Assembly (NCBI GenBank): GCA_043812655.1
Contig: JBDRLW010000008.1
Span: 3,198-67,197, forward strand
DNA: 64,000 bases
Source of the DNA: a bacterium
GTDB lineage: Bacteria > Margulisbacteria > WOR-1 > O2-12-FULL-45-9 > XYB2-FULL-48-7
Direction of reading: 5' to 3'
Part shown: positions 1 to 64,000 of the stretch, in pieces
Position numbering within the stretch: position 1 is the first letter of the stretch
Layout: the number at the start of each line of letters is the position of its first letter
The notes under the pieces: model-generated
What the model saw: the letters and a program-made list of their open reading frames with translations, nothing else
Told to the model about the DNA's origin: nothing
The model's database searches: none
Made by a program: the position numbers and the translations under genes

Positions 1-4
1 TCCG

Positions 5-205
5 GTGATCGACCAAAAGAAATGCACCAAATGTTTAATCTGTTATAACAGCTGTCCGGTAAAAACGATTCATTATGATAAAAAGAAGAAAATCGTGGAA
101 ATCGATCATAAAGATTGCATTAATTGTTTCTGCTGCCACGAACTTTGCGAGTTTCACGCGATCTGGCTAAAGCGGTCTTGGCTGGCTAAATTACTTAATC
201 TGTAA
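5..205 (+). CDS. 2x[4Fe-4S] ferredoxin domain; probably the C-terminal end of a larger protein cut by the window start (the ORF-track start is GTG)
   Basis: Two CxxCxxCxxxC(P) motifs (CTKCLICYNSCP and CINCFCCHELC). The frame is open to window position 2. Confidence 0.4.
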   Translation: MIDQKKCTKCLICYNSCPVKTIHYDKKKKIVEIDHKDCINCFCCHELCEFHAIWLKRSWLAKLLNL

Positions 206-569
206 CAATAGCTTTGTAAGTCCTAACTTCGATCGGCGGAGTATCTTTTTCCCAGCATCTCATATAACTCAATTTTATTGGCGTTTCCCCTTTCCTAATC
301 GCCTGGAAACACCAGCTCTCTTCGCCGCCGGAACCAAGCAGGCCAGGCCTGGCCGGAATATATTTTATCGAAACCAACCTGACCGCGGAATTTTTTGGAA
401 GGTCGGCCAGATGCCAAATATAACCGGTCGTAGGATTTGACTTTAATTTTAAAGTGAAAGGTTTGCCAATTTTAACTTTAACGGTTTTATTGTCCGCCGC
501 GAAGACTAACGAACTACTAATTATTAGCCCAATTACTAACCAGGAAAGATATTTCCTCGTTCCAACCAT
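195..569 (-). CDS. Chagasin-family (MEROPS I42) cysteine-peptidase inhibitor, secreted
   Basis: N-terminal signal peptide and the chagasin NPTTGYIW motif. Size about 120 aa. Confidence 0.6.
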   Translation of the reverse strand: MVGTRKYLSWLVIGLIISSSLVFAADNKTVKVKIGKPFTLKLKSNPTTGYIWHLADLPKNSAVRLVSIKYIPARPGLLGSGGEESWCFQAIRKGETPIKLSYMRCWEKDTPPIEVRTYKAIVTD

Positions 570-638
570 ATTTGGTTGTTAGTATACCAAAGGGATTCAA
601 GATTTACTAGTGTTTTTCTGTTATAATTTGAAGATAAA

Positions 639-1730
639 ATGGCTATCAGTAATGTTGTTTTAGTTGCCAACAGTCCGGGTGAATTATCCGCCCTGGTCCG
701 TCCGGTAGCGGCTGAATTGGCAAAAAACACTCAAATCATCCTGGTCCTCACCCCCTGCCAATACACCAGCGGCCGGGAAGTTGAATTTGCTAAAACCATT
801 CCCGCGATCAGCCGGATCATCACCGCGGCAGAATATAAAAAGTGGGCATTGCTAAACCAAAAACCGAGCGGGATCGCGTTTTCCGGCCAAGGCGTTGTCC
901 TCTTTTTAGGCGGCGATCTAGCTCACGCCATGGTCGTGGCTAAAAAGTTAAAGTATCCCGCCTATGCTTACCTTAACGAAAGGATCGCTTGGAAAGGTTT
1001 TTACACAAAGTTCTTTGTCGCTGATGAAGATGCTTATAAGAGCTTTGCCAAGCAGGTTACTAAAGAAAAGCTACAGATCGTTGGCAACCTAATGGTCGAT
1101 TCAGTCGCTGATCTAAAAAAATGGGCGCCTGAAACAAATGTCGTCACTTTTATGCCCGGCAGCCGCAAATGGGAAATAGATTATATGACCCCATTCTATA
1201 AAGAAGTCATAATGATATTAAGAAAACAACACCCAGGCCTCCAGTTTCAAATCGTTAGCTCTCCTTTCGTTAAAGCTGATCCGATCGAAGGCGTTAAAAC
1301 CATTGGCTTTAAAGACCTCTATAATTCGGAATTAGTTGTTACCATACCAGGGACAAATACCGCCTTGATCGGTGCCAGGGGGATCCCCATGATCGTTGTT
1401 TTCCCACTCAATAAACCGGAAGTGATCCCAATGGAGGGGCTAGCTGGGTTGATCGGCAGCATCCCCTTCTTAGGCAAAGCCTTTAAAGGCCTGGCCGCTA
1501 ACCTTATAAATAAGAAAACCCGCTTTTTTGCCCTCCCCAACCAAAAGGGAAAAAGTGAAATTATTCCCGAAATAAGAGGAAAGATAACTGCGGCGCAGGT
1601 CGCGGCCAGCATCAGTTCACTCTTGAACAATAAGGAAAAAAGACAAACCATGTCAAATGAATTACTTAAAGCGCTGGGACCAGCCGGGGCCGCAAAAAAT
1701 ATCGTGGAGGCGATAAATGCCGGAATATAA
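639..1730 (+). CDS. lpxB: Lipid-A-disaccharide synthase family (GT19, LpxB-like) glycosyltransferase
   Basis: PGSRKWE (the LpxB PGSR motif) and an LpxB-like N-terminal region (VVLVANSPGELSALV). Translationally coupled to downstream msbA. Confidence 0.55.
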   Translation: MAISNVVLVANSPGELSALVRPVAAELAKNTQIILVLTPCQYTSGREVEFAKTIPAISRIITAAEYKKWALLNQKPSGIAFSGQGVVLFLGGDLAHAMVVAKKLKYPAYAYLNERIAWKGFYTKFFVADEDAYKSFAKQVTKEKLQIVGNLMVDSVADLKKWAPETNVVTFMPGSRKWEIDYMTPFYKEVIMILRKQHPGLQFQIVSSPFVKADPIEGVKTIGFKDLYNSELVVTIPGTNTALIGARGIPMIVVFPLNKPEVIPMEGLAGLIGSIPFLGKAFKGLAANLINKKTRFFALPNQKGKSEIIPEIRGKITAAQVAASISSLLNNKEKRQTMSNELLKALGPAGAAKNIVEAINAGI

Positions 1731-3438
1731 ACGGTTGCTTAAATTATTAAAGCCATATCTGCCGCAAATTTTCGCGGCTTCGCTCTGCACCGCGCTAGTA
1801 GCCGGCTTTACTTTGTCGATCGCTCCGCTGGCCGGCCTAGCCTTTAAGGCTATCGGCGATAAAAGTTTTTCTTCGCTTAATCTCGTTGCGGCGGGAATTA
1901 TCGGCATGTATTTTTTAAAGGGCCTTTTTACTTACGGCCAGGATTACCTCTCTTGTTTTGTCGCTAATCGGGTGATCATTGATCTTAGGGTCAAGCTCTA
2001 TAACCATCTGCAAAAACTATCTATTGATTTTTACAGCAACTGGCCTTCGGGCGAGATCATCTCCCGGATGATGAATGATGTTGCTGTCTTGCAAATAACT
2101 ATTCTGACCGGCTTTACAGCCATCATTCCGCAAACTGTTTTACTGATCGGTTTGATCGTTTATATTTTTGTCCTTAATTGGCGGCTCTCGCTTCTAACGC
2201 TGATCGCCCTCCCCCTCATCGTCCAGGTCATTAGGCTCTTTGCCGGGGAGCTTCGCCATATCAGCGAACACGTCCAACAAAAAACCGCTGATATCACTTC
2301 CCATGTGGCAGAAACCGTCAGCCAGATCAGGACAGTTAAAGCTTTTACCATGGAAAAAGAAGAGATCGGCAAGTTTGAAGGCGAAAATAAAAAAGCCTTT
2401 GGGATCACCATGCGGGCAGCGCAGATCCTCTCGACCCAAAACCCGGTCATCGCCTTCCTGCAAGCCATCGCCGCGGTCGGCATCGTCTGGTATGGCGGGA
2501 TGGAGATCATTAATGGGGCTTTAACCCTGCCCCAACTGATCTCTTTTGCCACTGCTCTTGGCATAATGACCGATCCCGGCAGTGTCTTAAGTAAATCATT
2601 TACGGTGATCGCCCAGGGTATGGCCTCAGCCAAAAGGATCTATGAGATCCTTGATACCCAGCCAACGATCACTGATAAAAAAGACGCTGTAATCCTCCCG
2701 CGGATCTCCGGCCAGGTTGAATTCAAAAACATCTCTTTCGCCTATGAAAAAGAAGCGGTCATCTCCGGGATTAACCTTACGGTCAAACCTGGTGAATCGA
2801 TCGCCCTGGTCGGTCGGACAGGCGCCGGAAAAAGCACGCTCGCTAATTTGGTCCCCCGCTTCTATGATCCGACCAAGGGAGAAGTTATTATTGATGGTTA
2901 TGACATTAAAAACGTCACTATTGGATCCTTGCGGCAACAAATCGCTGTTGTCCCGCAAGATGTTGCCCTCTTCCAAGGGACGATAAAAGAAAATATCGCT
3001 TACGGCAAACCAAGCGCCGGTAATGAAGAGATAGCCGAAGCGGCTAAGCTGGCCAACGCTCATGCTTTTATTTGCTCCCTGCCAAACGGCTATGAGACTG
3101 AAGTCGGCGAACGGGGGAATAAACTTTCCGGCGGCGAAAGGCAAAGGATCGCGATCGCCCGGGCGATCTTGCGCGACCCCAGGATACTAATTCTGGATGA
3201 GGCGACCTCTTCGCTCGATGCTGAAACTGAATCACTGATCAGAGAAGCCCTGGATAAGCTAATGAGAGGACGGACTTCTTTTATCATTGCCCACCGCCTT
3301 TACACCATTGAGAAGGTTGATCGAGTGGTCGTGATCGATAACGGCAAGATCGCGCAGATCGGCTCGCACAGCGAACTTGTGGGCCAAGGCGGCATTTACC
3401 GGTCTCTTTACGAGAAGCAATTACAAAATAAAACATGA
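1717..3438 (+). CDS. msbA: Lipid A / lipid export ABC transporter MsbA (permease-ATPase fusion)
   Basis: Six-TM N-terminal half, Walker A GRTGAGKST, ABC signature LSGGERQR, Walker B ILILDEATS. Adjacent to lpxB-like and lpxL-like genes. Confidence 0.8.
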   Translation: MPEYKRLLKLLKPYLPQIFAASLCTALVAGFTLSIAPLAGLAFKAIGDKSFSSLNLVAAGIIGMYFLKGLFTYGQDYLSCFVANRVIIDLRVKLYNHLQKLSIDFYSNWPSGEIISRMMNDVAVLQITILTGFTAIIPQTVLLIGLIVYIFVLNWRLSLLTLIALPLIVQVIRLFAGELRHISEHVQQKTADITSHVAETVSQIRTVKAFTMEKEEIGKFEGENKKAFGITMRAAQILSTQNPVIAFLQAIAAVGIVWYGGMEIINGALTLPQLISFATALGIMTDPGSVLSKSFTVIAQGMASAKRIYEILDTQPTITDKKDAVILPRISGQVEFKNISFAYEKEAVISGINLTVKPGESIALVGRTGAGKSTLANLVPRFYDPTKGEVIIDGYDIKNVTIGSLRQQIAVVPQDVALFQGTIKENIAYGKPSAGNEEIAEAAKLANAHAFICSLPNGYETEVGERGNKLSGGERQRIAIARAILRDPRILILDEATSSLDAETESLIREALDKLMRGRTSFIIAHRLYTIEKVDRVVVIDNGKIAQIGSHSELVGQGGIYRSLYEKQLQNKT

Positions 3439-4310
3439 TCTTCTTTTTATATTTCCTGCAATTTCTTTTTCGGTTGATTTTCTTACTGCCGCCAAAACTG
3501 GCTATTATTCTCATGAACCTAGCGGGCGAGGCCACTTATCAGATCGCTTGCCGGACCCCGATCAGAAAAACAGTTGCTAATAATTTTTCTTTGGTTTTCC
3601 CCAATATTAAGATAACCAATACAGATGTCTTGGCAAAAAAGACACTTCACAACATCGCCTACTCTATTTTTGAGCTCCTGTGCATGCCATTCTTAACCCC
3701 CTATCATGTTTCCCTCATCAGCCAAATAATTGGCCGGGAAAATATTGAGGCCGGATTAAAACACGGCAAAGGGGTTTTACTGCTCATGATGCATACCGGT
3801 AATTATGAGATCACTCCGGTCATTTTAACTTCGCAGGGATACAAGATTAACTCAATTTTAAAAGCCACCAATGACCCGATGTTCAAATTCCTTAACAAAA
3901 CTCGTGGCCATAAGGGGGCAAAGATAATTAATGTCCTGGAATCAAATATGTACAGCGAAGCCTTAAAAGTTCTAAAGCAAAATGAGATCGTCGGCTTGCT
4001 GATCGATACCGGCGCCCTTGAAGGCAGACATGAAATGCTCCCCTTTCTCGGAAGAAAAGTCCCAGTGGCGACCGGCTGGCTGACTTTAGCCGAAAGGTCT
4101 AAAGCCGCGGTTATTCCCGGCTACTCAAAACGCGAGGGAGAGAAACTTATCTATTATTTCAGCGAACCGCTCCAGGTCTCTCGTGATAACCGGGAAGCAA
4201 CGATCGAAAAAGTCCGCCAATTCTACGAAGAGCTTATCAAAAACAATCCTGAACAATGGGCGATCTTCTTGAATGAATATGAAGTCAAAAGGATGGTGGC
4301 AGGGAAATGA
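3435..4310 (+). CDS. Lipid A biosynthesis late acyltransferase (LpxL/LpxM-like LPLAT family)
   Basis: HTGNYE (HX4D/E acyltransferase motif) and an N-terminal TM helix. ATGA overlap with the msbA stop. Confidence 0.65.
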   Translation: MIFFLYFLQFLFRLIFLLPPKLAIILMNLAGEATYQIACRTPIRKTVANNFSLVFPNIKITNTDVLAKKTLHNIAYSIFELLCMPFLTPYHVSLISQIIGRENIEAGLKHGKGVLLLMMHTGNYEITPVILTSQGYKINSILKATNDPMFKFLNKTRGHKGAKIINVLESNMYSEALKVLKQNEIVGLLIDTGALEGRHEMLPFLGRKVPVATGWLTLAERSKAAVIPGYSKREGEKLIYYFSEPLQVSRDNREATIEKVRQFYEELIKNNPEQWAIFLNEYEVKRMVAGK

Positions 4311-5965
4311 ACCGTAAAAACATCTTAATATTAATCGCTATGGCAGTTTGTTTATACTTTTTCAAACTCGGCAGTTTCTCATTGTACGACGCGGCGGAGA
4401 CGACTTACGGCGAATTCGTTAAAAACATGCTGGGGATGAAAGATTGGCTGACATTCCATTACAACGGACAGATAATCTTTGATAAGCCCCCGCTCTATTA
4501 TTGGTTCGCGGTCATCTTTTCTAAGTTGATCGGGTTCAATGAATGGGCCATGCGCCTCCCTGCTGCTATCTCCGGGCTCCTAACCGTAATCGTCACCTAT
4601 CTCCTCGGAAAAACATTTTACAATAAACAGGTTGGATTCCTTTCCGGCATAATTGTGATGACCGCTTTCCAATTTCTCGTCCAATCGCGGATCGCGGAAT
4701 TAGATGTTGTCCTCACCCTCCTTATGACGTCGGCAATTCTCTGTTTCTACTTGGGTTACACCAGCGGGGAGAAAAAATATTATACGTTAAGCTATGTCCC
4801 TATGGCCCTAGCCGTTTTGATCAAAGGGATCCTTGGCGTTGCCCTCCCCGGCTGCGCGATCTTTCTTTTTCTGTTGATCAAAGGAGAATTAAAGATCCTA
4901 AAAGAGATGCGGATCCTCTCTGGGATCGTAATCATCACCTTGATCGGCCTCCCCTGGTACCTGGCAGAATATCTCATTCATGGTCAAGTTTTTCTTGATT
5001 TTGCCTTGGGTTTTCTTTTCCTTTCCCGGTTCCAAGGCGCGGTTTGCGGCCATACCGGCCCTTGGTATTATTATTTCCTCGCTTTAATTTTAGGTTTTGC
5101 TCCCTGGTCGCAATTCATTCCGTTCGCTTTCTGGCGAGCATATAAAGAAGTTTCTTCTCCCAACTCCCAACTCCGAACTCCAATGCTTCTTTCCCTTTGC
5201 TTTGTTATCCCCGCCTTTATCGTCTTTTCGGTCGCTAAAACCAAGATACCTAACTACATCCTCCCCCTTTATCCTTTTCTGGCCATCATGGTGGGGAAGT
5301 TGTGGGCTGAAGTTTTATCGGAGCCTGAGAATAAATTCTCGGCTCCTCAAGAAAGCAAAACAAGAATTAATTCTCGTTTTGATAAAAATGGAACCGCGAA
5401 TTTATTCGCAGGTTCCTACGGAATAACATTATCCAACATCCTTTTTGCCGTTGTCATCGCCCTAATTTTCATTGGTTGTATCATGATCGCTAATTCCAAT
5501 TATCCAACACAATATATATCCCTACTCCCTAGCCTCTACACCCTAGCGGCTATCTTAGTCCTTGGCGGCGTGATCTCAATTACCGCTTATTTTCTAAAGA
5601 AATATACTCTTTCTTTTGCCGCTATCCCAACAATGGTTTTTATCATCACTTTGATCTTGACTGTCTGGGCCCTGCCCGAAGTTGAAAACTTTAAGGGAGC
5701 TAAAGAACTGGGAAAAGAATTAAATATTGTTATTAAACCAAATCAAATTATCGCCGCTTACAATGTCGGCAATCGCCCGAGTGTTGTTCTTCACAGCCCA
5801 AAGCCAGTTAAGTTCTTGGAGACCGAAAAGGAATTATCCGTTTATATTAATCATAAAAAAGGTTACGTGTTTACATTGGTTGAAGAATATGAAAAAATGA
5901 AGGAAAGATTGCCAGCCAGGACCAAGGTTTTGGCTAAAAAAGGCGACCTTTTAATATTATATTAA
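4307..5965 (+). CDS. GT83/PMT_2 family membrane glycosyltransferase (ArnT-like), paralog 1
   Basis: Polytopic membrane protein with N-terminal YDAAETTYGEFV...DKPPLYYWF, as in ArnT / dolichyl-phosphate-mannose transferases. Carries two in-frame repeat inserts (5159-5188 and 5321-5418). Confidence 0.7.
   Translation: MNRKNILILIAMAVCLYFFKLGSFSLYDAAETTYGEFVKNMLGMKDWLTFHYNGQIIFDKPPLYYWFAVIFSKLIGFNEWAMRLPAAISGLLTVIVTYLLGKTFYNKQVGFLSGIIVMTAFQFLVQSRIAELDVVLTLLMTSAILCFYLGYTSGEKKYYTLSYVPMALAVLIKGILGVALPGCAIFLFLLIKGELKILKEMRILSGIVIITLIGLPWYLAEYLIHGQVFLDFALGFLFLSRFQGAVCGHTGPWYYYFLALILGFAPWSQFIPFAFWRAYKEVSSPNSQLRTPMLLSLCFVIPAFIVFSVAKTKIPNYILPLYPFLAIMVGKLWAEVLSEPENKFSAPQESKTRINSRFDKNGTANLFAGSYGITLSNILFAVVIALIFIGCIMIANSNYPTQYISLLPSLYTLAAILVLGGVISITAYFLKKYTLSFAAIPTMVFIITLILTVWALPEVENFKGAKELGKELNIVIKPNQIIAAYNVGNRPSVVLHSPKPVKFLETEKELSVYINHKKGYVFTLVEEYEKMKERLPARTKVLAKKGDLLILY
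5159..5188. repeat. R3 repeat (tcttctcccaactcc-naactcc-naactcc) in frame in GT83 paralog 1
   Basis: Encodes SSPNSQLRTP. Confidence 0.7.
5321..5418. repeat. R5 double-hairpin repeat in frame in GT83 paralog 1
   Basis: GGAGCCtGAGAATaaaTTCTCGGCTCC...GGAACCGCGAATttaTTCGCAGGTTCC encodes SEPENKFSAPQESKTRINSRFDKNGTANLFAGS. Confidence 0.7.
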
Positions 5966-5966
5966 T

Positions 5967-6683
5967 ATGAATAAATTAGATTTATCAGTTTCTATTCCGA
6001 CCTACAACGAAGCCAAGAACATTGAAACGATGATCATTCGTGTCCATGATGCTTTGCGCGCCCACGGGATAAATGAAGAGATCATTATTGTTGACGACAG
6101 CTCGCCCGATGGGACTGCAGCACTGGCCGAAAAAATGTCCAAAGATTATCCGGTTAGAGTTTATGTTAGGACCAAACGCGAAGGCCCCGGTCCCGCCATT
6201 ATGGATGGGATCAGACTGGCGCAAGCTCCGGTTTCCTGCACCATGGATGGAGACCTAAGCCACCCCCCCGAAGCGCTCCCTGAAATGTATAAGCTGATCA
6301 AATCAGGCCAAGCGCCCCTCGTTATCGGTAGCCGCCATGTTAAGGGAGGCGGCACTTCCAAGTGGATCTGGTATCGCAAATTTTTCTCCTGGGGAGCCCG
6401 GCAATTAGGTCGGCTGCTGACCCCGGTTCACGATTTAACCTCTGGATTTTTCATGTTCGACAAAAAGATCTTGCAAGGAGCAACGATCGATCCTATCGGT
6501 TGCAAAGTTGGACTTGAATTGATGGTCAAAGGGAAACACAAGGGCAAAGTCATCGAATATCCAATTATCTTCTCCGAACGGGCGGCCGGTGAAAGTAAAA
6601 TGGGTTGGCGTGAAACCAAACACTATCTTTACCATCTTGGCTCTCTCCTGCTTTGGAAAACGGCTAACATTTTCAAAAGATGA
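5967..6683 (+). CDS. GT2 polyprenyl-phosphate sugar transferase (ArnC/DPM1-like)
   Basis: GT-A fold, DxD (VDDSSPDG), about 238 aa. Classic partner that makes the lipid-linked donor for GT83 enzymes. Confidence 0.7.
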   Translation: MNKLDLSVSIPTYNEAKNIETMIIRVHDALRAHGINEEIIIVDDSSPDGTAALAEKMSKDYPVRVYVRTKREGPGPAIMDGIRLAQAPVSCTMDGDLSHPPEALPEMYKLIKSGQAPLVIGSRHVKGGGTSKWIWYRKFFSWGARQLGRLLTPVHDLTSGFFMFDKKILQGATIDPIGCKVGLELMVKGKHKGKVIEYPIIFSERAAGESKMGWRETKHYLYHLGSLLLWKTANIFKR

Positions 6684-8689
6684 TCGATCTTTCGGTTATT
6701 ATCGTCAATTATAATGGCGAGAAATATTTAAAGGACTGCCTCTCCTCGATCTATCAAAGTACCAAGAATATTAATTTCGAGATAATCTTTGTTGATAACC
6801 ACTCAGCCGATAATTCTGTCGACATTATTAAAACAAATTTCCCTAAAGTCATTATTATTGAAAACAAGAATAATCACGGGTTTTGCCGAGCTAATAACCA
6901 GGGTCTGAAGATATATCAAGGAAGATATGCCCTACTATTAAATAACGATACGATCGTAAAAGATGGCGCGCTAGACCAGCTGGTGCAGTTTATGGATAAC
7001 AATCCTGGCGCTGGGGCTTGCGGCCCCCTCCTCTCTAATCCCGATGGTTCACCACAACATCAAGGCGGAATATTTAATAAGAAGTTCTGGTTATCCTCTT
7101 CTCCAACTAAAGTCTCTTATGTCATCGGAGCGGCGCTAATGGTTAGGCGGGAAGTGGTTGATAAGGTCGGCGGGATGGACGAGAATTTCTTTTTTTCTAA
7201 TGATGACCTTGATTGGTGTTTGCGGATCAAAAAGGCCAGTCACGACGGGCAAGCCGGTTGGGATATTTATTTTGTTCCCCAGGCAAAAATAATGCATTAT
7301 GGCGGTTTTACGATCAATAAATTCAATCAAAAGTTATTTGTCGAAGGTTTCAGAGGCGGCCTCTATTTCTGCCGCAAACATTACGGCTTTTTAGCCTACC
7401 AATTGTATCGATCATTGCTGATCATAGGGATGATAATCGCTATTCCCCTTACTTTGATACTTTATCCATTTTTAAAACATAAAAAGAAATTAAATGCCTT
7501 TATTGAAATTTTGATGATTACCTTACAGCCCTCACCCCTGTCCCCTCTCCCAAAGGGAGAGGGGTGGAAAAACATTTTGTTAGTGAGCAACGGCCACGCG
7601 GAAGATCTAGCCGCTGCGGCAATTGGGGGAACACTGCAAACAGCAAGTCCAGATCTTTCTATTAGAGCCCTTCCTTTAGTCGGACTAGGGCAAGCCTATG
7701 ATAAAAAAGGAATAATAAATCTTGGCCTAAAGAAAATCTTACCCAGCGGTGGTTTTGCCAAAGAAGGGATATTCCATTTTTTAAATGATCTCCGCTCTGG
7801 CTTTTTTAGCCTCTTTCATCAACAGATCAAGATCCTGAGGCAAGAAGCTAAAAAAACTGATCTAGTCGTCGCTGTCGGAGACGTCTGGGTGGTGGCTTTA
7901 TGCGGCCTATTTGTTAAAAAACCTTTGATCTTCATCGATGGTCCAAAGTCAGTCAAGATCGAAGGTTATTATAAATTAGAACTTTGGCTGCTAAAGAAAT
8001 TCTGCCAAAAAGTTATCGTCCAAGACCCCGAAACAGCTGACTACTTACAGAAAAAAGGGATCCCCGCTTTTTATCTTGGTAGCTGGGTAATGGATTATGT
8101 CCCCGTCACTGGCGATAACCTTGGAATTGATCCGGGCAAAACAGTGATCGGGATTCTTCCGGGAACGCGTGAGGAAGCCTATCCTAACTTAAAATTGATC
8201 CTCGAAGTCTTTGAACTCTTGTCTCAATCTGACAAGAACCTGGTCGGAACGATTGCCTCTGTCTTAAATAAAGATAAAATTAAAATCCCTGGTTGGCAAT
8301 TAGAAGATAATAAACTAACTTCGAATTCTGGCGCTACGGCTTATCTTATCGAAGGCAAATTCGGCGATGTCTGTGTCCGCTCAAAACTTATCATCGGCTT
8401 GGCCGGGATCGCCAACGAACAAGCCGTCGCTTTTGGCAAACCAGTCGTCTGCTTCCCTGGTAGCGGAGCCCAAACGACTCTCCGCCGCTGGCAAGAAATC
8501 CACAAGATAACCAGCGATTCGATGCTGATTGTGCAAGGAAATACTGTAGAAAAAGCGGCCAAGATAATGAGATTATTGAAGGATGAAAAACGATTAGCAG
8601 TGATGGGAAAGATCGGAAAAGAGAGTAAACCAATGTGGGGCGGAGTTGAGAGGATCGCTAACCTGGTCAAAACTACTATCTCAAATTAA
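6680..8689 (+). CDS. Fused GT2 glycosyltransferase (N-terminal) plus GT19 LpxB-like domain (C-terminal); a repeat element lies at the junction
   Basis: N-terminal 250 aa are GT2-like (IIVNYNGEKYL, DNHSAD). C-terminal 380 aa are LpxB-like (LLVSNGHAEDLAAAAIGG, PGTREE). The R1 repeat at 7528-7568 encodes the linker QPSPLSPLPKGEGW. Confidence 0.55.
   Translation: MIDLSVIIVNYNGEKYLKDCLSSIYQSTKNINFEIIFVDNHSADNSVDIIKTNFPKVIIIENKNNHGFCRANNQGLKIYQGRYALLLNNDTIVKDGALDQLVQFMDNNPGAGACGPLLSNPDGSPQHQGGIFNKKFWLSSSPTKVSYVIGAALMVRREVVDKVGGMDENFFFSNDDLDWCLRIKKASHDGQAGWDIYFVPQAKIMHYGGFTINKFNQKLFVEGFRGGLYFCRKHYGFLAYQLYRSLLIIGMIIAIPLTLILYPFLKHKKKLNAFIEILMITLQPSPLSPLPKGEGWKNILLVSNGHAEDLAAAAIGGTLQTASPDLSIRALPLVGLGQAYDKKGIINLGLKKILPSGGFAKEGIFHFLNDLRSGFFSLFHQQIKILRQEAKKTDLVVAVGDVWVVALCGLFVKKPLIFIDGPKSVKIEGYYKLELWLLKKFCQKVIVQDPETADYLQKKGIPAFYLGSWVMDYVPVTGDNLGIDPGKTVIGILPGTREEAYPNLKLILEVFELLSQSDKNLVGTIASVLNKDKIKIPGWQLEDNKLTSNSGATAYLIEGKFGDVCVRSKLIIGLAGIANEQAVAFGKPVVCFPGSGAQTTLRRWQEIHKITSDSMLIVQGNTVEKAAKIMRLLKDEKRLAVMGKIGKESKPMWGGVERIANLVKTTISN
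7528..7568. repeat. R1 G-rich palindromic element copy (gccctcacccc...CCCTCTCCCaaaGGGAGAGGG) inside a CDS, in frame
   Basis: Seen directly. Shares box and hairpin motifs with eight other copies. Confidence 0.8.
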
Positions 8690-9658
8690 GCTTGCATAAA
8701 CCTCATCCACCGTTAAAAGATCCATGCAATTCGGCTTGATCTCACAGCTTTTCTGATAACAGACAGTACAGTCTATCTTTGGCATCAGTTTTTTCCCTAA
8801 GCCATATAACTCGATCTCCGCCGCCGATGTCGGGCCAAAAAAGACCACCATTTTTTTCTTTAAGGCGATCGCAAAATGCATCGCTAAACTATCGCTAGAA
8901 AGGATAGTCGAACATTGGTTGATAACTGAAGCAAAACCGCGAAGTGAATGGACTCCCGCATCAGTCATCCCGGTCGCTTTGGCTATTTCTTGGTTTCGTT
9001 CCCTTTCATCCTGCCCGCCAAGAATTATCGAATTTATCCCTTGCTCTTTTTTCAACCGGTTGACTAAATCGATCGTTTGCTTGGTCCCCCAGCTTTTCTG
9101 CGGCCAGCGCTTCCCTGCCCCAGTATTGATCCCATAAACATTTTTATCTCCAGCTAACCCTAATTTCTCAACGACTTTCTTGCCGTATTCAATTTCTTCT
9201 GCAGTTAAAGAAAAAACATAAGGAGAAACTTTTATCCCTAAAAGATCGGCCATATGTTGCTGATAGGTTTTCTGATTGATTCTTTTTAGCTTATTAGCTT
9301 TTTCTAAACCATATTGAGAGATGATCGACATATCAAACCAGCCCGAAGGAGTGTATGTAACCTTACCATCATCATAATAAGCGCCAATGATCTTTTTGGC
9401 TTTTAGGCTGGAGACAAATTGACAAACCTCCTGGCCGTCTTCGAGCCCAATAATAAGATCATAATCACCTAATTTAGATCGATCCTCCCAAGCACAAGCA
9501 TTATTCAGATGCGAATTGCCAGATAACAATTCTGTCGAGATCGTGGAGGTTAGCCAGTCTATTTGAGCCTCGGGATATTTTTCTTTTAGGCCGGATAAAA
9601 GTGAAGTGGTCCGCAAAACATCACCAATCGCCCCTAATTTAACAATAAGGATTTTCAT
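8681..9658 (-). CDS. ADP-heptose:LPS heptosyltransferase (GT9, WaaC/WaaF-like)
   Basis: MKILIVKLGAIGDVLRTT N-terminus typical of GT9 heptosyltransferases; about 325 aa. Confidence 0.7.
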   Translation of the reverse strand: MKILIVKLGAIGDVLRTTSLLSGLKEKYPEAQIDWLTSTISTELLSGNSHLNNACAWEDRSKLGDYDLIIGLEDGQEVCQFVSSLKAKKIIGAYYDDGKVTYTPSGWFDMSIISQYGLEKANKLKRINQKTYQQHMADLLGIKVSPYVFSLTAEEIEYGKKVVEKLGLAGDKNVYGINTGAGKRWPQKSWGTKQTIDLVNRLKKEQGINSIILGGQDERERNQEIAKATGMTDAGVHSLRGFASVINQCSTILSSDSLAMHFAIALKKKMVVFFGPTSAAEIELYGLGKKLMPKIDCTVCYQKSCEIKPNCMDLLTVDEVYASLI

Positions 9659-9674
9659 ATGTTATAATTTTATC

Positions 9675-11066
9675 ATGTATTTAATTATATTTTTGCTTGC
9701 GATCAACCTTTTCAAGATTAGCATCGCCCGTTATTTCCCGTTGATCGGCGACGAATCATTTTACTGGTTGTGGTCTCGTCATCTGGCTTTAAGCTATGAT
9801 TCCCATCCACCCATGATCAGTTACATCAACTTTATCTTGACTTCACTCTTTGGCCCGAGTGAGCTGGCGATCCGTTTGACCGCCATCATCATAGTATTTT
9901 CTATTTCTCTGTTTATCTACCGAACCGGCAAGGAATTGTTCGATTCCCGTGCGGCGGCGGTGGCCGTTATCGTCTTTAATCTATTACCGACCTTTTGGGC
10001 GGGCGGGATGTTCCTTGTCCCCCAGACCGTCTTTTTCTTCTTTTGGGCATTGAGCTTTTATCTTTTGGTTCTTATTATTAAGCATAAAAACGCCAGCCTC
10101 TGGTCTCTACTTGGGCTCACAGTCGGGCTTGGCCTGCTTAGCGACCATGTTATGGCGTTGTTCGTTATTGGCACACTGATCTTCTTTGGGTTTGTTAGGG
10201 AACAGCGTTTCTGGTTCACTAAAAAAGAACCCTACCTGGCTTCGCTAATAATTTTAATCGTCTATTCTCCGGTTATCATTTGGAATTTCCAGAATAACTT
10301 TGTCCCTTTTCATTTCTGGGGCGGCAGTGTTGCGCCCAAGGTTACCGAGCACCTTTTTAACTTTTTTGGCCTGCAGATGCTGTTATACACTCCACCGATC
10401 TTGGTGATGACCATTTATCAGCTTTTTCGGCTCCGGCCCGGGTTGCCGGCCCGTGACAGCCAAAATTTTCTTCTTGCGATCTTTTCGTCTGTTGTTTTTC
10501 TCCCTTTTCTTATGATCAGCCCGATCGTCAATGTCGGCGGCCATTGGCCTGCCGCTTCATATTTCCCCGCCATTCTGGGCTCGGGGCAGGTAAAAAAAAT
10601 AATACTCGGTTTGACCATCTTCTTTGCTCTGCTGGTCAATATCCTGGGCTTTACTTATTTTCTTTTTCTTTATCCTACCCCGCCGGAATTAAAAGGAAAA
10701 GAATTCACTATTAACCGTTCACTACCAGAGTTCTTAAAGTCAGCTACCCCAAAAAAAGGAAGCACCTTCTATTTTGCCAACAACTTGGGCTTGCTTGGCT
10801 TGGTCTCGTTTCACGGAAAGACCAACGCATACATGGCTTCGGGACGAATGTGGCTAGTTGACCAATGGGAGACGCCCAACATCAAAAAGGGGGATAATGT
10901 GCTCTATTTTGTACTTGATGAAACAACCCTTTACACTAAGTTAAAACCGCTTTTCCGCAAGGTCTGGATCGAACCCCAACCAAGGATTTTCGCTAAAGAC
11001 GCCGATATTCCCACCAAAACCCAGATCTATCATTGTATTGGCTACAAAGGAGGTCTAATCCCTTGA
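9675..11066 (+). CDS. GT83/PMT_2 family membrane glycosyltransferase (ArnT-like), paralog 2
   Basis: ARYFPLIGDESFYWLW...HPPM motif, polytopic. Start moved to the ATG at 9675 to avoid overlap with the convergent GT9 gene. Confidence 0.6.
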   Translation: MYLIIFLLAINLFKISIARYFPLIGDESFYWLWSRHLALSYDSHPPMISYINFILTSLFGPSELAIRLTAIIIVFSISLFIYRTGKELFDSRAAAVAVIVFNLLPTFWAGGMFLVPQTVFFFFWALSFYLLVLIIKHKNASLWSLLGLTVGLGLLSDHVMALFVIGTLIFFGFVREQRFWFTKKEPYLASLIILIVYSPVIIWNFQNNFVPFHFWGGSVAPKVTEHLFNFFGLQMLLYTPPILVMTIYQLFRLRPGLPARDSQNFLLAIFSSVVFLPFLMISPIVNVGGHWPAASYFPAILGSGQVKKIILGLTIFFALLVNILGFTYFLFLYPTPPELKGKEFTINRSLPEFLKSATPKKGSTFYFANNLGLLGLVSFHGKTNAYMASGRMWLVDQWETPNIKKGDNVLYFVLDETTLYTKLKPLFRKVWIEPQPRIFAKDADIPTKTQIYHCIGYKGGLIP

Positions 11067-12044
11067 TCAGAGCACTTGGAATCTTTTTAAGGCTCGTTCT
11101 ATACCGCTGCGGAAATCAATAGTATATTTAAACCCCAGTTGTTTCAGTTTGGCCGGATCACCAGCTCGGGCAAAAACTCCCTCCGGCTTATCCGATGTCC
11201 CACGAACCTCCGGGGTAAAACCGCAGAGATCAGCGACAATTTTGGCAAAATCAATAAAACTCGTGTAAATCCCGGTCGCTAAATTGACGGCGCCGGCATC
11301 ATCTATTTTATCCATTGTCCTTAATATCCCTTCAACGCAATCTTCAATATGGATAAAATCGCGCCTTTGCCTTCCCGTCCCCCACACCGTAATAACCGGG
11401 GCGCCGCGATTGGCCAGGACCCGTTTGCAAATCGCCGGGAATGGGTAAGTATCATCTTGATCCTCCCCATATCCTGAAAAAGGACGATAAACAACAGACT
11501 TTAACCCATGTTTTTCATAAGCTAGCTTCGCCAGATATTCACAAGTCAATTTTGCCCAACCATAAGACATATCGGGCATGCCGATATCAAGGTCAAAGGC
11601 GATCATCTCTTCCTTTAACAGTTTATGATCTTTTTCTCTTTGGTGTTTGATCGGGTAAGCGGCGCTCGAACTGAAACAAAGGCTCTTTTTCGGCTTAGTC
11701 TTTACCGCCCATTGCCAGTATTCGGCATCGATCGACAGGTCATCGGCCACCGCCAGCGGATTATTCTCGATCATCAGCCGCCCCCCCACCATCGCCGCCA
11801 GGTGGAAACAATAGTCAAAATCGGTATCATCTACCCGGTTAAAATAATCCCGGCAATCTTCGTGGTAAAAATGGAAATTCTTGAAGTCTAGGGGGGAATA
11901 TAACGGCCATTTTTTCGGCAAAAGTCCACCAGTCAGCGGAGCAACTTTATCGACACAATGGACTTCATCGCCAAGCTCCAAAAGGCGCTTAACTACATTC
12001 CGGCCGACAAAACCGGCACCGCCGGTGACAAGGATTTTACGCAT
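11067..12044 (-). CDS. NAD-dependent epimerase/dehydratase (extended SDR; nucleotide-sugar modifying)
   Basis: N-terminal Rossmann GGAGFVGRNV, YxxxK region, about 325 aa. Confidence 0.75.
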   Translation of the reverse strand: MRKILVTGGAGFVGRNVVKRLLELGDEVHCVDKVAPLTGGLLPKKWPLYSPLDFKNFHFYHEDCRDYFNRVDDTDFDYCFHLAAMVGGRLMIENNPLAVADDLSIDAEYWQWAVKTKPKKSLCFSSSAAYPIKHQREKDHKLLKEEMIAFDLDIGMPDMSYGWAKLTCEYLAKLAYEKHGLKSVVYRPFSGYGEDQDDTYPFPAICKRVLANRGAPVITVWGTGRQRRDFIHIEDCVEGILRTMDKIDDAGAVNLATGIYTSFIDFAKIVADLCGFTPEVRGTSDKPEGVFARAGDPAKLKQLGFKYTIDFRSGIERALKRFQVL

Positions 12045-12954
12045 GGAAATGCTTCCGGTAAAGGGTAAAAGCTTCTTTTGCAGCGGCAGGGAGGTAATTC
12101 ATGATGGCTTCAGGATCACCGGGAAGCTTGGTTACTATCTCTAAGTTGTTTTCATAGCCAAGATATTCCTTTTTCATATCGACCACTAGATCATGTTCAT
12201 TCCTTTGCTGGTAAACAGAAGCCCGGTTAAACACAACTTTCGCGCCTCTCGCCTGTACATAATAAGCGGCCCAGATATCATCCATCCTGCCGATATGAGG
12301 AAATAAAAAATAATCTTTCAACAGTTCCCCTTTTAGGATGGTGTTTTGCGAGTTAAAAGGCGAAAGCTTATTGGCCGCTAGCGGAAAAGCCGCCGGCGCG
12401 AATTTACATTCCGGCTTATAGATCATCCGGCAAACCGCGTCAATATCAGGATCTCCATCCCAAAAATCGGCCTGCACATCAAAGGCCATTTTCTTTTTTG
12501 ACTTTAAACTATAGTCTCTTTTAGGTACTAATTGTAGCGGATAACCGCGATGCCATAAGCGGTTTTCATTGGTAGCACCGATCGAATCAAAAGCCGGTAA
12601 TTTTGTCTCATAATAATTCACTTCAACTTCTTCTCCAACAATCAGGTTTTTTCCCCAATCAGGATACGGGATGTTGTCATCATCGATCACCGCGACCAGG
12701 TCAGCCTGCAGGTCATAGGCCCATAACAGCCCAAAATTCCGCCGTTGGATACATTTCCAGCCAATCGCGTCAGACAAAGGCTTGTCATATTTTTCTTGTT
12801 CCTCGGGAGAGACATAGATCCCCCGTTTTAATTTATAATCTTTTTGGGTTTTTAGGTCGCCAATAACTACGAGCGTCCAATCAGTCATGGCATCAAATTT
12901 TTCTATCGCTTCGGTCGGGGGATTAATCGTTGTTGTGACAATGACTTTTTTCAT
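12037..12954 (-). CDS. Hypothetical protein, possibly a GT-A fold glycosyltransferase (DDD motif; STELLO/GT75-like?)
   Basis: VIDDDNIPYPDW DxD-like motif. Co-operonic with the GT2 and epimerase genes. No firm family match from sequence alone. Confidence 0.35.
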   Translation of the reverse strand: MKKVIVTTTINPPTEAIEKFDAMTDWTLVVIGDLKTQKDYKLKRGIYVSPEEQEKYDKPLSDAIGWKCIQRRNFGLLWAYDLQADLVAVIDDDNIPYPDWGKNLIVGEEVEVNYYETKLPAFDSIGATNENRLWHRGYPLQLVPKRDYSLKSKKKMAFDVQADFWDGDPDIDAVCRMIYKPECKFAPAAFPLAANKLSPFNSQNTILKGELLKDYFLFPHIGRMDDIWAAYYVQARGAKVVFNRASVYQQRNEHDLVVDMKKEYLGYENNLEIVTKLPGDPEAIMNYLPAAAKEAFTLYRKHFHA

Positions 12955-13694
12955 ATTAGAATCTGCTCCTTCGGATAAAATAGGGTCTTTAATCCGATCC
13001 TAAAATACTCAAAATTTCTCCAGAAAGTATTCTGCGATCCGCCTTCACTCCGCGCTTTCCATTTAGAAGGGACTTCCTTCACCTCAACACCCAATCTAAG
13101 CGGCTTTACTATTGTCTCAAAAAGAAAAGGATGGCGCAATTCTTCCCAGCGGATAGATTTGACCAATAGCGCGGGAAAAAGCCGGTAACCGTAAGTCATA
13201 TCCGTTAACTTTGTCCGGTACAATATTGAAAAAAAACGTTGGAAGATAAAATTAAGCAGATATTTTAACAGGCTGTATGACTGGAATCCTCCCCCCTTTA
13301 TCCAGCGCGAGCCGGTTATTATTATAGTTGAATCCTTTTTTGCGGCTTCAATAAAGTTTTTCACTTCATCCGGAGCGGTTTCCATGTCGCTCGCCATCAT
13401 TATAATGTGGCTTCCAGAAGCAAACTTGAAGGCATCCCTCATAGCGCCGCCCAGGAAAGGGAGGGCCTGTTTAAGCATCTTTAACTTTTCACCATATCGA
13501 CTTTTAAGTTGTTCGCAGACTTTTAAGCTTTCCGGTGTTGTTTTATCACACACTACGACAATAAATTCCAATATATCGCTGGCACAATCAGCAGTGATGA
13601 TCTCAATGGTCTTCTCTAGCGACACGGTCTCGTTGATGACCGGCAGAATAACGGAGACCGATTTGAATGCCTGTTTATTTAATTCTTTCAACAT
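12951..13694 (-). CDS. GT2 glycosyltransferase (polyprenyl-phosphate sugar synthase-like)
   Basis: VSVILPVINE...VVVCDKTTPES GT-A fold N-terminus. Confidence 0.65.
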   Translation of the reverse strand: MLKELNKQAFKSVSVILPVINETVSLEKTIEIITADCASDILEFIVVVCDKTTPESLKVCEQLKSRYGEKLKMLKQALPFLGGAMRDAFKFASGSHIIMMASDMETAPDEVKNFIEAAKKDSTIIITGSRWIKGGGFQSYSLLKYLLNFIFQRFFSILYRTKLTDMTYGYRLFPALLVKSIRWEELRHPFLFETIVKPLRLGVEVKEVPSKWKARSEGGSQNTFWRNFEYFRIGLKTLFYPKEQILI

Positions 13695-13784
13695 TTGTTG
13701 GTTGTTTAGCCTCTATATAATAGCCAAATAAAATCATTTTTATATGATTATAACATATATAATGTTGACATTATTTAGAGGGCT

Positions 13785-15227
13785 TTAGAGGCTGACCGCT
13801 CCCTTAAAACCGGTACAATAATATGGGACCAGGTCATCTAAGTAACTTTCAATAGCATAAAGGTCCAGATCGGGTCTGATAACAACCCTGGCAAACTGTT
13901 TTTTCAACTTTTGTTTTGTCTCTAGATTCGCTGGCCCAAAATAAACGATATTCTCTCCCCTCTTTATATCTGGTCCACCCCACAGGTCAAATTGCTTCTG
14001 GCCAAAGCCATGTTCTTCGACCCTTAAATAATCTTTGACCATAAAAGTCGGTTGATGTGTATAAAATGCCAGTTCGGAGGCCATCCCATGATACGGTGCC
14101 ATTATATATGTATGCGGCGGCAACCTCTGATATTTTTGGACTAAAGAATAATTTTGCTGGTATTGTGCTTGCCGGGGCAAGAGCATTGATGAGCCAAATA
14201 GAATAAGTGAGACAGCTATAATATCAAATACCCAGATGGCAATAACAACTCGCCTGGTCACTTTATAATTACCAGCGATCATTACTGCCACTCCTGATAA
14301 GGCTGCAAATTGATACACTATCACCCAATGGGCCCATACTTTAATGACAAAAGTAAAAGCTAGGAAGATTAAAAGAAGCGGAATAGAAAAAGCAAAATAA
14401 TATTTACTTTTTTGCCACAGCTGTCTTGCATAAATTATAAATCCTAAAAATAAGAAGGGAGTAAAATGAACTAATTGATCTCCGATCAGGTCCAGGATAT
14501 TTTGAGGAATATTCGTCTTGCCTAAACGTCCGGAATGAAAGAGAAAAGAGATAAAATTATGCTGTACGTTCCAAATAATTATCGGTGAAAAAATAACGAT
14601 CGATAATAAAAAAGCCAAATAAGGCTCTTTTTTGAATAACCACCCTCGTTGGTTCTTATCAAAGATCAAAATTAAAAATACCGGCAACAGAAAAAAAACC
14701 ATCGTATATTTTGATAGTACCCCGAAACCAAACGCGAAAGCGAACCAATACCAATCGGTCGGTTTCCCCTCTTTATAGATCTTGGCAAAAAAGTAGAGTG
14801 CAAGAGCCCAAAACATCGCCAACGGATTATCGATCGTTACCGTTAACCAGATGATTATGTAATGTGGGATAAGTAGGAATAATGTCGCCGCGATAATCCC
14901 GACTTTTCTATCAAATAAAGTCTCTCCAGTCTTATAAATAAAATATGTGGCGATTATAGCTAGCGTCAGCCCAGCCAAGCGGAAATTAAACAGGTTATAT
15001 TCCCCAAACAAGCTGATGAATTTATTAAAATAAGCAATAAAGGCGGGATGATCGACATAAGAAATGGACAGGTGTTTATGCCATAACCAATAATAAGCCT
15101 CATCACAAGTGATGGGAAAAAGCTGCATCGCCCAGAGCTTAAAGGAATTGACCGTGATAAATGAAACCACAAAAAAGCGGTTTAGCGGATCATTGAGGAA
15201 GCTCTTTATTCTTTCCATTGCTCCCAT
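13785..15227 (-). CDS. GT83/PMT_2 family membrane glycosyltransferase (ArnT-like), paralog 3
   Basis: CDEAYYWLWHKHLSISYVDHPAF motif, polytopic. Confidence 0.65.
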   Translation of the reverse strand: MGAMERIKSFLNDPLNRFFVVSFITVNSFKLWAMQLFPITCDEAYYWLWHKHLSISYVDHPAFIAYFNKFISLFGEYNLFNFRLAGLTLAIIATYFIYKTGETLFDRKVGIIAATLFLLIPHYIIIWLTVTIDNPLAMFWALALYFFAKIYKEGKPTDWYWFAFAFGFGVLSKYTMVFFLLPVFLILIFDKNQRGWLFKKEPYLAFLLSIVIFSPIIIWNVQHNFISFLFHSGRLGKTNIPQNILDLIGDQLVHFTPFLFLGFIIYARQLWQKSKYYFAFSIPLLLIFLAFTFVIKVWAHWVIVYQFAALSGVAVMIAGNYKVTRRVVIAIWVFDIIAVSLILFGSSMLLPRQAQYQQNYSLVQKYQRLPPHTYIMAPYHGMASELAFYTHQPTFMVKDYLRVEEHGFGQKQFDLWGGPDIKRGENIVYFGPANLETKQKLKKQFARVVIRPDLDLYAIESYLDDLVPYYCTGFKGAVSL

Positions 15228-15283
15228 TATAATTGAAGGCTAAGTCAAAATAAAGTAAGATTATATGAGGTCATTAAGTTCTC

Positions 15284-15345
15284 GAAAACCTGCGAATGAA
15301 ATTCGCGGTTCCATTAAAATAACCGAGAACTTTATTCTCCGGTTA
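15284..15345. repeat. R5 repeat, inverted orientation, intergenic
   Basis: ctgcgaatgaaattcgcggttcc...aaccgagaactttattctccggtt. Confidence 0.65.
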
Positions 15346-15350
15346 CGTAA

Positions 15351-16991
15351 ATGCAAATAAAAAAGAACATATTAATATTTATTCTCTGCGTTTTCATTAC
15401 GATTTCATTCGTCACCCTCCCTCGTAACCCGTTGCAAAACGATGACGCCTCCCTTTACGCTCTGGCGGCAAAAAATGCGGTTGTTCATGGCCAGTGGCTG
15501 GCACAATTTATTTCTCCAGGTGATAGCTCATCATTTCTAGACAAGCCACCACTTGGCATCTGGCTTTTAGCCTGGTTACCAAAAATATTTGGCGTTAGCG
15601 AATTAACGATCCATTTCCCCAATGTCATTTATTATTCATTTCTTCTTCTTATCATATACTTGGCAATTTCATATTTAAGCTCACGAAAGCTAGCGCTCTA
15701 TTCAACTATTATTGCCGCCACTAGTCTTGGGCTTGTCGTCTACTCTCGGGCGCCAAAATTGGATGTTCTGCTAACTTTGTTTGTAATGACCGCTAACCTA
15801 GCCATTTATGCTTATTTAAAGAAAGATAAGCCTGTTTTTTTGTATCTCTTTACTCTCTCTATAATTTGCGGGACTTTGATCAAAAGCGGCTTTGGCCTGA
15901 TTTTCCCGGCCCTAACAATATTATTCTTACTAATTTTTAATCCTTATGCCAGAAAAAAGCTTTTTTCTGCCTTATTGTCTTTGCACTTCATATTAAATAT
16001 TTTACTCTTTTTATTGGTCACGGGAGGCGTTTTATCCTCTCAATCGATCAGCCTAAAAGATCAATGGCTTCCCTATCTTATTAGTATTTCCATTCAGAGC
16101 AAATATAATACAAGTTATTTAGGCTTTGGGTTTTATTATTCGATCATTGGCTTCTTGCTATTAATTCTCTTCCCTTGGTCTCCATTATGGCTGACTTCAC
16201 TTAAAAACCCACTCTCAAGAAAAAGTAATCGTCATACCCCACACTTAAGTGTGGGGTATCAAAAACTATCTCTTTCCTCGTTCTGCAATCTCTGGTTCTG
16301 GTCCAACGTTTTATTTCTATTATTCTTCTACCGCCAAAATGACCTGCGGACTTTTACTGTTTTTTGTCCGCCGCTGGCAATCTTGGCAGGGATACGCTTG
16401 GCTCTTCTCATCGGGAAACCTGCGACTAAACGTCGCGGTTTCCTCGCCCTTTTAGGCTGGAACAGTTTTTTACTCTTTGTTTTTGGCGCATTTACTGTTG
16501 CCTTATTATTTAATCCCCATAATGCGGAGGGATTCAATCTTTCTTCCGCAATCCAGCCTTTATCCCTTTTTGTTCTTTCATTAATAACAATGATGATCTT
16601 TTTCTGGCAACCGACCATTAAAATATTAACCATGACTTTTTTCCTGGTTTGCTTGGCTTATAGCCTTCTCTTCTGGAACAGCCAGGTTTTAGTTAATGCC
16701 TTTAATCCGGACGTTACTTGGCCAAAAACCATTGCTAACTATCAAGCCAAAGGCTATAAGTTCTATATTTACCGCCCACCGGACCGTCAGCTTTTTTATA
16801 GCCCCGATCTCTTTTACGTAGATTTTATGGCCGGCCCAGCCGACCAATATTTTTGGGATCCAATAATGTTAAAGGACGCCTTAAAGCTTAATGAAGCTAT
16901 TGTTCTTAGCGACACCAAGAGCTGGAGAAAATTAAAGATGACCGGAAAAACAATCGCTCAAGATAGCTACTCATGCTTAATTTTGAGATAA
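15351..16991 (+). CDS. GT83/GT39-like membrane glycosyltransferase, paralog 4 (more divergent)
   Basis: DASLYALAAKNAVVHGQWL...DKPPLGIWLLAW, polytopic, 546 aa. Confidence 0.55.
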   Translation: MQIKKNILIFILCVFITISFVTLPRNPLQNDDASLYALAAKNAVVHGQWLAQFISPGDSSSFLDKPPLGIWLLAWLPKIFGVSELTIHFPNVIYYSFLLLIIYLAISYLSSRKLALYSTIIAATSLGLVVYSRAPKLDVLLTLFVMTANLAIYAYLKKDKPVFLYLFTLSIICGTLIKSGFGLIFPALTILFLLIFNPYARKKLFSALLSLHFILNILLFLLVTGGVLSSQSISLKDQWLPYLISISIQSKYNTSYLGFGFYYSIIGFLLLILFPWSPLWLTSLKNPLSRKSNRHTPHLSVGYQKLSLSSFCNLWFWSNVLFLLFFYRQNDLRTFTVFCPPLAILAGIRLALLIGKPATKRRGFLALLGWNSFLLFVFGAFTVALLFNPHNAEGFNLSSAIQPLSLFVLSLITMMIFFWQPTIKILTMTFFLVCLAYSLLFWNSQVLVNAFNPDVTWPKTIANYQAKGYKFYIYRPPDRQLFYSPDLFYVDFMAGPADQYFWDPIMLKDALKLNEAIVLSDTKSWRKLKMTGKTIAQDSYSCLILR

Positions 16992-16998
16992 TATAATT

Positions 16999-18537
16999 AT
17001 GAACATTTGGCTATTGTTAGCAATTACAACTTTGTTACGGCTCTGTCTGGCGTCGCTTTTCCCTATCACCGCCGATGAATCATACTATTGGCTCTGGTCA
17101 AAGCATTTAAGCCTTTCTTATGTCGATCATCCGCCAATGGTGGCGGTCGTTAATTGGCTTTTCACCCACGGGACAGAAAACCTGATCATGCTCCGTCTGG
17201 GGACGGCAATAATTTCATTTTTGGTTAGCCTGCTCATCTATTTCCTAGCGAAAGAAGTTTTCAATGAAAAAGTCGCTTTCTGGTCGGTGGTCCTGTTCCA
17301 AATCCTTCCCCACTTCGTCGTCATCTGGTTGACGCAATTTGTCGAACTCCCGCTCGCTTTATTCTGGACTTTATCATTATTGATTCTGGCAAAAATATTC
17401 AATTTTTCCCATCCATCTTCTCCGAACCCCCAAATCCGAACTCCTAACTTATTATGGCTCGCGCTCGGCCTCACCATCGGCCTGGGTTCCCTTAGCAAAT
17501 ACACCATGTTCCTCTTCTGGCCGTGTCTTGGATTATTCTTTATTCTCTCTCCCGAAAACCGTTTCTGGCTTAAGCGAAAAGAACTTTACCTATGCCTTCT
17601 CCTAAGCCTATGCTTTTTTTCTCCAGTATTGATTTGGAATAACAACCATGCCTGGGCATCGTTTCTCTTCCATGGCAGTAAAGCTAGTGGAGATGCGTGG
17701 GGAACAAATTTTCTCCCCTTTGTTGGCGATCAATTAGTACACTTTACGCCTTTCCTTATTTTTACTCTTTTTGCTGTCGCTAAATCCTTCTTTCCAACTA
17801 ACAAACTAATGGCTCGACAAGCCCTTCGGCAAGCTCAGGGCAACATCGAGCGGAGTCGAGATGCTCGCCATCCCAGCCATCCCGAGCTCCGTCGAGGGAC
17901 AAACCAACAAACCAACCAACTCCCCCTCCTCCTCGCCTCGTTCTCCTTCCCCATCCTCTGCCTTTTCCTTTTCCTAAGCCTTAAGGTCAAGGTCTGGGCC
18001 CACTGGCCGGAGATCGGTTATATTGCGGCCATTCCCTTAACAATTAATTACTTAATTGAAAAGAATAAATCATTAAATAAATTCATTACTTGGATTGCAG
18101 GCTTCACCGGTTTAGTTCTAATTATTCTATTTTGGGTCACGCCAGCCATTCTCTTACATCAGAAAGATTACCTGGCTAATTATCAATTAACCAATTCAAT
18201 CCCCAAAGAGTATAAGCTCTTTGCCAAAACCAATGTCTCTTCGTCTCTCCTTGAGTTTTATACCAAGCGACCGGTTTATATGGCCACCGGTTTTTTAAAA
18301 GAGAACCATCTCTGGGGCGAAAAACAGTATGAACTCTGGGGAATTCCCAATTTAGTTAAAGGGGAAACTGTCATATATTATGGTGATGATACCCCTTTCT
18401 TTCAAGAAAAAGCCAAAACTAATTTCAGAAGCATTACAGAATTACCGGTTAAATTGTATTTAATTGAGGATTATATTACTAATAATTATAAGATGTTTAA
18501 ACTAGAAGGTTATAAAAGATCCGCTTCTCACCCTTAG
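16999..18537 (+). CDS. GT83/PMT_2 family membrane glycosyltransferase (ArnT-like), paralog 5
   Basis: ADESYYWLWSKHLSLSYVDHPPM motif. Carries in-frame repeat inserts R3 (17417-17448) and R4 (17803-17915). Confidence 0.65.
   Translation: MNIWLLLAITTLLRLCLASLFPITADESYYWLWSKHLSLSYVDHPPMVAVVNWLFTHGTENLIMLRLGTAIISFLVSLLIYFLAKEVFNEKVAFWSVVLFQILPHFVVIWLTQFVELPLALFWTLSLLILAKIFNFSHPSSPNPQIRTPNLLWLALGLTIGLGSLSKYTMFLFWPCLGLFFILSPENRFWLKRKELYLCLLLSLCFFSPVLIWNNNHAWASFLFHGSKASGDAWGTNFLPFVGDQLVHFTPFLIFTLFAVAKSFFPTNKLMARQALRQAQGNIERSRDARHPSHPELRRGTNQQTNQLPLLLASFSFPILCLFLFLSLKVKVWAHWPEIGYIAAIPLTINYLIEKNKSLNKFITWIAGFTGLVLIILFWVTPAILLHQKDYLANYQLTNSIPKEYKLFAKTNVSSSLLEFYTKRPVYMATGFLKENHLWGEKQYELWGIPNLVKGETVIYYGDDTPFFQEKAKTNFRSITELPVKLYLIEDYITNNYKMFKLEGYKRSASHP
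17417..17448. repeat. R3 repeat in frame in GT83 paralog 5
   Basis: tcttctccgaacccccaaatccgaactcctaac encodes SSPNPQIRTPN. Confidence 0.7.
17803..17915. repeat. R4 repeat (long form, about 110 bp) in frame in GT83 paralog 5
   Basis: aacaaactaATGGCTCGACAAGC...TCGCCATCCCAGCCATCCCGAGCTCCGTCGAGGGAcaaaccaacaaacc with a 41-bp internal segment absent from the other copy. Confidence 0.75.
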
Positions 18538-18543
18538 CTTTTT

Positions 18544-18672
18544 GCCCTCATCCGCTGGCGCTAAAGACTCCCCCTTCTCCCATAGGGAGAAGGGAACACA
18601 GCAAGACTAGACGTGCAAATTACCCTCTCCCTTTGGGAGAGGGGGAAAGGTTAACGTTGGCTGGGTGAGGGC
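18544..18672. repeat. R1 composite MITE-like element between convergent genes
   Basis: gccctcatccgctggcgc box, two CCYTCTCCC-NNN-GGGAGARGG hairpins, terminal gggtgagggc. Confidence 0.8.
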
Positions 18673-18679
18673 TAAAGGC

Positions 18680-19588
18680 TTAAATATTCCCGGTATAAAC
18701 GTATTTCAATCCGGCTTCCAACCCAATCTCCTTGGCCTTAATAACGGTTTCCCTCGGAGTTGCCGGCCGGTCAAGCATTTTATAAGTGGGGTAAAAAGCC
18801 GAAACGTGCCAAGGAACATCATCGCCAAGATCGTTCTTAATAAAGCTGGCAATTTCCGTTAATTCTTCATTTGAATCATTCAAACCGGGAATAATCAAAG
18901 TCGTCAGCTCGATCCAGATCTTAAGATTCCTCATTAATTTAATCGTGTCTAAAACCGGCTGCAGTCGCCCACCACAATATTTTTTATAGTAATCGTCACT
19001 GAACGACTTCAGATCAATATTCGCCGCGTCAAGATATGGAGCGATCATTTTAGTCGGTTCCGGATTAGAATAGCCATTGGTCACAAAAATATTTTTCAGG
19101 CCCTTCGCGTTAGCAAGTTTAGCGCAATCATAGGCAAATTCAAAAAATATTGTCGGTTCGGTATAAGTATAGGAGATGCTCTGGCAATCGTTATCAATCG
19201 CTGCCTTAACAATTTCTTCCGGCGTTGTCTCTATGCCGCCAATTCCCCCCTCATCCCATCGTCCCCTCGTCTCATCGTCCTTTCGTCCTTTCGTTGCTTT
19301 CGAGATCCCAAAGTTTTGGCAGAAATCACAGCGGAAATTACAACCAACCGTTGCAATTGAATATGACCTTGTTCCCGGCAAAAAATGGTTGAGGGGCTTC
19401 TTCTCGATCGGATCAATAGCGGCTGAAATAACTTTACCGTAAACTAAGCTGTATAAAACACCCTTTTGGTTTTCCCTAACCCCACAAATCCCTCGTTTCC
19501 CATCAGCAATCAAACAATTATGCGGACAAAGTAAACACTGGACCCTGGACTCTGGACCCTGGACCCTATAAAAAAGTGCTTCCCTCAT
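18680..19588 (-). CDS. AmmeMemoRadiSam-system radical SAM enzyme (AmrS-like)
   Basis: VQCLLCPHNC N-terminal Cys cluster plus GCNFRCDFCQN radical SAM motif. Contains two in-frame inserts: R2 at the N-terminus and a 20-aa low-complexity insert. Confidence 0.7.
   Translation of the reverse strand: MREALFYRVQGPESRVQCLLCPHNCLIADGKRGICGVRENQKGVLYSLVYGKVISAAIDPIEKKPLNHFLPGTRSYSIATVGCNFRCDFCQNFGISKATKGRKDDETRGRWDEGGIGGIETTPEEIVKAAIDNDCQSISYTYTEPTIFFEFAYDCAKLANAKGLKNIFVTNGYSNPEPTKMIAPYLDAANIDLKSFSDDYYKKYCGGRLQPVLDTIKLMRNLKIWIELTTLIIPGLNDSNEELTEIASFIKNDLGDDVPWHVSAFYPTYKMLDRPATPRETVIKAKEIGLEAGLKYVYTGNI
19539..19568. repeat. R2 repeat (CTGGACCCTGGAnyCTGGACCCTGG) in frame in the AmrS N-terminus
   Basis: Encodes YRVQGPESRVQ, directly before the conserved CLLCPHNC. 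Confidence 0.7.
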
Positions 19589-20871
19589 TCACAGCCGCAG
19601 TTGCCGCCGCATTCGCACTCGCCGGCAAATTGGTCAAAAACTTTATCAAAAGCGATCGGTGATTGCTCCGCCGTCTTCATGTTTTTGAGAAGACCCAAGC
19701 CCGATTTAAGTTCTTCTTCACCAATGATATAAACATATTCCGCCTTCATTCGATCCGCACTTTTCATCTGTGCTTTGAGTGACTTGCCAAGATAATCAAG
19801 ATCGGCCGATAAACCTAAACTCCGCGCCTTCGTCACCAAATTAAACCCTAACTTCCTTGCTTCGTCTCCAAGGGTAGCAATATATAATTGTAATTTACCT
19901 TCATTTTCCATTTTTAATTTTTCATTTTTCATTATTTCCACGACTCGCTCAAGCCCCACCGCAAACCCGATCGCCGGAACTTTTTTCCCGCCCAGCTCTT
20001 CAACCAGGTTATCGTAGCGTCCCCCACCGCAGACAGCATTTTGCGCTCCCAAACTCTTGGAAACAATTTCAAAGGCCGTTTTGGTGTAATAATCTAAACC
20101 ACGGACCAAGCGCTTGTTTATCATGTGTTTTACTAACAAACTATCCAACAAACTAACTAACCGACTAAAATGCGTCTTACATTCTTCGCATAAATGATCG
20201 ACAGAAGCTGGAGCCTTTTCCAAATATTTCTGGCAATGCGCTTCTTTGCAGTCAAGGATCCTTAACGGATTTAACTCCACCCGCTCCTGACAATCGGCAC
20301 ACATGTCTTTAATATGTTCTTTAAAGTATTTTTGAATCGCGGCGCGATATCCCGGCTGGCAAACGGAACAGCCGACCGAATTAAGATTAACCGATAAGTC
20401 TTTCAGCCCGATCATTGAAAACAAATTAACAGCTAATTGGATCACTTCGGCATCAAGGAGCGGATCGGTCGAACCAAAAACCTCAACTCCCGCCTGGTGG
20501 AATTGCCGCTGGCGTCCGGCTTGCGGCCGTTCATAACGGAACATCGGTCCGATATAATAAAGCTTTGTTAAATTATCGGTTGAGATCAAATTGTTTTCTA
20601 AAGCCGCCCGAACAACCGGAGCTGTCTCTTCTGGACGCAGGGTTAAACTCCTCCCCTTACGGTCAGGGAAAGTGTACATCTCTTTTTTAACAATATCGGT
20701 AGTCGTGCCAATTGAGCGGGTAAATAGGTCGGTTGATTCAAATATAGGGGTGCGGATCTCCTGATAATTGTAAACGCCAAAGAGCGACCGGCAGCTCTCT
20801 TCCACAAACTGCCAAAGGGGCGTTTCGGCGGGAAGAATATCTTTTGTGCCACGGGGTGCTGTATATTTCAT
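19585..20871 (-). CDS. hisS: Histidine--tRNA ligase
   Basis: Class II aaRS motifs and MKYTAPRGTKDILP as in the HisS N-terminus. The long ORF is trimmed to the ATG at 20871 because the upstream 100 aa overlap thiF and are not HisS-like. Confidence 0.85.
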   Translation of the reverse strand: MKYTAPRGTKDILPAETPLWQFVEESCRSLFGVYNYQEIRTPIFESTDLFTRSIGTTTDIVKKEMYTFPDRKGRSLTLRPEETAPVVRAALENNLISTDNLTKLYYIGPMFRYERPQAGRQRQFHQAGVEVFGSTDPLLDAEVIQLAVNLFSMIGLKDLSVNLNSVGCSVCQPGYRAAIQKYFKEHIKDMCADCQERVELNPLRILDCKEAHCQKYLEKAPASVDHLCEECKTHFSRLVSLLDSLLVKHMINKRLVRGLDYYTKTAFEIVSKSLGAQNAVCGGGRYDNLVEELGGKKVPAIGFAVGLERVVEIMKNEKLKMENEGKLQLYIATLGDEARKLGFNLVTKARSLGLSADLDYLGKSLKAQMKSADRMKAEYVYIIGEEELKSGLGLLKNMKTAEQSPIAFDKVFDQFAGECECGGNCGCE

Positions 20872-20917
20872 AAAGAAATTATACCACGAAGGCACAAAGG
20901 CACGAATAATGAAATAG

Positions 20918-21523
20918 TCATTTAAGAATTGATTCGACCGCGATTGAAGCCATGAGCGACGCGCAGGCGGTAACTCTCGGAGCCAGCGGAGGATTATCGC
21001 TCCCCACGCCAGTAACCCCATCCCCAACAATATAAATATTATTTTTAATTTTCCTGGTTTTAATTTCCAGCTGGTTGCCAAACCCCGCCATCCCACTGCC
21101 AAAAACCAACAATGTTCCATCATTCCCAAATTGCTCAAGCAGCCAGGCTTTTGAAGCGGCTTCGTCGAAGGCTTCAAATATTATGTCCCTATCCCTAAAA
21201 TAAGAGCCGATATTTTCTTCGCTAAGACGGACCCTCTCCGCCTTTACCATGATATCGGGATTAATAGTTTTTAATCTTTCAGCCAGAGCTTTAACCTTTG
21301 GCTTTCCAACATCTTCCAGGAAATAATATTGCCTATTTAAGTTTTTCATTACAACAACATCAAAATCGATCATTTCAAAATCCCTAAATCCGCTGCGAAC
21401 AAGACAAACAGCAATATTTGATCCCAGCCCGCCCGCGCCGGCAATACCAATTTTAGTTTTTTGTATCAATGATAATTGTTTCGCGGAATAATAATTTCTT
21501 AATGATCTCTCAAAGTCATTCAT
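20918..21523 (-). CDS. thiF: ThiF/MoeB-type E1-like sulfur-carrier adenylyltransferase
   Basis: GIAGAGGLGSNIAVCL Rossmann motif. Last gene of the thi operon. Confidence 0.7.
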   Translation of the reverse strand: MNDFERSLRNYYSAKQLSLIQKTKIGIAGAGGLGSNIAVCLVRSGFRDFEMIDFDVVVMKNLNRQYYFLEDVGKPKVKALAERLKTINPDIMVKAERVRLSEENIGSYFRDRDIIFEAFDEAASKAWLLEQFGNDGTLLVFGSGMAGFGNQLEIKTRKIKNNIYIVGDGVTGVGSDNPPLAPRVTACASLMASIAVESILK

Positions 21524-22493
21524 TGGGGATGCTCCGCCAATCGGTGACGACCGGGTCATATCCTTTGGCCGCCAGCCAGTTTTTTATTTCTTTAGGTGAG
21601 CGGCGATCGTGAATGGAGAATTGCTTCGGCTCACAGCCATTGATCGCGTATCCTCCCACGCTAGTAGAAGAACCAGCCGATATTTTAGTCACGCCATATT
21701 CAAGTATCTTATTCCTGAATTCGGCATTTTCTCTAGTCGACATATTAATCCCTACTCTAGGGAAACGGAGGCGCGCCGCGATAATAATCTGCAACAGTTC
21801 AAGATCAGAAATATTAAAATAATTATCATTATCAGTGGTGATCATGCGTAGCCTGGGGAACGACAGGGAGAATTCGACACCGGGATATTTTTCCCATAAA
21901 GCCTCCAGATGGGCAAACAACGCCGAAATATCCCGCTGCCAATCGGCTAAACCAAGTAAAACACCCATTGAGATCTGTCTTATTCCAGCTTCAGCAATTC
22001 TCTCCGGGGCCTGATAACGGAATAAATAATTTTTCTTTTCTCCGAAAAGGTGAAGCCGATCATAAACATCTTGATCATAAGTTTCCTGATACAAAGCCAC
22101 CCCATCAACCCCCGCCAGATAAAGTTCACGATATTCTTTAGTTTCCAGCGGATAAACTTCAATGGCTATGCCCTGGAAATATTTCTTGGCGATTAAGGCC
22201 GCTGCCTTGATGTAGGAAACAGGAGAATGTTCTCTGGAGCCGCCGGTTAAAACTAAAACATTCTGGAGACCAGTTTTTTTAAGGGCCTGGCATTCCCTCT
22301 CAATTTCGTCGTGAGAAAGTTTTTTTCTGGTTATGGCCAATTTGGCATTAAAACCGCAATATAAACACTGATTTTCACAATAATTTGAGATGTAGAGGGG
22401 AGCGTATAAGCTAATCGTCCGGCCAAAATGCTGCCGAGTAATTTTCCGCGCCTTCAGCGCCACCGCTTCCAAATCCGCTCTTTTGTCAATCAT
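21516..22493 (-). CDS. thiH: 2-iminoacetate synthase ThiH (radical SAM)
   Basis: [15 protein letters not shown] radical SAM cluster typical of ThiH. Start placed at the MIDKRAD ATG (22493), overlapping thiG by 8 bp. Confidence 0.7.
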
Positions 22494-23259
22494 GGAAAAA
22501 ACCAGACAAGGGCGAAGAAGCCGCCGCGTTCTCACTTGCTTCTCTCCCCCCAGCCAAAAAAGCGAGCCGTCCCGCTTCGATCGCTTGGGCAAAAGCAGCC
22601 GCCATCATGACCGGATCTTTTGCGGTCGCGACCGCAGTATTGACCAGGACGGCATCCACCCCCAGCTCCATCGCCTCGGCCGCCTGCGACGGCCGGCCCA
22701 AGCCGGCGTCCACAATCACGGGGACCTCGTTTATCTCCTCAATTAACACCTCAATCAGCGTTTTCATCTTTAATCCCTGATTTGAGCCGATCAGGGAACC
22801 AAGGGGCATCACTGCGGCCGCTCCCGCTTTTACTAGGTTGCGGGCGGTATAGAGATCGGGGTTCATGTAAGGCAAAACGGTAAACCCTTCGCTGGCCAGG
22901 ATTTCAACCGCTTTTAACGTCTCGGCGTTGTCCGGCAAAAGATATTTGCTGTCATTTACTACTTCAATTTTCACCCAGTCGCCATAACCCGCCTCTCGCC
23001 CTAGCCTGGCAATCCTGACCGCTTCTTTCGCGTTCCTTGCCCCGGAAGTATTGAGCATTAATATTATATTTTTAGGAATATACGACAGGATATTATCCTC
23101 ATTCTGCTCAAGGTCGACCCGCCGGAGGGCAACTGTTACTAACTGGGTACCGGACGCAATGATCGTTTCCTGTAACTCCATTTTGCTTTTAAATTTTCCG
23201 GTGCCGAGCAAAAACCGGCTCTCCAGCTCTTTCCCGGCAATAACCAAATTGTCCGCCAT
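22486..23259 (-). CDS. thiG: Thiazole synthase ThiG
   Basis: About 257 aa, TIM-barrel ThiG-like (GTGKFKS, LNTSG). Confidence 0.85.
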
Positions 23260-23459
23260 TATCCTCCTCCAACAAAAGAGATCAATTCAATAACATCATT
23301 TTCTTTAATGGTCGTATCAGGCCACCGCTCTCGCCTGGCGATCGTTTCATTTAATTCAACCACCACACCGGCCGACTCGGGCCGATATTTTTTTACCAAG
23401 CCGGAAATTGATAAACCCTCTTCTATCTCTTCAACTTTTCCGTTGATAATTACTTTCAT
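23259..23459 (-). CDS. thiS: Sulfur carrier protein ThiS
   Basis: 66 aa ending in GG (ELISFVGGG). Start trimmed to MKVIINGK. Confidence 0.7.
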
Positions 23460-24066
23460 CTCTGTTCCTTTTAATGATTTCCAGCAAGCGGGGGGCGTCA
23501 TCCGCTGCCCGAACAATGCCGATGGTTCGAGCTCCAGCGTTCAACACTTGATCGATGTTATCAAGACAAATACCGCCGATCGCCACGAAGGGGATTTTTA
23601 TCTCTTTGGCCGCCTGGCGAACATATTCTAATCCGACCGGAGGCCTCCCTGGTTTTGTCGGCGTAGCAAAAACGGGGCCGACTGAAATATAATCTGCCCC
23701 TTCTTTCTCCGCCGTTATCCCCTGTTCGATTGAATGGGTCGATTTGCCGATCATTAAATCTGTCCCGACGATCCTTCTGGCTTCAAGGGTCGAAAAATCC
23801 TGGCCAATGTGGACACCGTCCGCCCCCGCCTCAACCGCCAGTTCCGGATGGTCATTAATGATAAATAAGACTTTAAAGTTTTTGGCCTGATCGGCCAGTT
23901 CTTCCGCTTTCCGCCGGATCCCGTTTAAACCTGACAATTTATCACGCAGTTGAATTATCGTTACTCCGTCAGCAATGGCTTTTTTTAAGACGGCTACAGA
24001 ATCGGAAATTATATATAATTTGTTAGCGAAAAGAGTCTCAAAAAGATAGTGTTTAGAGGCGGCCAT
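23431..24066 (-). CDS. thiE: Thiamine-phosphate synthase ThiE
   Basis: 211 aa ThiE-like (IIQLRDK, GADGVHIGQ). First gene after the TPP riboswitch. Confidence 0.85.
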   Translation of the reverse strand: MAASKHYLFETLFANKLYIISDSVAVLKKAIADGVTIIQLRDKLSGLNGIRRKAEELADQAKNFKVLFIINDHPELAVEAGADGVHIGQDFSTLEARRIVGTDLMIGKSTHSIEQGITAEKEGADYISVGPVFATPTKPGRPPVGLEYVRQAAKEIKIPFVAIGGICLDNIDQVLNAGARTIGIVRAADDAPRLLEIIKRNRDESNYQRKS

Positions 24067-24160
24067 TTTTCCCTCCGCAAGAATTACCTTGATCAGGTTA
24101 TTTTGGGTCCCCCGGCTCCCCCGAGGTTCTCAGCCTAAGCTTCCTTTAAGCTCCCCAATG
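24067..24160 (-). promoter_or_regulatory. TPP (THI-box) riboswitch controlling the thiESGHF operon
   Basis: Minus-strand RNA reads ggggagc...gCUGAGAa-[P3 hairpin CCUCGG/CCGGGG]-ACCCaaaauaACCUGAUCaagGUAAUucuuGCGgAGGGAaaaAUG. CUGAGA, ACCUGAUC and GCG..AGGGA are THI-box hallmarks, and the SD GGAGGG is embedded in the aptamer 3' end. Confidence 0.75.
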
Positions 24161-24179
24161 TTTAAATTATAGCACAAAG

Positions 24180-24223
24180 CCACCCCCTCTCCCCCTGGGA
24201 GAGGGGGCCTGGGGGTGAGGGCT
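24180..24223. repeat. R1 element copy upstream of the TPP riboswitch
   Basis: ccctctccccctgggagaggggg hairpin plus a gggggtgagggc box. Confidence 0.75.
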
Positions 24224-24255
24224 GTGATTGCCTCCTTATGTTATAATAAATTGTA

Positions 24256-25629
24256 ATGAAAAAACTTATAATCATATTCTCACTCATTTTTCTTAGCCTG
24301 CCGGCTTTTGCCACGTTTGAATCGGAGGTAATGCAACAATTATGGGACGTCCCAACCAAGGAAGTGAGATCAGAGATCATCAAATCCTACAAAAGAGGTC
24401 CGATCCAAGTAAATGAGATCTACTATTTTAGCCGCTCTTACAAACGCCAGCCGGTTAAGATATTTGGTTACTATTCTTATCCTGTTAATCATAAAGGTAA
24501 ACTCCCAGCCATTCTCCTCTCCCATGGTGGCGGCGGTTCAGCTAGCCTCCCCCGCTGCTTAGCTTGGTCAAAATTAGGTTATGCTGTTTTAGCGATCGAC
24601 TTGCCAGGTAAGGGTGAAAATCGAGGACGGTCACGCTCCACCGGACCAGACATGATAGTAAAGAACCTGCTCAAGACCCAGCCTGATCCTAGCTACAATT
24701 ATCTAATTCACGCGGTGGCTGCGGCCAGAAATGGGATAACTTTTTTAGCGACCAGAAAAGAAGTTGATCCGGACCGGATCGGGATGATCGGCCTTTCCTG
24801 GGGAGGGGTCCTCACCCTATTAACCAATGGCCAAGATAATCGATTAAAAGCCGCGGTCAATGTTTTTGGCGCCGGCCACATTCCCGAAGGCTGCACCTGG
24901 GATGATTGGTTTAAGTCAATGCCAGCGGTTGACAAGAATATTTGGCAGAACAATCTTGACCCGAAGAATTTCCTGGCCACCCAACATGCTCCGATCTATT
25001 TTGTCTCTGGGACCAATGATCATTGTTATTACTTAACTACTTTCCAAAAGAGCTACCAAGAAGTAACTGCCGATAAGAATTATTATTTGGTCCCCAATCT
25101 GCGCCATAAATTCCTGGATTCCCTTAGCGTCCCCGCGCTGGCTTGGTTAAAGTCAAAATTAAAGACCGGAGGAAGTTTCCCCGGGATCACCGTCATGCCG
25201 ATCACCCAAGAAGCGGATAATATCGTGGTTAATGCTAGATCTAACGGCAATAAAGTCACTCTTTACTATTCGGTTGGCGGTCCGTCCGGTTTAACAACTA
25301 ACCGTTGGAAATCGCTTCAGCCAAAAAGGACCGGACTTTATTATTCTTTTACCATCCCGACAAAATTAATTAAGCCGGAGGTCATGTATTACGTCAGCGC
25401 AAATAATAAGGACGGGGCGGCTACCTCTTCACAAGTCCAAACTATTTTCAGTGTTAAATTAAAAGACGGGACCAAAACCTACGCTCAATCATCGCCGATC
25501 AAGAAGCTGTACCAGCACGAACCACCATTCACCTTTGTTAATGGCTATGTTAGCAGCACCATCCGCTTCCTGTTCGCAAAACAGGAACAGGTCTACAAAG
25601 CCTACAATTACGATTCTATTGCGAACTAA
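24256..25629 (+). CDS. Secreted alpha/beta hydrolase (acetyl-xylan-esterase / dienelactone-hydrolase-like) with a C-terminal beta-sandwich domain
   Basis: Signal peptide MKKLIIIFSLIFLSLPAFA, HGGGGSAS oxyanion region, nucleophile elbow GLSWGG. Confidence 0.55.
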   Translation: MKKLIIIFSLIFLSLPAFATFESEVMQQLWDVPTKEVRSEIIKSYKRGPIQVNEIYYFSRSYKRQPVKIFGYYSYPVNHKGKLPAILLSHGGGGSASLPRCLAWSKLGYAVLAIDLPGKGENRGRSRSTGPDMIVKNLLKTQPDPSYNYLIHAVAAARNGITFLATRKEVDPDRIGMIGLSWGGVLTLLTNGQDNRLKAAVNVFGAGHIPEGCTWDDWFKSMPAVDKNIWQNNLDPKNFLATQHAPIYFVSGTNDHCYYLTTFQKSYQEVTADKNYYLVPNLRHKFLDSLSVPALAWLKSKLKTGGSFPGITVMPITQEADNIVVNARSNGNKVTLYYSVGGPSGLTTNRWKSLQPKRTGLYYSFTIPTKLIKPEVMYYVSANNKDGAATSSQVQTIFSVKLKDGTKTYAQSSPIKKLYQHEPPFTFVNGYVSSTIRFLFAKQEQVYKAYNYDSIAN

Positions 25630-26521
25630 ATGGCTCTTTTTTTTTAAAATCCGGCAGATAAGCGTCACTGCTTGACAAGTGCTGGATATATATATTTTGA
25701 AACCCTTTGTCCTGGGCGTGATCGACAACTTTCTCATATTCAGCCGCCGTTAATTTTCGAGCTAACTCGGGAAATTCCTTCGCCCGGTGCTGCGGACTAT
25801 ACTGCGACATCAAGCTCAACCAAATCTCAGTTGAAATACCGGCCAAAAAATCCAAGACCTTAAAGCTATCAGCAATATTATTCGGTAAAACAAGGTGTCT
25901 CACTATCAACGCTCTTCTCCCAACTCCACACTCCCGACTCCTAACTACCTGCCCCCACATCTCCCTCACCCCAACCGTTACCGTCTCAACATAATTCTCT
26001 GCCCCAGAATATTTAAACGCGTTATCATTATCAAAATATTTAATATCCGGGAGGTAAATATCAACCAGGCCGTCAAGCCTTTGCAAAAGCTCCAGCGAAT
26101 CATAACCCCCGGTATTGTAGACGATCGGCAACTCCAACCCTTCTTTTTTGGCTAGCATCAAGGCGTCTATGACCTGTGCGCCATAATGCGTTGGTGAAAC
26201 CAGGTTTATATTTTCCGCTCCCCTGTCAGCCAGATCAAGCATTATTTTAACCAGCTCATTAATCGTCACCTCGCGGCCAAGTCCTTGCTGGCTAACTTGA
26301 TAATTCTGGCAATAAACGCATTTAAGCGAACAACCGGAAAAAAAGACCGTCCCCGACCCTCTTTGGCCAGAAATTTGCGGTTCTTCACCATGATGAAGAC
26401 AATAAGAGGCAACTTTAATCTTATCACCTGCCCCGCACTTTCCCCCAAACTGACTAACAAACTTACCAACTCCCCTCTCTACCCCGCACCGATGGCCGCA
26501 TAAATTGCATTTAGTCACCAT
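25616..26521 (-). CDS. Radical SAM protein, PflX family (pyruvate-formate-lyase-activase homologue)
   Basis: CNLCGHRCGV N-terminal cluster plus CSLKCVYCQN radical SAM motif. Carries an in-frame R3 repeat insert (25913-25945). Confidence 0.6.
   Translation of the reverse strand: MVTKCNLCGHRCGVERGVGKFVSQFGGKCGAGDKIKVASYCLHHGEEPQISGQRGSGTVFFSGCSLKCVYCQNYQVSQQGLGREVTINELVKIMLDLADRGAENINLVSPTHYGAQVIDALMLAKKEGLELPIVYNTGGYDSLELLQRLDGLVDIYLPDIKYFDNDNAFKYSGAENYVETVTVGVREMWGQVVRSRECGVGRRALIVRHLVLPNNIADSFKVLDFLAGISTEIWLSLMSQYSPQHRAKEFPELARKLTAAEYEKVVDHAQDKGFQNIYIQHLSSSDAYLPDFKKKEPFSSQ
25913..25945. repeat. R3 repeat in frame (opposite orientation) in the PflX-like radical SAM gene
   Basis: tcttctcccaactccacactcccgactcctaac, translated on the minus strand as VRSRECGVGRRA. 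Confidence 0.7.
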
Positions 26522-26545
26522 ATATTATTATAGTATAATGGATCC

Positions 26546-27106
26546 ATGGCCAAACCAACTATTATTCTCGCTTCCGCCTCACCCAGAAGAAAAGAATTAT
26601 TAAAACGCTTAGTTGATAATTTCACGGTCATCCCCAGCAGTGTCGATGAAAAACTGATCACTGCCCCTACGCCGGAAGAGCTGGCAGAAAAGACGGCTCT
26701 TGCTAAAGCCAACGATGTCGCCAAAAATGAAAAAGATGCCATTGTGATAGGAGCCGACACAATTGTAATTCTTGGCGATATTATCCTGGGCAAGCCGAAA
26801 GATAATGACGAAGCCTATTTGATGCTTAAAAGTTTATCCGGCACTACCCATAAGGTTGTAACTGGTCTGGCAGTTATTGATACTAAAACCGGCAAAACAC
26901 AAAGCACTTATGTTGTCTCCCAAGTCAAGATGAAAAATGTTTCTGATCAAGCGATCAAAGATTATATTAGCACCGGCAGTCCCTTAGATAAAGCCGGTGG
27001 TTACGGCGTCCAAGAGATCGAAGACGCGTTTATGGCCAAGATCGATGGCGATCTTGATAATGTCGTTGGTTTACCAGTCAAAACTTTAAAGGAGATGCTG
27101 AAATGA
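26546..27106 (+). CDS. maf: Maf-like nucleoside triphosphate pyrophosphatase
   Basis: ILASASPRRKELL N-terminus and Maf-family length (186 aa). Confidence 0.8.
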   Translation: MAKPTIILASASPRRKELLKRLVDNFTVIPSSVDEKLITAPTPEELAEKTALAKANDVAKNEKDAIVIGADTIVILGDIILGKPKDNDEAYLMLKSLSGTTHKVVTGLAVIDTKTGKTQSTYVVSQVKMKNVSDQAIKDYISTGSPLDKAGGYGVQEIEDAFMAKIDGDLDNVVGLPVKTLKEMLK

Positions 27107-27663
27107 AAACCATTTGGAAACCGGGTACGATGATCTATCCTGTCCCTGCCGTTTTGGTCACTTGCGGTGATAGTCCCGAAAATTACAACATCATCACCAT
27201 TGCCTGGACCGGGACGATCTGTTCCGAACCGGCCATGAGTTATATTTCGATCCGCCCTTCCCGCCATTCTTATGAGATCATAAAACGAACTAAAGAATTT
27301 GTTATTAACCTAACAACGGAAAGATTAGCCAAGGCAACCGACTTTTGCGGCGTTAAATCTGGTCGGGATATAGATAAATTTAAACATTTAAAATTAACGC
27401 CGGAGCCAGCGACAAAAGTCAAAGCCCCGTTGATCGCCGAAAGTCCGCTTAACATTGAATGTCAGGTGACAGATCTTATCCCACTCGGCTCGCACGATAT
27501 GTTTATAGCCAAAGTCCTTTGTATTCATGCCGACAAAGATTATCTGGATAAACATGGCGCCTTCATGTTCAGCAAGACCAAACCGATCGCTTACGTCCAC
27601 GGCAAATATTATTCACTCGGAAAAGAGTTGGGCCATTTCGGGTATTCGGCCAGGAAAAAGTAA
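27103..27663 (+). CDS. Flavin reductase-like FMN-binding protein
   Basis: Flavin_Reduct-like domain (YPVPAVLVTCGD...AWTG). ATGA overlap with maf. Confidence 0.6.
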   Translation: MKTIWKPGTMIYPVPAVLVTCGDSPENYNIITIAWTGTICSEPAMSYISIRPSRHSYEIIKRTKEFVINLTTERLAKATDFCGVKSGRDIDKFKHLKLTPEPATKVKAPLIAESPLNIECQVTDLIPLGSHDMFIAKVLCIHADKDYLDKHGAFMFSKTKPIAYVHGKYYSLGKELGHFGYSARKK

Positions 27664-27762
27664 CCTCTCCCCGTCACTCACTTCGTTCGTGCCACCCCTC
27701 TCCATGAAATGGAGAGGGGAATGAATTCTCCGATGAAATCGGAGAAGAAAGGGGTGAGGGTG
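27664..27762. mobile_element. R1 MITE-like element (97 bp) with terminal inverted repeats
   Basis: ctccccgtcactcacttcgttcgtgccaCCCCTCTCCatgaaatGGAGAGGGGaatgaattctccgatgaaatcggagaagaaaGGGGTGAGGG. About 90% identical to the intragenic copy at 47989-48081. Confidence 0.75.
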
Positions 27763-27801
27763 TGCTATAATAAATAAAATTTATTGAAAGGAGATCTAAT
27801 C

Positions 27802-27960
27802 ATGGCAATCATCGAAGAATCAGAATATAAAGGCAAACCGGTTTTAGTTATCAAGCGGGACGAGAATGACAAATACCCGTTTTCGTTCGGGATCAGCAAA
27901 GCAAAATTGATGATCGAAAATCTGGAAGCGATCAAAAAGTTCGTCGAAAAGAACGGCTAA
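27802..27960 (+). CDS. Unannotated small protein (52 aa) flanked on both sides by R1 repeat elements
   Basis: ATG at 27802 preceded by AAGGAGA with 7-nt spacing; encodes MAIIEESEYKGKPVLVIKRDENDKYPFSFGISKAKLMIENLEAIKKFVEKNG. Falls below the 60-aa cutoff of the ORF track. Confidence 0.3.
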   Translation: MAIIEESEYKGKPVLVIKRDENDKYPFSFGISKAKLMIENLEAIKKFVEKNG

Positions 27961-27967
27961 GATTTAG

Positions 27968-28124
27968 ACCCTCACCCGCTAATGCTTAAGACTCCCCCCT
28001 CTCCCATAGGGAGAGGGTAACTCGCTTGTTTTATGTTTTATTTTTATACCCCCTCTACCTCCCTGCCTGCCGGCAGGCAGGTGGGAGAGGGGGTGCTATT
28101 GTTTGGCGTTGACGGGGGTGAGGG
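27968..28124. mobile_element. R1 composite element containing a nested R6 palindrome
   Basis: Runs accctcaccc...cccctctcccatagggagaggg...cctgcctgccggcaggcagg...gggggtgagggc, with TIR-like ends. Confidence 0.75.
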
Positions 28125-28135
28125 CTGTGAGGTTT

Positions 28136-29537
28136 TTACATCACCGGCAGGTTCGAGCTTCCCATTAAATATTCGTCTACCGCTCTGGCGGCTTTACGGC
28201 CTTCGGATATTGCCCAGACTATAAGTGATTGGCCTCGTCTCATATCACCAGCGGCAAATATTCCCTTAATGGAAGTCATATAATTTTGATTAGTTTTGAA
28301 GTTTCCCCGCTGATCAAGCTCGATCTTTAGATCAGCGATCGGTTCGGGATGTAAGAAACCTAAGGCCAGAAAAACCAGGTCGGCTTCTATCGTAAATTCA
28401 GAGTGAGGTATTTCTTTCAAATTCAGATCAACTTTTACACATTGCAATTTCTGGACCCTGGATCCTGGACCCTGGAATTCTTTTGTCGCAATCGACCACT
28501 GCCGTTCACAGCCTTCTTCATGACTGCTGGAAGTCTTAAGGATTAGCGGATACTTTGGCCATGGCTGGTCAACCGGCCGAGTTTCGCTTGGCTGCGGCAA
28601 GAGTTCTATTTGTACCACACAACTGGCCCCTTGGCGCTGAGCGGTTCCTACACAGTCTGAACCTGTATCACCCCCACCGATCACCACCACTTTTTTTCCT
28701 TTAGCATCAATTAATGAGTTCGTTGGTATTTTTTCTCCGGCAATTGTTTTATTGGCTTGGGTCAGATATTCCATCGCAAAGTAAACACCTTTGAGTTCCC
28801 GGCCGGGAGCTTTTAAGTCGCGGGGAATTCTGGATCCTCCGGCAAAGACAATTGCCTCAAATTCTTTTTGGAGCTTAGAAACAGGATAATCATCACCTAT
28901 CTTAATTTTAGTTTTAAAAGTGATCCCCTCTTCTTCCCAGATCTTGGTCCGACGATCGATGACTTTCTTTTCCAGCTTAAAATCAGGGATGCCGTAGCGC
29001 ATGATCCCGCCCAGTTTTTCGTCTTTTTCAAATACTGTAACACTATGGCCCGCTTGATTTAATTGCGCGGCGCAAGACAGTCCAGCTGGGCCAGAGCCAA
29101 CAACCGCTACTTTTTTACCGGTCGTAACTTTAGGCTGTCTGGCCTTGATCTGGCCGTGATCGAACATTTCTTCAACTATCCCCAATTCATTTTCCCTGAT
29201 CGTCACCGGGTCATCGTTGATCCCCAAGACACAAGAAAATTCGCACGGCGCCGGGCAAACTCGGCCGGTGATCTCTGGCAGATTATTGGTCGCGTCAAGG
29301 AGTTCCCAAGCTCTTTCCCACGATTTTACCGACGTCAGGTCATTCCACTCCGGGATATAATTACCAAGAGGACAGCCGCCATGGCAGAATGGGGTCCCGC
29401 AATCCATACAGCGGGTGGCCTGTTCCGCCGTCTCGTCTTCCGACCTAAGTTTAAAAACCCGGTCGAAATCTTTTACCCGCTCGCAAACCGGGCGGTAAGC
29501 GGTTTTGGTCCTTTTTATTTTTATGAACCCCTTTGGA

Positions 29538-29545
<8 letters not shown>
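28136..29545 (-). CDS. gltD: Glutamate synthase (NADPH) small subunit
   Basis: N-terminal Fe-S Cys motifs and GSGPAG FAD/NAD fold. Immediately downstream of gltB. Carries an in-frame R2 repeat insert. Confidence 0.85.
28450..28474. repeat. R2 repeat in frame in gltD
   Basis: ctggaccctggatcctggaccctgg encodes FQGPGSRVQ. Confidence 0.7.
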
Positions 29546-33947
<4,402 letters not shown>

Positions 33948-33983
33948 AGGTGTTGACCCGAAAAACCCTGCCCCATTACTAAA

Positions 33984-35318
33984 CTACAGTATCGGTAAAT
34001 ATTTTTTTATCTCATACTCCGTGACCTGGATCCTGAAATCATTCCATTCTTGCTTCTTAATTGCAATAAATCTTTCAAAGCAATGGTCACCCAAAGCTTC
34101 GCGCACCAACCCGCTTTTTTCGGTCACGGCGATCGCTTCACCCAAACTGGCTGGCAACGATTTCACGCCCCGCTCCGCCCGTTCTTCATCGTTCAAGTGA
34201 TAAAGGTTCAACTCCATCGGCTCCGGCAGTTTATACCCTTCCTCGATCCCTTTCAAGCCGGCTTGTAACATAACGGCGAACTGTAGATATGGATTTCCTG
34301 AAGGATCTGGGCAGCGAAGCTCCATCCTGGTCGCGACTTCTTTGCCTGGCTGATACATCGGTACACGGACCAAAGCTGAACGGTTTCGTCTTGACCAAGC
34401 GATATAAACCGGCGCTTCGAAGCCCGGGACTAAGCGTTTATAAGAATTAACCCAGGGAGCTAAAATGGAAATCATTTCCGGAGCGTGTTTTAAGATCCCG
34501 GCAATATATGATTTACCGACGGAAGACAAATGATATTTATCATTCGCGTCGTAGAACGCGTTAACCTTTCCTTTGAATAACGATTGGTGGCAGTGCATGC
34601 CGGAACCGTTTTGGCCAAAGATCGGCTTGGGCATGAAGGTCGCGTAGACCCCATTCTTAGAGGCGATCTCTTTAACCGTTAACCGGTAAGTCACGGTGTT
34701 ATCGGCCATCTTCAAAGCGTCGGCGTAGCGCATGTCGATCTCGTGTTGGCTGGGAGCAACTTCGTGATGGCTGTATTCAACCGTGATCCCAAGTTTCCTT
34801 AACGCGAAAACCGTATCTCGCCTAAGGTTTGAGGCCATATCGAGCGGCGTTAGATCAAAATAACCACCATTGTCGAGGACTTCTGTTCCTTTGGAATCTT
34901 TAAAGTAAAAGTATTCGAGTTCCGGCCCGATGTAGCAATGGTCAAAACCCATCTTTTTCATTTTATCCAGGGCTCTTTTTAAAACGTAGCGGGGATCGCC
35001 TTCATATGGTTTATGCTTACCGGCTGAAGGCTGTAAAATGTCGCAGATCATCCTGGCTACCGGTTTATCTTCCGGCCGCCACGGCAAGATAGCGAAAGTC
35101 TCAGGATCCGGCATCGCGATCATGTCCGACTCTTCGATCGCCTGGAAACCGGTGATCGAGGAACCGTCAAACCCCATTCCCTGGGTTAGCGCCCCTTCAA
35201 GTTCATCTGGGCCAACGGCAAAACTCTTGAGTATCCCGTTAAGATCAGTGAACCAGAACCTAATAAACTCGACCCCATTATCCTTAACCTGTTTTAAGAC
35301 ATCTTCCTTCGTAGTCAT
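33984..35318 (-). CDS. glnA: Glutamine synthetase type I
   Basis: 444 aa, GS catalytic motifs (NGSGMHCHQS). Sigma54 promoter upstream. Confidence 0.9.
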   Translation of the reverse strand: MTTKEDVLKQVKDNGVEFIRFWFTDLNGILKSFAVGPDELEGALTQGMGFDGSSITGFQAIEESDMIAMPDPETFAILPWRPEDKPVARMICDILQPSAGKHKPYEGDPRYVLKRALDKMKKMGFDHCYIGPELEYFYFKDSKGTEVLDNGGYFDLTPLDMASNLRRDTVFALRKLGITVEYSHHEVAPSQHEIDMRYADALKMADNTVTYRLTVKEIASKNGVYATFMPKPIFGQNGSGMHCHQSLFKGKVNAFYDANDKYHLSSVGKSYIAGILKHAPEMISILAPWVNSYKRLVPGFEAPVYIAWSRRNRSALVRVPMYQPGKEVATRMELRCPDPSGNPYLQFAVMLQAGLKGIEEGYKLPEPMELNLYHLNDEERAERGVKSLPASLGEAIAVTEKSGLVREALGDHCFERFIAIKKQEWNDFRIQVTEYEIKKYLPIL

Positions 35319-35355
35319 AGGTCAACACCCCCATAATTTAAATCCAATAGAGTAA

Positions 35356-35373
35356 AAGCAAATCAATTGCCGC
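35356..35373 (-). promoter_or_regulatory. Sigma54 (-24/-12) promoter for glnA(-gltBD)
   Basis: Minus-strand cGGCAAttgatTTGCTt has GG-N10-GC spacing and matches TGGCAC-N5-TTGCW, about 40 nt upstream of the glnA ATG. Confidence 0.55.
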
Positions 35374-35466
35374 TCTTAAACCCGGTCATTTTACGACAAT
35401 TATGTAGAATATTTGGGGTGTTTTTACGTTTTTGTATGGATATATTTAGGGTTACGTTCGGAACCT

Positions 35467-35552
35467 GAGAATAAAATTCTCGGTTCCTCAAAAAATGGAA
35501 CCGCGACTTTCAGCCTTGCCTGCCGGCAGGCAGGTCGCAGGTTCATACCAAA
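35467..35552. repeat. R5 repeat with an R6 palindrome nested in its second hairpin loop
   Basis: cggaacctgagaataaaattctcggttcc...ggaaccgcga[ctttcagccttgcctgccggcaggcagg]tcgcaggttc. Confidence 0.7.
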
Positions 35553-35554
35553 TC

Positions 35555-37648
35555 TTACAATATTGTTAAAAGTTCCTGGTATTTTGCCATCGGCCAAAAT
35601 CCGTCCGCTACCAGAGTTTCAGCTTTATCAATGCTCTCGCGCAGATCGGCCAAAGCATTAGCCCCATTTTTGGCATACAATTTGGCTTTTTTCTCCAAGT
35701 TCTCTTCCTGTTCGCAAACAACGATCGCTTTCTCCAGCCCCTTGATCGCCTCTTTTACATCAGCATACAGGTACGAGGCTACTTTCAAATCGGCGGCCAT
35801 GGCGCTGTTTTTGGATGTCGCCTTAACGGCTTCGCCTAACGCCGCGATCTGGGCTAAAACCGCGGGCAGGACCAGCGTTTTGGCAATGTTCAAACCGGCT
35901 TTTAGTTCAACATCTTTGATCTTAATGTACGCATCCAGCTTGATCTCCACTTTTGAATGGAGCTCCCTCTTGGAAAGAACGCCATATTTTTCAAAAAGCT
36001 CAACACTCTCTTTCTCCAGCATTAAATCCAGAGAGTCTGGAGTGTTCTTGGCGTTAGGCAGTCCCCGTTTAGCCGCTTCCTTGTGCCACTCTTCAGAATA
36101 ATTGTTCCCTTCAAAACGCACCTTCTTGGTTTCTTTCAGGATATCCTTCATGACCAGGATCGCTTTTTCCTCAATGTTCTTCCCTTTTTTCGCTGACAGC
36201 CGGCTGGCTATTTCATCATAGCCGTAAGCCACGATCAGATTAAGGGTGGTCGCGGCTTCCGCGCAGTTCTGGGATGAACCGACAGCGCGGAATTCGAACT
36301 TATTGCCGGTAAAAGCGAGTGGCGATGTCCGATTTCTGTCAGATGTATCCTTGGCCACTTTAGGCAGGTTCTGGACATCTAAATTGATGTGGGAAAGGCT
36401 CTTTTCGCTCACTTCGTTGCCAACCCCTTCGATCTCATCCATCAATCTGGCTAAATATTCACCGAGATAAACGGACATGATAGCAGGAGGAGCTTCGTTC
36501 GCACCAAGCCGGTGGTCGTTCCCCGCATCAGCAACTGCCGCCCGCAGGAGGCCGCCGAATTTATTGACTCCAAGAAGGATCGCGCCTAAGGTGAGCAGGA
36601 AATTAATGTTTTTGATCGGCGAATCGGACGGTTCAAGATAATTCGTCCCGCTTTCATCTCCGAGTGACCAATTAAAGTGTTTACCAGAACCATTGACCCC
36701 AGCAAAAGGTTTTTCATATAGTACGGCAACCATCCCATGCTTTTCGGCCACCCGGCGGATGATCTCCATCAGCTGTAAGTTGTGGTCGATAGCCAGGTTG
36801 ACCTCCTCATAAAGCGGAGCGACCTCGAACTGGTTGGGAGAAACTTCATTATGCCTGGTCTTCGAAGGAATACCGTGCCGATAAAGCTCGGCATCAAAAT
36901 CTTCCATGAACATCATTACTTTGTCTTTGATCGAACCAAAATAATGGTCTTCGAGCTGTTGGCCTTTGGCCGGAGCCGCGCCAAAAAGCGTCCGGCCGGT
37001 AATGCGCAGGTCAGGCCGCGTATCAAAAAGTTCTTTGGAAACCAGGAAATATTCCTGCTCGGGCCCACCGTAAACCTTCATTTTTTTAACTGTGTTACCC
37101 AATAGTTTTTGCAGTTTTGTTGCCGATCCGGTCAAGGCCTTCATGGAACGAAGAAGAGGGGTTTTCATGTCCAGGACTTCGCCGGTCCAGGAAAGGTAAA
37201 CGGTCGGGATAACTAGGGTCTTAGTATCCCCTGCTTCCAGTAAAAATGCCGGGCTGGTCGGGTCCCACGCGGTATAACCTCTGGCTTCAAAGGTAGAGCG
37301 GATCCCGCCAGAAGGGAAGCTGGAGGCATCCGGTTCCGACTGGATCAGTTGTTTCGCGCTGAAACGCTCGACCATCTCCCCATCTTTGCCGTAGCTAAGG
37401 AAAGCATCATGCTTTTCAGCCGTACCGCCGCGTTGGGGTTGGAACCAGTGGGTAAAATGGGTGGCTCCATTCTCCATTGCCCATTCTTTCATCGCGTGGG
37501 CAACATCACGGGCGATCATTTCATCGAGGGGTTCGCCACCATCTAAAGTGGCAACTAATTTACTATAAACTTCTTTGCTTAATTTATCTTTCATCACCTT
37601 GCGGCTGAAAGTCAGTTCTCCGAATATTTGGCTAGCTGGTTTTGTCAT
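35555..37648 (-). CDS. glnN: Glutamine synthetase type III (GlnN)
   Basis: About 700 aa GSIII architecture. Start trimmed to MTKPASQIF, which has an AGGAGA SD. Confidence 0.8.
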   Translation of the reverse strand: MTKPASQIFGELTFSRKVMKDKLSKEVYSKLVATLDGGEPLDEMIARDVAHAMKEWAMENGATHFTHWFQPQRGGTAEKHDAFLSYGKDGEMVERFSAKQLIQSEPDASSFPSGGIRSTFEARGYTAWDPTSPAFLLEAGDTKTLVIPTVYLSWTGEVLDMKTPLLRSMKALTGSATKLQKLLGNTVKKMKVYGGPEQEYFLVSKELFDTRPDLRITGRTLFGAAPAKGQQLEDHYFGSIKDKVMMFMEDFDAELYRHGIPSKTRHNEVSPNQFEVAPLYEEVNLAIDHNLQLMEIIRRVAEKHGMVAVLYEKPFAGVNGSGKHFNWSLGDESGTNYLEPSDSPIKNINFLLTLGAILLGVNKFGGLLRAAVADAGNDHRLGANEAPPAIMSVYLGEYLARLMDEIEGVGNEVSEKSLSHINLDVQNLPKVAKDTSDRNRTSPLAFTGNKFEFRAVGSSQNCAEAATTLNLIVAYGYDEIASRLSAKKGKNIEEKAILVMKDILKETKKVRFEGNNYSEEWHKEAAKRGLPNAKNTPDSLDLMLEKESVELFEKYGVLSKRELHSKVEIKLDAYIKIKDVELKAGLNIAKTLVLPAVLAQIAALGEAVKATSKNSAMAADLKVASYLYADVKEAIKGLEKAIVVCEQEENLEKKAKLYAKNGANALADLRESIDKAETLVADGFWPMAKYQELLTIL

Positions 37649-37696
37649 GTGATATTTCTCCTTTTCACAGCATTTTAACATTATGCTTCAATAGAA

Positions 37697-37713
37697 AGCA
37701 ATTTCATTGCCAG
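37697..37713 (-). promoter_or_regulatory. Sigma54 (-24/-12) promoter for glnN
   Basis: Minus-strand cTGGCAAtgaaaTTGCTt is a near-consensus TGGCAC-N5-TTGCW element, about 50 nt upstream of the start. Confidence 0.6.
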
Positions 37714-37773
37714 TTGAAGCCCGCACAAACTCAAACAATTTTGTAATAAATGCCTGTGGATAATACAAAATTG

Positions 37774-40207
<2,434 letters not shown>

Positions 40208-40221
<14 letters not shown>

Positions 40222-41704
40222 TAATAGTATCCTTATAGCTGGCGATCAGTTTAGCTAAACGCTCTTCCGCTTCTTTGGAAAACTCTTTGAGCCCGGCCAT
40301 CAGCTCGGGATCGCTCCGCCGCACAAAACTGGTCACCCCTTTCTCAAACTCCTTGACTTGAGTCAGCGGGATATTATCCATATAGCCGGTGATCGCGGCA
40401 TAAATAATAATGATCTCATCTTCAACCGGCAGAGGCTCGTTCTTCTCTTGCTTTAAAGTCTCTGCCATCAGGGCGCCGCGTTTTAACTGCCGCTTTGTCT
40501 CCTCGTCAACTTCGGTCGCGAAAAGCGAAAACGACTGCTTTTCCCGGTATTGGGCCAGATCCAGGCGAAGCCGCCCAGCGATCTTCCTGATCGCCGGAAC
40601 TTGGGCTTTGCCGCCAACCCGGGAAACAGAAATGCCGACGTTAACGGCCGGACGGATGCCGGCATTAAAAAGGTCGGTTTCGAGGAAGATCTGCCCGTCG
40701 GTAATAGAAATGACATTGGTCGGGATATATGAGGTGACATCCCCTAATTGGGTTTCAATGATCGGCAAAGCGGTCATTGAGCCCCCGCCTAACTCAGCTT
40801 TCAGTTTAGCCGCCCGCTCAAGCAACCTGGCATGGAGATAAAAGACATCCCCAGGATAAGCTTCTCTCCCCGGTGGCCGACGGAGTAAAAGAGAGATCAT
40901 CCGGTAAGCCTTGGCGTGTTTAGTTAAATCATCATAAATGATCAAAACATCTTTGCCGTTAAACATAAATTCTTCAGCGATCGCGCAACCGGCAAAAGGA
41001 GCGACATATTGAAGGGAAGCCGGATCAGAGGCGGAGGCGGAAACCACGACCGTATAATCCATCGCGCCGTGTTCTTTTAAGGTTTCGATCATCTGGACAA
41101 TATTCGACTCTTTTTGCCCAATAGCAACGTAAATACAAACAACATTTTGGTCTTTCTGGTTAATGATCGTATCGACCACGATGACCGATTTCCCCGTTGA
41201 GCGGTCGCCGATGATCAGCTCTCTCTGCCCGCGGCCAATAGGGATCAGGGTGTCGATCAATTTACAGCCGGTCTGGAGCGGTTGGCAAACAGGGGTCCGG
41301 TCAACCACCCCCGGAGCAATTTTTTCAACCGGGCGGAATTTATCGGTCTTGATCTCTCCCAAGCCATCGACCGGTTTTCCCAACGCATCAACTACTCGGC
41401 CGATCAACGCATCTCCAACCGGGACCTGCATCACTTGGCCGGTCGATTTAGCCGTATCCCCTTCTCTTACCGCGGTATGGGGCCCTAGTAAAACAGCCTG
41501 GATGTTCTCCTTTTCAAGGTTAAAAACCATCCCCAAATAATTATTCCGGAATTCAACCATCTCCCCAGCCATCGCCGAAGAGAGGCCTTTGATCTTAATG
41601 ATCCCGTCGAGCGATTCAATGACGGTGCCAACTTCCCCGACCCGAGCCGTCGGGGTAAAAGCTTCGATATGTTTTTTTATGATCGAGGAAATATCTTCAG
41701 ACAA
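40208..41704 (-). CDS. atpA: F-type ATP synthase alpha subunit
   Basis: Walker A GDRSTGKS, 498 aa. Confidence 0.9.
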
Positions 41705-42194
41705 TGAGCGCCTCCTTTATGGCTTCAATTTCGCCTTGCAATGTAGAATCATAATAGCGGCCGTCTTCCCATTTTAATTTTAAGCCGCCAATGATCTTGG
41801 GATCGACTTTGAAGCGATATCTTATTTTGTCGGGCTTTATAGCTTTAAAAACATTTTCGTTCAGCAGCGGGACGGCCGACGTTACTTCCAGGTATTCGGT
41901 GGCTGTTTTCTTGGAAACAACTTCCGAATATTTATTGGCCAGCCAAGAGAGCCTTTCCAGCAATTCCTCCCGCAACAGCAAATTAAAAAGGTCGCGAAAA
42001 ACCCGCGAAGCGGCAGGGAAAAGATCGGCAAGAACGGTCCGCTTATTTTTCTCCGATACGCCATTGTCAACAAAAAAATACTTAAGATCAAGATCGCTGT
42101 TAAGGGCGTAGGAAAAACGGTAAAGCTCGCGCTCCAGCTGGAGCGCGTCTTTTCCCGCTAGATCATATAATTTTTCGACATCGATCTCTTTCAT
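41697..42194 (-). CDS. atpH: F-type ATP synthase delta subunit (OSCP)
   Basis: Operon position and size (165 aa). Confidence 0.7.
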
Positions 42195-42673
42195 GGTTTA
42201 ACCTGGGCGATACTCTCCTCTATTAAACGGCGGTTATCTTCGGGCGTTATTACCCGGCGCAAAACTTTTCCGGTCGCCATGGCCACCAACTCCACGACTT
42301 CCTGCTTGGCGGAAGCAACGATCTTGTCTTTTTCCCGTTCCAGCTCAAGCCGCGCTTTTTCCATTATTTTATCGGCTTCCCGGCTGGCTGCGGTAATGAT
42401 CCCTTCCTTGGTCTGGCGGCCTTCTTCTTTTGCCCTCTCTACCATCTGGTCAGCGCTTTGGTGGGCTTGCGCATATTTTTTCTTTTGGTCTTCTAGCAAT
42501 TCGGCTGTTTTCTTTTGGTTAGCTTCGGCCAAAGCGATCGAATCGGCGATCATTTTTTCCCTCATCGCCAAAAAATTCAGGAGGGGTGGCAATGCTACTT
42601 TATAAAGCAAGGCCACCAACATCCCAAAAGAGACCGTTGTCCAAAATATCAATCCAGTTTCAATTTCGAGCAT
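42191..42673 (-). CDS. atpF: F-type ATP synthase b subunit
   Basis: Single N-terminal TM helix plus a long charged helix. Confidence 0.75.
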   Translation of the reverse strand: MLEIETGLIFWTTVSFGMLVALLYKVALPPLLNFLAMREKMIADSIALAEANQKKTAELLEDQKKKYAQAHQSADQMVERAKEEGRQTKEGIITAASREADKIMEKARLELEREKDKIVASAKQEVVELVAMATGKVLRRVITPEDNRRLIEESIAQVKP

Positions 42674-42679
42674 TGTTCC

Positions 42680-42937
<258 letters not shown>

Positions 42938-43669
42938 TTAATGGTTTTCTTCCAACGCGGTCGCGATATAAAGCGATGACAAATAAGCAAAAATAAACGC
43001 CTGGATGAACGCGACAAAAACTTCAAATATTGAGAAAATAAAATCACCAAGCAAAGGCAAAGGAATGACCAAATAGCTTTTAAAAATAAAGATCAAAGAC
43101 AAAAGGATCATCATTAAAGCATGGCCAGCAAACATATTGGCAAACAAGCGGAGCGCCAGGGAAAAAGGCTTGGCTAATTGGCTAAGAAACTCGATCGGAA
43201 CCATTAAGACTTGGACAAAGAACGGAATATCACAAGGGACAAGTGATCTGGCGTAACTGACCAGGCCGCGCTTTTTAATGCCGCTTAAATGGACAACAAG
43301 GAAGACGATGACCGCCAGCGTTCCCGTCACATTAATATTGGCGGTCACGCCGGAAAATATTGGGATCAACCCGGCCAGGTTGCAAAACAGGACAAAGAAA
43401 AAAAGAGCGATAATGAAAGGGAGCCACTTATCTTTTTCTGTCCCTAATTGTTCTCCCATTTCATTCCGCAGAAATATGACCATCGTTTCAGCCAGGTTTT
43501 GGGCGGTCCCCGGAACAAGTTTTAGCGAGCAGGTAGCTAAAAAAAAGAAGAATAAAACTGATATTCCCGCTACCCATAGAGTTATTACTCCATTAGTGAT
43601 CGAAATATCCACGCCAAACAATGAAAGAGGTATTATTGTGCGTTGATAAAGATTTTCAAGTACGTTCAT
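42938..43669 (-). CDS. atpB: F-type ATP synthase a subunit
   Basis: Polytopic protein with the conserved Arg region (LALRLFANMFAGH). Confidence 0.85.
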   Translation of the reverse strand: MNVLENLYQRTIIPLSLFGVDISITNGVITLWVAGISVLFFFFLATCSLKLVPGTAQNLAETMVIFLRNEMGEQLGTEKDKWLPFIIALFFFVLFCNLAGLIPIFSGVTANINVTGTLAVIVFLVVHLSGIKKRGLVSYARSLVPCDIPFFVQVLMVPIEFLSQLAKPFSLALRLFANMFAGHALMMILLSLIFIFKSYLVIPLPLLGDFIFSIFEVFVAFIQAFIFAYLSSLYIATALEENH

Positions 43670-43841
43670 TTTTACCTTCTGTCATTTTATACGCATTCCA
43701 AAAACCGGCCGCCGCACCAAGGATAACACCAATAATCAATCCCCAAGGGACATTGATCTTGTAACCGATAAAAGCGCCCAGAAAAACCGCCGCCGCGATC
43801 TCAAACCCTAAACCAGCGGACCCAATCCAAGCATTATTCAT
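43656..43841 (-). CDS. Small ATP-synthase-associated membrane protein (AtpI/AtpZ-like)
   Basis: 61-aa two-TM protein immediately upstream of atpB. Confidence 0.35.
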   Translation of the reverse strand: MNNAWIGSAGLGFEIAAAVFLGAFIGYKINVPWGLIIGVILGAAAGFWNAYKMTEGKNERT

Positions 43842-43873
43842 CTTCTGATATTTTAGCAGTAATTAATTTTTTA

Positions 43874-44212
43874 TTAAAGCGCCTTTTCGCCCCGCTCCCC
43901 AGTCCTGACCCTGACAACATCCAAAACAGGGGAGATAAATATCTTGCCATCGCCAACTTTGCCGGTGGAACAGGTTTTCTGGATAACCTCTATGATCGTG
44001 TCAACCTTGGCATCGGCCACTACTAGTTCAACTTTTATTTTGGGGATAAATTCGACGCGATAATCACCAACCCGCCACTCAAGCGTGATCCCTTTTTGCG
44101 CCCCTCGCCCTTTAACTTCTGTCACCGTCATTGAGGAAAGATTTTGAGCATCAAGCGCTTCCCTTAGCTCTTCAAGCTTTTCACTTCTGATGATCACTTC
44201 AACTTTTTTCAT
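43874..44212 (-). CDS. glnK: P-II nitrogen regulatory protein (GlnK type, downstream of amt)
   Basis: 112 aa with a PII fold and T-loop (RGAQKG). Confidence 0.85.
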   Translation of the reverse strand: MKKVEVIIRSEKLEELREALDAQNLSSMTVTEVKGRGAQKGITLEWRVGDYRVEFIPKIKVELVVADAKVDTIIEVIQKTCSTGKVGDGKIFISPVLDVVRVRTGERGEKAL

Positions 44213-44249
44213 TTTTTTTTACCTCCTTTATGCTGAGCTTGTCGAAGCA

Positions 44250-45470
44250 TTATGCCACCTCCGCGTGCTGGGAAATATCAAGCCCGACCAACTCTTCGTT
44301 CTCGGTCACTCTAAGACCGATCATTAAATCGACAAGCTTCGCTAAGATAAGGGCCGCCACAAAAGCAAAAAGCGCTGTAATGCTCGCGGCTTGGAATTGG
44401 ATCCACAATTGCCCTGGGTTGCCAAACAATAATCCGTCGGCTCCGGCGGGATTGACAGCTTTACTGGCAAAGATACCGGTCGCGATCGCGCCCCAAAATC
44501 CTCCAATCCCATGGCAGGCAAAGGCATCAAGCGACTCATCGATCCTAATTTTCATCCGTAGAATGATCATATAGTACGAGATGATCGCCGCGATCGCCCC
44601 GATCGCGATCGAAGAAAGCGGATCAACAAACCCTGCGGCAGGCGTAATGGCCACTAGTCCTACTACCGCTCCGGTCGCCACCCCCAAAACGCTTGGCCGA
44701 CGGTGGATCCAACTCAATACCATCCAGGTCAGGGCCGCCGCGGCCGCCGCTGTATTAGTGACTGCAACTGCCGAAGCAGCTAAACCGTTAGCCGCTAAAG
44801 ATGACCCGCCGTTAAAACCAAACCAGCCAAACCAAAGGAGAACAGCGCCAATGACAACCAGCGGAATATTAGAAGGCTCCATGTTGTCTTTGCCATAGCC
44901 GCGCCGTTTGCCGATGACCAACGCGATCGCCAGCGCGGTAAAACCAGCGGTGATATGGACAACCGTTCCCCCGGCAAAATCAAGCGCTCCCATCATCCGA
45001 AGCCAACCGCCAACACCCCAGATCCAATGGGCCACTGGATCATAAACTATTGTCGTCCAAAGAAGAGAGAATATAAGAAAAGCCGAAAATTTAGCCCTCT
45101 CCACGAACGCGCTGACAAAAAGCGTCGGCGTGACGATCGCGAAAGCCGCCTGGAAGATCATAAAGACCAAAGCCGGGATCGTCGCCGCATAATCAACATT
45201 CGGCGCTTGACCAACGCCTAGTAATCCTAACCACTGGCCCCCGCCGATCAAACCTTTAAGTGTGGGAGCAAAAGCTAAAGAATAGCCAATCAAAACCCAC
45301 TGGATACTAACTACAAACAGGAGCGCAAAACACATCATGATAGTGGAAAGAATATTTTTTTTCCTCACCATCCCGCCGTAAAAGAACCCGACCGCCGGCG
45401 TCATCAAGATCACTAGCGCCGCCGAAATTAAAACCCAAGCCGTATCTCCGCTGTTTATCATTTCTATCAT
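44250..45470 (-). CDS. amt: Ammonium transporter Amt
   Basis: 11-TM Amt/MEP family protein ([10 protein letters not shown]). Confidence 0.9.
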
Positions 45471-45476
45471 CCTCCT

Positions 45477-46205
45477 TTATAAATTAATATCCAACTGCGT
45501 GGTTAGCGTTGGTTTCGCCCCATTGTTATATTTGCCATAAGCACAGAGAACAGAGGTATTCGCTGAAAATGCGTATGAAAAACCGGCAAACAAGGCACCA
45601 AGTGACGAGTCGCCTCCAGCATAATCAACCGAAGCCCATATTTTATCGGTCAGCATTTTATCCCAAGTTAAAATAACACCCGCTCCGTCAGAGCCTAAAG
45701 TAGTTTTATTTCCCGCAAAGTAGCCAGCCGATATTCGGCCAAAGCTAAAGGTTTTTGCCCCAACACCATAAAGAATATTTTGGTCGGTCGCCCCTTTAAG
45801 CAAACCAAAGCCATACCCACCAACCGCTAAAGCCGGGAAAATATCGCTTTCAGCAATCCCATATTTAGCATTAAAAACCAAAGAACTTCCGGCCACTCCC
45901 TGGGGCAGAAAGGCATCAGCTCCAATTTCAACTCCCGAAATTACACCATAAGTTAAACCCAGGTCGGTCGGAAATTGCTGGCCGCCAGAACCCTTATCTT
46001 CAACTGAAAAATAATCATCAATCCCCAGATGCCATGTCCCCTTCGCCTGGATATCGGTCGACGGATTCCAGATCTGGGTCGACGGCGTCGCCAGCGCAGC
46101 CCCTCCCACTAACAAACTAACCAACAAACAAATGGCTCGACAAGCTCGCCATCCCAGCCATCCCGAGCTCCGTCGAGGGACTAACAGACTTTTCATGATT
46201 TTCAT
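45477..46205 (-). CDS. Putative outer-membrane porin co-transcribed with amt-glnK
   Basis: Signal peptide then alternating amphipathic beta-strands. Start trimmed to the ATG at 46205 (AAGGAGGG SD). An R4 repeat copy is translated within the signal-peptide region. Confidence 0.4.
   Translation of the reverse strand: MKIMKSLLVPRRSSGWLGWRACRAICLLVSLLVGGAALATPSTQIWNPSTDIQAKGTWHLGIDDYFSVEDKGSGGQQFPTDLGLTYGVISGVEIGADAFLPQGVAGSSLVFNAKYGIAESDIFPALAVGGYGFGLLKGATDQNILYGVGAKTFSFGRISAGYFAGNKTTLGSDGAGVILTWDKMLTDKIWASVDYAGGDSSLGALFAGFSYAFSANTSVLCAYGKYNNGAKPTLTTQLDINL
46108..46185. repeat. R4 repeat (short form) in the porin gene signal-peptide region, translated from the opposite strand
   Basis: ctaacaaactaaccaacaaacaaATGGCTCGACAAGCTCGCCATCCCAGCCATCCCGAGCTCCGTCGAGGGActaaca. 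Same plus-strand orientation as the 17.8-kb copy, but the host gene is on the minus strand. Confidence 0.75.
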
Positions 46206-46230
46206 TGTTTCCCTCCTTGCCCAATAAAAG

Positions 46231-46247
46231 AGCAAACTTTCTGCCAG
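46231..46247 (-). promoter_or_regulatory. Sigma54 (-24/-12) promoter for porin-amt-glnK
   Basis: Minus-strand cTGGCAGaaagtTTGCTc is near-perfect consensus. It overlaps the ORF-track start of the porin, which argues for the downstream ATG. Confidence 0.65.
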
Positions 46248-46313
46248 GAGAGAAATAGGGGGTTAAACTATAATGAGAAACAATTTTGTAGCGATATTAG
46301 ATGGAGTTATACG

Positions 46314-47039
46314 TTATTGTAGGCCGAATATTTCGGGCAGGGTCCGTTTGTGTTCGCTAGCAGCTTGACGTTTTCTTATTAGTTCGATCTTATCTTTGGC
46401 AATCCCTTTGTCATTACCGGAAAGGAACTGGTCGAGTTCATCGTAAGTGATCCCCATCTCACTTTCATCTGTCTGCCCTGCCCAAAGACCGGCGCTCGGC
46501 GCTTTATCAATAATTTCTTTTGTGACGCCTAATTCTTGAGCCAAAGCCCTCACGTCTTTCTTTAAAAGATTCCCTAACGGCAAAAGGTCAACTCCCCCAT
46601 CGCCATATTTCGTAAAATAGCCCATTTCCAGTTCCGACCTGTTCCCCGTCCCGATCACTAAATAATTTAGTTGGCTGGCAAAATAATAAAGGGTCGTCAT
46701 CCGCAGTCTTGGTTTAATGTTGGCGATACTTAGGTCTTTCTGACCGCTATATGGCTTGCCTTCAAAGACACCAAACAATGAGTCAAATGAAGTAGACAGG
46801 TCAATCTCTTTGATTTTCAGATCAATTCGTTGCGCAAATTCTTTGGCATGATCAATATCGACCGCTAAACTGTGGCAAGGAAGAATTAACGCTAAAGTAT
46901 TTTGAGGAAAAACTTTTTTGCAAAGGAGCGCCACCACCGCAGAGTCAATTCCGCCGGAAAGTCCTAAAATACAACCTTTGGCTCCGGCTGCCTCAACCTT
47001 TTGTTTGATCCAATTAGAAATTTTTTCTGATCTATTCAT
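46314..47039 (-). CDS. nadE: NH3-dependent NAD+ synthetase
   Basis: GLSGGIDSAVV PP-loop, 241 aa. Confidence 0.85.
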   Translation of the reverse strand: MNRSEKISNWIKQKVEAAGAKGCILGLSGGIDSAVVALLCKKVFPQNTLALILPCHSLAVDIDHAKEFAQRIDLKIKEIDLSTSFDSLFGVFEGKPYSGQKDLSIANIKPRLRMTTLYYFASQLNYLVIGTGNRSELEMGYFTKYGDGGVDLLPLGNLLKKDVRALAQELGVTKEIIDKAPSAGLWAGQTDESEMGITYDELDQFLSGNDKGIAKDKIELIRKRQAASEHKRTLPEIFGLQ

Positions 47040-48451
47040 TGTAGTAAATTATGGATCGCCTTGGCCGCCCGTTTGCCGTCGCCCATGGCGGAGATAACGG
47101 TCGCGGCGCCGCGGACAATGTCGCCTCCGGCGTAAACCGCGGGGATCGAGGTCGCACCCTCCGGAGTAATGACCACGCCTCCCCACTTTTCGGTTTTGAG
47201 ATTTGGGGTACGCATCGGGACAAGCGGATTAGGAGAATTACCGATCGCCACGATCACTGTGCCAATTTGCAGTTTGAAGTTTGAGTTTGGAATCTCGACC
47301 GGCCTCCGTCGGCCGCTAGCATCGGGTTCGCCTAATTCCATCCGCAAACATTCCGCTTCAGCCACCCACCCATCACTATTAGGCAAATACTTGACCGGCA
47401 AAGTTAAATTCTTAAAAATTATCCCCTCTTCTTCCGCCCGTTTTACCTCTTCGATCCTGGCCGGCATCTCTGCCTGGGTCCGCCTATATATAATGTAAAC
47501 TTCTTTGGCCCCCAAGCGAAGAGATACCCTGGCCGCGTCCATCGCCACGTTGCCGCCGCCAACAACCGCGACTTTTTCACCGACTTTGACCGGCGTTAAA
47601 TATTCGGGGAACTTATAGGCCTTCATCATGTTGACCCGAAAAAGATATTCATTAGCGGAGTAAACCCCCTGGAGATTCTCGCCGGGAATATTCATGAATT
47701 TTGGCAAGCCGGCACCCGAGCCGATAAACACTGCTTGATAATTTTTTAACAATTCTTCGATCGTTAAGACATTACCGATCAGCATGTCAGTTTCAACTTT
47801 AACCCCAAGTGTTTTAACATATTCAACTTCAAGATTCACGATCTCTTTGGGCAAACGGAATTGCGGGATCCCGTATGTCAAAACGCCGCCCGTTACGTGA
47901 AGCGATTCAAAGATCGTCACTTGATACCCTAACCTAGCTAGATCGCCAGCGCACGTTAACCCCGCCGGCCCCGACCCGATTACTGCAACCCTCACCCCGT
48001 CACTCACTTCGTTCGTGCCACCCCTCTCCACTTTGTGGAGAGGGGAATGAATTCCGACGAAGTCGGAAGAAAGGGGTGAGGCCTTGTCCGCCACAAACCT
48101 CTCTAGGCTCCCGATCGCGATCGGCTCGCCCTTAACGCCCAACACACACTTTGCCTCGCATTGTTCTTCTTGGGGACAAACTCTACCGCAAACAGCGGGG
48201 AGAGCATTGGTCTCTTTAATTTTTTTCGCCGCTCCGGCAAAATCTCCTTGGGCCGCTAATTTTAGAAATCCGGGAATATCGACTTCGACTGGACAGCCGC
48301 TAACGCAAAGCGGTTTCTTGCATTGGATGCATCTTTTAGCTTCAGCGATCGCTTGTTCTACGGTAAAGCCTTGCGGCACTTCCTCAAAATCACGGATCCG
48401 CTCCGCTACCCCCCGCTCCGCCATATGTTGTCTTTTTGGTTTTTCAATCAT
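47036..48451 (-). CDS. GltD-like NADPH oxidoreductase beta subunit (NfnB/SudA-type)
   Basis: N-terminal Fe-S Cys motifs and two Rossmann GxGxxG folds. Paired with an NfnA/PyrK-like gene. Contains a 93-bp in-frame R1 insert. Confidence 0.7.
   Translation of the reverse strand: MIEKPKRQHMAERGVAERIRDFEEVPQGFTVEQAIAEAKRCIQCKKPLCVSGCPVEVDIPGFLKLAAQGDFAGAAKKIKETNALPAVCGRVCPQEEQCEAKCVLGVKGEPIAIGSLERFVADKASPLSSDFVGIHSPLHKVERGGTNEVSDGVRVAVIGSGPAGLTCAGDLARLGYQVTIFESLHVTGGVLTYGIPQFRLPKEIVNLEVEYVKTLGVKVETDMLIGNVLTIEELLKNYQAVFIGSGAGLPKFMNIPGENLQGVYSANEYLFRVNMMKAYKFPEYLTPVKVGEKVAVVGGGNVAMDAARVSLRLGAKEVYIIYRRTQAEMPARIEEVKRAEEEGIIFKNLTLPVKYLPNSDGWVAEAECLRMELGEPDASGRRRPVEIPNSNFKLQIGTVIVAIGNSPNPLVPMRTPNLKTEKWGGVVITPEGATSIPAVYAGGDIVRGAATVISAMGDGKRAAKAIHNLLQ
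47989..48081. mobile_element. R1 MITE-like element (93 bp) inserted in frame within the nfnB/gltD-like CDS
   Basis: CCTCACCCC...GGGGTGAGG terminal inverted repeats. Encodes an extra KASPLSSDFVGIHSPLHKVERGGTNEVSDGV just before the conserved VAVIGSGPAG. Confidence 0.8.
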
Positions 48452-48465
48452 TTTACTTTTTTATA

Positions 48466-48591
48466 CCCTCACCCAGTACCGCTGAACCTTTCCCCCTCTC
48501 CCAAAGGGAGAGGGTAATTCCCTTTTCCTCTCCGCGTTTTACCTTCTCCCTCTGGGAGAAGGGGGCGTCTTTTGCGCCAGCGGATGAGGGC
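48466..48591. repeat. R1 composite element in the nfnA-nfnB intergenic space
   Basis: accctcaccc box, ccctctcccaaagggagaggg and ccttctccctctgggagaaggggg hairpins, gcgccagcggatgagggc box (reverse complement of the box at 18544). Confidence 0.8.
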
Positions 48592-48593
48592 TA

Positions 48594-49427
48594 TTATAAT
48601 CCCAACAGCTTGCACACATGGTCCGAGGCTCTCTTTTCCACATCCTTAAACCCGCGCAGCCTGGCTGTTAACTCATTAAAATCAACTTCGTGCCCGTCAA
48701 ACTCCGGCCCGTCAACACAGGCAAATTTTATCTTGCCGCCGACGGTAACCCGGCATACCCCGCACATCCCGGTCGCGTCAAGCATTAAAGGGTTAAGTGA
48801 AACGACAGTCTTGATCCCAAAAGGTTTGGTCACATCACAACAAACTTTCATCATCGGCACCGGCCCAACGGCCACCACTTCGTCAATCTTTTTGCCGGAA
48901 GCTATCAAGTCTTTTAGCACATCAGAAACGAATCCCTTGCGCCCGTATGACCCATCGTCCGTTGTAACCAACAACTTCGCACTAATGACTGACAGCTCGT
49001 TTTCATAAATCAAGAGAGCTTTATTCCTCGCCCCGATAATTGTAATGACTTCAGTCCCGGCATTTTTCAACGCTTTGACTAAAGGATATATTTCAGCGAT
49101 CCCAACCCCGCCGCCGATCACCACCACGCAACCATTTTCAACTATATGCGAAGGGGTGCCGAGCGGACCTAAAAGATGTGCGAGCTCATCCCCAGCTTTT
49201 AAGGAATTCAACACCTGGGTCGTCCCCCCAACGATCTGGAAAATAATCGTAATGGTCCCAGCCGTTAAATCGCTGTCGGCGATCGTTAATGGGATCCGTT
49301 CGGCTGTCTCCGTTGGGACAACAATGACAAACTGCCCCGCCTTTGCCGACTTGGCAATATGAGGCGCTTCGATCGTTACCCGGGAAATTGTTTCGTTGAT
49401 CTTTTCCTTTTTTACTATTTTAGCCAT
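48594..49427 (-). CDS. NfnA/SudB/PyrK-like FAD/NAD(P)-binding [2Fe-2S] electron-transfer subunit
   Basis: Ferredoxin-NADP-reductase-like fold with C-terminal Cys residues (CGVCRV...C). Start trimmed to MAKIVKKE at 49427. Confidence 0.65.
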   Translation of the reverse strand: MAKIVKKEKINETISRVTIEAPHIAKSAKAGQFVIVVPTETAERIPLTIADSDLTAGTITIIFQIVGGTTQVLNSLKAGDELAHLLGPLGTPSHIVENGCVVVIGGGVGIAEIYPLVKALKNAGTEVITIIGARNKALLIYENELSVISAKLLVTTDDGSYGRKGFVSDVLKDLIASGKKIDEVVAVGPVPMMKVCCDVTKPFGIKTVVSLNPLMLDATGMCGVCRVTVGGKIKFACVDGPEFDGHEVDFNELTARLRGFKDVEKRASDHVCKLLGL

Positions 49428-49452
49428 TTGTTTAGATTTGATTATAACAGAA

Positions 49453-50364
49453 TCAATATCTTGGGACAAACATCCGCCTTTGTCTGGCGGCATCTTGGAA
49501 ATTGATCCTTTTATCTTCACCTTTACTCGATAATATTTCCGTTTGAAAAGAGATGGAAAACACATTATTGATCGCACCTGTAATATTGTCTCTAAAATAG
49601 GCGGCGTAATCAAAGTTATACCCTCCTAACTCAACTCCTACTCCATAAGTCCTCAGATTTTGATCAAACCCCGCCCTTAGCGCCAAGATCTTCATAGGCT
49701 GCCACTCGATCCCAGAATAACTAATTGGCGTTTGGTCTTTAATGGTCGGAAAACTGTCTTGGGCAAAATATAACTTTAAATCCTGTCCAGCCAACTCTTT
49801 TAGAGAATTTTTCTGGCCTAAAAGGTTGACCACTGCTCCATTTTTCCAAACAGCCGGGTGGCCAGTCATTTCGATCGATTTTTGAATGGCTGTACCAAAT
49901 GTTAACCACCGGTTTAATTTAAAAATTAGTCCTAAGTCCAGCTCTTTGCCAACCCCCCCCCCATGATCCTTGTAACTGATCCCTGCCATAAATCTCTTAA
50001 GTTCAACGCTATAAGCTAAAATCGCGGCCTTATTATCGTAGTTGCCCGACTGGCCCGAAGCAGTAAGGCCCGCACTAAAAATCCCGTAATCTGTCGGGTA
50101 AGCTGTCGCAATGGTCAGATAACGATAATCATTAGGCAGATCTCCATATAATAAACAGCTTTGCCATTTAGTGATCGCTGCTATTCCAGCCGGATTGGAA
50201 TAAAGCGCGCCAACATCGTCAACTTGTCCCACAAAAGCTTTCCCCAACCCCAAGGCTCTGGCACTTAAAGGAAAAGTAGCGGGATCGGGGACTTTAGTTT
50301 GCGCCAATGAAATTACAGAAGTAAAAATAAATAATGTTAAGACAACAAAAAAGCTTTTTTTCAT
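49453..50364 (-). CDS. Outer-membrane beta-barrel protein (FadL/PorV-like N-terminal motif)
   Basis: Signal peptide; GLGKAFVGQVDDVGALYSNPAGIA resembles the FadL/PorV family N-terminus. Confidence 0.4.
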   Translation of the reverse strand: MKKSFFVVLTLFIFTSVISLAQTKVPDPATFPLSARALGLGKAFVGQVDDVGALYSNPAGIAAITKWQSCLLYGDLPNDYRYLTIATAYPTDYGIFSAGLTASGQSGNYDNKAAILAYSVELKRFMAGISYKDHGGGVGKELDLGLIFKLNRWLTFGTAIQKSIEMTGHPAVWKNGAVVNLLGQKNSLKELAGQDLKLYFAQDSFPTIKDQTPISYSGIEWQPMKILALRAGFDQNLRTYGVGVELGGYNFDYAAYFRDNITGAINNVFSISFQTEILSSKGEDKRINFQDAARQRRMFVPRY

Positions 50365-50368
50365 CCGG

Positions 50369-51889
50369 TTAGTTTACTTTAATTTTATATTTTCCGATCT
50401 TATAACCCAACATCCTTTCGGTGATCCCCAGCGCTTTAGCCGCTTTACGCTGGCTTTTATATTTCCCAAGCGCTTTTTCGATCCGCTGTTTTTCGATCGC
50501 TTCAACGATCTGCGGGAGCGTCGCCCCTTCCGGCTGGATGTCTTCTTCTTTTTTGATCGAAATAGTGGCCGGCAAATATCGCGGCGTGATCACATCTTCA
50601 TCGCAGATCACGACCGCTCGCTCAATGATATTTTCCAGTTCCCGGACATTCCCGGGAAAATCGTATTTCACCAAAATATCTAGGGCCGCGCGGTTGAGCC
50701 CTTTTATTTTTTTCTTATTCTCCTTATTATATTTATGGACGAAATGGTCGGAGAGCAAGGGAACATCTTCGCTCCGTTCACGTAAAGGCGGTAGTATGAC
50801 GGGAAAAACATTGATCCGGTAATAAAGATCTTCCCGGAATTTGCCTTGTTTTACCATTTCGGTCAAGTTGCGGTGGGTCGCGCAAATTACCCGGACATTG
50901 ATCTTGATCGTTTCGTTGCCACCGAGACGCTCAAATTCTTTTTCCTGCAAGATCCGCAACAGTTTGACCTGGGTCGCTAAGGTCAAGTCGCCAATCTCAT
51001 CAAGGAAAAGCGTCCCTTCATTAGCCAATTCAAACCGCCCCTTCCGCCGCTCGGTCGCGCCGGTAAATGCCCCTTTTTCATAGCCAAAAAGTTCCGCTTC
51101 GAGCAAATTCTCCGGCAGCGCGGCGCAAGCGACTTTAATGAATGGTTTATCGGTCCGGCCGCTCGAGTAATGGATCGCCGACGCGACTAATTCTTTCCCG
51201 GTCCCCGATTCGCCAAGGAGCAGGACCGTCGCCTGGCTGTCAGCCACTTGCATCGCTGAAACCAACATCGTTTCCATGATCCGCGAACTGTACACTATAT
51301 TTCCAAACTGATATTTCCCTTTTAATTCCCGACGGAGTTTGATATTCTCCGAAACGACCGCCTGCTTATCAAGCAGCGCTAATTCCCTTACCCGCACCGC
51401 CTGCCCCACCATCGCCGCAATGATCGTTAAAAGCTTAATGTCTTCTTCGTAAGAAATATTCCCTTTAAAAAGATGGTCAACTGAAAGGGCGCCAATAGTT
51501 TTATTTCCCGCTTTGATCGGCACACAAAGGAAGGCAAATTTTCTCTCCTGCAAATTCCGCCGCGCCTGGGTCCGGTTCAAAAAAAGTGGGTCAGCTTCAA
51601 TATTTGGAATAACCATCGGTTCACCCGTCGCTACCACCCGGCCGGTGATCCCTTCGCCGATCTTATAGCGGCCCCGCTCTTTTTCTTCTTTTGTTAGCCC
51701 GTGCGCAACTTCGATCCGCAGTTCGTTAGTTCCAGGCGTGGTTAAAGTGATCGTCCCCCGCTCCATTTCCAGCGAATCGGCCAAAACCTTTAGGATCGAA
51801 TCAAGTGTTTCGGGCAGGTCAAGCGAAGTCGACAGCGCGGTACTAATATCAACTAAAACCTTAACTTTAATATCTCTGGTCGGACTCAT
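50369..51889 (-). CDS. GAF-domain sigma54-dependent transcriptional activator (NifA/NtrC family) with C-terminal Fis-type HTH
   Basis: N-terminal GAF domain, Walker A GESGTGKE, GAFTGA sigma54-contact motif, C-terminal HTH. Confidence 0.85.
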   Translation of the reverse strand: MSPTRDIKVKVLVDISTALSTSLDLPETLDSILKVLADSLEMERGTITLTTPGTNELRIEVAHGLTKEEKERGRYKIGEGITGRVVATGEPMVIPNIEADPLFLNRTQARRNLQERKFAFLCVPIKAGNKTIGALSVDHLFKGNISYEEDIKLLTIIAAMVGQAVRVRELALLDKQAVVSENIKLRRELKGKYQFGNIVYSSRIMETMLVSAMQVADSQATVLLLGESGTGKELVASAIHYSSGRTDKPFIKVACAALPENLLEAELFGYEKGAFTGATERRKGRFELANEGTLFLDEIGDLTLATQVKLLRILQEKEFERLGGNETIKINVRVICATHRNLTEMVKQGKFREDLYYRINVFPVILPPLRERSEDVPLLSDHFVHKYNKENKKKIKGLNRAALDILVKYDFPGNVRELENIIERAVVICDEDVITPRYLPATISIKKEEDIQPEGATLPQIVEAIEKQRIEKALGKYKSQRKAAKALGITERMLGYKIGKYKIKVN

Positions 51890-51912
51890 ACAATATTGTA
51901 TCCTTATACATT

Positions 51913-51941
51913 ATTGTAGCAAACAACACGCCGGGTAGCAA
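51913..51941 (-). promoter_or_regulatory. Sigma70-type promoter (TTGCTA-17-TACAAT) of the sigma54-activator operon; copy A of a duplicated promoter
   Basis: Minus strand reads TTGCTAcccggcgtgttgtttgcTACAAT. Its 17-bp spacer is nearly identical to the copy at 56082-56110. Confidence 0.5.
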
Positions 51942-51970
51942 TGTTTTGAAGGCTAGATTCTATTTTTTAA

Positions 51971-52417
51971 TTAAAGCCCATTATCCTTCCTAATCCTCTG
52001 GATATATTTGCGTTCAACAAGTTTGCTAGCCAACACTTTTTGGATAATATTTTTCAGCCGATCGGCCGATAAATTACCCAGGACATGAAGTTGATGAAGG
52101 TTATAATTATTTTGCAATTCTATAATATCTAATTCGAAAACACGATTTGGCTGGATATAGGTCTCCCTTTCAAACGCTCCTTCCTGGCCGGCCGCGATAC
52201 AAACATCATCGCCGCGATAATGGCGGTTATGGTCGTCAATCGGCGTTGTGGTTGCTATTGTTGCCAGAACTGTTCGCAAATCAGCCGCCGTCAAAATTAT
52301 CAAACGCTTAAAGTGGCTTTCGCCGTCTGGAAAATAAACCAGGGTTCGAATGACGCAACCAGGAGCCAGCCACTCCAGCAATGCCTTGTCAGTAACTTTT
52401 TTAGGCAGGTCAAGCAT
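51971..52417 (-). CDS. Hypothetical protein; candidate toxin partner of the Panacea-domain protein
   Basis: 148 aa, overlaps the upstream Panacea gene by 8 bp. No recognisable family from sequence. Confidence 0.3.
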   Translation of the reverse strand: MLDLPKKVTDKALLEWLAPGCVIRTLVYFPDGESHFKRLIILTAADLRTVLATIATTTPIDDHNRHYRGDDVCIAAGQEGAFERETYIQPNRVFELDIIELQNNYNLHQLHVLGNLSADRLKNIIQKVLASKLVERKYIQRIRKDNGL

Positions 52418-52967
52418 TTTTGGAGAAAAGGTGGGTCAGGGCTTTATTGTTGTCGCTGTCTTCTTTCAATATTTCAACCAAAGCCTTTTTCCTCTCTGCC
52501 GGTAATTCATCAATCATGTCATACGCTGATATTTCTCCATGTTCGCTGGCGTTTTGCCAGGAGTTTTCTTTGTGGCTGATATCAACCAAGCGGCTGGATG
52601 TATAACGGCCATACTCGTTAATGACTCTTTGGATAATTATTGTTTCTGATTCGGACAGCTCTTTTAAATCCGGCTTATTTTTGCATTTAATCGTCCGGTT
52701 TTTATCGCTGCCAATAATAAGATACCGCCGCAAATACGCCTCTTCTTCTTTAAACAGGTTGCCTCTTTCGTTAATAATATCCAAAACCTGGGAAGGGATC
52801 GGGCCAAGCGGCAATTTAAAATAGATATCGCCAGTAACAAATCTGCCATATTCGATTAAATGCAGTTTATCGATGTAATACAATAATTTACAGGCCTTTA
52901 ATTTATCAATTGGCCCAAGCTCATCAGCCAAACAGCCTAAAACCGCTACCACTTTTCTTATGTTCAT
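52410..52967 (-). CDS. Panacea-domain (DUF4065, SocA-like) protein; probable antitoxin
   Basis: KLLYYIDKLHLIEYGRFVTGDIYFKLPLGPIP matches the Panacea core (KLqKLLY...GPV). Confidence 0.55.
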   Translation of the reverse strand: MNIRKVVAVLGCLADELGPIDKLKACKLLYYIDKLHLIEYGRFVTGDIYFKLPLGPIPSQVLDIINERGNLFKEEEAYLRRYLIIGSDKNRTIKCKNKPDLKELSESETIIIQRVINEYGRYTSSRLVDISHKENSWQNASEHGEISAYDMIDELPAERKKALVEILKEDSDNNKALTHLFSKNA

Positions 52968-52979
52968 TGCCGCTCCCTC

Positions 52980-55900
52980 CTATTTTTTATTGTCATTATA
53001 GACCTTCATCCCTTCCTTCACCACCCCAACATTATCAATCTCCCCCATAATCCTATCCGTTTCAGTCAACGCCACAATAATCTTCTGATAATGCTCAATA
53101 TCGCTATTGGTTAATGTCCTTCCCTTGCGGTCTTTGAGCCATTTTTGCGCCGGCTGGTAGCCGCCAATATAGAAATGCCAGGCAACTTCCGGCACTTTGC
53201 CAAAATATTGGTCTTTATTAATAAAGACTTTGCCGTCTTTATAAGCTATCTTCTCAGTTGCATTGGTTCCAGCGACTGGATACGTCGTTATAAAGTTATT
53301 TACTTTGGGCGATTCAAGGAGGTGCAATGAGCGCAATTCTGTTCCAAGTTCGGCCAGAGCTTTAAATGTTTTAGCATCGTTAGGATACGGCACACGAGGA
53401 AAATCACTCTTCAAAAACTCTTTAAACTTTGTTCGATAAGCTGGCGAGTGTAAAACTGCGTAAATATAGTCAAGAATGTTTTCTGGGGAAACAGCACCTA
53501 TACTTTTTTCTATTTCATCAAGAACTTCCTTTTTAAAGTTTGGAGATTTACTTCCATCTTCTTTAAAAATATAAAGTGGAAAAACCTGTTCGCCTCCACG
53601 ATAAAAGCAATTAAGATCAACAATGCTATCTATAACAAAAGCAACATTCCATTCCATCGAACCGACAGCTTGTCCTTGACGCCCTACAGCAAGGCCTAAA
53701 TTATGCCCTTTTAGAAAATTAGTCATCAATTTAATTCTTGGCCGCCAAATCAATTTGCTATCAAAATATGTATATTGCCGGTCAAATGGCCGGTAGATAA
53801 TTGGAACAAGCTTGTCTTGTTCAAAAATAATATCCTTTTTGTTCCCTGCTATCCATTTAGAATAATTTTTCCCAAGGTCATATTGCTCATTCATTGTGCT
53901 TTCGGAAATATTTTCGGATAGATAGTTTTCAATTCGTCTACTTAATATATCCCTATCCATATTAATAATAAAACCATCACCTAAAGTAAACACACCGGTT
54001 GTGCTTTCCACAAAAAAATCATTCAAATTAAACCCTTGTTGATATTCCACTTCAAGCTTTCCCGACCCTTCCGAGGCAAAAACAAGATTTGGCTGGCGCG
54101 ATTCCAATTGTACCCATTCAGCTTTTCCCACTGAAAGATCATTAAGAAGTTTAAATTTATTTTCGCGATCACCCCAAATATCAAGTCGATATATTTTTGC
54201 GAGATCGCCTTTCTTTTTCTTCCCAGTTTTTACCGCCAACATAATTGCCACTCCCTGTTGTATGGCAAAGACATTTTCATCTTTACTCCCGTCTGGCGCA
54301 ACTTCTTTTTTCTTAGCGTTCCCGTGAAGATCAATAACATAAATAGAATCAAATGTATCCATAAGATGCCAGCGCATCCCACGAAAGGTCGGGTTATCCA
54401 AGTATCCATGATTGGTAATAAAACCAACAACACCCTCCCCGTTCTTCGCGATCATATCTTCAGCAAAGGCAATAAACTTTACATAATCATCATTAAGCCA
54501 ATGTTTCCGCTCTTGGAGTTTTTGCTTGCCTCCAGGCTCAACTTTATACTTAGCAACCAGGCTATTGGCATAATCTGTTTCATTTGAAGAAACACCAGAA
54601 TACGGCGGATTGCCGATCACTACCATGATCGGCATCTCGTTTTTGATCTTGCTTGCTTCCTTAGCTTCTTCGGCAATACTTTCGGCCAATCCAAAAGAAA
54701 ACATGGTTTGCTGGGCTTCGCCAGCTTCCAAAGAATTGGTCAGATAGATTCCCAACCGCCGATGAAATTTCCAAAAGCCGGTCTTCTTAAAAGCCAGGCT
54801 TAATTTCAAATGCGCGATCGTGTACGGAGTCATCATCAGTTCAAACCCGTGCAGTCGAGGTAAAAGGTCATTGTGGACATAAGCCGGCCAGCGCCCATCC
54901 TGCCCCTGCTTTTTAAGCCTGCCATAAATAAGATTGATCGCCGCGCTGATAAAGGTCCCTGTTCCCACCGCCGGATCAAGGATTTGCACCCGGTGCTTGT
55001 TGTTTGGCAGTTTTGAAGTGTCGGCTAAGCCGCCAGCTAAGCCAAACTCATTTTTCAGGATATGATCAACCGATCGGACGATAAAATTAACCACCGGCAA
55101 AGGAGTATAATATGCCCCCATCCTCTTGCGCAGTTCAGGATCGTATTCCCTTAGAAAATCCTCATAAAAATGGATAACAGGATCAGCATCCCTTAAATAA
55201 TCCTCAAGCAACTGTTTTATATTGGAATGCAGGAAAACAACACAAAGTTCATCAACAATATAGCTCAATCGCTTGTCAAAACTTGGTCCGGCAATGTGGT
55301 CAAAAAAATGCCGCAAAAATGGGTTTGAGGCTGGCACCAGGTCGCGCGCCTCCTGGCGGGAAAAAGTATCAGACGTTTCATCATAATAGCGGGCCACAAA
55401 CAGGCCATAGACTAGCGTTTGGGCGTACATGTCGGCAAATGATTCAAACGTCAGGTCATGGACCAGCATTTTCTTGATCGCTTCATACACCCTAACCAGC
55501 TCGCCATTTTTTTCCGACTCGAGCGTCAAATAATGCAGGATATTATCCCTGATCCTCTGCGCCTTGCCACCCATTATTTTAGCCAGGTGTTCGCCTGATT
55601 TTATCGGCTCTTTATGCGACTGGGCAAAATCCAGCAGTGTTTTCGCTGCGTGTTCGTAATTTTCCGGCAGTAGCGTGATCACGCGATCCTTTAGATCATA
55701 GGTCGCTATTTTTATGGATTCATTATAACGCTTGCCATTTCGATAAAAACGAAATTCCAAGTAATCGGTCAAAACCAGGTTAGCATAACCAAAATATCTG
55801 GCCATTTGCTCCGATTTTTCCACTTTATCCAAAGAGACGCCAATATCTTTTGTTTCTATATAAAGAATCGGCACTTCATTATATAAAATAAAATCCGGCC

Positions 55901-56069
55901 GGTTTCCCTCATTAGCCTTTGGGTCATTATCAATCCTTTTAACCTTAATAGATTCAAAAATCCCCTTCAGTAATATTTCAAAATCAGCGCGGTATCCCAT
56001 TTCGCTGGTTTCTTCATGCGAAAACTTTTCCGAGACTGATTTAAGGTATTTAGCTACTATTTCTTTCAT
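52980..56069 (-). CDS. MmeI-family Type IIL restriction-modification enzyme (single-chain PD-ExK nuclease + gamma-class N6-adenine MTase + TRD)
   Basis: N-terminal RPDFILYNEVPILYIETKD (D...ExK arranged as in MmeI), MTase motif I DPAVGTGTF, motif IV NPPY. 1029 aa. ATGA overlap with the upstream gene. Confidence 0.7.
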   Translation of the reverse strand: MKEIVAKYLKSVSEKFSHEETSEMGYRADFEILLKGIFESIKVKRIDNDPKANEGNRPDFILYNEVPILYIETKDIGVSLDKVEKSEQMARYFGYANLVLTDYLEFRFYRNGKRYNESIKIATYDLKDRVITLLPENYEHAAKTLLDFAQSHKEPIKSGEHLAKIMGGKAQRIRDNILHYLTLESEKNGELVRVYEAIKKMLVHDLTFESFADMYAQTLVYGLFVARYYDETSDTFSRQEARDLVPASNPFLRHFFDHIAGPSFDKRLSYIVDELCVVFLHSNIKQLLEDYLRDADPVIHFYEDFLREYDPELRKRMGAYYTPLPVVNFIVRSVDHILKNEFGLAGGLADTSKLPNNKHRVQILDPAVGTGTFISAAINLIYGRLKKQGQDGRWPAYVHNDLLPRLHGFELMMTPYTIAHLKLSLAFKKTGFWKFHRRLGIYLTNSLEAGEAQQTMFSFGLAESIAEEAKEASKIKNEMPIMVVIGNPPYSGVSSNETDYANSLVAKYKVEPGGKQKLQERKHWLNDDYVKFIAFAEDMIAKNGEGVVGFITNHGYLDNPTFRGMRWHLMDTFDSIYVIDLHGNAKKKEVAPDGSKDENVFAIQQGVAIMLAVKTGKKKKGDLAKIYRLDIWGDRENKFKLLNDLSVGKAEWVQLESRQPNLVFASEGSGKLEVEYQQGFNLNDFFVESTTGVFTLGDGFIINMDRDILSRRIENYLSENISESTMNEQYDLGKNYSKWIAGNKKDIIFEQDKLVPIIYRPFDRQYTYFDSKLIWRPRIKLMTNFLKGHNLGLAVGRQGQAVGSMEWNVAFVIDSIVDLNCFYRGGEQVFPLYIFKEDGSKSPNFKKEVLDEIEKSIGAVSPENILDYIYAVLHSPAYRTKFKEFLKSDFPRVPYPNDAKTFKALAELGTELRSLHLLESPKVNNFITTYPVAGTNATEKIAYKDGKVFINKDQYFGKVPEVAWHFYIGGYQPAQKWLKDRKGRTLTNSDIEHYQKIIVALTETDRIMGEIDNVGVVKEGMKVYNDNKK

Positions 56070-58570
56070 TTATCATTTAGACTATAGCAAACAACGCGCT
56101 GGGTGGCAATGTCGGAAAGCAGGATCAGCGGTTGTTTAGAAAAATCAAAGATCCGGACGACTCGGCGCAAGGCTTTGTCATCATGAAGTTCTTCTTTAGC
56201 CAAAGAAGGGTTCAGTTTAAAACCGTTAAACAGGGCCAGATAGAATATTTGGGCTTCGACCAGGTCAAGAAAAAAGTGCGAGCCAAAAGAGAGTTCCGGC
56301 ATAAAACCACTTTCGGGCTCCGCCACTTCAACCAGAGCGGCAAAATTATTGATCTCGGCAAAACTGACCGGGACACCCAGTGTCGCGTCCTTTGTCCCCC
56401 AGCGGCCGGGACCAATCAGCATTGTCGGATGTTTTTTTCTGTCTTTAATTTCCCTGTTAAGCCGGCCGATCAATCTAGCTACGGTAAATTTTTTATTATA
56501 CAAAAGCTTGGCATATTCCCTAGTATCGATATAAATAACCTTGTTAATTGGCTGGGAGACATTCCCCCCCATAAAATTACCTGTCGTTTCAATCAATGAG
56601 TTTTCCGGCTTGATCTTCCCCGGCATTTTTACCGGGAGGTTTGGCCCCTTCGCCTGGAGCGGTCGGCATTGCAGAACATTGACCTGCAGTTTTCCTGCTC
56701 GATTATAATTAGCGGTAAACTCAACATCGACCGGATATTCATAGACCGCTTCCAGCCGCGCCAGCATCTGCTGAAGGCTAACGGCGAATTCTGTTTTGGA
56801 CAAAAGCTGGTCAAAAGTCAAAAACAGGAAATCTTGCTTACTTCTCTGCGCGATCAATTCCAAGTTAATGGCTGGCTCTTCGGTTAAAAGTTGTGACAGC
56901 GGCAATGAAATTAATTCGTTTTTTTCTATATCGAGCAGGTCAACTTCGTGCTGGGAAAACTTAAGTTTGTCTTCCACCCCGGCATACGGCTGTAAAAGCG
57001 GTTTATCAAGCGCTACAACTCGGGGATAGTCCCCTTCAACCCGGTTGACCGCCCTGGTCCCCAAACCAAAAACCAGACGAAGCATCCCCGCTTTTGGGTC
57101 CATTTCTTGATTCCAAACAAAAGTATTGTAAGAAACCCCTACCCCGGCTAAAAATGGAAAAAAATATTTTTGATACTGCGTCCCAGAAACGCGCTGGACC
57201 AAAAGAGCCATCTGCTCGTCTTGCAGGCCCAAACCCCTCTGCTGCCGATAGGTTAGCGCATCTTCATTCATCGTGCTGGCAAAGACTTCCCTGACCGTCC
57301 GTTCATAATTGACGTAGCGCTCATCCAGGCTACCCTGATTAACGCAAAAAATACTCTCATACTTCCCGGCAAAGGCGTTGCCAAACCCGTCTTCCAATAA
57401 ACTGGAAGAACGGATAATGATCGGCGACTGGCCATAATATTCCAGGAGTTGGTTGAATTGTTCCCTGATCTCATCAGGAAAATTTCCCGTTAGAAGTTTT
57501 TCTTTTAAGTCGGCCGCTTTGGCAAAAAAGCCCTCGGTTGTTTTTTGCTCCAGCCAGAGGTCCCACCAGCCATTTTGGACAATGTAAGAATAAAAAACAT
57601 CGGAACCGATATAAAAAGAATCATGCGCTTCCAGTTTTTCTTCCCAATTGGCCAGGATCTTACGCGCCAGGAGCATCCCCACCGCTTTTCCCCCGATATA
57701 GCCGGTGCCGATCATCCGGTTTTTGATCGCGATCAAATCTTCCAAGGCAAAATATTTTTTGACCAAAGAGAGCATCCGCTCTTCCCGTCCGACCATGATC
57801 CGTAATAACTGGTCAACCATTTTATTTTTTTCTTCCTCGGCCGCTTCAGTCTTGGTCAGCTCCTCCGCCTTAATAAATAGCCTGTCCCAATAATCAAGGT
57901 TCCGCTCGGCCGTTTCCGCCCCCTTGGCCGACATATAAGCTAAAAGCCGGGCTGCGTCGACACTGCTGGTCAGCGGCAAATATTTTTCCCCTTCCGCGAT
58001 ATGGGGCAAGAACATCGTCGGCGAATAGCGGTTCCAGACTTTTAAGGGATGAAGATAATACTTCCCTTCAAAGCTATAAACATCAAGTAAAAGCTGGGTC
58101 GTTTCCCTGATCCGGGCAATGGTTTTATAAGAATGATTATTCCGTAAAATGGCAAAATAAGCCAAAGTATTTAATTTAAAAAGATAGGGGCAAGTGACCA
58201 TGAAAAAGTTCCCGATCATGAGGTCTGTCGCCCAGGCAAAAAGCAGATCGGATAAACAATCAAAAAGATAAAAAGCCCCATCCCCTTCCAGTGTGATGAT
58301 CTCGTGAACCTCTTTGGAAAAGGATTCAAACCCGACCGTCGCGTCAAGATCATAAGTCTTTACGTCTTTTATTAGCGGCGGATGGCTGGCAAAGCGGATA
58401 TAAATGATCTTGCGCCCGTCTTTTTTAGCTTGTTCAATATAAGGCCTTACAAAATAGAGATAATCCTCAATACGGTCAACCTGCCAAACAACATTATCCC
58501 CCTTCCTTAAACCCTGAAGGATGTTGTCAAGCCCATTCACTCCGGAACTGACAAAATTTATCGTCTTCAT
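56066..58570 (-). CDS. Large protein with a degenerate KaiC/RecA-like N-terminal domain and a PEP-utilising-enzyme ATP-grasp (PPDK_N-type) nucleotide-binding domain; no phospho-His swivel domain
   Basis: IIRSSSLLEDGFGNAFAGKYES matches the PpsA/PPDK N-domain (VAVRSSATAEDLPxASFAGQ). GGKAVGMLLARKIL and a C-terminal VDVEFT...LQCRP fit the ATP-grasp. The N-terminal SSGVNGLDNILQGL resembles a KaiC/RadA fold but has no P-loop. Confidence 0.5.
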   Translation of the reverse strand: MKTINFVSSGVNGLDNILQGLRKGDNVVWQVDRIEDYLYFVRPYIEQAKKDGRKIIYIRFASHPPLIKDVKTYDLDATVGFESFSKEVHEIITLEGDGAFYLFDCLSDLLFAWATDLMIGNFFMVTCPYLFKLNTLAYFAILRNNHSYKTIARIRETTQLLLDVYSFEGKYYLHPLKVWNRYSPTMFLPHIAEGEKYLPLTSSVDAARLLAYMSAKGAETAERNLDYWDRLFIKAEELTKTEAAEEEKNKMVDQLLRIMVGREERMLSLVKKYFALEDLIAIKNRMIGTGYIGGKAVGMLLARKILANWEEKLEAHDSFYIGSDVFYSYIVQNGWWDLWLEQKTTEGFFAKAADLKEKLLTGNFPDEIREQFNQLLEYYGQSPIIIRSSSLLEDGFGNAFAGKYESIFCVNQGSLDERYVNYERTVREVFASTMNEDALTYRQQRGLGLQDEQMALLVQRVSGTQYQKYFFPFLAGVGVSYNTFVWNQEMDPKAGMLRLVFGLGTRAVNRVEGDYPRVVALDKPLLQPYAGVEDKLKFSQHEVDLLDIEKNELISLPLSQLLTEEPAINLELIAQRSKQDFLFLTFDQLLSKTEFAVSLQQMLARLEAVYEYPVDVEFTANYNRAGKLQVNVLQCRPLQAKGPNLPVKMPGKIKPENSLIETTGNFMGGNVSQPINKVIYIDTREYAKLLYNKKFTVARLIGRLNREIKDRKKHPTMLIGPGRWGTKDATLGVPVSFAEINNFAALVEVAEPESGFMPELSFGSHFFLDLVEAQIFYLALFNGFKLNPSLAKEELHDDKALRRVVRIFDFSKQPLILLSDIATQRVVCYSLNDK
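56082..56110 (-). promoter_or_regulatory. Internal sigma70-type promoter (TTGCCA-17-TATAGT) for the Type IIL gene; copy B of the duplicated promoter
   Basis: Minus strand reads TTGCCAcccagcgcgttgtttgcTATAGT. It lies inside the 3' end of the 837-aa gene, 13 nt upstream of the RM enzyme ATG. Confidence 0.5.
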
Positions 58571-59547
58571 AAATCCCAAAAACTGATTAATTTATCATAA
58601 TCAATGATCGAAACCAAGGCTTTGCTTTCTGTCACTATGCCAGATTCTTCGGCGGCGGCGACCGGATTAAGCCCTCCTGGAATTACTATCCCCACCCGTT
58701 CGAGGCCAACCGGTACGCCAAGGATCGTTTGGCCGGCTTTGCCGATCATAATCGCTTTGCCTAAGCCGGCCGATTCTGCCCGGCGCAAGATCGCCTCGGC
58801 TTCATCGCGCGAAGCCGCCGGGATCTCCCTTAAGCTGGCCAATATTTTCCCCTTGCCAAGGCAGGCGGCACTGACGCTGGTCATCCGGCTCTTTAAAAAT
58901 ATTTCGTGCGGATCAAGCGTTGAACCGGTGTAATTGATAATATCGGTAAAACGGAGCGGCCGTTCATCTTCGATCTGCAGGATCCCGCCAAATCTTGATT
59001 CGATCGGAATGGAATGCTTGGTCAATATCCCATTTAGGTTGATACTGCAGAGCGTGCCAAAGGCCACTTGCCCGGGCGGAACAATTATCCCGCCAATTTT
59101 TTCGCCTTCAGGTACGACCACCACGAGTTCACCGGTCGCAAAGCCGCTTTTGAAAACTTGAGCCATAACTCCCAAGGCCTTTTTAAAGTCTTTTTTCTGG
59201 AAAAAAGAGAGATTTAAGATCACTCCGCCCGATTTATTTTCAAGGTCAAAATCCATTTTATACGCCATCGTCTCAATACGTGAGCTCATAAAGCCAACTT
59301 TATCAAAAACCAGCGCGTCCCCTAACTCTTCCAGCCCTTTACTGGTGATCATCCGCCCCTCCTTCCAAATTACTTTGGTTAAACCACGCTCGTTCATCAC
59401 TTTTAAATGATAGCGGACCGCCCTCTCCGAAAGTTCAATCCCATGATCTTTCAATTTTTTGGCTATGTCAGCCGAACCGATCGGCTCGCTCTTCTGTGAA
59501 ATTATCCGCAAGATCGCGTTGATCTTCCTGTCTAAGTCCGTCGTCAT
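58567..59547 (-). CDS. NrpR-like regulator (N-terminal winged HTH + DUF128 nitrogen-regulatory domain)
   Basis: IISQKSEPIGSADIAKKL...RAVRYHLKVMNERGL wHTH followed by one roughly 230-aa domain. Divergent from gdhA. Start trimmed to the ATG at 59547. Confidence 0.45.
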   Translation of the reverse strand: MTTDLDRKINAILRIISQKSEPIGSADIAKKLKDHGIELSERAVRYHLKVMNERGLTKVIWKEGRMITSKGLEELGDALVFDKVGFMSSRIETMAYKMDFDLENKSGGVILNLSFFQKKDFKKALGVMAQVFKSGFATGELVVVVPEGEKIGGIIVPPGQVAFGTLCSINLNGILTKHSIPIESRFGGILQIEDERPLRFTDIINYTGSTLDPHEIFLKSRMTSVSAACLGKGKILASLREIPAASRDEAEAILRRAESAGLGKAIMIGKAGQTILGVPVGLERVGIVIPGGLNPVAAAEESGIVTESKALVSIIDYDKLISFWDL

Positions 59548-59569
59548 AACGAGAATATTATAACATGGA

Positions 59570-59599
59570 TTGACATACGGCAATAGGTTGCCGTATAAT
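59570..59599 (+). promoter_or_regulatory. Consensus sigma70 promoter of gdhA with a perfect 9-bp inverted-repeat operator in the spacer
   Basis: TTGACA-18 nt-TATAAT. The spacer and -10 contain ATACGGCAAtaggTTGCCGTAT (59575-59596). AAGGAGG SD precedes the gdhA ATG. Confidence 0.6.
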
Positions 59600-59643
59600 A
59601 ATGGCCAGCAAAAGAAAGGAGGAGAAGTTTGTTGGTTCGATAG

Positions 59644-61008
<1,365 letters not shown>

Positions 61009-61046
61009 TTGGTTAGTCAGTTAGTCTGATAGTTTGTTAGAAAAAA

Positions 61047-61079
61047 GCCCTCCGATGTTTGTCGGGGGGCTTTTTGTTT
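61047..61079. terminator. Bidirectional rho-independent terminator between gdhA and the convergent OMP gene
   Basis: aaaaaaGCCCTCCGAtgtttgTCGGGGGGCtttttgttt: a 9-bp GC-rich stem with A-run and T-run flanks. Confidence 0.65.
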
Positions 61080-61097
61080 GTGGTGTGAAGCGATTTT

Positions 61098-61736
61098 TTA
61101 GAAGAACGCCATCCTGGCTCCAGCGGCTAGGATAAAGCCATCGAGCGGCAATGAATTACCGCTGCTATCCTTAATGCTGGTCCGCAAATAATTGATCTGG
61201 GCAAAAGCTCCGGTATCTGGGCCAAGGCCAAATTCGATCCCTGTCCCGATCTGGGCGCCAAATCCGGCAAAACTTGAAGGGGAATTAAGTTTAACTTCGC
61301 TGGATTTATTGGCTGTATAGTAGTTGGCTTCGGCATCCAAATAAAGATTGGCGATACCATGGGCGCTGGAATCCCCCCAACTAAGAACATACATTCTAGC
61401 TCCATAGCCAAACCTTAAAATTGAATAAGTCGCGTTAAGCGTGGTCCCCTGGTCATTATTAAATGACGATAGGCCAAATCTAGGTCCAGTATCTAAGTTC
61501 TGGTTTAATCTAGCGTCGAACTCAAGCCCAAGATCATACGCTGTAGTTTTTGTCGCCAAAACATCCCTGTTGGGAGAGATCATACTTAACCTTACCCCCA
61601 ATCTATAGGACTTTTTCTGAGACATCGCCAATAGATCTTTCGTTGAAACCGTGCTTGTCCCTTCGATCGCGTAAGCCGGAACTATCGCCGCTAAACTTAA
61701 AACAAAAACCGCCAACAAAGTAAGGACCTTTTTCAT
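61098..61736 (-). CDS. Small outer-membrane beta-barrel protein (OmpW/OmpA-like), tandem paralog 1
   Basis: Signal peptide and C-terminal ...ARMAFF aromatic terminus. About 50% identical to the neighbouring paralog. Confidence 0.5.
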   Translation of the reverse strand: MKKVLTLLAVFVLSLAAIVPAYAIEGTSTVSTKDLLAMSQKKSYRLGVRLSMISPNRDVLATKTTAYDLGLEFDARLNQNLDTGPRFGLSSFNNDQGTTLNATYSILRFGYGARMYVLSWGDSSAHGIANLYLDAEANYYTANKSSEVKLNSPSSFAGFGAQIGTGIEFGLGPDTGAFAQINYLRTSIKDSSGNSLPLDGFILAAGARMAFF

Positions 61737-61802
61737 AACTACTCCTCCTTAAATGGAATGTTGGGATTATTATACTAAAGTACCATTCGTCTAGCAAGCG
61801 TT

Positions 61803-62456
61803 TTAGAAAAAGGCCATCCTGCTGCCAACCGTCAAAACTAAGCCGTCAAGAGGCAAAGTATGACTGCTTATGTCGTTTATGCTGGTGCGCAAATAATCGA
61901 TCTGGGCAAAAGCTCCGGTATTCGGCCCGAAAGTAAACTCAAGCCCCACCCCCGCTTGAACCCCAAGCCCGGCAAAACTGGCAGGGGAAATAGCCAGCGC
62001 GGTTGAGTCTTTGATCTTATTAGCGGCAAAATAATTAACTTCCCCGGCAAAATAGAGGTTAGCAAACCCATGAAGACTGGAATGGTCGCTCCAGTTAATA
62101 GCATAAAGCTTGGCGCCATAACCAAACCTGATGATCTGATATGAAGCATTTAGCGTTGTTCCCTGGTCATTGACACAAGAGGCAATACCAAACCGCGGGC
62201 CGGTATCAAGATTTTCATTGAACTTAAAATCAAATGCAAGCCCAATGTCATAAGCAGGGATCTTGGTCGCCAATATATCGCTAGCCGGAGAGATCATGCT
62301 GACTTTAACCCCTAATCCAAGATTTTTTCTTTGGGCTAATGTTAATAATTCTTTTGTTGAAACTGTAGTTGTCCCTTCAAGCGCATAAACAGGGACAAGA
62401 CTTATTCCTCCTAAAATAAAAATAGTAAGGGAACACAACCAAAAATACTTTCTCAT
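61803..62456 (-). CDS. Small outer-membrane beta-barrel protein, tandem paralog 2
   Basis: Signal peptide and C-terminal ...SRMAFF. Paralogous to 61098-61736. Confidence 0.5.
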   Translation of the reverse strand: MRKYFWLCSLTIFILGGISLVPVYALEGTTTVSTKELLTLAQRKNLGLGVKVSMISPASDILATKIPAYDIGLAFDFKFNENLDTGPRFGIASCVNDQGTTLNASYQIIRFGYGAKLYAINWSDHSSLHGFANLYFAGEVNYFAANKIKDSTALAISPASFAGLGVQAGVGLEFTFGPNTGAFAQIDYLRTSINDISSHTLPLDGLVLTVGSRMAFF

Positions 62457-62465
62457 AACATCTCT

Positions 62466-63659
62466 CTATTCGTAGCGCAAGGCGATAACTGGATCGAGTT
62501 TGGCCGCCCGCACAGCCGGATAAACCCCAAAGAAGATCCCAACTACTGCCGACACCGTCACCGCGAGTATTACCGCCCACCAAGCGATCACCAGCGTTCC
62601 CTTGATCGCGAACATGATCAGAAAAGCGCCGGTAAGGCCAAAGATTATCCCTAAAAAACCGCCGATCAAACTGATCATCATCGATTCGACTAAAAATTGC
62701 AAAATAATGTCTTTTGATTTCGCGCCGATCGCTTTGCGGACCCCGATCTCCCTCACCCGTTCATTGACCGCCACTAGCATGATATTCATAATGCCGATCC
62801 CGCCGACCAAAAGCGAGATCGCCGCGATCCCGGTCACAAAAGCCGTTAACGCCCCTAATATATTATTAACAATATTAAGTATCCCCTGTTGGGTCAGCGT
62901 TCTAAAGTCATCATTCCCCAATCGCCTGGCAACCACTGTCGTTAATTTGGCTTTCACTTCATCGATCTTATCGATATCTTTAGGGAAAATATTAAAACGG
63001 AGGATCTTATCATTACCGAACATATTGGTCGACGTTGTCACCGGTACGAGCAGCCGTTTGTCCATATCCATTGGCCCAAAACTTCCCCTCGCTTCTGTAA
63101 CACCAATTATCAAGTATTGTGTTCCCCTTAGCTTAATCCTTTCCCCCACCGCATTACTTTCGCCAAAAAACGCTTGGGCGATCTTTGGGCCGATGACCGT
63201 CACTTTCCGGCGCGACTCAACTTCGGTCACGGTAAAAAAACGGCCAGAAGTCAGTTTTCCTCCCATCAGATCAAGAAAGTTAGCGGTCGCGCCGATCACT
63301 ACCGGCGATTTAACGGCTTTTTTTCCATAATACAGGTCGCCGGTGCCGGGATTTAACGCGACGATATCCCTTATTTCCGGCACCCTACTCTTAAAATAAG
63401 CGATATCAGCGTAAGTGAATTTTGGGTTGGGCGGCGAACTGGCGTCTTTGCCGGCCGCTAAAACAAAAGAATCATAGCCCGCCCCCATATTTTTGATCTG
63501 GTCGGTCACATAAGTTTTTGCCCCTTCGCCGATCGTCACCAGGGTAATGACCGAAAAGATCCCAATGATCACTCCCAGCATCGTCAGGAAGCTCCGCACT
63601 TTGTTGGCCAGCAGAGAACGAACCGCTTGCTTCATGCTTTCCCAAATGAAAAAGATCAT
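62466..63659 (-). CDS. ABC transporter permease, FtsX/MacB family
   Basis: N-terminal TM helix, large periplasmic MacB-like domain, C-terminal 3-TM FtsX domain. Confidence 0.75.
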   Translation of the reverse strand: MIFFIWESMKQAVRSLLANKVRSFLTMLGVIIGIFSVITLVTIGEGAKTYVTDQIKNMGAGYDSFVLAAGKDASSPPNPKFTYADIAYFKSRVPEIRDIVALNPGTGDLYYGKKAVKSPVVIGATANFLDLMGGKLTSGRFFTVTEVESRRKVTVIGPKIAQAFFGESNAVGERIKLRGTQYLIIGVTEARGSFGPMDMDKRLLVPVTTSTNMFGNDKILRFNIFPKDIDKIDEVKAKLTTVVARRLGNDDFRTLTQQGILNIVNNILGALTAFVTGIAAISLLVGGIGIMNIMLVAVNERVREIGVRKAIGAKSKDIILQFLVESMMISLIGGFLGIIFGLTGAFLIMFAIKGTLVIAWWAVILAVTVSAVVGIFFGVYPAVRAAKLDPVIALRYE

Positions 63660-63670
63660 AAAATAATAAT

Positions 63671-63726
63671 GCCCTCACCCCGTCCGCCTACGGCGGACTG
63701 CCCCTCTCCCATAGGGAGAGGGGCGG
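63671..63726. repeat. R1 element copy
   Basis: gccctcaccccgtccgcctacggcggactgcccctctcccatagggagaggggcgg. Confidence 0.75.
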
Positions 63727-63728
63727 TT

Positions 63729-63992
63729 TTACATTGCCACCGGTAAAGGACTAATAGCCTCCTTAATTTTTTCTAAAACAATATTACTATTGTCTTCAAT
63801 TTCCTGATTAGTAATCCTGATAAAATAAACGGACTTTGCTTCTATCTCCTGTTGCCTGACTTCGTCATATTCACGATGCATCCTATTTTCATGGATACTC
63901 CCATCGATCTCAATTGCCAATCTTTTCTCTGGACAATAAAAATCAACCACAAAGCCTTCGATTACATGCTGTCTACGAAACTTTAAACCCAT
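63729..63992 (-). CDS. DUF559 / Vsr-like endonuclease-domain protein (N-terminus probably beyond the window end)
   Basis: VVDFYCPEKRLAIEIDGSIH...IRITNQEI matches the DUF559 core (DFyc...l.iE.DG..H). Confidence 0.5.
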   Translation of the reverse strand: MGLKFRRQHVIEGFVVDFYCPEKRLAIEIDGSIHENRMHREYDEVRQQEIEAKSVYFIRITNQEIEDNSNIVLEKIKEAISPLPVAM

Positions 63993-64000
63993 AAAACTCC

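Follow-up and report, generated by a model that had tools for sequence, protein, structure and literature searches.

Promoter-like repeats around an RM and antitoxin block probably represent a duplicated insertion target in a Margulisiibacteriota-like bacterium

Two look-alike promoters on the minus strand of a 64-kb window of bacterial DNA (the whole stretch analysed, 64,000 nucleotides) are best explained, with a probability of about 0.8, as the two copies of an insertion target that was duplicated when a ~4.1-kb defence block entered between a PPDK_N gene and a NifA-like gene (Table 1). According to the events proposed here, a horizontally acquired block consisting of a Type IIG RM gene, a Panacea/SocA antitoxin gene and the gene of a 148-aa partner would have entered right behind the PPDK_N gene, and the last 10-13 PPDK_N codons, probably through the stop codon, would have been duplicated (32 nt ungapped). 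Copy 2 would then complete the PPDK_N frame, while copy 1 would stay joined to the dyads upstream of the activator gene. By analogy, this mechanism appears to fit the class named 'insertion of RM units with long target duplication' by Kobayashi's group; such insertion was reportedly also described by Nobusato et al. in 2000.

Table 1. Features of the PPDK_N/NifA-like locus and of the inserted block (positions in the window).
Feature	Position	Strand	Remarks
Copy 1, core 32 nt	51913..51944	(-)	Displaced PPDK_N 3'-end relic, outside any gene
Copy 2, core 32 nt	56081..56112	(-)	Working 3' end of PPDK_N gene, codons ..D-I-A-T-Q-R-V-V-C-Y-S
PPDK_N (PEP/pyruvate-binding) domain gene, putative insertion target	56066..58579	(-)	Pfam; translationally coupled to upstream NrpR-like gene
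NifA-like sigma54 activator (GAF-AAA-HTH)	50369..51889	(-)	Probable original downstream neighbour of PPDK_N gene
Two TACA-N4-TGTA dyads	51889..51918	(-)	Site A 51907-51918; site B 51889-51900 (TACAATATTGTA), overlaps ATG
Defence block, ~4.1 kb: RM gene, PanA-type antitoxin and partner	51945..56069	(-)	Missing from four syntenic relatives
RM enzyme, single-polypeptide Type IIG (MmeI/Type IIL-like), 1029 aa	52980..56069	(-)	Pfam and PADLOC
SocA/Panacea-domain antitoxin, 185 aa	52410..52967	(-)	Strong Shine-Dalgarno AGGAGGGAG before gene
148-aa Panacea-antitoxin partner, putative toxin	51971..52417	(-)	No known domain; 8-nt overlap with antitoxin gene

Both sequences had been predicted as minus-strand sigma70-type promoters, and both were found on that strand. 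Copy 1 (TTGCTA-17-TACAAT, 51941-51913) had been placed exactly; for copy 2 (TTGCCA-17-TATAGT) the sequence was correct and the coordinates were shifted by one from the real 56109-56081. The reported likeness of the spacers is real, at 15 of 17 positions rather than 14. Copy 2 does lie inside the final 15 codons of the upstream ORF, with its second hexamer ending 11 nt, and not 13 nt, before the RM start codon at 56069. The likeness reaches 3 nt upstream of the -35 hexamers, which gives a direct repeat of 32 nt (ACATTGCYACCCRGCGYGTTGTTTGCTAYART) with 27 identical positions and a start-to-start distance of 4168 nt. All five mismatches are transitions, three of them synonymous in the PPDK_N frame, and the longest exact run common to both copies is 11 nt (GTTGTTTGCTA). 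A gapped version of 41/43 nt with two small indels is not statistically separable from chance; a strict gapped alignment ends at 28 nt, and a loose one stays at the level of shuffles. The copies differ by 16%, which is much for a duplication that began identical; the event would thus be old, or the repeats were never an exact match, as with att sites.

About 0.008 direct pairs with at least 27/32 identities would be expected by chance in 64 kb. Shuffled sequence gave no match at this level, and the remaining pairs at the 27/32 level in an all-against-all window scan seem to belong to repeat families or paralogues and not to arise by chance. Promoter-like consensus matches are frequent in the region (12.5 kb contain 36 sigma70-like sites, and shuffles predict 20), which would favour a chance resemblance of two AT-rich sequences, but that explanation is effectively refuted by the repeat statistics, the shuffles and the scan. 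The exclusively transitional differences, the fit of copy 1 to a protein motif in frame and the location of the copies at insert edges set independently by synteny also speak against it. The search for further motif copies that was proposed with the original prediction yielded just these two in the 64-kb window, with up to 3 mismatches allowed; the viral contigs scanned contained no copies.

Judged by the reading frame, copy 2 is the functional end of the PPDK_N gene and copy 1 is a non-coding, displaced relic. Copy 2 reads ...SDIATQRVVCYSLNDK (also given as DIATQRVVCYSLNDK) in frame and copy 1 reads IATRRVVCYNNV, each followed by a stop. Homology may extend in copy 2 to 56070 (CTAAATGATAA), directly against the RM ATG, and in copy 1 to 51904, where the relic has its stop codon TAA. 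The motif LLSD[IV]xxQ[RK]VVC was found near the C-terminus in 120/120 PPDK_N homologues among the matches listed. By pattern count its Gln was present in 119 of these 120, and the lone exception, P0068 (..SDIATQQV..), has the Gln on inspection. This residue, kept in all listed homologues, is retained in copy 2 and changed to Arg in copy 1. The 17-nt spacer encodes A-T-Q-R-V-V-C, part of the conserved motif, and the similarity of the spacers is thus attributed to coding homology and common descent, not to an operator. Among PPDK_N homologues the nearest has 70% identity, and close relatives are all from Margulisiibacteriota-like MAGs. The NrpR-PPDK_N gene pair is conserved at eight loci (L001, L002, L005, L012-L014, L020 and L021).

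In four relatives (L002, L012, L020 and L021) an empty site was found, in which NrpR-PPDK_N is followed by 42-49 nt and then by the NifA-like gene; GDH lies upstream of this gene row in three of the four. Each has a single PPDK_N 3' end, so that the repeated sequence is present once. Copy 1 and the DNA downstream of it align with the relatives' gene end, dyads and start codon, and the NifA-like activator shares 74% identity with its counterparts right behind PPDK_N in L012 and L002. The empty-site relatives are only 64-70% identical in protein, and the match is one of gene order and codons, not of same-species DNA; genome, metagenome and protein searches for a same-species empty site returned no relative nearer than 70% identity. 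The TACA-N4-TGTA element occurs twice in the window (0.24 expected), and both dyads are conserved in all four relatives. As far as sequence conservation can tell, these dyads make up the upstream region that natively controls the NifA-like gene and are its candidate operators. The TACAAT of copy 1 (51918-51913) is the left half of the site A dyad, and in copy 2 the dyad is lost. The relatives' activator promoter is a consensus TTGACA/TTGACG-17/18-TATAAT/TACAAT inside the 42-49 nt intergenic region, and the copy 1 TACAAT aligns with the dyad lying in the spacer of that promoter. The proposal that the copy 1 hexamers are the native promoter of the activator is not supported by these relatives, which use a different promoter and do not conserve the element.

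The original prediction interpreted the pair as a duplicated functional sigma70 promoter, with the spacer as a shared operator through which the RM gene and the sigma54-activator operon would be co-regulated. Both copies do match the -35/-10 consensus (9/12 and 10/12), with 17-nt spacing and a TG one base before the -10. The TATAGT box ahead of the RM ATG also fits the local style: a -10-like box lies 3-13 nt upstream of 13 of 47 start codons in the genome, against a background of 6%, and TGnTATAAT-type boxes 5-11 nt ahead of start codons are common there. Given the excess of sigma70-like sites in the region, passing a consensus scan carries little weight. The spacer codes for a protein motif kept across the family, lacks dyad symmetry and has no third copy in the window, and the orthologous DNA in the four relatives is kept only at the codon level, with varying synonymous sites. 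The conserved operator-like elements are the dyads, which only copy 1 has kept, and the overlap of the RM start with the upstream stop makes it less likely that the RM gene is expressed independently. Co-regulation through a shared promoter is accordingly regarded as highly improbable, and the repeat is, on these grounds, apparently not primarily a promoter or an operator. No sigma54 promoter, NifA UAS (TGT-N10-ACA), NtcA site (GTA-N8-TAC) or NrpR site (GGAA-N6-TTCC) was seen by eye in the repeat. An Rfam E-value scan of 51700-56300 and a tRNA scan returned nothing. RNA folding gave one hairpin in the region of copy 2 (z -3.2), for which no counterpart was seen in L012, and nothing near copy 1 (z -0.8).

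The inserted block begins at the RM start codon, ends 26 nt (51970-51945) beyond the stop codon of the 148-aa gene and looks foreign. Its GC content is 0.412, compared with 0.458 for the window, and falls within the lowest 5% of 4.1-kb windows; GC3 is 0.41-0.45 in the block genes and 0.51-0.55 in the flanking genes, which are nitrogen-metabolism housekeeping genes. The RM polypeptide contains the Pfam domains Type_ISP_C, N6_Mtase and Eco57I and was classified by PADLOC as REase_MTase_IIG (E=5e-292). The N-termini of homologues confirm its start codon, which shares nucleotides with the stop codon of PPDK_N (ATGA) and is not preceded by a Shine-Dalgarno sequence. RM homologues of 60-76% identity are spread over several phyla with differing gene neighbourhoods, and the TA pair recurs as a module elsewhere as well. 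DNA homology of the antitoxin region with L019 runs from 52991 to 51979. Five full-length homologues of the 148-aa partner were found, and P0242, P0243 and P0245 (L016-L019) lie directly after a Panacea gene in 3/3 contexts read, all different. A search of plasmids with the block gave just distant matches to the MTase core.

A single conserved cassette of RM and Panacea genes was also considered and rejected. In L010/L011 a Panacea gene also follows an RM homologue, but the antitoxin there has only 34% identity and its partner is unrelated, and in L015 the neighbours of the RM homologue are unrelated; these contexts indicate that the RM and TA modules are independent. At another locus, L007, a 71%-identical RM homologue lies in a block of ~6 kb with a direct repeat of 34 nt on either side (31/34 identical). 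The repeat there is a terminator-like hairpin duplicated around the RM homologue, which hints at copied host expression signals.

Insertions of RM genes without mobility genes, Type IIG cases among them, have been described between direct repeats of more than 30 bp; these frequently cover the point where the target gene starts or stops, and the gene is left intact (Furuta et al., 2010; PMC2853133). In the parts of that paper drawn on here, the class is defined by RM functions, an insert below 20 kb, no mobility genes, repeats above 30 bp, an empty site and absence of the repeat elsewhere. The present insert has RM functions in ~4.1 kb and three genes, with no mobility gene, and its repeat barely exceeds the length limit at 32 nt ungapped. 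Further likenesses to the described cases are that the repeats correspond to one sequence at the empty site, that the repeat probably covers the target stop codon with the gene intact, and that the insertion is inside an operon-like gene row; TA genes accompany the RM gene here. The published examples in those parts are same-species comparisons with near-identical repeats, e.g. 44-47 of 46-47 bp, whereas the two copies here match at 84% and the empty sites belong to relatives with only 64-70% protein identity. The fusion of the RM ATG to the duplicated segment (ATGA) is a further difference, not met in those parts of the paper (PMC2853133). Movement of RM genes by long target duplication is already known, and the present case is tidy but ordinary.

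The two copies could instead be attL and attR of an island that a tyrosine or serine recombinase, since lost or acting in trans, placed in the PPDK_N 3' end, with attP bringing the new gene end. Integration at gene 3' ends with the frame restored is typical of integrase-borne islands, which share with this locus imperfect repeats around foreign DNA and a relic at the far end. Repeats matching at 27/32 would suit attP/attB pairs that never fully matched, and the RM homologue P0123 (L009) is located directly after a Phage_integrase gene. However, Pfam and PADLOC scans matched no integrase, transposase or other recombinase in the 4.1-kb insert or the neighbouring genes scanned, and the insert holds three defence genes and nothing else. 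The exact shared run, at 11 nt the maximum, is compatible with an att core in length without demonstrating one, and the repeat is missing from the RM gene and the TA pair in the other contexts examined. An att origin is thus considered unlikely.

Two other kinds of system resemble the locus in part. As in defence islands and hotspots, RM and TA genes of different origins are packed between conserved housekeeping genes, and both modules adjoin other defence genes in other genomes; the block is known here from one genome, from which recurrence of the site is not inferable. Like the promoterless cassettes of integrons, the RM gene seems to lack upstream DNA and must use the transcription and translation signals of the host, but attC-like structure, IntI and attI are all absent here. 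An attC at the distal end was rejected for lack of room, as copy 1 follows the final stop codon after only 26 nt.

With long target duplication as the preferred reading, the RM gene would have come without detectable upstream DNA and would therefore depend on host signals. It may be expressed by read-through from the NrpR-PPDK_N operon with coupling at ATGA, and/or from the TTGCCA-17-TGcTATAGT box of copy 2 acting as a short-leader promoter. The RM gene had been thought to be expressed separately from its upstream partner; the ATGA overlap, the same coupling as at the NrpR/PPDK_N junction, argues otherwise, and the scan picked up nothing resembling a terminator where PPDK_N meets the RM gene or in the stretch that separates copy 1 from the 148-aa gene. 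Separate expression is no likelier than read-through with translational coupling, and from its sequence copy 2 is a plausible candidate for a short-leader promoter of the RM gene. The earlier suggestion that the module captured a host promoter on insertion comes close, in that the capture of host sequence holds, as the copies bracket the RM and TA insert and the RM ATG abuts the duplicated segment. A division of roles, in which copy 2 would supply the C-terminus together with a near-leaderless extended -10 promoter and/or coupling site and copy 1 the operator dyads, is offered only tentatively and is rather doubtful.

This case indicates how the scar of an insertion can pass for a duplicated regulatory element when sequence is read by itself. 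In practical terms it mainly improves the annotation, which gains boundaries for the insert, a relic pseudo-3'-end and, elsewhere in the locus, candidate operators. It would also add an example of how long target duplication brings RM and TA genes into a conserved row of nitrogen-regulation genes, apparently in a Margulisiibacteriota-like bacterium known solely from metagenome assemblies, with the host gene end and the control region of the neighbour both preserved after insertion. If copy 2 fires, it would show how a defence gene arriving without signals gains expression. If the division of roles is true, RM expression would be wired into a nitrogen-regulatory operon (NrpR-like/PPDK_N), and if the RM family generally spreads by long target duplications in which host expression signals are copied, the duplication would be a route to expression for promoterless defence genes and not a by-product.

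Two similar promoter-like sequences are present on the minus strand, as the original prediction held: TTGCTA-17-TACAAT at 51941-51913 (copy 1) and TTGCCA-17-TATAGT at 56109-56081 (copy 2), the latter one base away from the interval first given. Their spacers agree at 15 of 17 positions rather than 14, and 11 nt, instead of 13 nt, separate the second hexamer of copy 2 from the ATG of the RM gene at 56069. The likeness reaches 3 nt upstream of the first hexamer, forming a 32-mer (ACATTGCYACCCRGCGYGTTGTTTGCTAYART) whose copies lie 4168 nt apart and are identical at 27 of 32 positions; all five differences are transitions. Only about 0.008 direct pairs this good are expected in 64 kb, a search of the window for further copies returned just these two, and neither Rfam families nor tRNAs overlap them. 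Thus, the repeat is real and not a chance match. The motif was also absent from the viral contigs searched. Other pairs with at least 27 of 32 identities in an all-against-all scan are apparently repeat families or paralogues, not chance matches.

The window also contains two pairs of exact 32-mers (27669/47995 and 17863/46144). Tandem paralogous genes on the minus strand (61098-61736 and 61803-62456), the second of which matches an outer-membrane beta-barrel domain, contain DNA stretches identical at 31 of 32 positions. Intergenic repeat families were located at about 7531, 18559, 27983-27995, 48482-48540 and 63701. One of these families is a palindromic CCCCTCTCCCAWAGGGAGAGGG element, which was likewise found in intergenic DNA of two related loci (L001 and L014).

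Three defence genes and nothing else lie between the two copies. Among the outer genes scanned, those with a Pfam match have nitrogen or housekeeping functions (GltD/Nfn-like, NAD synthase, Amt, MacB-like); the others gave no match, and none of the scanned genes is a mobility gene. The NrpR-like gene and the gene of the approximately 840-aa PPDK_N protein (56066-59583, minus strand) are paired in all related loci, usually with overlapping stop and start codons, and the pair is kept beside glutamate dehydrogenase.

Features of the region around the two repeat copies
Feature	Position	Strand	Remark
Glutamate dehydrogenase	59680-61008		Divergent from NrpR-like gene
NrpR-like regulator	58567-59583	-	
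PPDK_N (PEP/pyruvate-binding) domain protein	56066-58579	-	Overlapping stop/start couples gene to NrpR
Copy 2	56081-56112	-	Within final codons of PPDK_N gene
Single-chain Type IIG RM enzyme	52980-56069	-	PADLOC E=5e-292
Panacea/SocA antitoxin	52410-52967	-	
148-aa partner of Panacea antitoxin	51971-52417	-	
Copy 1	51913-51944	-	
Site A	51907-51918		TACA-N4-TGTA dyad; in relatives' promoter spacer
Site B	51889-51900		TACA-N4-TGTA dyad; between -10 and ATG of NifA-like gene
NifA-like GAF-AAA-HTH sigma54 activator	50369-51889	-	

Read in the PPDK_N frame, copy 2 encodes ..LLSDIATQRVVCYSLNDK followed by the stop codon; copy 1 is not part of any gene, and its corresponding frame gives IATRRVVCYNNV and a stop codon. 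The C-terminal motif LLSD[IV]xxQ[RK]VVC was found near the C-terminus of all 120 listed PPDK_N homologues, usually followed by 2-3 additional residues. A pattern count placed Gln at the motif position in 119 of the 120, and the sole exception, P0068 (..SDIATQQVILTKM), still shows the motif Gln on inspection. Since both copies read in frame as this motif, the "conserved 17-nt spacer" is, judged by its codons, the sequence for A-T-Q-R-V-V-C, and its interpretation as a shared operator is left unsupported. In the PPDK_N frame, three of the five nucleotide differences leave the amino acid unchanged (GCC/GCT, CGC/CGT and TAT/TAC). One of the two non-synonymous differences changes the conserved Gln to Arg in copy 1, as would be expected for a displaced, untranslated gene end.

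The PPDK_N protein family with ..LLSD[IV]xxQ[RK]VVC numbers in the thousands, with members in Margulisiibacteriota, Saganbacteria, Syntrophales and others, and includes double-length homologues of approximately 1460 aa (P0002 and P0003). A hairpin (AAACAACCGCTG / CAGCGCGTTGTTT; z -3.2 versus shuffles) occupies 56090-56134 on the minus strand in the 3' end of the PPDK_N gene, with its right arm within copy 2; no counterpart was seen in the related locus L012.

Beyond the 32-nt core, copy 1 runs on as AATGTATAA, with a relic stop codon, to 51904 and copy 2 as CTAAATGATAA to 56070, and these stretches match given one 3-nt and one 1-nt indel. The duplicated target would then consist of the last 13 PPDK_N codons and the stop codon and measure 41 nt in copy 1 and 43 nt in copy 2, an extent inferred from an extension too short and AT-rich for statistical testing. 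This would place the insertion point precisely at the junction of the PPDK_N stop codon and GGATACAAT. We favour, with a probability of roughly 0.8, a target duplication of the gene end around an inserted block of RM and toxin-antitoxin genes. The original prediction had offered capture of host signals on insertion as an alternative; this comes close to the evidence, with the addition that copies of a host gene end flank the insert. The main rival, site-specific integration by a recombinase that was lost or acted in trans, draws on an RM homologue that adjoins an integrase, but none of the genes in the insert or of the scanned neighbours is a recombinase, and this route is considered improbable.

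Target duplication can be compared with the arrangement in the nearest relatives, which are Candidatus Margulisiibacteriota MAGs and metagenome contigs. In four loci the NrpR and PPDK_N genes are followed, after a short gap, by the NifA-like gene; the gap is 42 nt in L002, 44 nt in L012, 43 nt in L020 and 49 nt in L021, and none of the four carries the RM and toxin-antitoxin block. Glutamate dehydrogenase lies upstream of NrpR in L002, L012 and L021, while the L020 contig begins at NrpR. The activators of L012 and L002 are 74% identical to that of the window. Copy 1 and the sequence that follows it can be aligned to the gene end, intergenic elements and start codon of the relatives; the window lineage lacks approximately 26-28 nt, which in the relatives hold the tail codons, stop codon and -35.

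At 0.412, the GC content of the insert is below that of the window (0.458) and falls in the lowest 5% of 4.1-kb windows, and GC3 in the insert is 0.41-0.45 versus 0.51-0.55 in adjoining genes. RM homologues with 60-76% identity occur in Patescibacteria, Actinobacteria, Saganbacteria and Atribacteria, and plasmids carry distant relatives. Their neighbours vary by locus and include a HEPN gene, an AAA ATPase, a tyrosine integrase and other Panacea pairs. Similarly, the antitoxin and 148-aa pair recurs as a unit beside KdpC, an N6_N4 methyltransferase and a different MmeI-like RM gene. DNA homology of this pair with locus L019 extends from 52991 to 51979, so the module spans the RM stop codon to its own stop codon. 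The insert is thus made of mobile modules. N-termini of homologues confirm the RM start codon, and the closest homologue has an unrelated leader bearing a Shine-Dalgarno sequence; the RM gene appears to have carried along no upstream DNA of its own. The 148-aa partner (also in L016-L019) has no known domain and forms a small family with five homologues (46-73% identity); the genes of all three homologues whose surroundings were read lie directly 3' of a Panacea gene. The partner is likely to be a toxin, so far undescribed, of a PanA-type toxin-antitoxin pair.

Separate expression of the RM gene, as originally proposed, is not borne out: its ATG overlaps the PPDK_N stop codon (ATGA) and a scan of the junction detected no terminator-like site, both of which favour co-transcription and translational coupling. 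A -10-like box occurs 3-13 nt before the start codon in 13 of 47 window genes versus a 6% background, several of them TGnTATAAT. In keeping with this local promoter style, copy 2 has TGcTATAGT 11 nt before the RM ATG. Many first genes (e.g. 9675, 24256, 25616-26521, 26546 and 58567-59547) have a TGnTATAAT-type box 5-11 nt before the start without a Shine-Dalgarno sequence. Such spacing suggests that this organism often makes leaderless or very-short-leader mRNAs.

For the activator gene, the relatives have an intergenic consensus promoter (TTGACA/TTGACG, 17-18 nt, TATAAT/TACAAT), which ends 10-12 nt before the ATG. Two TACA-N4-TGTA dyads, sites A and B, are kept upstream of the NifA-like gene in all five loci (window, L012, L020, L021 and L002), are the only such dyads in the window (0.24 expected), and look like repressor operators. 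The proposed -10 of copy 1 (TACAAT, 51918-51913) coincides with the left half of site A. Candidates for the window activator promoter are TTGCTA-17-TACAAT, TTGCTA-16-TACAAT ending at 51895, or read-through. Site A has been lost from copy 2; hence, a promoter in copy 2 would probably not come under the same control as the activator gene.

The glutamate dehydrogenase promoter (59570-59599, plus strand) is a perfect TTGACA-18-TATAAT, with the dyad ACGGCAA-N4-TTGCCGT (59578-59593) inside its spacer; this perfect site occurs once in the window. The block TTGAC[AT]TACGGCAA-N4-TTGCCGTATAAT is kept in all eight related GDH/NrpR divergent regions examined (window, L001, L002, L005, L012, L013, L014 and L021), slightly variant in L002. 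The archaeal NrpR operator is GGAA-N6-TTCC, and the outer GG..CC spacing of the dyad is the same. The bacterial NrpR-like protein may use this dyad as its operator.

Insertion of RM units with "long target duplication" was described by Furuta, Abe and Kobayashi (PMC2853133). In the cases of that paper, direct repeats exceed 30 bp, mobility genes are absent, and all RM types are represented, Type IIG included. The repeats often cover the target gene's start or stop, leaving the gene intact, and insertions into operon-like gene rows are also recorded. The window case agrees with this description, although its repeat is barely longer than 30 bp and 84% identical, and its empty sites are those of distant relatives. 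In another locus, L007, an RM homologue (71% identity) lies in a block of approximately 6 kb with an AAA_15/21 ATPase and two small genes, between 34-nt direct repeats (5707-5740 and 11775-11808; 31/34 identical) whose unit is a terminator-like hairpin. This block may be a second long-target-duplication insertion, which hints that this mode recurs in the RM family. The window case would add one more instance of an RM insertion mode already described.

Follow-up and report, generated by a model that had tools for sequence, protein, structure and literature searches.

The panA-panT gene pair described here probably constitutes a type II toxin-antitoxin (TA) module, in which PanT is predicted to be an endoribonuclease with a MazF fold, PanA would neutralise it, and both genes are carried on a cassette that also bears a restriction-modification (RM) gene. 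The pair lies within a stretch of bacterial DNA of 64,000 nucleotides; "the window" refers to this whole stretch, and positions are counted from its first letter. The features of the pair are as follows.

52410..52967, minus strand: panA, standalone Panacea-domain antitoxin of 185 aa (basis: PF13274 and phrog_1281)
51971..52417, minus strand: panT, predicted toxin of 148 aa, a divergent beta-barrel of the MazF/PemK fold (basis: AF2 model, Foldseek, hhalign and column conservation)
52410..52417, minus strand: 8-nt overlap in which panA ends and panT starts (coding strand: ATGCTTGA)
52968..52982, minus strand: stop codon TAG of the RM gene (52980-52982) and the 12-nt spacer ahead of panA (basis: sequence)

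The preliminary description of this DNA had reported a 185-aa and a 148-aa open reading frame that overlap by 8 bp and directly follow an RM gene. This layout is borne out by the coordinates above, with positions 52410-52417 shared between the two frames and the stop codon of the type IIG RM gene placed 12 nt before the panA ATG. Both frames are real genes and not products of chance, since the 185-aa protein scores against PF13274 and the 148-aa protein has full-length homologues. A GGAGG motif can be read at 52976-52980, 8 nt 5' of the panA ATG. No Shine-Dalgarno sequence can be read before panT, and its translation is therefore probably coupled to that of panA. The same 8-nt overlap recurs at the locus of the closest homologue (L024), and a 4-nt overlap is found at a second locus (L025). 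A promoter and terminator scan detected no promoter-like site between the RM stop codon and panA, and no convincing sigma-70-type promoter or intrinsic terminator belonging to the pair itself, so that there is no sign of the autoregulation usual in type II TA systems.

The assignment of the 185-aa protein to the Panacea family (DUF4065), first made from the sequence alone, is upheld by profile searches. PanA matches PF13274 (SocA_Panacea) with 79.7 bits against a cut-off of 25.7 (Pfam, E 4e-22), and its residues 27-138 cover positions 3-113 of the 113 in the profile; it also matches phrog_1281 (PHROGs, E 1e-23). PF13274 is the only Pfam domain in its 185 residues, and the protein is classed with the standalone PanAs ('noNTD' type). 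Its C-terminal tail (residues 139-185) is acidic, with a net charge of -4.1 and a pI of 4.9, and an alignment of PanA sequences reveals that this tail is conserved in close relatives. PanA is 25% identical (E 1e-9) to the PanA of the Pseudomonas T6 cluster at locus L019, and has no meaningful match among PDB sequences; a single-sequence AF2 model reached a pLDDT of 34.6 and was discarded. The PF13274 domain is shared with SocA of the Caulobacter SocA-SocB system, the founding Panacea/DUF4065 antitoxin. SocA is an adaptor of ClpXP that promotes degradation of SocB, a toxin targeting the replication clamp. Unlike SocB, the partner of PanA is predicted to have a MazF fold, and an identification of PanA as a SocA equivalog was ruled out by its 29 bits against an NCBIfam cut-off of 190.

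For the 148-aa protein, the preliminary description had found no recognisable family. This holds for sequence libraries: searches of Pfam, NCBIfam, PADLOC and PHROGs (E<0.1) and of PDB sequences returned no match. It does not hold for predicted fold and profile-profile comparison, which are taken up below. Full-length homologues of the protein, which is deposited as GenBank MFH1386356.1, share 46-73% identity with it; 52 columns of their alignment are invariant, and the N-terminal M-x-x-L-P-K among these columns fixes the start codon of panT. Homologues are few: a search of 5.8 billion clustered proteins recovered 6, a number that rose to 12 when a profile was used, and an exhaustive profile search among 1.84 billion representatives found 87 with E below 1e-3. 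Four of these, 940-2439 aa long and each aligned as several short segments, were set aside as probably spurious, and the family alignment comprises 80 full-length members. Every member derives from a metagenome-assembled genome or a metagenome and is annotated as 'hypothetical'. GTDB species representatives yielded no member of the family, and tblastn against phage and plasmid collections yielded no match to PanT.

The pairing of panA with panT, put forward as a candidate PanA-PanT pair in the preliminary description, is constant across the homologue loci looked up. A PF13274 gene sits directly 5' of panT on the same strand in all ten homologue look-ups, which span identities to the window PanT from 73% to about 22%. 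At the tightest of these ten loci the two genes overlap by 26 nt, at the loosest they lie 41 nt apart, and the identities of PanA and PanT drop in parallel from locus to locus. The neighbourhoods, listed here by locus, are diverse.

L024: kdpC; the closest homologue pair (73% PanT identity), with no RM gene nearby
L025: a fliR-like gene; 46% PanT identity, with no RM gene nearby
L010/L011: a phage terminase gene
L009: recA and GAF genes
L012: NUDIX and PIG-L genes
L013/L014: type I hsdM-hsdS
L006: a type IIG-like gene
L001/L003: an N6_N4 methyltransferase gene
L007: a ResIII helicase gene

Since the pairing persists while the neighbourhoods are unrelated, the two-gene unit is a conserved mobile entity, and panA and panT are a conserved, co-evolving pair. 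These observations bear on whether the pair still works as a TA system in the genome represented by the window. PanT could instead be non-toxic or attenuated and the pair a decaying passenger on the cassette, as might be suspected from the lack of a detected promoter of its own, from the report that several PanAT pairs, MazF-annotated ones included, are non-toxic in E. coli (PMC8832971), and from an eleventh locus (L023) where a PanA fragment lies upstream and panT is interrupted. We regard this as unlikely. Both ORFs in the window are intact and PanT retains every family-invariant residue; moreover, homologues as distant as about 22% identity keep the pairing, the tight spacing and the start/stop coupling, a sign of purifying selection on a working pair.

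The proposal that PanT is a ribonuclease begins with its predicted structure. The AF2 model has a mean pLDDT of 81.2 and a pTM of 0.78; it was built from an alignment of 6 sequences, and two of the five models were poor (pLDDT 42). Compared with the PDB by Foldseek, the model shows a beta-barrel of the MazF/CcdB type, and ranks 1-10 are all MazF endoribonucleases, from six species. These matches include the proteins of B. cereus, B. subtilis, S. aureus and E. coli and three mycobacterial ones, at E 1e-4 to 3e-3, probability 1.00, target-normalised TM-scores of 0.60-0.71 and sequence identities of 11-16%. From rank 11 onward, matches are unrelated and have E above 0.1. Extra helices at the N-terminus (one, residues 6-16) and at the C-terminus (118-145), together with an insertion at about 98-115, set the model apart from MazF.

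Profile comparisons point in the same direction. When the 80-sequence family profile was aligned by hhalign with an alignment of the E. coli, B. subtilis and S. aureus MazF proteins (the first two verified as exact PDB sequences), the match reached a probability of 91.9% and E 7e-7 over 107 columns, which span essentially the whole MazF chain. A search of PDB sequences with the same 80-sequence HMM (hmmsearch) put S. aureus MazF in the first three places, at weak E values of 0.03-0.06, and Bacillus EndoA/MazF entries followed at lower ranks. Eight of the 80 family members individually touch PF02452 (PemK_toxin), again weakly (best E 8.8e-5), and the window protein itself has no match to PF02452 at E up to 0.1 and stays below the gathering threshold. 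Narrower profiles of 6 and 17 sequences gave E values of 0.19 and 0.02 against MazF, neither significant, and the homology was therefore invisible both to the first reading of the sequence and to the standard libraries. Because the window protein has no PF02452 score and the narrow profiles are not significant, the link to MazF leans on the broad profile together with the predicted structure. On this footing PanT is predicted to be a highly divergent protein of the MazF/PemK fold, and the earlier description of the toxin as unassigned is superseded.

Conservation within the family coincides with the MazF active site. The best-conserved positions among the 80 members are G20 (76/80), K37 (71/80), T57 (79/80) and S/T58 (76/80), followed by S131, I142, F82 and T86. 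Two independent alignments place T57 on the catalytic threonine of MazF (T52 in E. coli, T48 in B. subtilis), and both place K37 on the catalytic arginine (R29 and R25, respectively), a column that holds Lys in 71 and Arg in 2 of the 80 members; this residue register between PanT and the MazF active site rests on sequence alignment only. G20 and G32 likewise align in both with conserved MazF glycines (B. subtilis G6 and G18), and R38, which stands beside K37, is conserved in 43 of 80 members. In MazF, Arg25 serves as general acid/base and Thr48 stabilises the transition state, and in M. tuberculosis MazF4 the place of the catalytic Arg is taken by a Lys that the enzyme requires for function (PMC7354611). 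Since K37 and T57 fall on catalytic columns and a Lys is functional in MazF4, it is plausible that the family keeps an active site of the MazF type with Lys in place of Arg, with K37 and T57-T58 as candidate residues. A predicted fold and active-site residues that can be tested (K37, T57) can now be assigned to this previously unannotated family, which comprises about 80 clusters (50% identity) and is known from uncultured bacteria only.

PanT might nevertheless have the MazF/CcdB barrel without being an RNase, and act on another target (e.g., DNA gyrase, as CcdB does) or through binding only. MazF and CcdB share one fold, so that the fold alone leaves the target unfixed, and both the Lys in place of the catalytic Arg and the N- and C-terminal helices absent from MazF speak for this reading. 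We consider this quite improbable. No CcdB occurs among the 50 Foldseek matches listed, the first ten of which are MazF RNases without exception, and none was retrieved when the family profile was searched against the PDB. The catalytic Arg and Thr columns are occupied precisely by the two polar residues that the family conserves best, in a T-T/S motif resembling that of MazF, and MazF4 works with a Lys in place of the Arg (PMC7354611). Furthermore, MazF-like PanTs that have been validated experimentally inhibit translation (PMC8832971).

Taken as a MazF-type enzyme, PanT would most likely be a ribosome-independent endoribonuclease that arrests translation, using Lys37 at the position of the catalytic Arg and Thr57 at that of the catalytic Thr. 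PanA would most likely neutralise it by direct binding. The 8-nt stop/start overlap probably couples synthesis of the toxin to that of the antitoxin, such that PanT would be translated only after PanA. If PanA were lost or inactivated, we infer that PanT would cleave RNA and growth would be arrested. At the level of the cassette, such a system could penalise loss of the RM-panAT block, mediate phage-triggered abortive infection, or both.

Kurata et al. 2022 (PMC8832971) counted no fewer than 88 toxin domain types among the partners of Panacea antitoxins. Ernits et al. 2023 (PMC10440598) demonstrated direct neutralisation by a standalone Panacea domain and named MazF/PemK as one of the commonest folds in the network. 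Two PanTs, from P. moraviensis and B. ruminantium, have no CDD hit and were recognised by HHpred as EndoA/PemK/MazF-like; both are toxic, are neutralised by their own PanA and inhibit translation (PMC8832971). Dataset S1 of the same study lists further clusters of MazF-like PanTs identified by HHpred (including T5), with A|T order and small overlaps, and its SI table includes several predicted PanAT pairs, some labelled MazF, that were not toxic in E. coli (PMC8832971). The pair in the window resembles these systems in having a standalone 'noNTD' Panacea gene upstream of the toxin gene, the A|T order and a small overlap, and in a toxin that escapes standard domain searches yet has the predicted MazF/PemK fold, with a length in the range of 130-150 aa and a C-terminal helical extension. 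The combination of a Panacea antitoxin with a MazF-like toxin missed by CDD is thus already published and validated (PMC8832971), which removes most of the novelty that could be claimed; what is new here is an unannotated sequence family of PanT.

This family was compared with the PanT of the Pseudomonas T6 cluster, the one to which the validated P. moraviensis toxin belongs; its loci were recovered by back-translating the published N-terminal peptide of PanA. An hhalign comparison gave E 1e-4 to 5e-4 at about 30% probability over 124-126 collinear columns. T6 has H-L-H and S-S where the present family has K-R and T-T-S, and the present family carries an extra N-terminal helix. Judged by these profiles, the two are probably separate sequence families, related distantly at best. 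With respect to canonical MazF/PemK/EndoA toxins (PF02452; PDB 4me7, 5ck9, 4mzm and 7bxy), PanT shares the predicted beta-barrel, profile-profile homology and the succession of Gly, Gly, a basic residue and Thr that aligns with MazF G6, G18, R25 and T48. It is only 13-16% identical to them in sequence and differs from them in falling below the PF02452 threshold, in having Lys for the catalytic Arg, in about 35 extra residues (the N-terminal helix, the insertion at about 98-115 and the C-terminal helix), and in being partnered with a Panacea protein and not with a MazE/PemI antitoxin of the AbrB or RHH type. With this pair the network of Panacea partners gains a further lineage of predicted MazF fold, and the current picture of PanAT systems stays as it was.

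The preliminary description had placed the pair on an island, and the surrounding sequence agrees with this, in the form of an inserted cassette that bears the RM gene. Its parts are as follows.

52980..56069, minus strand: type IIG RM enzyme, a single polypeptide of 1029 aa and the first gene of the cassette (basis: PADLOC and Pfam)
51917..51944: direct-repeat copy 1, 25/28 nt identical to copy 2, directly upstream of a sigma-54 activator gene
56085..56112: direct-repeat copy 2, at the RM-proximal edge of the cassette, encoding the working C-terminus (DIATQRVVCY...) of an 837-aa core gene
51945..56084, minus strand: cassette RM-panA-panT, about 4.14 kb, between the repeat copies

The RM enzyme matches REase_MTase_IIG in PADLOC (E 5e-292, and E 9e-117 over residues 14-982) and contains the Pfam domains Type_ISP_C (E 2e-85), N6_Mtase and Eco57I. 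Repeat copy 2 encodes the C-terminus of the 837-aa core gene, ending in DIATQRVVCYSLNDK before the stop codon. Copy 1, read in the same frame, gives a C-terminus ending in NIATRRVVCYNNV before its stop codon, with two of the three nucleotide differences synonymous, and is followed by TACAAT and then by the start of the sigma-54 activator gene. Judging from its reading frame, copy 1 is the displaced remnant of the original 3' end of the 837-aa gene. By chance, the 11 kb searched would contain about 8e-5 repeat pairs of this kind (28 nt), and this one brackets exactly RM-panA-panT. An empty site is present in a metagenomic relative (L022), where an 837-aa homologue (64% identity) is followed after about 57 nt by a homologue of the sigma-54 activator (74%) with nothing between them. 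The junction is laid out there as in the window, and the position of copy 1 upstream of the sigma-54 activator gene matches this empty-site layout. In addition, GC content falls to 0.37-0.42 over about 52000-54500, compared with about 0.45-0.50 in the flanks. The 28-nt repeats, the empty site and the GC dip together establish that RM-panA-panT is a cassette inserted into the 3' end of a core gene.

In these respects the cassette is similar to RM-linked TA modules and to integrative cassettes that insert into the 3' ends of genes, where a direct repeat duplicates the target 3' end, an empty site exists and GC dips. It differs from integrative cassettes in that its 4.1 kb include no integrase, transposase or other mobility gene, the RM gene, panA and panT being the only genes between the repeats; no tRNA gene that could have served as an integration target was found in 40000-64000. 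A related organism (L006) has dhodB-like and gltD-like housekeeping genes 74-76% identical to those of the window, and a panAT pair (66% and 57% identical) lies within a few kb of them, with an RM gene only 22% identical to that of the window. An insertion at the same site was considered for L006 and rejected, as this locus has neither the 837-aa gene nor the sigma-54 activator gene.

Adjacency to RM genes is thus frequent for PanA-PanT pairs and not obligatory, because the closest pairs adjoin kdpC or a fliR-like gene without any RM gene. That panA and panT are accessory subunits or regulators of the neighbouring type IIG enzyme, as the 12-nt gap after the RM stop codon with no promoter-like site in it and the RM or methyltransferase genes near the pairs at L006, L013/L014 and L001/L003 might suggest, is extremely improbable and already largely refuted by RM-free contexts, given that the pairs at 73% and 46% PanT identity lie beside kdpC and the fliR-like gene, that others lie beside phage terminase, recA or NUDIX genes, and that the RM partners are of different types (type IIG, type I M+S), those of the window and L006 being 22% identical.

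A TA module with a predicted MazF-fold RNase, as favoured here, might also serve a more specific purpose. PanT could represent a 'Lys-type' branch of the MazF fold that is found with Panacea only and whose extra helices confer a novel RNA target or specificity. The pair would then form a second layer of defence behind the RM enzyme, in which PanA senses interference by phage (e.g., anti-restriction or host shut-off) and releases the RNase, and would be more than a device for mere addiction. We regard this extended version as doubtful. The cassette nonetheless offers a cleanly delimited natural combination of RM and TA genes in 4.1 kb, with an empty site in a relative, and could be used to ask whether the TA module stabilises the RM cassette or backs it up during phage infection.

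Two smaller observations concern the same region. A 22-nt repeat (D1, at 51803 and 52394), considered as a possible meaningful element, was judged to be coincidental, since both copies encode 'LDLP' in unrelated proteins. In another relative (L021), the 837-aa homologue is followed by different genes.

The target into which the RM-panA-panT cassette is inserted is the 3' end of the 837-aa core gene, which we describe together with an adjacent regulator gene:

56066-58579, (-), 837-aa core gene with a PPDK_N domain match
58567-59583, (-), nitrogen regulator of the NrpR type, with a PF01995 match (E 3e-81) and an HTH_12 domain
L021:9100-12900, region 3' of the 837-aa homologue in a relative

The PEP-utilising, ATP-binding PPDK_N domain occupies residues 294-646 of the 837-aa protein (E 1e-48), and the N-terminal region of ~290 aa gave no Pfam match. 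Homologues of this gene occur in two relatives' loci, L021 and L022 (64-67% identity), and the neighbours kept beside them are an NrpR-like regulator and a 442-aa gene. In L021, the homologue is not followed by the sigma-54 activator gene; what comes next is a convergent pair of small SAM-methyltransferase-like genes, of 217 and 220 aa, and a 749-aa protein whose C-terminus matches DnaJ weakly, below the threshold. Gene content 3' of the core gene therefore differs among relatives. The NrpR-type gene of the window adjoins a GAF/sigma-54 activator neighbourhood. NrpR is known above all from methanogenic archaea, which makes its occurrence in a bacterial MAG such as this one a minor taxonomic oddity.

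A short repeat links panT and the sigma-54 activator gene:

51803-51824 and 52394-52415, 22-nt direct repeat, 82% identical, in the panT 5' end and the activator gene 5' region

Each copy encodes 'LDLP' in unrelated proteins, and the repeat is therefore probably a coincidence.

Members of the window's panAT family were found at further loci:

L023:1-1380 (Logan SRR22388321_446706), panA and interrupted panT of a family member, protein P0111
L010 and L011, 864-3414, distant panAT pair of the family

In L023, panA is normal, while the downstream panT reading frame is broken ~12 codons past the usual start (MPQPGEILYYK…*), and a TIR_2-like segment (weak PF13676 match) is joined in frame with the remaining MazF-like domain. 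The resulting 268-aa ORF, seen in a single 1.6-kb contig, could be a genuine TIR-MazF-fold fusion or an assembly chimera. At L010 and L011, the pair lies directly 3' of a gene with a weak Terminase_6C match and is followed by large TIG/Ig-domain proteins. Although a tblastn search of sequenced phages found none, these surroundings suggest that some family members are phage- or prophage-borne.

What the first reader, a model, noticed from the sequence alone, without database searches (positions are those of the whole stretch)
56066..58570. An 837-aa protein combines a P-loop-less KaiC/RecA-like N-domain with a PEP-synthase-type ATP-grasp domain
The central region matches the nucleotide-binding domain of pyruvate-water / pyruvate-phosphate dikinases (GGKAVGML...; IIRSSSLLEDGFGNAFAGKYES). 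The protein lacks the His-swivel and PEP/pyruvate domains, so it cannot be a canonical dikinase. The first 90 aa resemble a KaiC/RadA fold but have no Walker A. Proteins of this kind, such as rifampicin phosphotransferase relatives, phosphorylate small molecules or other proteins. Placement upstream of and translationally coupled to an RM enzyme suggests it modifies a nucleic acid, nucleotide or protein in defence.
Basis: inference. Interest (0 to 1): 0.7.

Follow-up and report, generated by a model that had tools for sequence, protein, structure and literature searches.

The report
Nitrogen-cluster ATP-grasp enzyme, not defence
The gene is real and its odd domain mix is as described, but it belongs to a large, uncharacterised protein family that sits inside ammonium-assimilation gene clusters in many anaerobic bacteria, and the restriction enzyme next to it arrived on a small mobile island.

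Summary

The defence reading fails. A 28-nt direct repeat (25/28 identical, 0 expected by chance) brackets a ~4.2-kb island carrying the Type IIG RM gene and a SocA-type toxin-antitoxin pair. A displaced copy of the gene's 3' end (…IATRRVVCYNNV*) lies 14 nt upstream of the sigma54 activator gene. None of 80 related loci carries the RM gene. 65 of 80 carry ammonium-assimilation genes (GDH, GS, GOGAT, Amt, PII, NrpR, CarAB, CTP synthase), usually immediately adjacent and on the same strand.

Best reading: an uncharacterised ATP-dependent phosphotransferase tied to the glutamate/glutamine node. Its substrate is unknown.

The parts
56066..58570 (-). Whole gene: 834-aa KaiC-like / ATP-grasp / C-domain protein (alternative TTG start at 58579)
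   Evidence: ORF. Identical to NCBI MFH1386359.1. More than 8000 homologues, 830-870 aa full length. 221 of 834 positions are >=97% identical across 75 species-level relatives.
57971..58570 (-). N-domain, residues 1-~200: degenerate KaiC/RecA-like fold with no Walker A and no catalytic Glu pair; Walker-B-like Asp104 kept
57701..57970 (-). Helical linker, residues ~201-290
   Evidence: AF2 secondary structure shows helices 203-284.
56642..57700 (-). PPDK_N ATP-grasp nucleotide-binding domain, residues 291-643. Invariant K295 (GGK), R387 (RSSS), Q459/R460, E617, Q634, R636
56069..56641 (-). C-terminal domain, residues 644-834: candidate cryptic swivel domain with motifs GPGRWG (720-725) and PELSFGS-H765-FFxDLVE
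56276..56278 (-). Codon of invariant His765, the proposed phospho-acceptor
   Evidence: Invariant. Sits at the N-terminus of helix 765-772 in both models.
58567..59583 (-). nrpR (HTH_12 + NRD1_2); its stop overlaps the ATG of the gene (ATGA)
   Evidence: Pfam E=2.9e-81. Overlap. The same 4-nt overlap occurs in relative L001. NrpR lies immediately upstream in 9 related loci.
59680..61008 (+). Glutamate dehydrogenase, divergent from nrpR
   Evidence: ORF. The GDH cluster is present in 34 of 80 related loci, at a median 228 nt from the gene.
50369..51889 (-). Sigma54 activator with GAF domain; the ancestral downstream neighbour of the gene
   Evidence: ORF. Orthologue cluster 15 is GAF + Sigma54_activat + HTH_8. 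It directly follows the gene, with gaps of 23-43 nt, in relatives L006, L008, L013, L014 and L015.
51945..56084 (.). Inserted island of ~4.2 kb: 148-aa putative toxin (51971-52417), SocA/Panacea antitoxin (52410-52967), Type IIG RM (52980-56069), all on the minus strand
   Evidence: Bracketed by the direct repeat. GC falls to 0.35-0.41 at 52.6-54.7 kb, against 0.46-0.51 in the flanks. PADLOC REase_MTase_IIG E=5e-292 and Pfam SocA_Panacea E=4e-22. Absent from all 80 related loci.
56085..56112 (.). Direct repeat copy inside the present 3' end of the gene (encodes DIATQRVVCY)
51917..51944 (.). Direct repeat copy: the displaced original 3' end of the gene. The minus strand reads NIATRRVVCYNNV*, ending 14 nt before the sigma54-activator ATG
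   Evidence: 25 of 28 nt identical. 0 matches expected in 100 shuffles.

Best explanation
The gene encodes a member of a large, strongly conserved and uncharacterised family of three-domain ATP-utilising enzymes. The family belongs to the ammonium-assimilation (glutamate/glutamine) gene cluster, not to a defence system.

Anatomy:
- A degenerate KaiC/RecA-like N-domain that can no longer bind ATP through a P-loop.
- A helical linker.
- A PPDK_N ATP-grasp with all nucleotide and Mg ligand motifs intact.
- A C-terminal domain of the swivelling beta/beta/alpha fold class with an invariant His765.

Proposed mechanism (inferred, not shown). ATP binds the ATP-grasp. A phosphoryl group passes to His765 on the C-domain. 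That domain then carries it to an acceptor held by the N-domain, much as in rifampin phosphotransferase, where ATP-grasp, substrate domain and C-terminal swivel cooperate. The N-domain is the specificity module: sister families keep the ATP-grasp + C-domain core and swap the N-terminus. The acceptor is most likely a protein or metabolite of the 2-oxoglutarate/glutamate/glutamine node, such as GDH, GOGAT, GS, PII or a small molecule. The protein would then act as a regulator or auxiliary enzyme of nitrogen assimilation.

The adjacent Type IIG RM gene and TA pair are cargo of a ~4.2-kb island that inserted into the last codons of the gene. That insertion created the ATGA overlap.
For: Shown:
- Domain anatomy.
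- ATP-grasp motifs are invariant: K295, R387, Q459/R460, E617, Q634, R636. They align to the E. coli PpsA nucleotide-binding region.
- The family is under strong purifying selection: 221 of 834 positions are >=97% identical across 75 species from several phyla.
- Neighbourhood. Among 80 species-level loci, 65 carry at least one N-assimilation gene, and 32 of the 36 with >=5 kb on both sides do. Same-strand upstream neighbours are GltD (24), GDH (18), NrpR (9) and the sigma54-GAF activator (5). Downstream neighbours are CarA (9) and CTP synthase (7). In Omnitrophota the order is amt-glnB-glnA-gltB-gltD-X-carA-carB-purF-like-pyrG. Independent metagenome contigs show the same.
- The window holds the same cluster: GS-III, Amt, NAD synthase, GltD-like, sigma54-GAF, NrpR and GDH.
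- Island insertion: a 28-nt direct repeat, the relic 3' end NIATRRVVCYNNV* 14 nt upstream of the activator ATG, a GC dip, and absence of the RM/TA genes in relatives that have X directly followed by the activator.
- The ATP-grasp and C-domain are always fused, with variable N-termini. G-P-G-R-W-G and G-[ST]-H-F-F are invariant across sister families.

Inferred:
Against: - No sequence-profile link exists between the C-domain and canonical swivel domains: hhalign Prob 0.4% against five E. coli swivel domains and nothing against PpsA alone.
- No substrate is identified. Gene neighbourhood shows linkage, not a mechanism.
- 15 of 80 loci show no nitrogen gene, though many of those are short contigs.
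- No NrpR-type GGAA-N6-TTCC operator is found near the operon.
- Six literature searches found no experimental data for the family.
Confidence: 0.6

Rival explanations
1. One reading: a defence-associated kinase, translationally coupled to the Type IIG RM enzyme, that modifies nucleic acid, nucleotides or a protein during phage defence.
For: The ATGA stop/start overlap with the RM gene is real. The RM enzyme is a strong Type IIG match.
Against: The RM/TA block is an insertion flanked by a 28-nt repeat, with the displaced original gene end still present. 0 of 80 relatives carry RM, SocA or the toxin. There is no PADLOC hit. The family is conserved at 55-70% identity across phyla in housekeeping nitrogen operons.
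Confidence: 0.02
2. An ordinary PEP synthase / pyruvate phosphate dikinase paralogue working in gluconeogenesis, as several database names ('phosphoenolpyruvate synthase') imply.
For: PPDK_N match. Some sources name homologues PEP synthase or pyruvate water dikinase.
Against: There is no PEP/pyruvate TIM-barrel domain (PF02896) and no PF00391 hit. NCBIfam PEP-synthase scores are 15-54 bits against cut-offs of 598-1063. The 290-aa KaiC-like N-terminus and the different C-terminus do not fit. The context is nitrogen, not gluconeogenesis.
Confidence: 0.03
3. One half of a split, two-component dikinase like HpeHI or phenylphosphate synthase. The protein supplies only the ATP-grasp, and a separately encoded swivel/substrate protein carries the catalytic His.
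For: Split dikinases exist: HpeI is an ATP-grasp-only protein that works with HpeH (PMC12167813). HpeI (9goj) is a sequence and structure hit.
Against: None of the 892 ORFs flanking 80 loci contains a canonical swivel motif G[GA]x[TS][SC]H[AS]. No conserved neighbour of unknown function travels with the gene across phyla. The protein already carries a conserved extra domain with an invariant His, fused in every family member.
Confidence: 0.08
4. A non-catalytic sensor or scaffold. The ATP-grasp and the pseudo-KaiC domain bind ATP/ADP and a nitrogen metabolite (2-oxoglutarate, glutamine). They regulate GDH, GOGAT, GS or a transcription factor by protein-protein contact, without phosphotransfer.
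Against: All catalytic-type ATP-grasp residues and His765 are invariant over wide divergence. That is more than ligand binding usually requires.
Confidence: 0.14
5. A metabolic enzyme that uses the ATP-grasp for direct substrate activation, without a phospho-His intermediate. It would form an acyl- or enol-phosphate on a glutamate/2-oxoglutarate-related metabolite, and the C-domain would be a substrate or oligomerisation domain.
For: Enzyme-like conservation and operon position between gltD and carA/pyrG, among glutamine-using enzymes. The swivel assignment is unsupported by hhalign and Foldseek.
Against: PPDK_N-type ATP-grasps characterised so far act through a swivel His (established knowledge of PpsA, PPDK and RPH; for HpeHI). 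The invariant G-[ST]-H motif sits in a swivelling-fold domain.
Confidence: 0.13

Closest known systems
Rifampin phosphotransferase (RPH) and related small-molecule dikinases (PigC/RedH, YvkC)
   Different: The specificity domain here is an N-terminal KaiC-like pseudo-ATPase rather than the RIF-binding domain. The C-domain is 190 aa, gives no PF00391 match, and has GSH/GTH-FF in place of TSH-AA. Its relation to the swivel domain is fold-level only. The context is nitrogen assimilation, not antibiotic resistance or pigment synthesis.
PEP synthase (PpsA) / pyruvate phosphate dikinase
   Same: Homologous nucleotide-binding domain with the same motifs: GGK, RSS..ED...FAG, QRxV, E...Q.RP.
   Different: Lacks the PEP/pyruvate-binding TIM barrel and the canonical swivel. 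Has an extra N-domain. NCBIfam scores fall far below the cut-offs.
HpeHI / phenylphosphate-synthase-type two-component dikinases
   Same: An ATP-grasp separated from the usual PpsA domain set. HpeI 9goj is a hit (PMC12167813).
   Different: No separate swivel/substrate partner gene was found in 80 neighbourhoods. The context is not aromatic catabolism.
KaiC-like RecA-superfamily ATPases (KaiC, SSO2452, PH0284, FlaH/ArlH) and their pseudo-ATPase relatives (Elp4/5/6, BcsE N-domain)
   Different: Walker A and the catalytic Glu pair are absent. It is a single domain, fused to an ATP-grasp. No evidence for a hexamer was obtained here.
Enzyme I-Ntr (PtsP) of the nitrogen phosphotransferase system (functional analogy only)
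   Different: PtsP uses PEP and a TIM-barrel domain, whereas this protein has an ATP-grasp. There is no detectable sequence relation outside the putative swivel fold.

Membership tests
PEP-utilising dikinases (PpsA/PPDK) | PPDK_N ATP-grasp nucleotide-binding domain | tested here: met
   PF01326 E=1.1e-48 over residues 291-643. hhalign to E. coli PpsA Prob 92%.
PEP-utilising dikinases (PpsA/PPDK) | Canonical swivel phospho-His domain (PF00391, GGxTSH motif) | tested here: inconclusive
PEP-utilising dikinases (PpsA/PPDK) | PEP/pyruvate-binding TIM-barrel domain (PF02896) | tested here: not met
   No hit. The protein ends 190 aa after the ATP-grasp. NCBIfam PEP-synthase scores are <=54 bits against cut-offs >=598.
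Rifampin phosphotransferase-like small-molecule dikinases | ATP-grasp plus C-terminal swivel His domain plus dedicated substrate-binding domain | tested here: inconclusive
KaiC family ATPases | RecA-like core fold | tested here: met
KaiC family ATPases | Walker A P-loop (GxxGxGKT) and catalytic Glu pair after strand 2 | tested here: not met
   The sequence reads GDNVVWQVDRIEDY and YIRFASH at those positions, conserved across the family. No PF06745 hit at E<=10.
KaiC family ATPases | Hexameric ring; duplicated CI-CII domains | not testable with these tools
   Only one RecA-like domain is present. The oligomeric state was not modelled.
Anti-phage defence system component | Match to a known defence protein model | tested here: not met
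   PADLOC gives 0 families at E<=0.01.
Anti-phage defence system component | Conserved genomic linkage to defence genes (here the RM enzyme) | tested here: not met
   0 of 80 related loci carry RM, SocA or the toxin. The RM gene lies on an inserted island.
Two-component (split) dikinase, HpeHI type | Separately encoded swivel/substrate-binding partner next to the ATP-grasp gene | tested here: not met
   No ORF with a swivel motif among 892 flanking ORFs, and no conserved unknown neighbour across phyla.
Ammonium-assimilation gene cluster (operon membership, not a protein family) | Recurrent same-strand adjacency to glnA, gltBD, gdh, amt, glnB and nitrogen regulators in unrelated lineages | tested here: met
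   65 of 80 loci. Three different operon architectures occur in Omnitrophota, Planctomycetota and Margulis/Saganbacteria.

The most novel reading that the evidence does not exclude
The family is an unrecognised ATP-driven phospho-His enzyme that regulates central nitrogen assimilation in anaerobic bacteria (Omnitrophota, Planctomycetota, Margulis/Saganbacteria, Syntrophales, Spirochaetota, Elusimicrobiota). The KaiC-like pseudo-ATPase domain would sense or dock a component of the 2-oxoglutarate/glutamine node. His765 would then phosphorylate a target such as GDH, GOGAT, GS or PII. Its role would parallel the covalent-modification enzymes GlnD/GlnE of Proteobacteria, or the still-unidentified PII kinase of cyanobacteria.
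Probability: 0.3. Interest if true: 0.8.

Novelty: new variant of a known kind. Interest (0 to 1): 0.6.

Why it matters
Ammonium assimilation (GS/GOGAT/GDH with PII, Amt and their regulators) is among the best-studied parts of bacterial metabolism. Even so, a large protein of ~850 aa sits inside these operons in at least eight mostly uncultivated anaerobic phyla with no assigned function. It is conserved at 55-70% identity between phyla.

Databases call it 'PEP synthase' or 'PEP/pyruvate-binding domain protein'. That label is misleading, because the protein cannot bind PEP or pyruvate in the known way.

If it is a phosphotransferase acting on the glutamate/glutamine node, it would add a new control or catalytic step to nitrogen assimilation. 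It would also define a new module type (ATP-grasp + GPGRWG/GTHFF domain) reused with other N-terminal domains and with Pol-beta nucleotidyltransferase domains.

The case also carries a practical warning. A stop/start overlap with a defence gene can be produced by an island inserting into the end of a housekeeping gene, so it is not evidence of shared function.

Tried and rejected
- Defence role. Rejected after the PADLOC scan, the 80-locus neighbourhood survey and the island boundary analysis.
- Sequence-level test of a cryptic swivel. Pfam at E<=10 on C-terminal fragments found only the tail of PPDK_N. hhalign of the C-domain profile against E. coli PpsA and against an alignment of five E. 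coli swivel domains, PpsA, PtsI, PtsP, PtsA and FryA, found nothing significant. An 8-residue local match suggested an alternative register, GPGRWGT..LGVPV against GGRTSH..LGIPAV. I rejected it because it does not fit the order of secondary-structure elements in the model.
- Foldseek of the C-domain against the PDB found nothing with E<0.1. The afdb50 library was unavailable.
- Searching with the N-domain alone and with a C-domain profile for other architectures. Nearly all N-domain hits were fragments of this family, carrying PPDK_N or no Pfam annotation. The C-domain occurs only with PPDK_N and sometimes with a Pol-beta NTase domain, never with PF00391.
- NCBIfam scan of sister-family proteins found no curated family. 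NF004508 gave only weak partial hits.
- The methanogen-type NrpR operator GGAA-N6-TTCC occurs 3 times in the window, as expected by chance, and never near the operon.
- Literature. Six full-text searches and one paper check found no description of this family. The only useful paper was on HpeHI.
- The look-up of encoding contigs for the exact window protein found nothing on record.
- P0002/P0121 (1459-1484 aa) are tandem duplications of the same protein, not informative fusions.
Full report
**1. The observation**

The window has an ORF at 56066..58579 on the minus strand, 837 aa from TTG. The ATG at 58570 gives 834 aa. The 834-aa form is identical to an NCBI MAG protein, MFH1386359.1, named 'PEP/pyruvate-binding domain-containing protein'. 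Its ATG overlaps the stop codon of the upstream gene as ATGA.

Pfam finds one domain, PPDK_N (PF01326), at residues 291-643 with E=1.1e-48. NCBIfam gives only partial, far sub-threshold matches to PEP synthase, RPH and PigC/RedH models, 15-54 bits against cut-offs of 598-1700. There is no hit to the swivel domain (PF00391) or the PEP/pyruvate TIM barrel (PF02896), even at E<=10 on the C-terminal part.

**2. Structure**

I built an AlphaFold2 model from a 73-sequence alignment. It has pLDDT 84 and pTM 0.81.

**3. The overlooked C-terminal domain**

Residues ~644-834 fold confidently on their own (pLDDT 89, pTM 0.88).

- Modular core. Among 150 representatives of clusters at 50% identity, 59 have all three domains. 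Another 55 have the ATP-grasp plus this C-domain with a different N-terminus, some with an added Pol-beta nucleotidyltransferase domain or as tandem duplications. The C-domain never occurs without the ATP-grasp in complete proteins.
- Invariant motifs. Across the sister families, G720-P-G-R-W-G725, G732, E748, S761, G763, His765, F766 and F767 are invariant or nearly so.
- Position of His765. In the model His765 sits at the N-terminus of a helix, preceded by G-S (G-T in sister families), with Glu at His+7. This parallels GGxTSH-AAIxARE in canonical swivel domains. The order of strands and helices around it also matches.
- Negative results. Profile-profile comparison with five E. coli swivel domains is negative (Prob 0.4%). 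Foldseek finds nothing.

I therefore treat 'cryptic phospho-His swivel domain' as the leading hypothesis, at roughly 55%, and not as a result.

**4. The RM gene is on an inserted island**

A 28-nt direct repeat, 25 of 28 identical, lies at 51917-51944 and 56085-56112. No match was expected in 100 shuffles.

- One copy forms the last codons of the gene and reads …DIATQRVVCYSLNDK*.
- The other copy reads NIATRRVVCYNNV* on the minus strand and ends 14 nt before the ATG of the sigma54-GAF activator gene.
- Between the copies lie a 148-aa ORF, a SocA/Panacea antitoxin and the Type IIG RM gene. GC in this stretch drops to 0.35-0.41.
- In Margulis- and Saganbacteria relatives the gene is followed directly by the activator gene, with gaps of 23-43 nt.

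A ~4.2-kb cassette therefore inserted into the 3' end of the gene and supplied a new end. The ATGA 'coupling' with the RM gene is a by-product of that event.

**5. True context**

The search for related loci returned 80 species-level loci. They come from Margulisiibacteriota, Saganbacteria, Planctomycetota, Omnitrophota, Spirochaetota, Elusimicrobiota, Auribacterota and deltaproteobacterial MAGs, at 53-67% identity over the full length.

- tblastn found the RM, SocA and toxin genes in 0 of 80 loci.
- Clustering the 892 flanking ORFs and annotating the clusters with Pfam gave these counts per 80 loci:
  - GDH 34, median 228 nt away
  - GS 28
  - GOGAT large subunit 28
  - GltD 25, median 25 nt away
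  - Amt 23
  - PII 21
  - CTP synthase 13
  - CarA 13
  - CarB 11
  - NrpR 12
  - sigma54-GAF activator 11
  - PurF-like amidotransferase 8
- 65 of 80 loci have at least one of these genes. Among the 36 loci with >=5 kb on both sides, 32 do.
- Three distinct architectures recur:
  - Omnitrophota: amt-glnB-glnA-gltB-gltD-X-carA-carB-purF-like-pyrG
  - Planctomycetota: lysR< gdh-X
  - Margulis/Saganbacteria: gdh< nrpR-X-activator-amt-glnB-glnA
- Independent metagenome contigs agree.
- The window itself carries GS-III, Amt, NAD synthase, a GltD-like gene, the activator, NrpR and GDH.

By rough reasoning, a 20-kb window should contain a given single-copy gene in under 1% of cases. The linkage is therefore far beyond chance, and it persists through rearrangements.

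**6. Mechanism**

Shown:
- An intact ATP-grasp.
- A conserved modular core (ATP-grasp + C-domain) with exchangeable N-termini.
- A pseudo-KaiC N-domain under very strong constraint.
- Operon membership in ammonium assimilation.

Inferred:
- ATP-dependent phosphorylation of His765.
- Delivery of the phosphoryl group to an acceptor bound by the N-domain.
- The acceptor belongs to the 2-oxoglutarate/glutamate/glutamine node.

Whether the protein is a regulator that modifies another protein or a metabolic enzyme cannot be decided here. Rivals are a sensor/scaffold without catalysis, direct ATP-grasp activation without phospho-His, and a split dikinase with an unseen partner.

**7. Comparison with known families, and novelty**

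The closest characterised relatives are RPH-type small-molecule dikinases and PpsA/PPDK, through the ATP-grasp, and KaiC-like ATPases, through the N-domain. The protein fails defining features of each:
- no TIM barrel
- no recognisable PF00391 domain
- no P-loop

No Pfam, NCBIfam, PADLOC or PDB entry covers the N- or C-domain. Six literature searches found nothing on the family. I rate it a new variant of a known kind: a dikinase-type ATP-grasp enzyme with a new architecture and a new, well-supported physiological context.

**8. Verdict**

The defence interpretation is refuted. The gene is an interesting unknown of central nitrogen metabolism. Interest 0.6.

Noticed in passing
window 51945-56084 (repeats at 51917-51944 and 56085-56112): A ~4.2-kb cassette carries a Type IIG RM gene, a SocA/Panacea antitoxin and a 148-aa putative toxin. 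It is inserted into the 3' end of a housekeeping gene, has 28-nt imperfect direct repeats and no integrase. It is a compact defence islet whose means of mobility is unclear.
   Followed up: yes
window 56081-56109 and 51913-51941 (minus strand): Each repeat copy contains a sigma70-like promoter match: TTGCCA-17-TATAGT (10/12, with TG) and TTGCTA-17-TACAAT (9/12). The promoter of the sigma54-activator gene may lie inside the end of the upstream gene. If so, the insertion duplicated it and it may now also drive the RM gene.
   Followed up: partly
window 59570-59599: A perfect TTGACA-18-TATAAT promoter faces the GDH gene. A perfect palindrome, ACGGCAA-tagg-TTGCCGT (59577-59594), lies between the hexamers. 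It is a likely operator in the nrpR/gdh divergent region and is unique in the window. The methanogen NrpR operator GGAA-N6-TTCC is not present there.
   Followed up: partly
window 37697-37712 and 46231-46246 (minus strand): Sigma54-promoter-like sites (TGGCAA-N5-TTGCT and TGGCAG-N5-TTGCT, one mismatch each) lie just upstream of the GS-III gene and of the 252-aa ORF/Amt operon. This fits control by the GAF-sigma54 activator.
   Followed up: partly
proteins P0259, P0264, P0270, P0412, P0425, P0455 and others (public collections): Sister families keep the ATP-grasp + C-domain core but replace the KaiC-like N-terminus with other ~190-aa or ~340-aa N-termini. Some add a C-terminal Pol-beta-type nucleotidyltransferase domain. 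Others (P0198, P0200, P0212, 1520-1650 aa) are tandem duplications of the core.
   Followed up: partly
L017, L020, L024, L025, L028, L034, L035, L039, L044, L050, L051, L059, L064, L070 (Planctomycetota loci): A conserved block, fabA-like< flavodoxin< 514-aa unknown< 287-aa unknown< HAD< lysR<, lies upstream of gdh-X. The two unknown proteins have no Pfam match.
   Followed up: no
window 61098-61736 and 61803-62456 (minus strand): Two adjacent paralogous ORFs of 212 and 217 aa have signal-peptide-like N-termini and very similar sequences. They may be outer-membrane beta-barrel proteins. They lie just downstream of GDH.
   Followed up: no

Follow-up and report, generated by a model that had tools for sequence, protein, structure and literature searches.

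NrpR is known from textbooks as the nitrogen repressor of methanogens; what does a family member control in a bacterium, and from which site? We addressed this with a 64,000-nucleotide stretch of DNA (the window) from a Margulisiibacteriota/Saganbacteria MAG, in which a putative nrpR gene lies divergent from gdhA. On bacterial NrpR homologues, the literature says only that they exist in 'certain Bacteria' (PMC2723118). Within the library that could be searched, we found no paper describing a bacterial NrpR operator, its targets or its regulon. RegPrecise reportedly may list NrpR regulons for some Deltaproteobacteria.

The nrpR gene and the divergent gdhA promoter

The features of the regulator gene and its intergenic region are as follows.

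58567..59547, minus strand: nrpR, 326 aa, ATG at 59547 (translation)
about 59323-59517, minus strand: winged helix of NrpR, residues 11-75, Pfam HTH_12 (PF08461), E 8.6e-21
about 58588-59298, minus strand: NrpR regulatory domain, residues 84-320, Pfam NRD1_2/DUF128 (PF01995), E 2.4e-81
59557..59565, minus strand: likely nrpR promoter, extended -10 TGTTATAAT, 9 nt before the ATG
59570..59599, plus strand: gdhA sigma-70-type promoter, 12/12 consensus match, 18-nt spacer
59575..59596, no strand assigned: predicted NrpR operator, inverted repeat ATACGGCAA-tagg-TTGCCGTAT, core GGCA-N6-TGCC
59680..61008, plus strand: gdhA, NADP-specific glutamate dehydrogenase, NCBIfam PRK09414 at 770.6 bits (cut-off 536), Pfam ELFV_dehydrog

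Judged by its sequence, the product of 58567-59547 belongs to the NrpR family as a bacterial representative, carrying a single winged helix and a single NrpR domain. An earlier note on this DNA had proposed a winged-helix plus DUF128 architecture, and profile searches bore this out, with the NRD1_2 match covering 236 of 238 model positions. The sole sequence relative in the PDB was 3NEK, the NrpR domain of MJ0159 (phmmer, E 2.8e-29), and a profile search of NCBIfam found no model for the regulator. An NCBI MAG protein of identical sequence (100%) bears the name 'NrpR regulatory domain-containing protein', and several close homologues carry the JGI name 'global nitrogen regulator NrpRI'. The helix motif ER-x-V-RYHLK was invariant among 25 homologues, as was the Cys in TLCSINLNG, which aligned with a Cys of MJ0159 and presumably matters for the 2-oxoglutarate response. 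A longer ORF starting with TTG at 59583 was rejected as the nrpR start; homologues gave it no support.

The divergent nrpR/gdhA arrangement, also described in that note, was confirmed and is kept in all 13 related loci. Loci were collected using two peptide patterns, and the sample is biased by one of these being the recognition helix. Equally sound was the TTGACA-18-TATAAT promoter of gdhA, with the -35 hexamer at 59570-59575 and the -10 hexamer at 59594-59599, both conserved in a 14-sequence alignment (A3). Consensus promoters are intrinsically strong and typically under repression. The perfect 9+9 palindrome was found as claimed at 59575-59596, spanning the last -35 base, the entire spacer and the first three -10 bases. 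On the opposite strand, the nrpR mRNA is likely leaderless or near-leaderless, its start being placed from the position of the -10 element; TGnTATAAT recurs near the nrpR start in four relatives (L003, L005, L006 and L014). Relative to this predicted start, the operator lies at about -26 to -47, with its centre ~36 nt upstream. Rfam gave no match, either in the whole window at gathering thresholds or in 59480-59760 at E <= 1, and no known riboswitch or leader was found in the gdhA 5' region.

Conservation of the palindrome and its archaeal counterpart

The 30-nt promoter/palindrome block was conserved at the orthologous position in 13/13 related loci, with the 4-nt centre free. All 22 invariant columns in an alignment of the 14 orthologous intergenic regions fell within this block, a conservation partly attributable to the promoter hexamers themselves, while the four central palindrome bases and the block flanks varied. 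The spacer sequences ACGGYAA and TTRCCGT were invariant in all 14 loci, and one relative (L011) carried symmetric changes in the two arms (GGTAA...TTACC). Across about 170 kb (the window plus the 13 relatives), each locus held one site scoring at least 8 bits. The earlier note had suggested looking for the motif before other nitrogen genes: no second operator of at least 8 bits lay upstream of the glnA, glnN, amtB, gltB, nifA-like or ATP-grasp genes in the window, the 64 kb of this genome that were scanned, or the 13 relatives. The regulon here is thus different from the archaeal NrpR regulon, since glnA, glnN, amtB and gltB all lie in the window and none has a site.

The site class itself points to NrpR. 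The archaeal operator has been defined experimentally as GGAA-N6-TTCC (PMC2723118), and its geometry is matched by the core GGYA-N6-TRCC of the window and its relatives; the spacing and three of four bases per half-site agree, each half-site differing from the archaeal consensus at one base (GGCA or GGTA versus GGAA). We also considered 67 non-Margulis bacterial nrpR loci, of which 41 carried GG[ACT]AA-N4-TT[TGA]CC in the 300 nt ahead of nrpR, most sites lying at -40 to -60. The commonest form there, GGAAA-N4-TTTCC, is the exact archaeal one, and site density was ~59-fold greater upstream of nrpR than elsewhere (2.05 versus 0.035 per kb). The remaining sites in these loci stood before genes for glutamate synthase, a gdhA-like gene, the gene of a KaiC-HTH regulator and a second nrpR. 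The motif in its Margulis-type form was also seen in metagenomes, ahead of gdhA/nrpR at 13 loci and ahead of split GOGAT operons at 17. Of the 120 metagenome matches, 109 did not adjoin a gdhA or nrpR homologue and 31 fell within long ORFs; in very large collections, the bare pattern therefore arises by chance as well. From its footprint across relatives, its archaeal operator geometry and the enrichment of its class upstream of bacterial nrpR, the palindrome in the gdhA promoter is very probably an NrpR binding site, in keeping with the repressor operator that had been proposed.

Proposed control of gdhA and its alternatives

The reading that we favour, and hold to be quite likely, is that NrpR occludes the gdhA promoter, probably limits its own operon and is released by 2-oxoglutarate. 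An NrpR dimer would bind ATACGGCAA-N4-TTGCCGTAT, and because the palindrome fills the spacer and touches both hexamers, bound NrpR would keep RNA polymerase off gdhA. As the same site lies upstream of the nrpR promoter, transcription of nrpR and of the KaiC-like/ATP-grasp gene behind it would probably be limited too, and that of an inserted restriction gene likewise, via read-through from the nrpR operon. Autoregulation is less secure than gdhA control, since the distance from operator to nrpR start differs among relatives. DNA binding by archaeal NrpR is relieved by 2-oxoglutarate (PMC11957540). By analogy, 2-oxoglutarate would release NrpR here, and GDH, a 2-oxoglutarate consumer, would be made when this compound accumulates. 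What the analysis shows is family membership, the anatomy of the locus, its conservation and the enrichment of the site; NrpR binding, gdhA repression, and the effector and its sign are inferred. In this Margulisiibacteriota lineage, NrpR would look like a local regulator: the position of the site predicts control of gdhA, elsewhere sites precede GOGAT and gdhA-like genes, and none was seen here at glnA, amtB or nif-type genes. The glutamine synthetases and AmtB, with sigma-54 promoters and a different upstream motif, would fall to the neighbouring NifA-like activator.

A different sign of regulation appears unlikely: ligand might promote binding of NrpR to this site, or NrpR might activate the nrpR operon while repressing gdhA. 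In the former case the ligand would be 2-oxoglutarate or another such as glutamine, and gdhA would be off under nitrogen limitation, as in enterobacteria. Many bacteria do lower GDH when nitrogen is scarce, the separate sigma-54 system for glutamine synthetases and AmtB would take over under limitation, and the distance of the operator centre from the predicted nrpR start is an activating one for some regulators. However, the regulatory domain is well conserved relative to its archaeal counterpart, the predicted bacterial targets GDH and GOGAT consume 2-oxoglutarate, which fits substrate induction, and NADPH-GDH rises in several anaerobes under ammonia limitation. It is less probable still that another regulator binds the palindrome, or that it is kept only as promoter architecture, with NrpR encoded adjacently by chance. 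In favour of this view, the arms reach into the -35 and -10 hexamers, whose conservation has causes of its own. Yet spacers normally vary, whereas here the two spacer sequences were invariant around a varying centre; this site class also accompanies nrpR in unrelated phyla and fits the archaeal operator geometry, and a different motif goes with the NifA-like activator next door.

We give next to no weight to the palindrome being a generic genomic repeat, a hairpin terminator or a sigma-54 promoter. Perfect 9+9 inverted repeats are not rare in the window (36 nested matches versus 4.2 expected), but nearly all belong to two unrelated hairpin families, CCCCTCTCC...GGAGAGGGG and CCTGCCTGCCGGCAGGCAGG. 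The palindrome, whose generic nature would have told against the earlier proposal, had no other match in the window even with up to 3 mismatches allowed (0 expected), and was kept at its orthologous position. As a terminator it would lie between divergent genes; it has no T-run, a scan of 58400-59800 found no terminator and Rfam had no match. Its GGCAAT...TTGC resembles the -24/-12 elements upstream of glnA, but the GG (59579-80) and GC (59590-91) are 9 nt apart and 10 are required, a spacing present in the genuine sigma-54-like sites (TGGCAC-N5-TTGC type) upstream of glnA, glnN and orf252.

The proposed occlusion of the gdhA promoter by NrpR has parallels in archaea. The Methanococcus maripaludis repressor likewise combines a winged helix with the NrpR domain family and a 4-N6-4 palindromic operator that overlaps promoters of nitrogen-assimilation genes (PMC2723118), and its inducer, 2-oxoglutarate, is known there and predicted here (PMC11957540). 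It controls nif, glnA, glnK-amtB and molybdate transport, in contrast to the single local predicted target gdhA, and the half-site here has C/T instead of A along with extra conserved TAC flanks. The M. maripaludis protein has two NrpR domains and acts at archaeal TATA/BRE promoters, in comparison to one domain and a bacterial sigma-70 promoter in our locus. NrpRI of Methanosarcina mazei/acetivorans is likewise built from a single winged helix and a single NrpR domain, but contacts archaeal transcription factors jointly with NrpRII, a partner that lacks the helix; such a partner would have no counterpart in bacterial transcription, and no NrpRII-like gene was found in the 64-kb window. TetR/tetA and, for nitrogen genes, Corynebacterium AmtR offer a bacterial precedent for a dimeric repressor encoded divergently from its target, with a palindromic operator over the -35/-10 region, release by a small molecule or signal and likely autoregulation through the shared intergenic region, although their protein fold and ligand domain are unrelated and they are functional analogues only.

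With a 22-bp predicted operator in a consensus promoter and one obvious target, this locus and its relatives form a clean test case, for a site class that archaea share and that reappears ahead of genes for glutamate-forming enzymes in several uncultured phyla. For Margulisbacteria, the sister group of cyanobacteria that does not photosynthesise, the result also aids annotation of nitrogen control. More tentatively, and with the balance tipping slightly against it, NrpR and GGNAA-N4-TTNCC may form one regulator-operator pair in both domains, with a bacterial 2-oxoglutarate-aminating regulon and KaiC-like members. If true, the pair would work on archaeal TBP/TFB and bacterial sigma-70 promoters alike, and a bacterial NrpR regulon (Margulisiibacteriota, Dehalococcoidia, Syntrophales and others) would be centred on GDH and the split, archaeal-type GOGAT. 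Such a regulon would include the KaiC-like/ATP-grasp family and the KaiC-HTH-cupin regulator, which have a degenerate KaiC-like domain in common, and would indicate that a nitrogen-signalling module of anaerobes has gone unrecognised.

The nrpR operon and the inserted island

Downstream of nrpR, the window contains the following features.

56066..58570, minus strand: KaiC-like plus PPDK_N ATP-grasp gene, 834 aa, conserved operon partner of nrpR
51917..56112, minus strand: inserted 4168-bp island together with its two flanking 28-nt direct repeats
51917-51944 and 56085-56112: the 28-nt direct repeats of the island, family D2, 89% identical, spacing 4168
52980-56069, minus strand: type IIG restriction-modification gene, 1029 aa, PADLOC REase_MTase_IIG, E 5e-292
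52410-52967, minus strand: SocA/Panacea antitoxin, SocA_Panacea, E 4e-22
51971-52417, minus strand: 148-aa partner of the antitoxin
50369..51889, minus strand: GAF/sigma-54 activator (NifA-like), TIGR01817 nifA at 517.6 bits

The ATGA overlap described in the earlier note was present at 58567-58570, where the nrpR stop TGA (58569-58567) overlaps the ATG of the ATP-grasp gene (58570-58568). This gene follows nrpR in 9 of the 13 related Margulisiibacteriota loci, and its family neighbours gdhA, nrpR, GOGAT, glnA, amtB and NifA-like activator genes in Syntrophales, Sedimentisphaerales and other contigs, with 57-70% identity across phyla; the locus flags a highly conserved enzyme travelling with nitrogen genes. 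Pfam at E <= 1 detected nothing in the N-terminal 288 or C-terminal 202 residues of the protein, and a PDB sequence search found no relative. In the AlphaFold model (pLDDT 83.6), Foldseek related residues ~290-645 to the ATP-grasp of 5HV3 and 2OLS (rifampin phosphotransferase/PEP synthase) and, by fold search only, the N-terminal ~230 residues to KaiC/RecA folds. Despite this predicted likeness to rifampin phosphotransferase/PEP synthase and KaiC-like ATPases, the KaiC-like part has no Walker A motif, and Pfam detected no PEP-utilizers swivel domain with catalytic histidine.

The restriction and toxin-antitoxin genes have another history. They lie between the direct repeats, where G+C falls to 0.36-0.41, and none of the 13 related loci has them. 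There, nrpR and the ATP-grasp gene are followed directly by the NifA-like gene. The relic repeat copy encodes ..IATRRVVCYNNV and a stop codon, the ancestral C-terminus of the ATP-grasp protein, and as read from this copy the island separated the ATP-grasp gene from its original 3' end. That the regulator is purposefully wired to a defence or accessory operon, with the restriction and ATP-grasp genes responding to nitrogen status, is very improbable in our view. A second ATGA overlap (56066-56069) does join the ATP-grasp and restriction genes, and only ~15 nt separate the island repeat from the restriction gene ATG, so this gene probably depends on upstream transcription. But the gene coupled to nrpR, which the earlier note had placed in a defence-like operon, gave no PADLOC match at E <= 0.01 and belongs to a conserved nitrogen neighbourhood, and the accessory module to which the regulator was said to be wired reduces to the repeat-flanked island. 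The restriction gene is probably read through from the nrpR operon as a by-product of insertion, not as a conserved design.

The NifA-like gene beyond the island encodes a separate nitrogen regulator and has a promoter and a motif of its own. Upstream of glnA, glnN, orf252-amtB and the nifA-like gene itself lay sigma-54-like promoters together with a CTACAANNTTGT motif; the start of the nifA-like gene carried tandem TACAA-N3-TTGTA palindromes.

NrpR and the palindrome at the gdhA promoter

The earlier note had described an NrpR-like regulator carrying DUF128, divergent from gdhA, and a TTGACA-18-TATAAT gdhA promoter with a perfect 9+9 inverted repeat. This reading of the sequence was accurate throughout. 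The features concerned are:

59547 (ATG) to 58567 (TGA), minus strand: nrpR, 326 codons, translated
59565-59557, minus strand: inferred nrpR promoter, extended -10 TGTTATAAT, 9 nt before the ATG
59570-75 and 59594-99, between nrpR and gdhA: gdhA promoter, TTGACA, 18 nt, TATAAT, a 12/12 promoter match
59575-59596: palindrome (predicted operator), ATACGGCAA-tagg-TTGCCGTAT, a perfect inverted repeat
59680-61008, divergent from nrpR: gdhA, NADP-specific glutamate dehydrogenase (NCBIfam PRK09414, 770.6 bits against a cut-off of 536)

The Pfam search confirmed the domain assignment. HTH_12, a winged helix, covers residues 11-75 (E 8.6e-21), and NRD1_2, the NrpR regulatory domain once called DUF128, is present in one complete copy at residues 84-320 (E 2.4e-81). 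This domain is well conserved and includes an invariant cysteine, C167. The only sequence-related solved structure was 3NEK, the NrpR domain of Methanocaldococcus MJ0159 (E 2.8e-29). The protein has a 100% identical counterpart among NCBI MAG proteins, and its nearest named relatives come from Margulisiibacteriota/Saganbacteria (candidate division WOR-1). By sequence, it is a member of the NrpR family, and the predicted operator fits the family geometry.

The gdhA promoter was the sole 12/12 match within the scanned stretch, and the palindrome covers its final -35 base, the spacer and the first three -10 bases. Perfect 9+9 inverted repeats were abundant in the window (36 nested matches versus 4.2 in simulated sequence), as would be the case were the palindrome a generic repeat. 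However, two families of hairpin repeats, CCCCTCTCC-loop-GGAGAGGGG and CCTGCCTGCCGGCAGGCAGG, accounted for nearly all 36. The gdhA palindrome is unrelated to both, and it occurred once in the window even at three mismatches (0 expected); the generic-repeat explanation was rejected. Both hairpin families are intergenic and look like REP-like or terminator elements; the first has about ten copies. Their positions are 7542, 18572, 18623, 24183, 27695, 27997, 48021, 48494, 48542 and 63700, and also 28062 and 35520-35535. Three relatives (L009, L010, L011) have related copies, either in the gdhA leader or in intergenic DNA.

A 12/12 consensus promoter like that of gdhA is intrinsically strong, and a protein bound across the spacer and the edges of both hexamers would be expected to exclude RNA polymerase; from this combination we read NrpR as a putative gdhA repressor. 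The reading of the palindrome as a predicted repressor operator for gdhA is supported as to regulator, target and operator. On the nrpR side, no Shine-Dalgarno sequence was found (59545-59565, minus strand), and with the inferred extended -10 ending 9 nt from the ATG, the mRNA would have little or no leader. The NifA-like gene likewise starts 5 nt after TACAAT. The operator would fall at about -26 to -47 of the inferred nrpR promoter, making negative autoregulation likely, albeit less certain than gdhA repression, since relatives differ in how far the operator lies from the start.

Archaeal NrpR leaves its operator on binding 2-oxoglutarate (PMC11957540), and by analogy 2-oxoglutarate would be the effector here. 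If the sign is as in archaea, GDH would be induced when its substrate accumulates. The response at gdhA may instead have the opposite sign. Substrate induction fits the targets predicted in bacteria, since GDH and GOGAT all aminate 2-oxoglutarate.

The gdhA leader (59600-59679 in the window) ranged from ~30 to 135 nt among relatives (L001, L008-L012) and had no Rfam family match; long leaders carry a second GGAGG(TG) Shine-Dalgarno-like element shortly 3' of the promoter, plus GT-rich or GC-hairpin stretches. Downstream of gdhA, a 212-aa ORF (61098-61736) without a family match is conserved in position.

Conservation of the predicted operator and the putative bacterial regulon

We collected nrpR loci from one genome per species (n = 80), comprising 13 from the same phylum and 67 others (Dehalococcoidia, other Chloroflexota, Nitrospirales, Syntrophaceae and others). 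All 13 same-phylum loci had gdhA divergently upstream of nrpR, with exactly one copy of ATTATACGGYAA-N4-TTRCCGTAWGTCAA per intergenic region. When the 14 regions, including the window, were aligned, every one of the 22 invariant columns lay within the 30-nt promoter/palindrome block; the central four bases varied freely, as did the flanks on either side. In one relative (L011) the two half-sites had changed symmetrically, to GGTAA...TTACC. The combination of conserved arms with a free centre and diverged flanks is classical for operators bound by dimeric repressors. Scanning with a weight matrix derived from these sites gave no other site of ≥8 bits in ~170 kb of the window and relatives, including the regions upstream of glnA, glnN, amtB, gltB and the NifA-like gene.

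The NrpR operator of Methanococcus maripaludis is GGAAN6TTCC (PMC2723118). The window core, GGCA-N6-TGCC (GGYA-N6-TRCC in relatives), has the same spacing and agrees at 3/4 bases per half-site. For the 66 nrpR genes from other phyla with enough upstream sequence, 5+5 palindromes were counted without bias in the preceding 260 nt; GGAAA-N4-TTTCC was the commonest (16 loci), with GGTAA-N4-TTACC and GGCAA-N4-TTGCC ranking lower. The combined motif GG[ACT]AA-N4-TT[TGA]CC was present ≤300 nt upstream of nrpR in 41/67 of these, usually with 40-60 nt between it and the start. Its density there was 2.05 per kb, compared to 0.035 per kb across the other 776 kb. Sites lying elsewhere than upstream of nrpR were not random. 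They preceded the ferredoxin gene at the head of split glutamate-synthase operons (L013, L027, L058), the glutamate synthase FMN subunit (L023, L024, L065, L066), a gdhA-like gene (L052), a KaiC-HTH-cupin regulator (L049) and, in L059, a second nrpR.

A metagenome scan for TACGGYAANNNNTTRCCGTA returned at least 120 loci. Among the matches listed, 13 of 120 adjoined gdhA and/or nrpR, and in 17 of 120 the motif lay 16-36 nt upstream of a GOGAT-operon ferredoxin gene, a range that ignores one locus whose called ORF start overlaps the site. One such contig (L150) has amidotransferase, oxidoreductase, GATase_2 and Glu_synthase genes after the ferredoxin gene. Single cases among the matches listed were found before amtB-glnK (L103) and before an ATP-grasp gene (L163), and in L140 the motif lies between a KaiC-HTH regulator gene and glnA. 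Chance matches exist too, since 31 of the 120 among those listed fell inside long ORFs and some were A-run/T-run terminator hairpins. An extended form, ATATGGTATACGGCAAGCGGTTGCCGTATACCATAT, was seen 16-36 nt before the 4Fe-4S ferredoxin gene heading split (archaeal-type) glutamate-synthase operons in metagenome contigs (L088-L090, L128, L137, L150, L160, L164, L191 and others).

In the literature searched, with subscription papers mostly and regulon databases outside its scope, NrpR function was described only in methanogens, bacterial homologues received passing mention only, as 'certain Bacteria' (PMC2723118), and no description of a bacterial operator or regulon was found. These comparative data outline such a regulon, not described in that literature, which seems to be centred on GDH and GOGAT rather than nif and glnA, with an operator code predicted to be common to archaea and bacteria. 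That a bacterial NrpR acts on a nitrogen gene via a palindrome would not astonish a specialist; the window locus offers an unusually clean, directly testable case.

The ATP-grasp partner and the restriction island

The nrpR stop codon and the start of the next gene share ATGA, as the earlier note had stated. It had further proposed that the regulator is thereby wired to a restriction-modification/ATP-grasp defence-like operon, a part of its account that was not supported. The relevant features are:

58567-58570: ATGA overlap of nrpR and the ATP-grasp gene
56066-58570: ATP-grasp gene, encoding the 834-aa protein
52980-56069: type IIG restriction-modification enzyme (PADLOC, E 5e-292)
52410-52967: SocA/Panacea antitoxin
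51917-51944 and 56085-56112: 28-nt imperfect direct repeats, 89% identical, 4168 bp apart, flanking the defence genes

The 834-aa protein encoded next to nrpR has a PPDK_N ATP-grasp domain (Pfam, E 1.1e-48) and matched no defence model. In its AlphaFold model (mean pLDDT 83.6), the ATP-grasp part matched rifampin phosphotransferase and PEP synthase, and the N-terminal ~230 residues matched KaiC/RecA-type ATPases, with the Walker A motif absent on direct reading. The gene lies 3' of nrpR in 9/13 related loci, with spacing from a 4-nt overlap (window, L001) to ~35 nt. Homologues with 57-70% identity were found in Syntrophales, Sedimentisphaerales and many other contigs, within a family of >8000 database proteins, and in the loci compared (L081, L084, L086, L140, L163) always among nitrogen-assimilation genes: with a NifA-like activator, GOGAT, glnN, gdhA and nrpR in L081; with a NifA-like activator, amtB, PII, glnA and gltB in L084; and between a KaiC-HTH-cupin regulator and gdhA, close to nrpR, in L086. 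NrpR-type palindromes sometimes precede family members, as in L086. This nitrogen-gene company throughout, together with the lack of a defence-model match, marks it as a conserved, uncharacterised nitrogen-neighbourhood enzyme rather than a defence gene, a partner of nrpR that deserves attention.

The ~420-aa KaiC-HTH-cupin regulator (KaiC-like domain without Walker A, HTH_3 and cupin; L086, 6529-7791; L140; L049) itself repeatedly adjoins nitrogen genes as well as NrpR-type palindromes, and its KaiC-like domain shares ~25% identity with the ATP-grasp protein's N-terminus.

The restriction/antitoxin block was present in none of the relatives. G+C inside it falls to 0.36-0.41, it has no integrase, and the antitoxin has a 148-aa partner without a family match. 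The distal repeat runs into codons reading ..IATRRVVCYNNV and a stop, a relic (51906-51944) matching the C-termini of the relatives' ATP-grasp proteins (..SQRVVCLK, then stop), and the NifA-like promoter region follows directly, as in relatives. These features mark the block as a 4168-bp island that entered the ATP-grasp gene at its 3' end. The ATG of the restriction gene overlaps the new ATP-grasp stop codon ~15 nt from the repeat, so the gene is probably transcribed from upstream; its coupling to the nrpR operon is an accident of insertion.

The nitrogen super-cluster and its proposed sigma-54 branch

By its annotated genes, the window is a nitrogen super-cluster:

28136-35318: gltD-gltB-glnA
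35555-37681: type III glutamine synthetase (glnN)
43874-44212: PII
44250-45470: amtB
50369-51889: GAF/sigma-54 NifA-like activator
within the window: nadE and an NfnAB-like pair
35372-35357 (glnA), 37712-37697 (glnN) and 46246-46231 (orf252-amtB-PII), minus strand: sigma-54-type -24/-12 elements with correct GG-N10-GC spacing
51888-51919, 46280-46291, 37735-37774, 35396-35407 and 35555-35566: CTACAANNTTGT

The palindromic CTACAANNTTGT (TACAA-N3-TTGTA) precedes the sigma-54-like promoters of glnA, glnN and orf252-amtB, and occurs in tandem at the NifA-like gene start. It had 9 matches versus 2.6 expected, with 8/9 in the upstream regions of glnA, glnN, orf252-amtB-PII and the NifA-like gene, and probably serves the GAF/sigma-54 activator as its enhancer site. 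In the simplest model, labour would be divided, the NifA-like activator controlling GS and AmtB and NrpR controlling gdhA. Tandem copies at the NifA-like gene start recur in five relatives (L003, L007, L008, L010, L014).

The 252-aa orf252 (45477-46235), without a family match, heads the amtB-PII unit behind its sigma-54-like promoter in a conserved position. An unannotated 234-aa gene occupies the same position in L084, a likeness by position alone.
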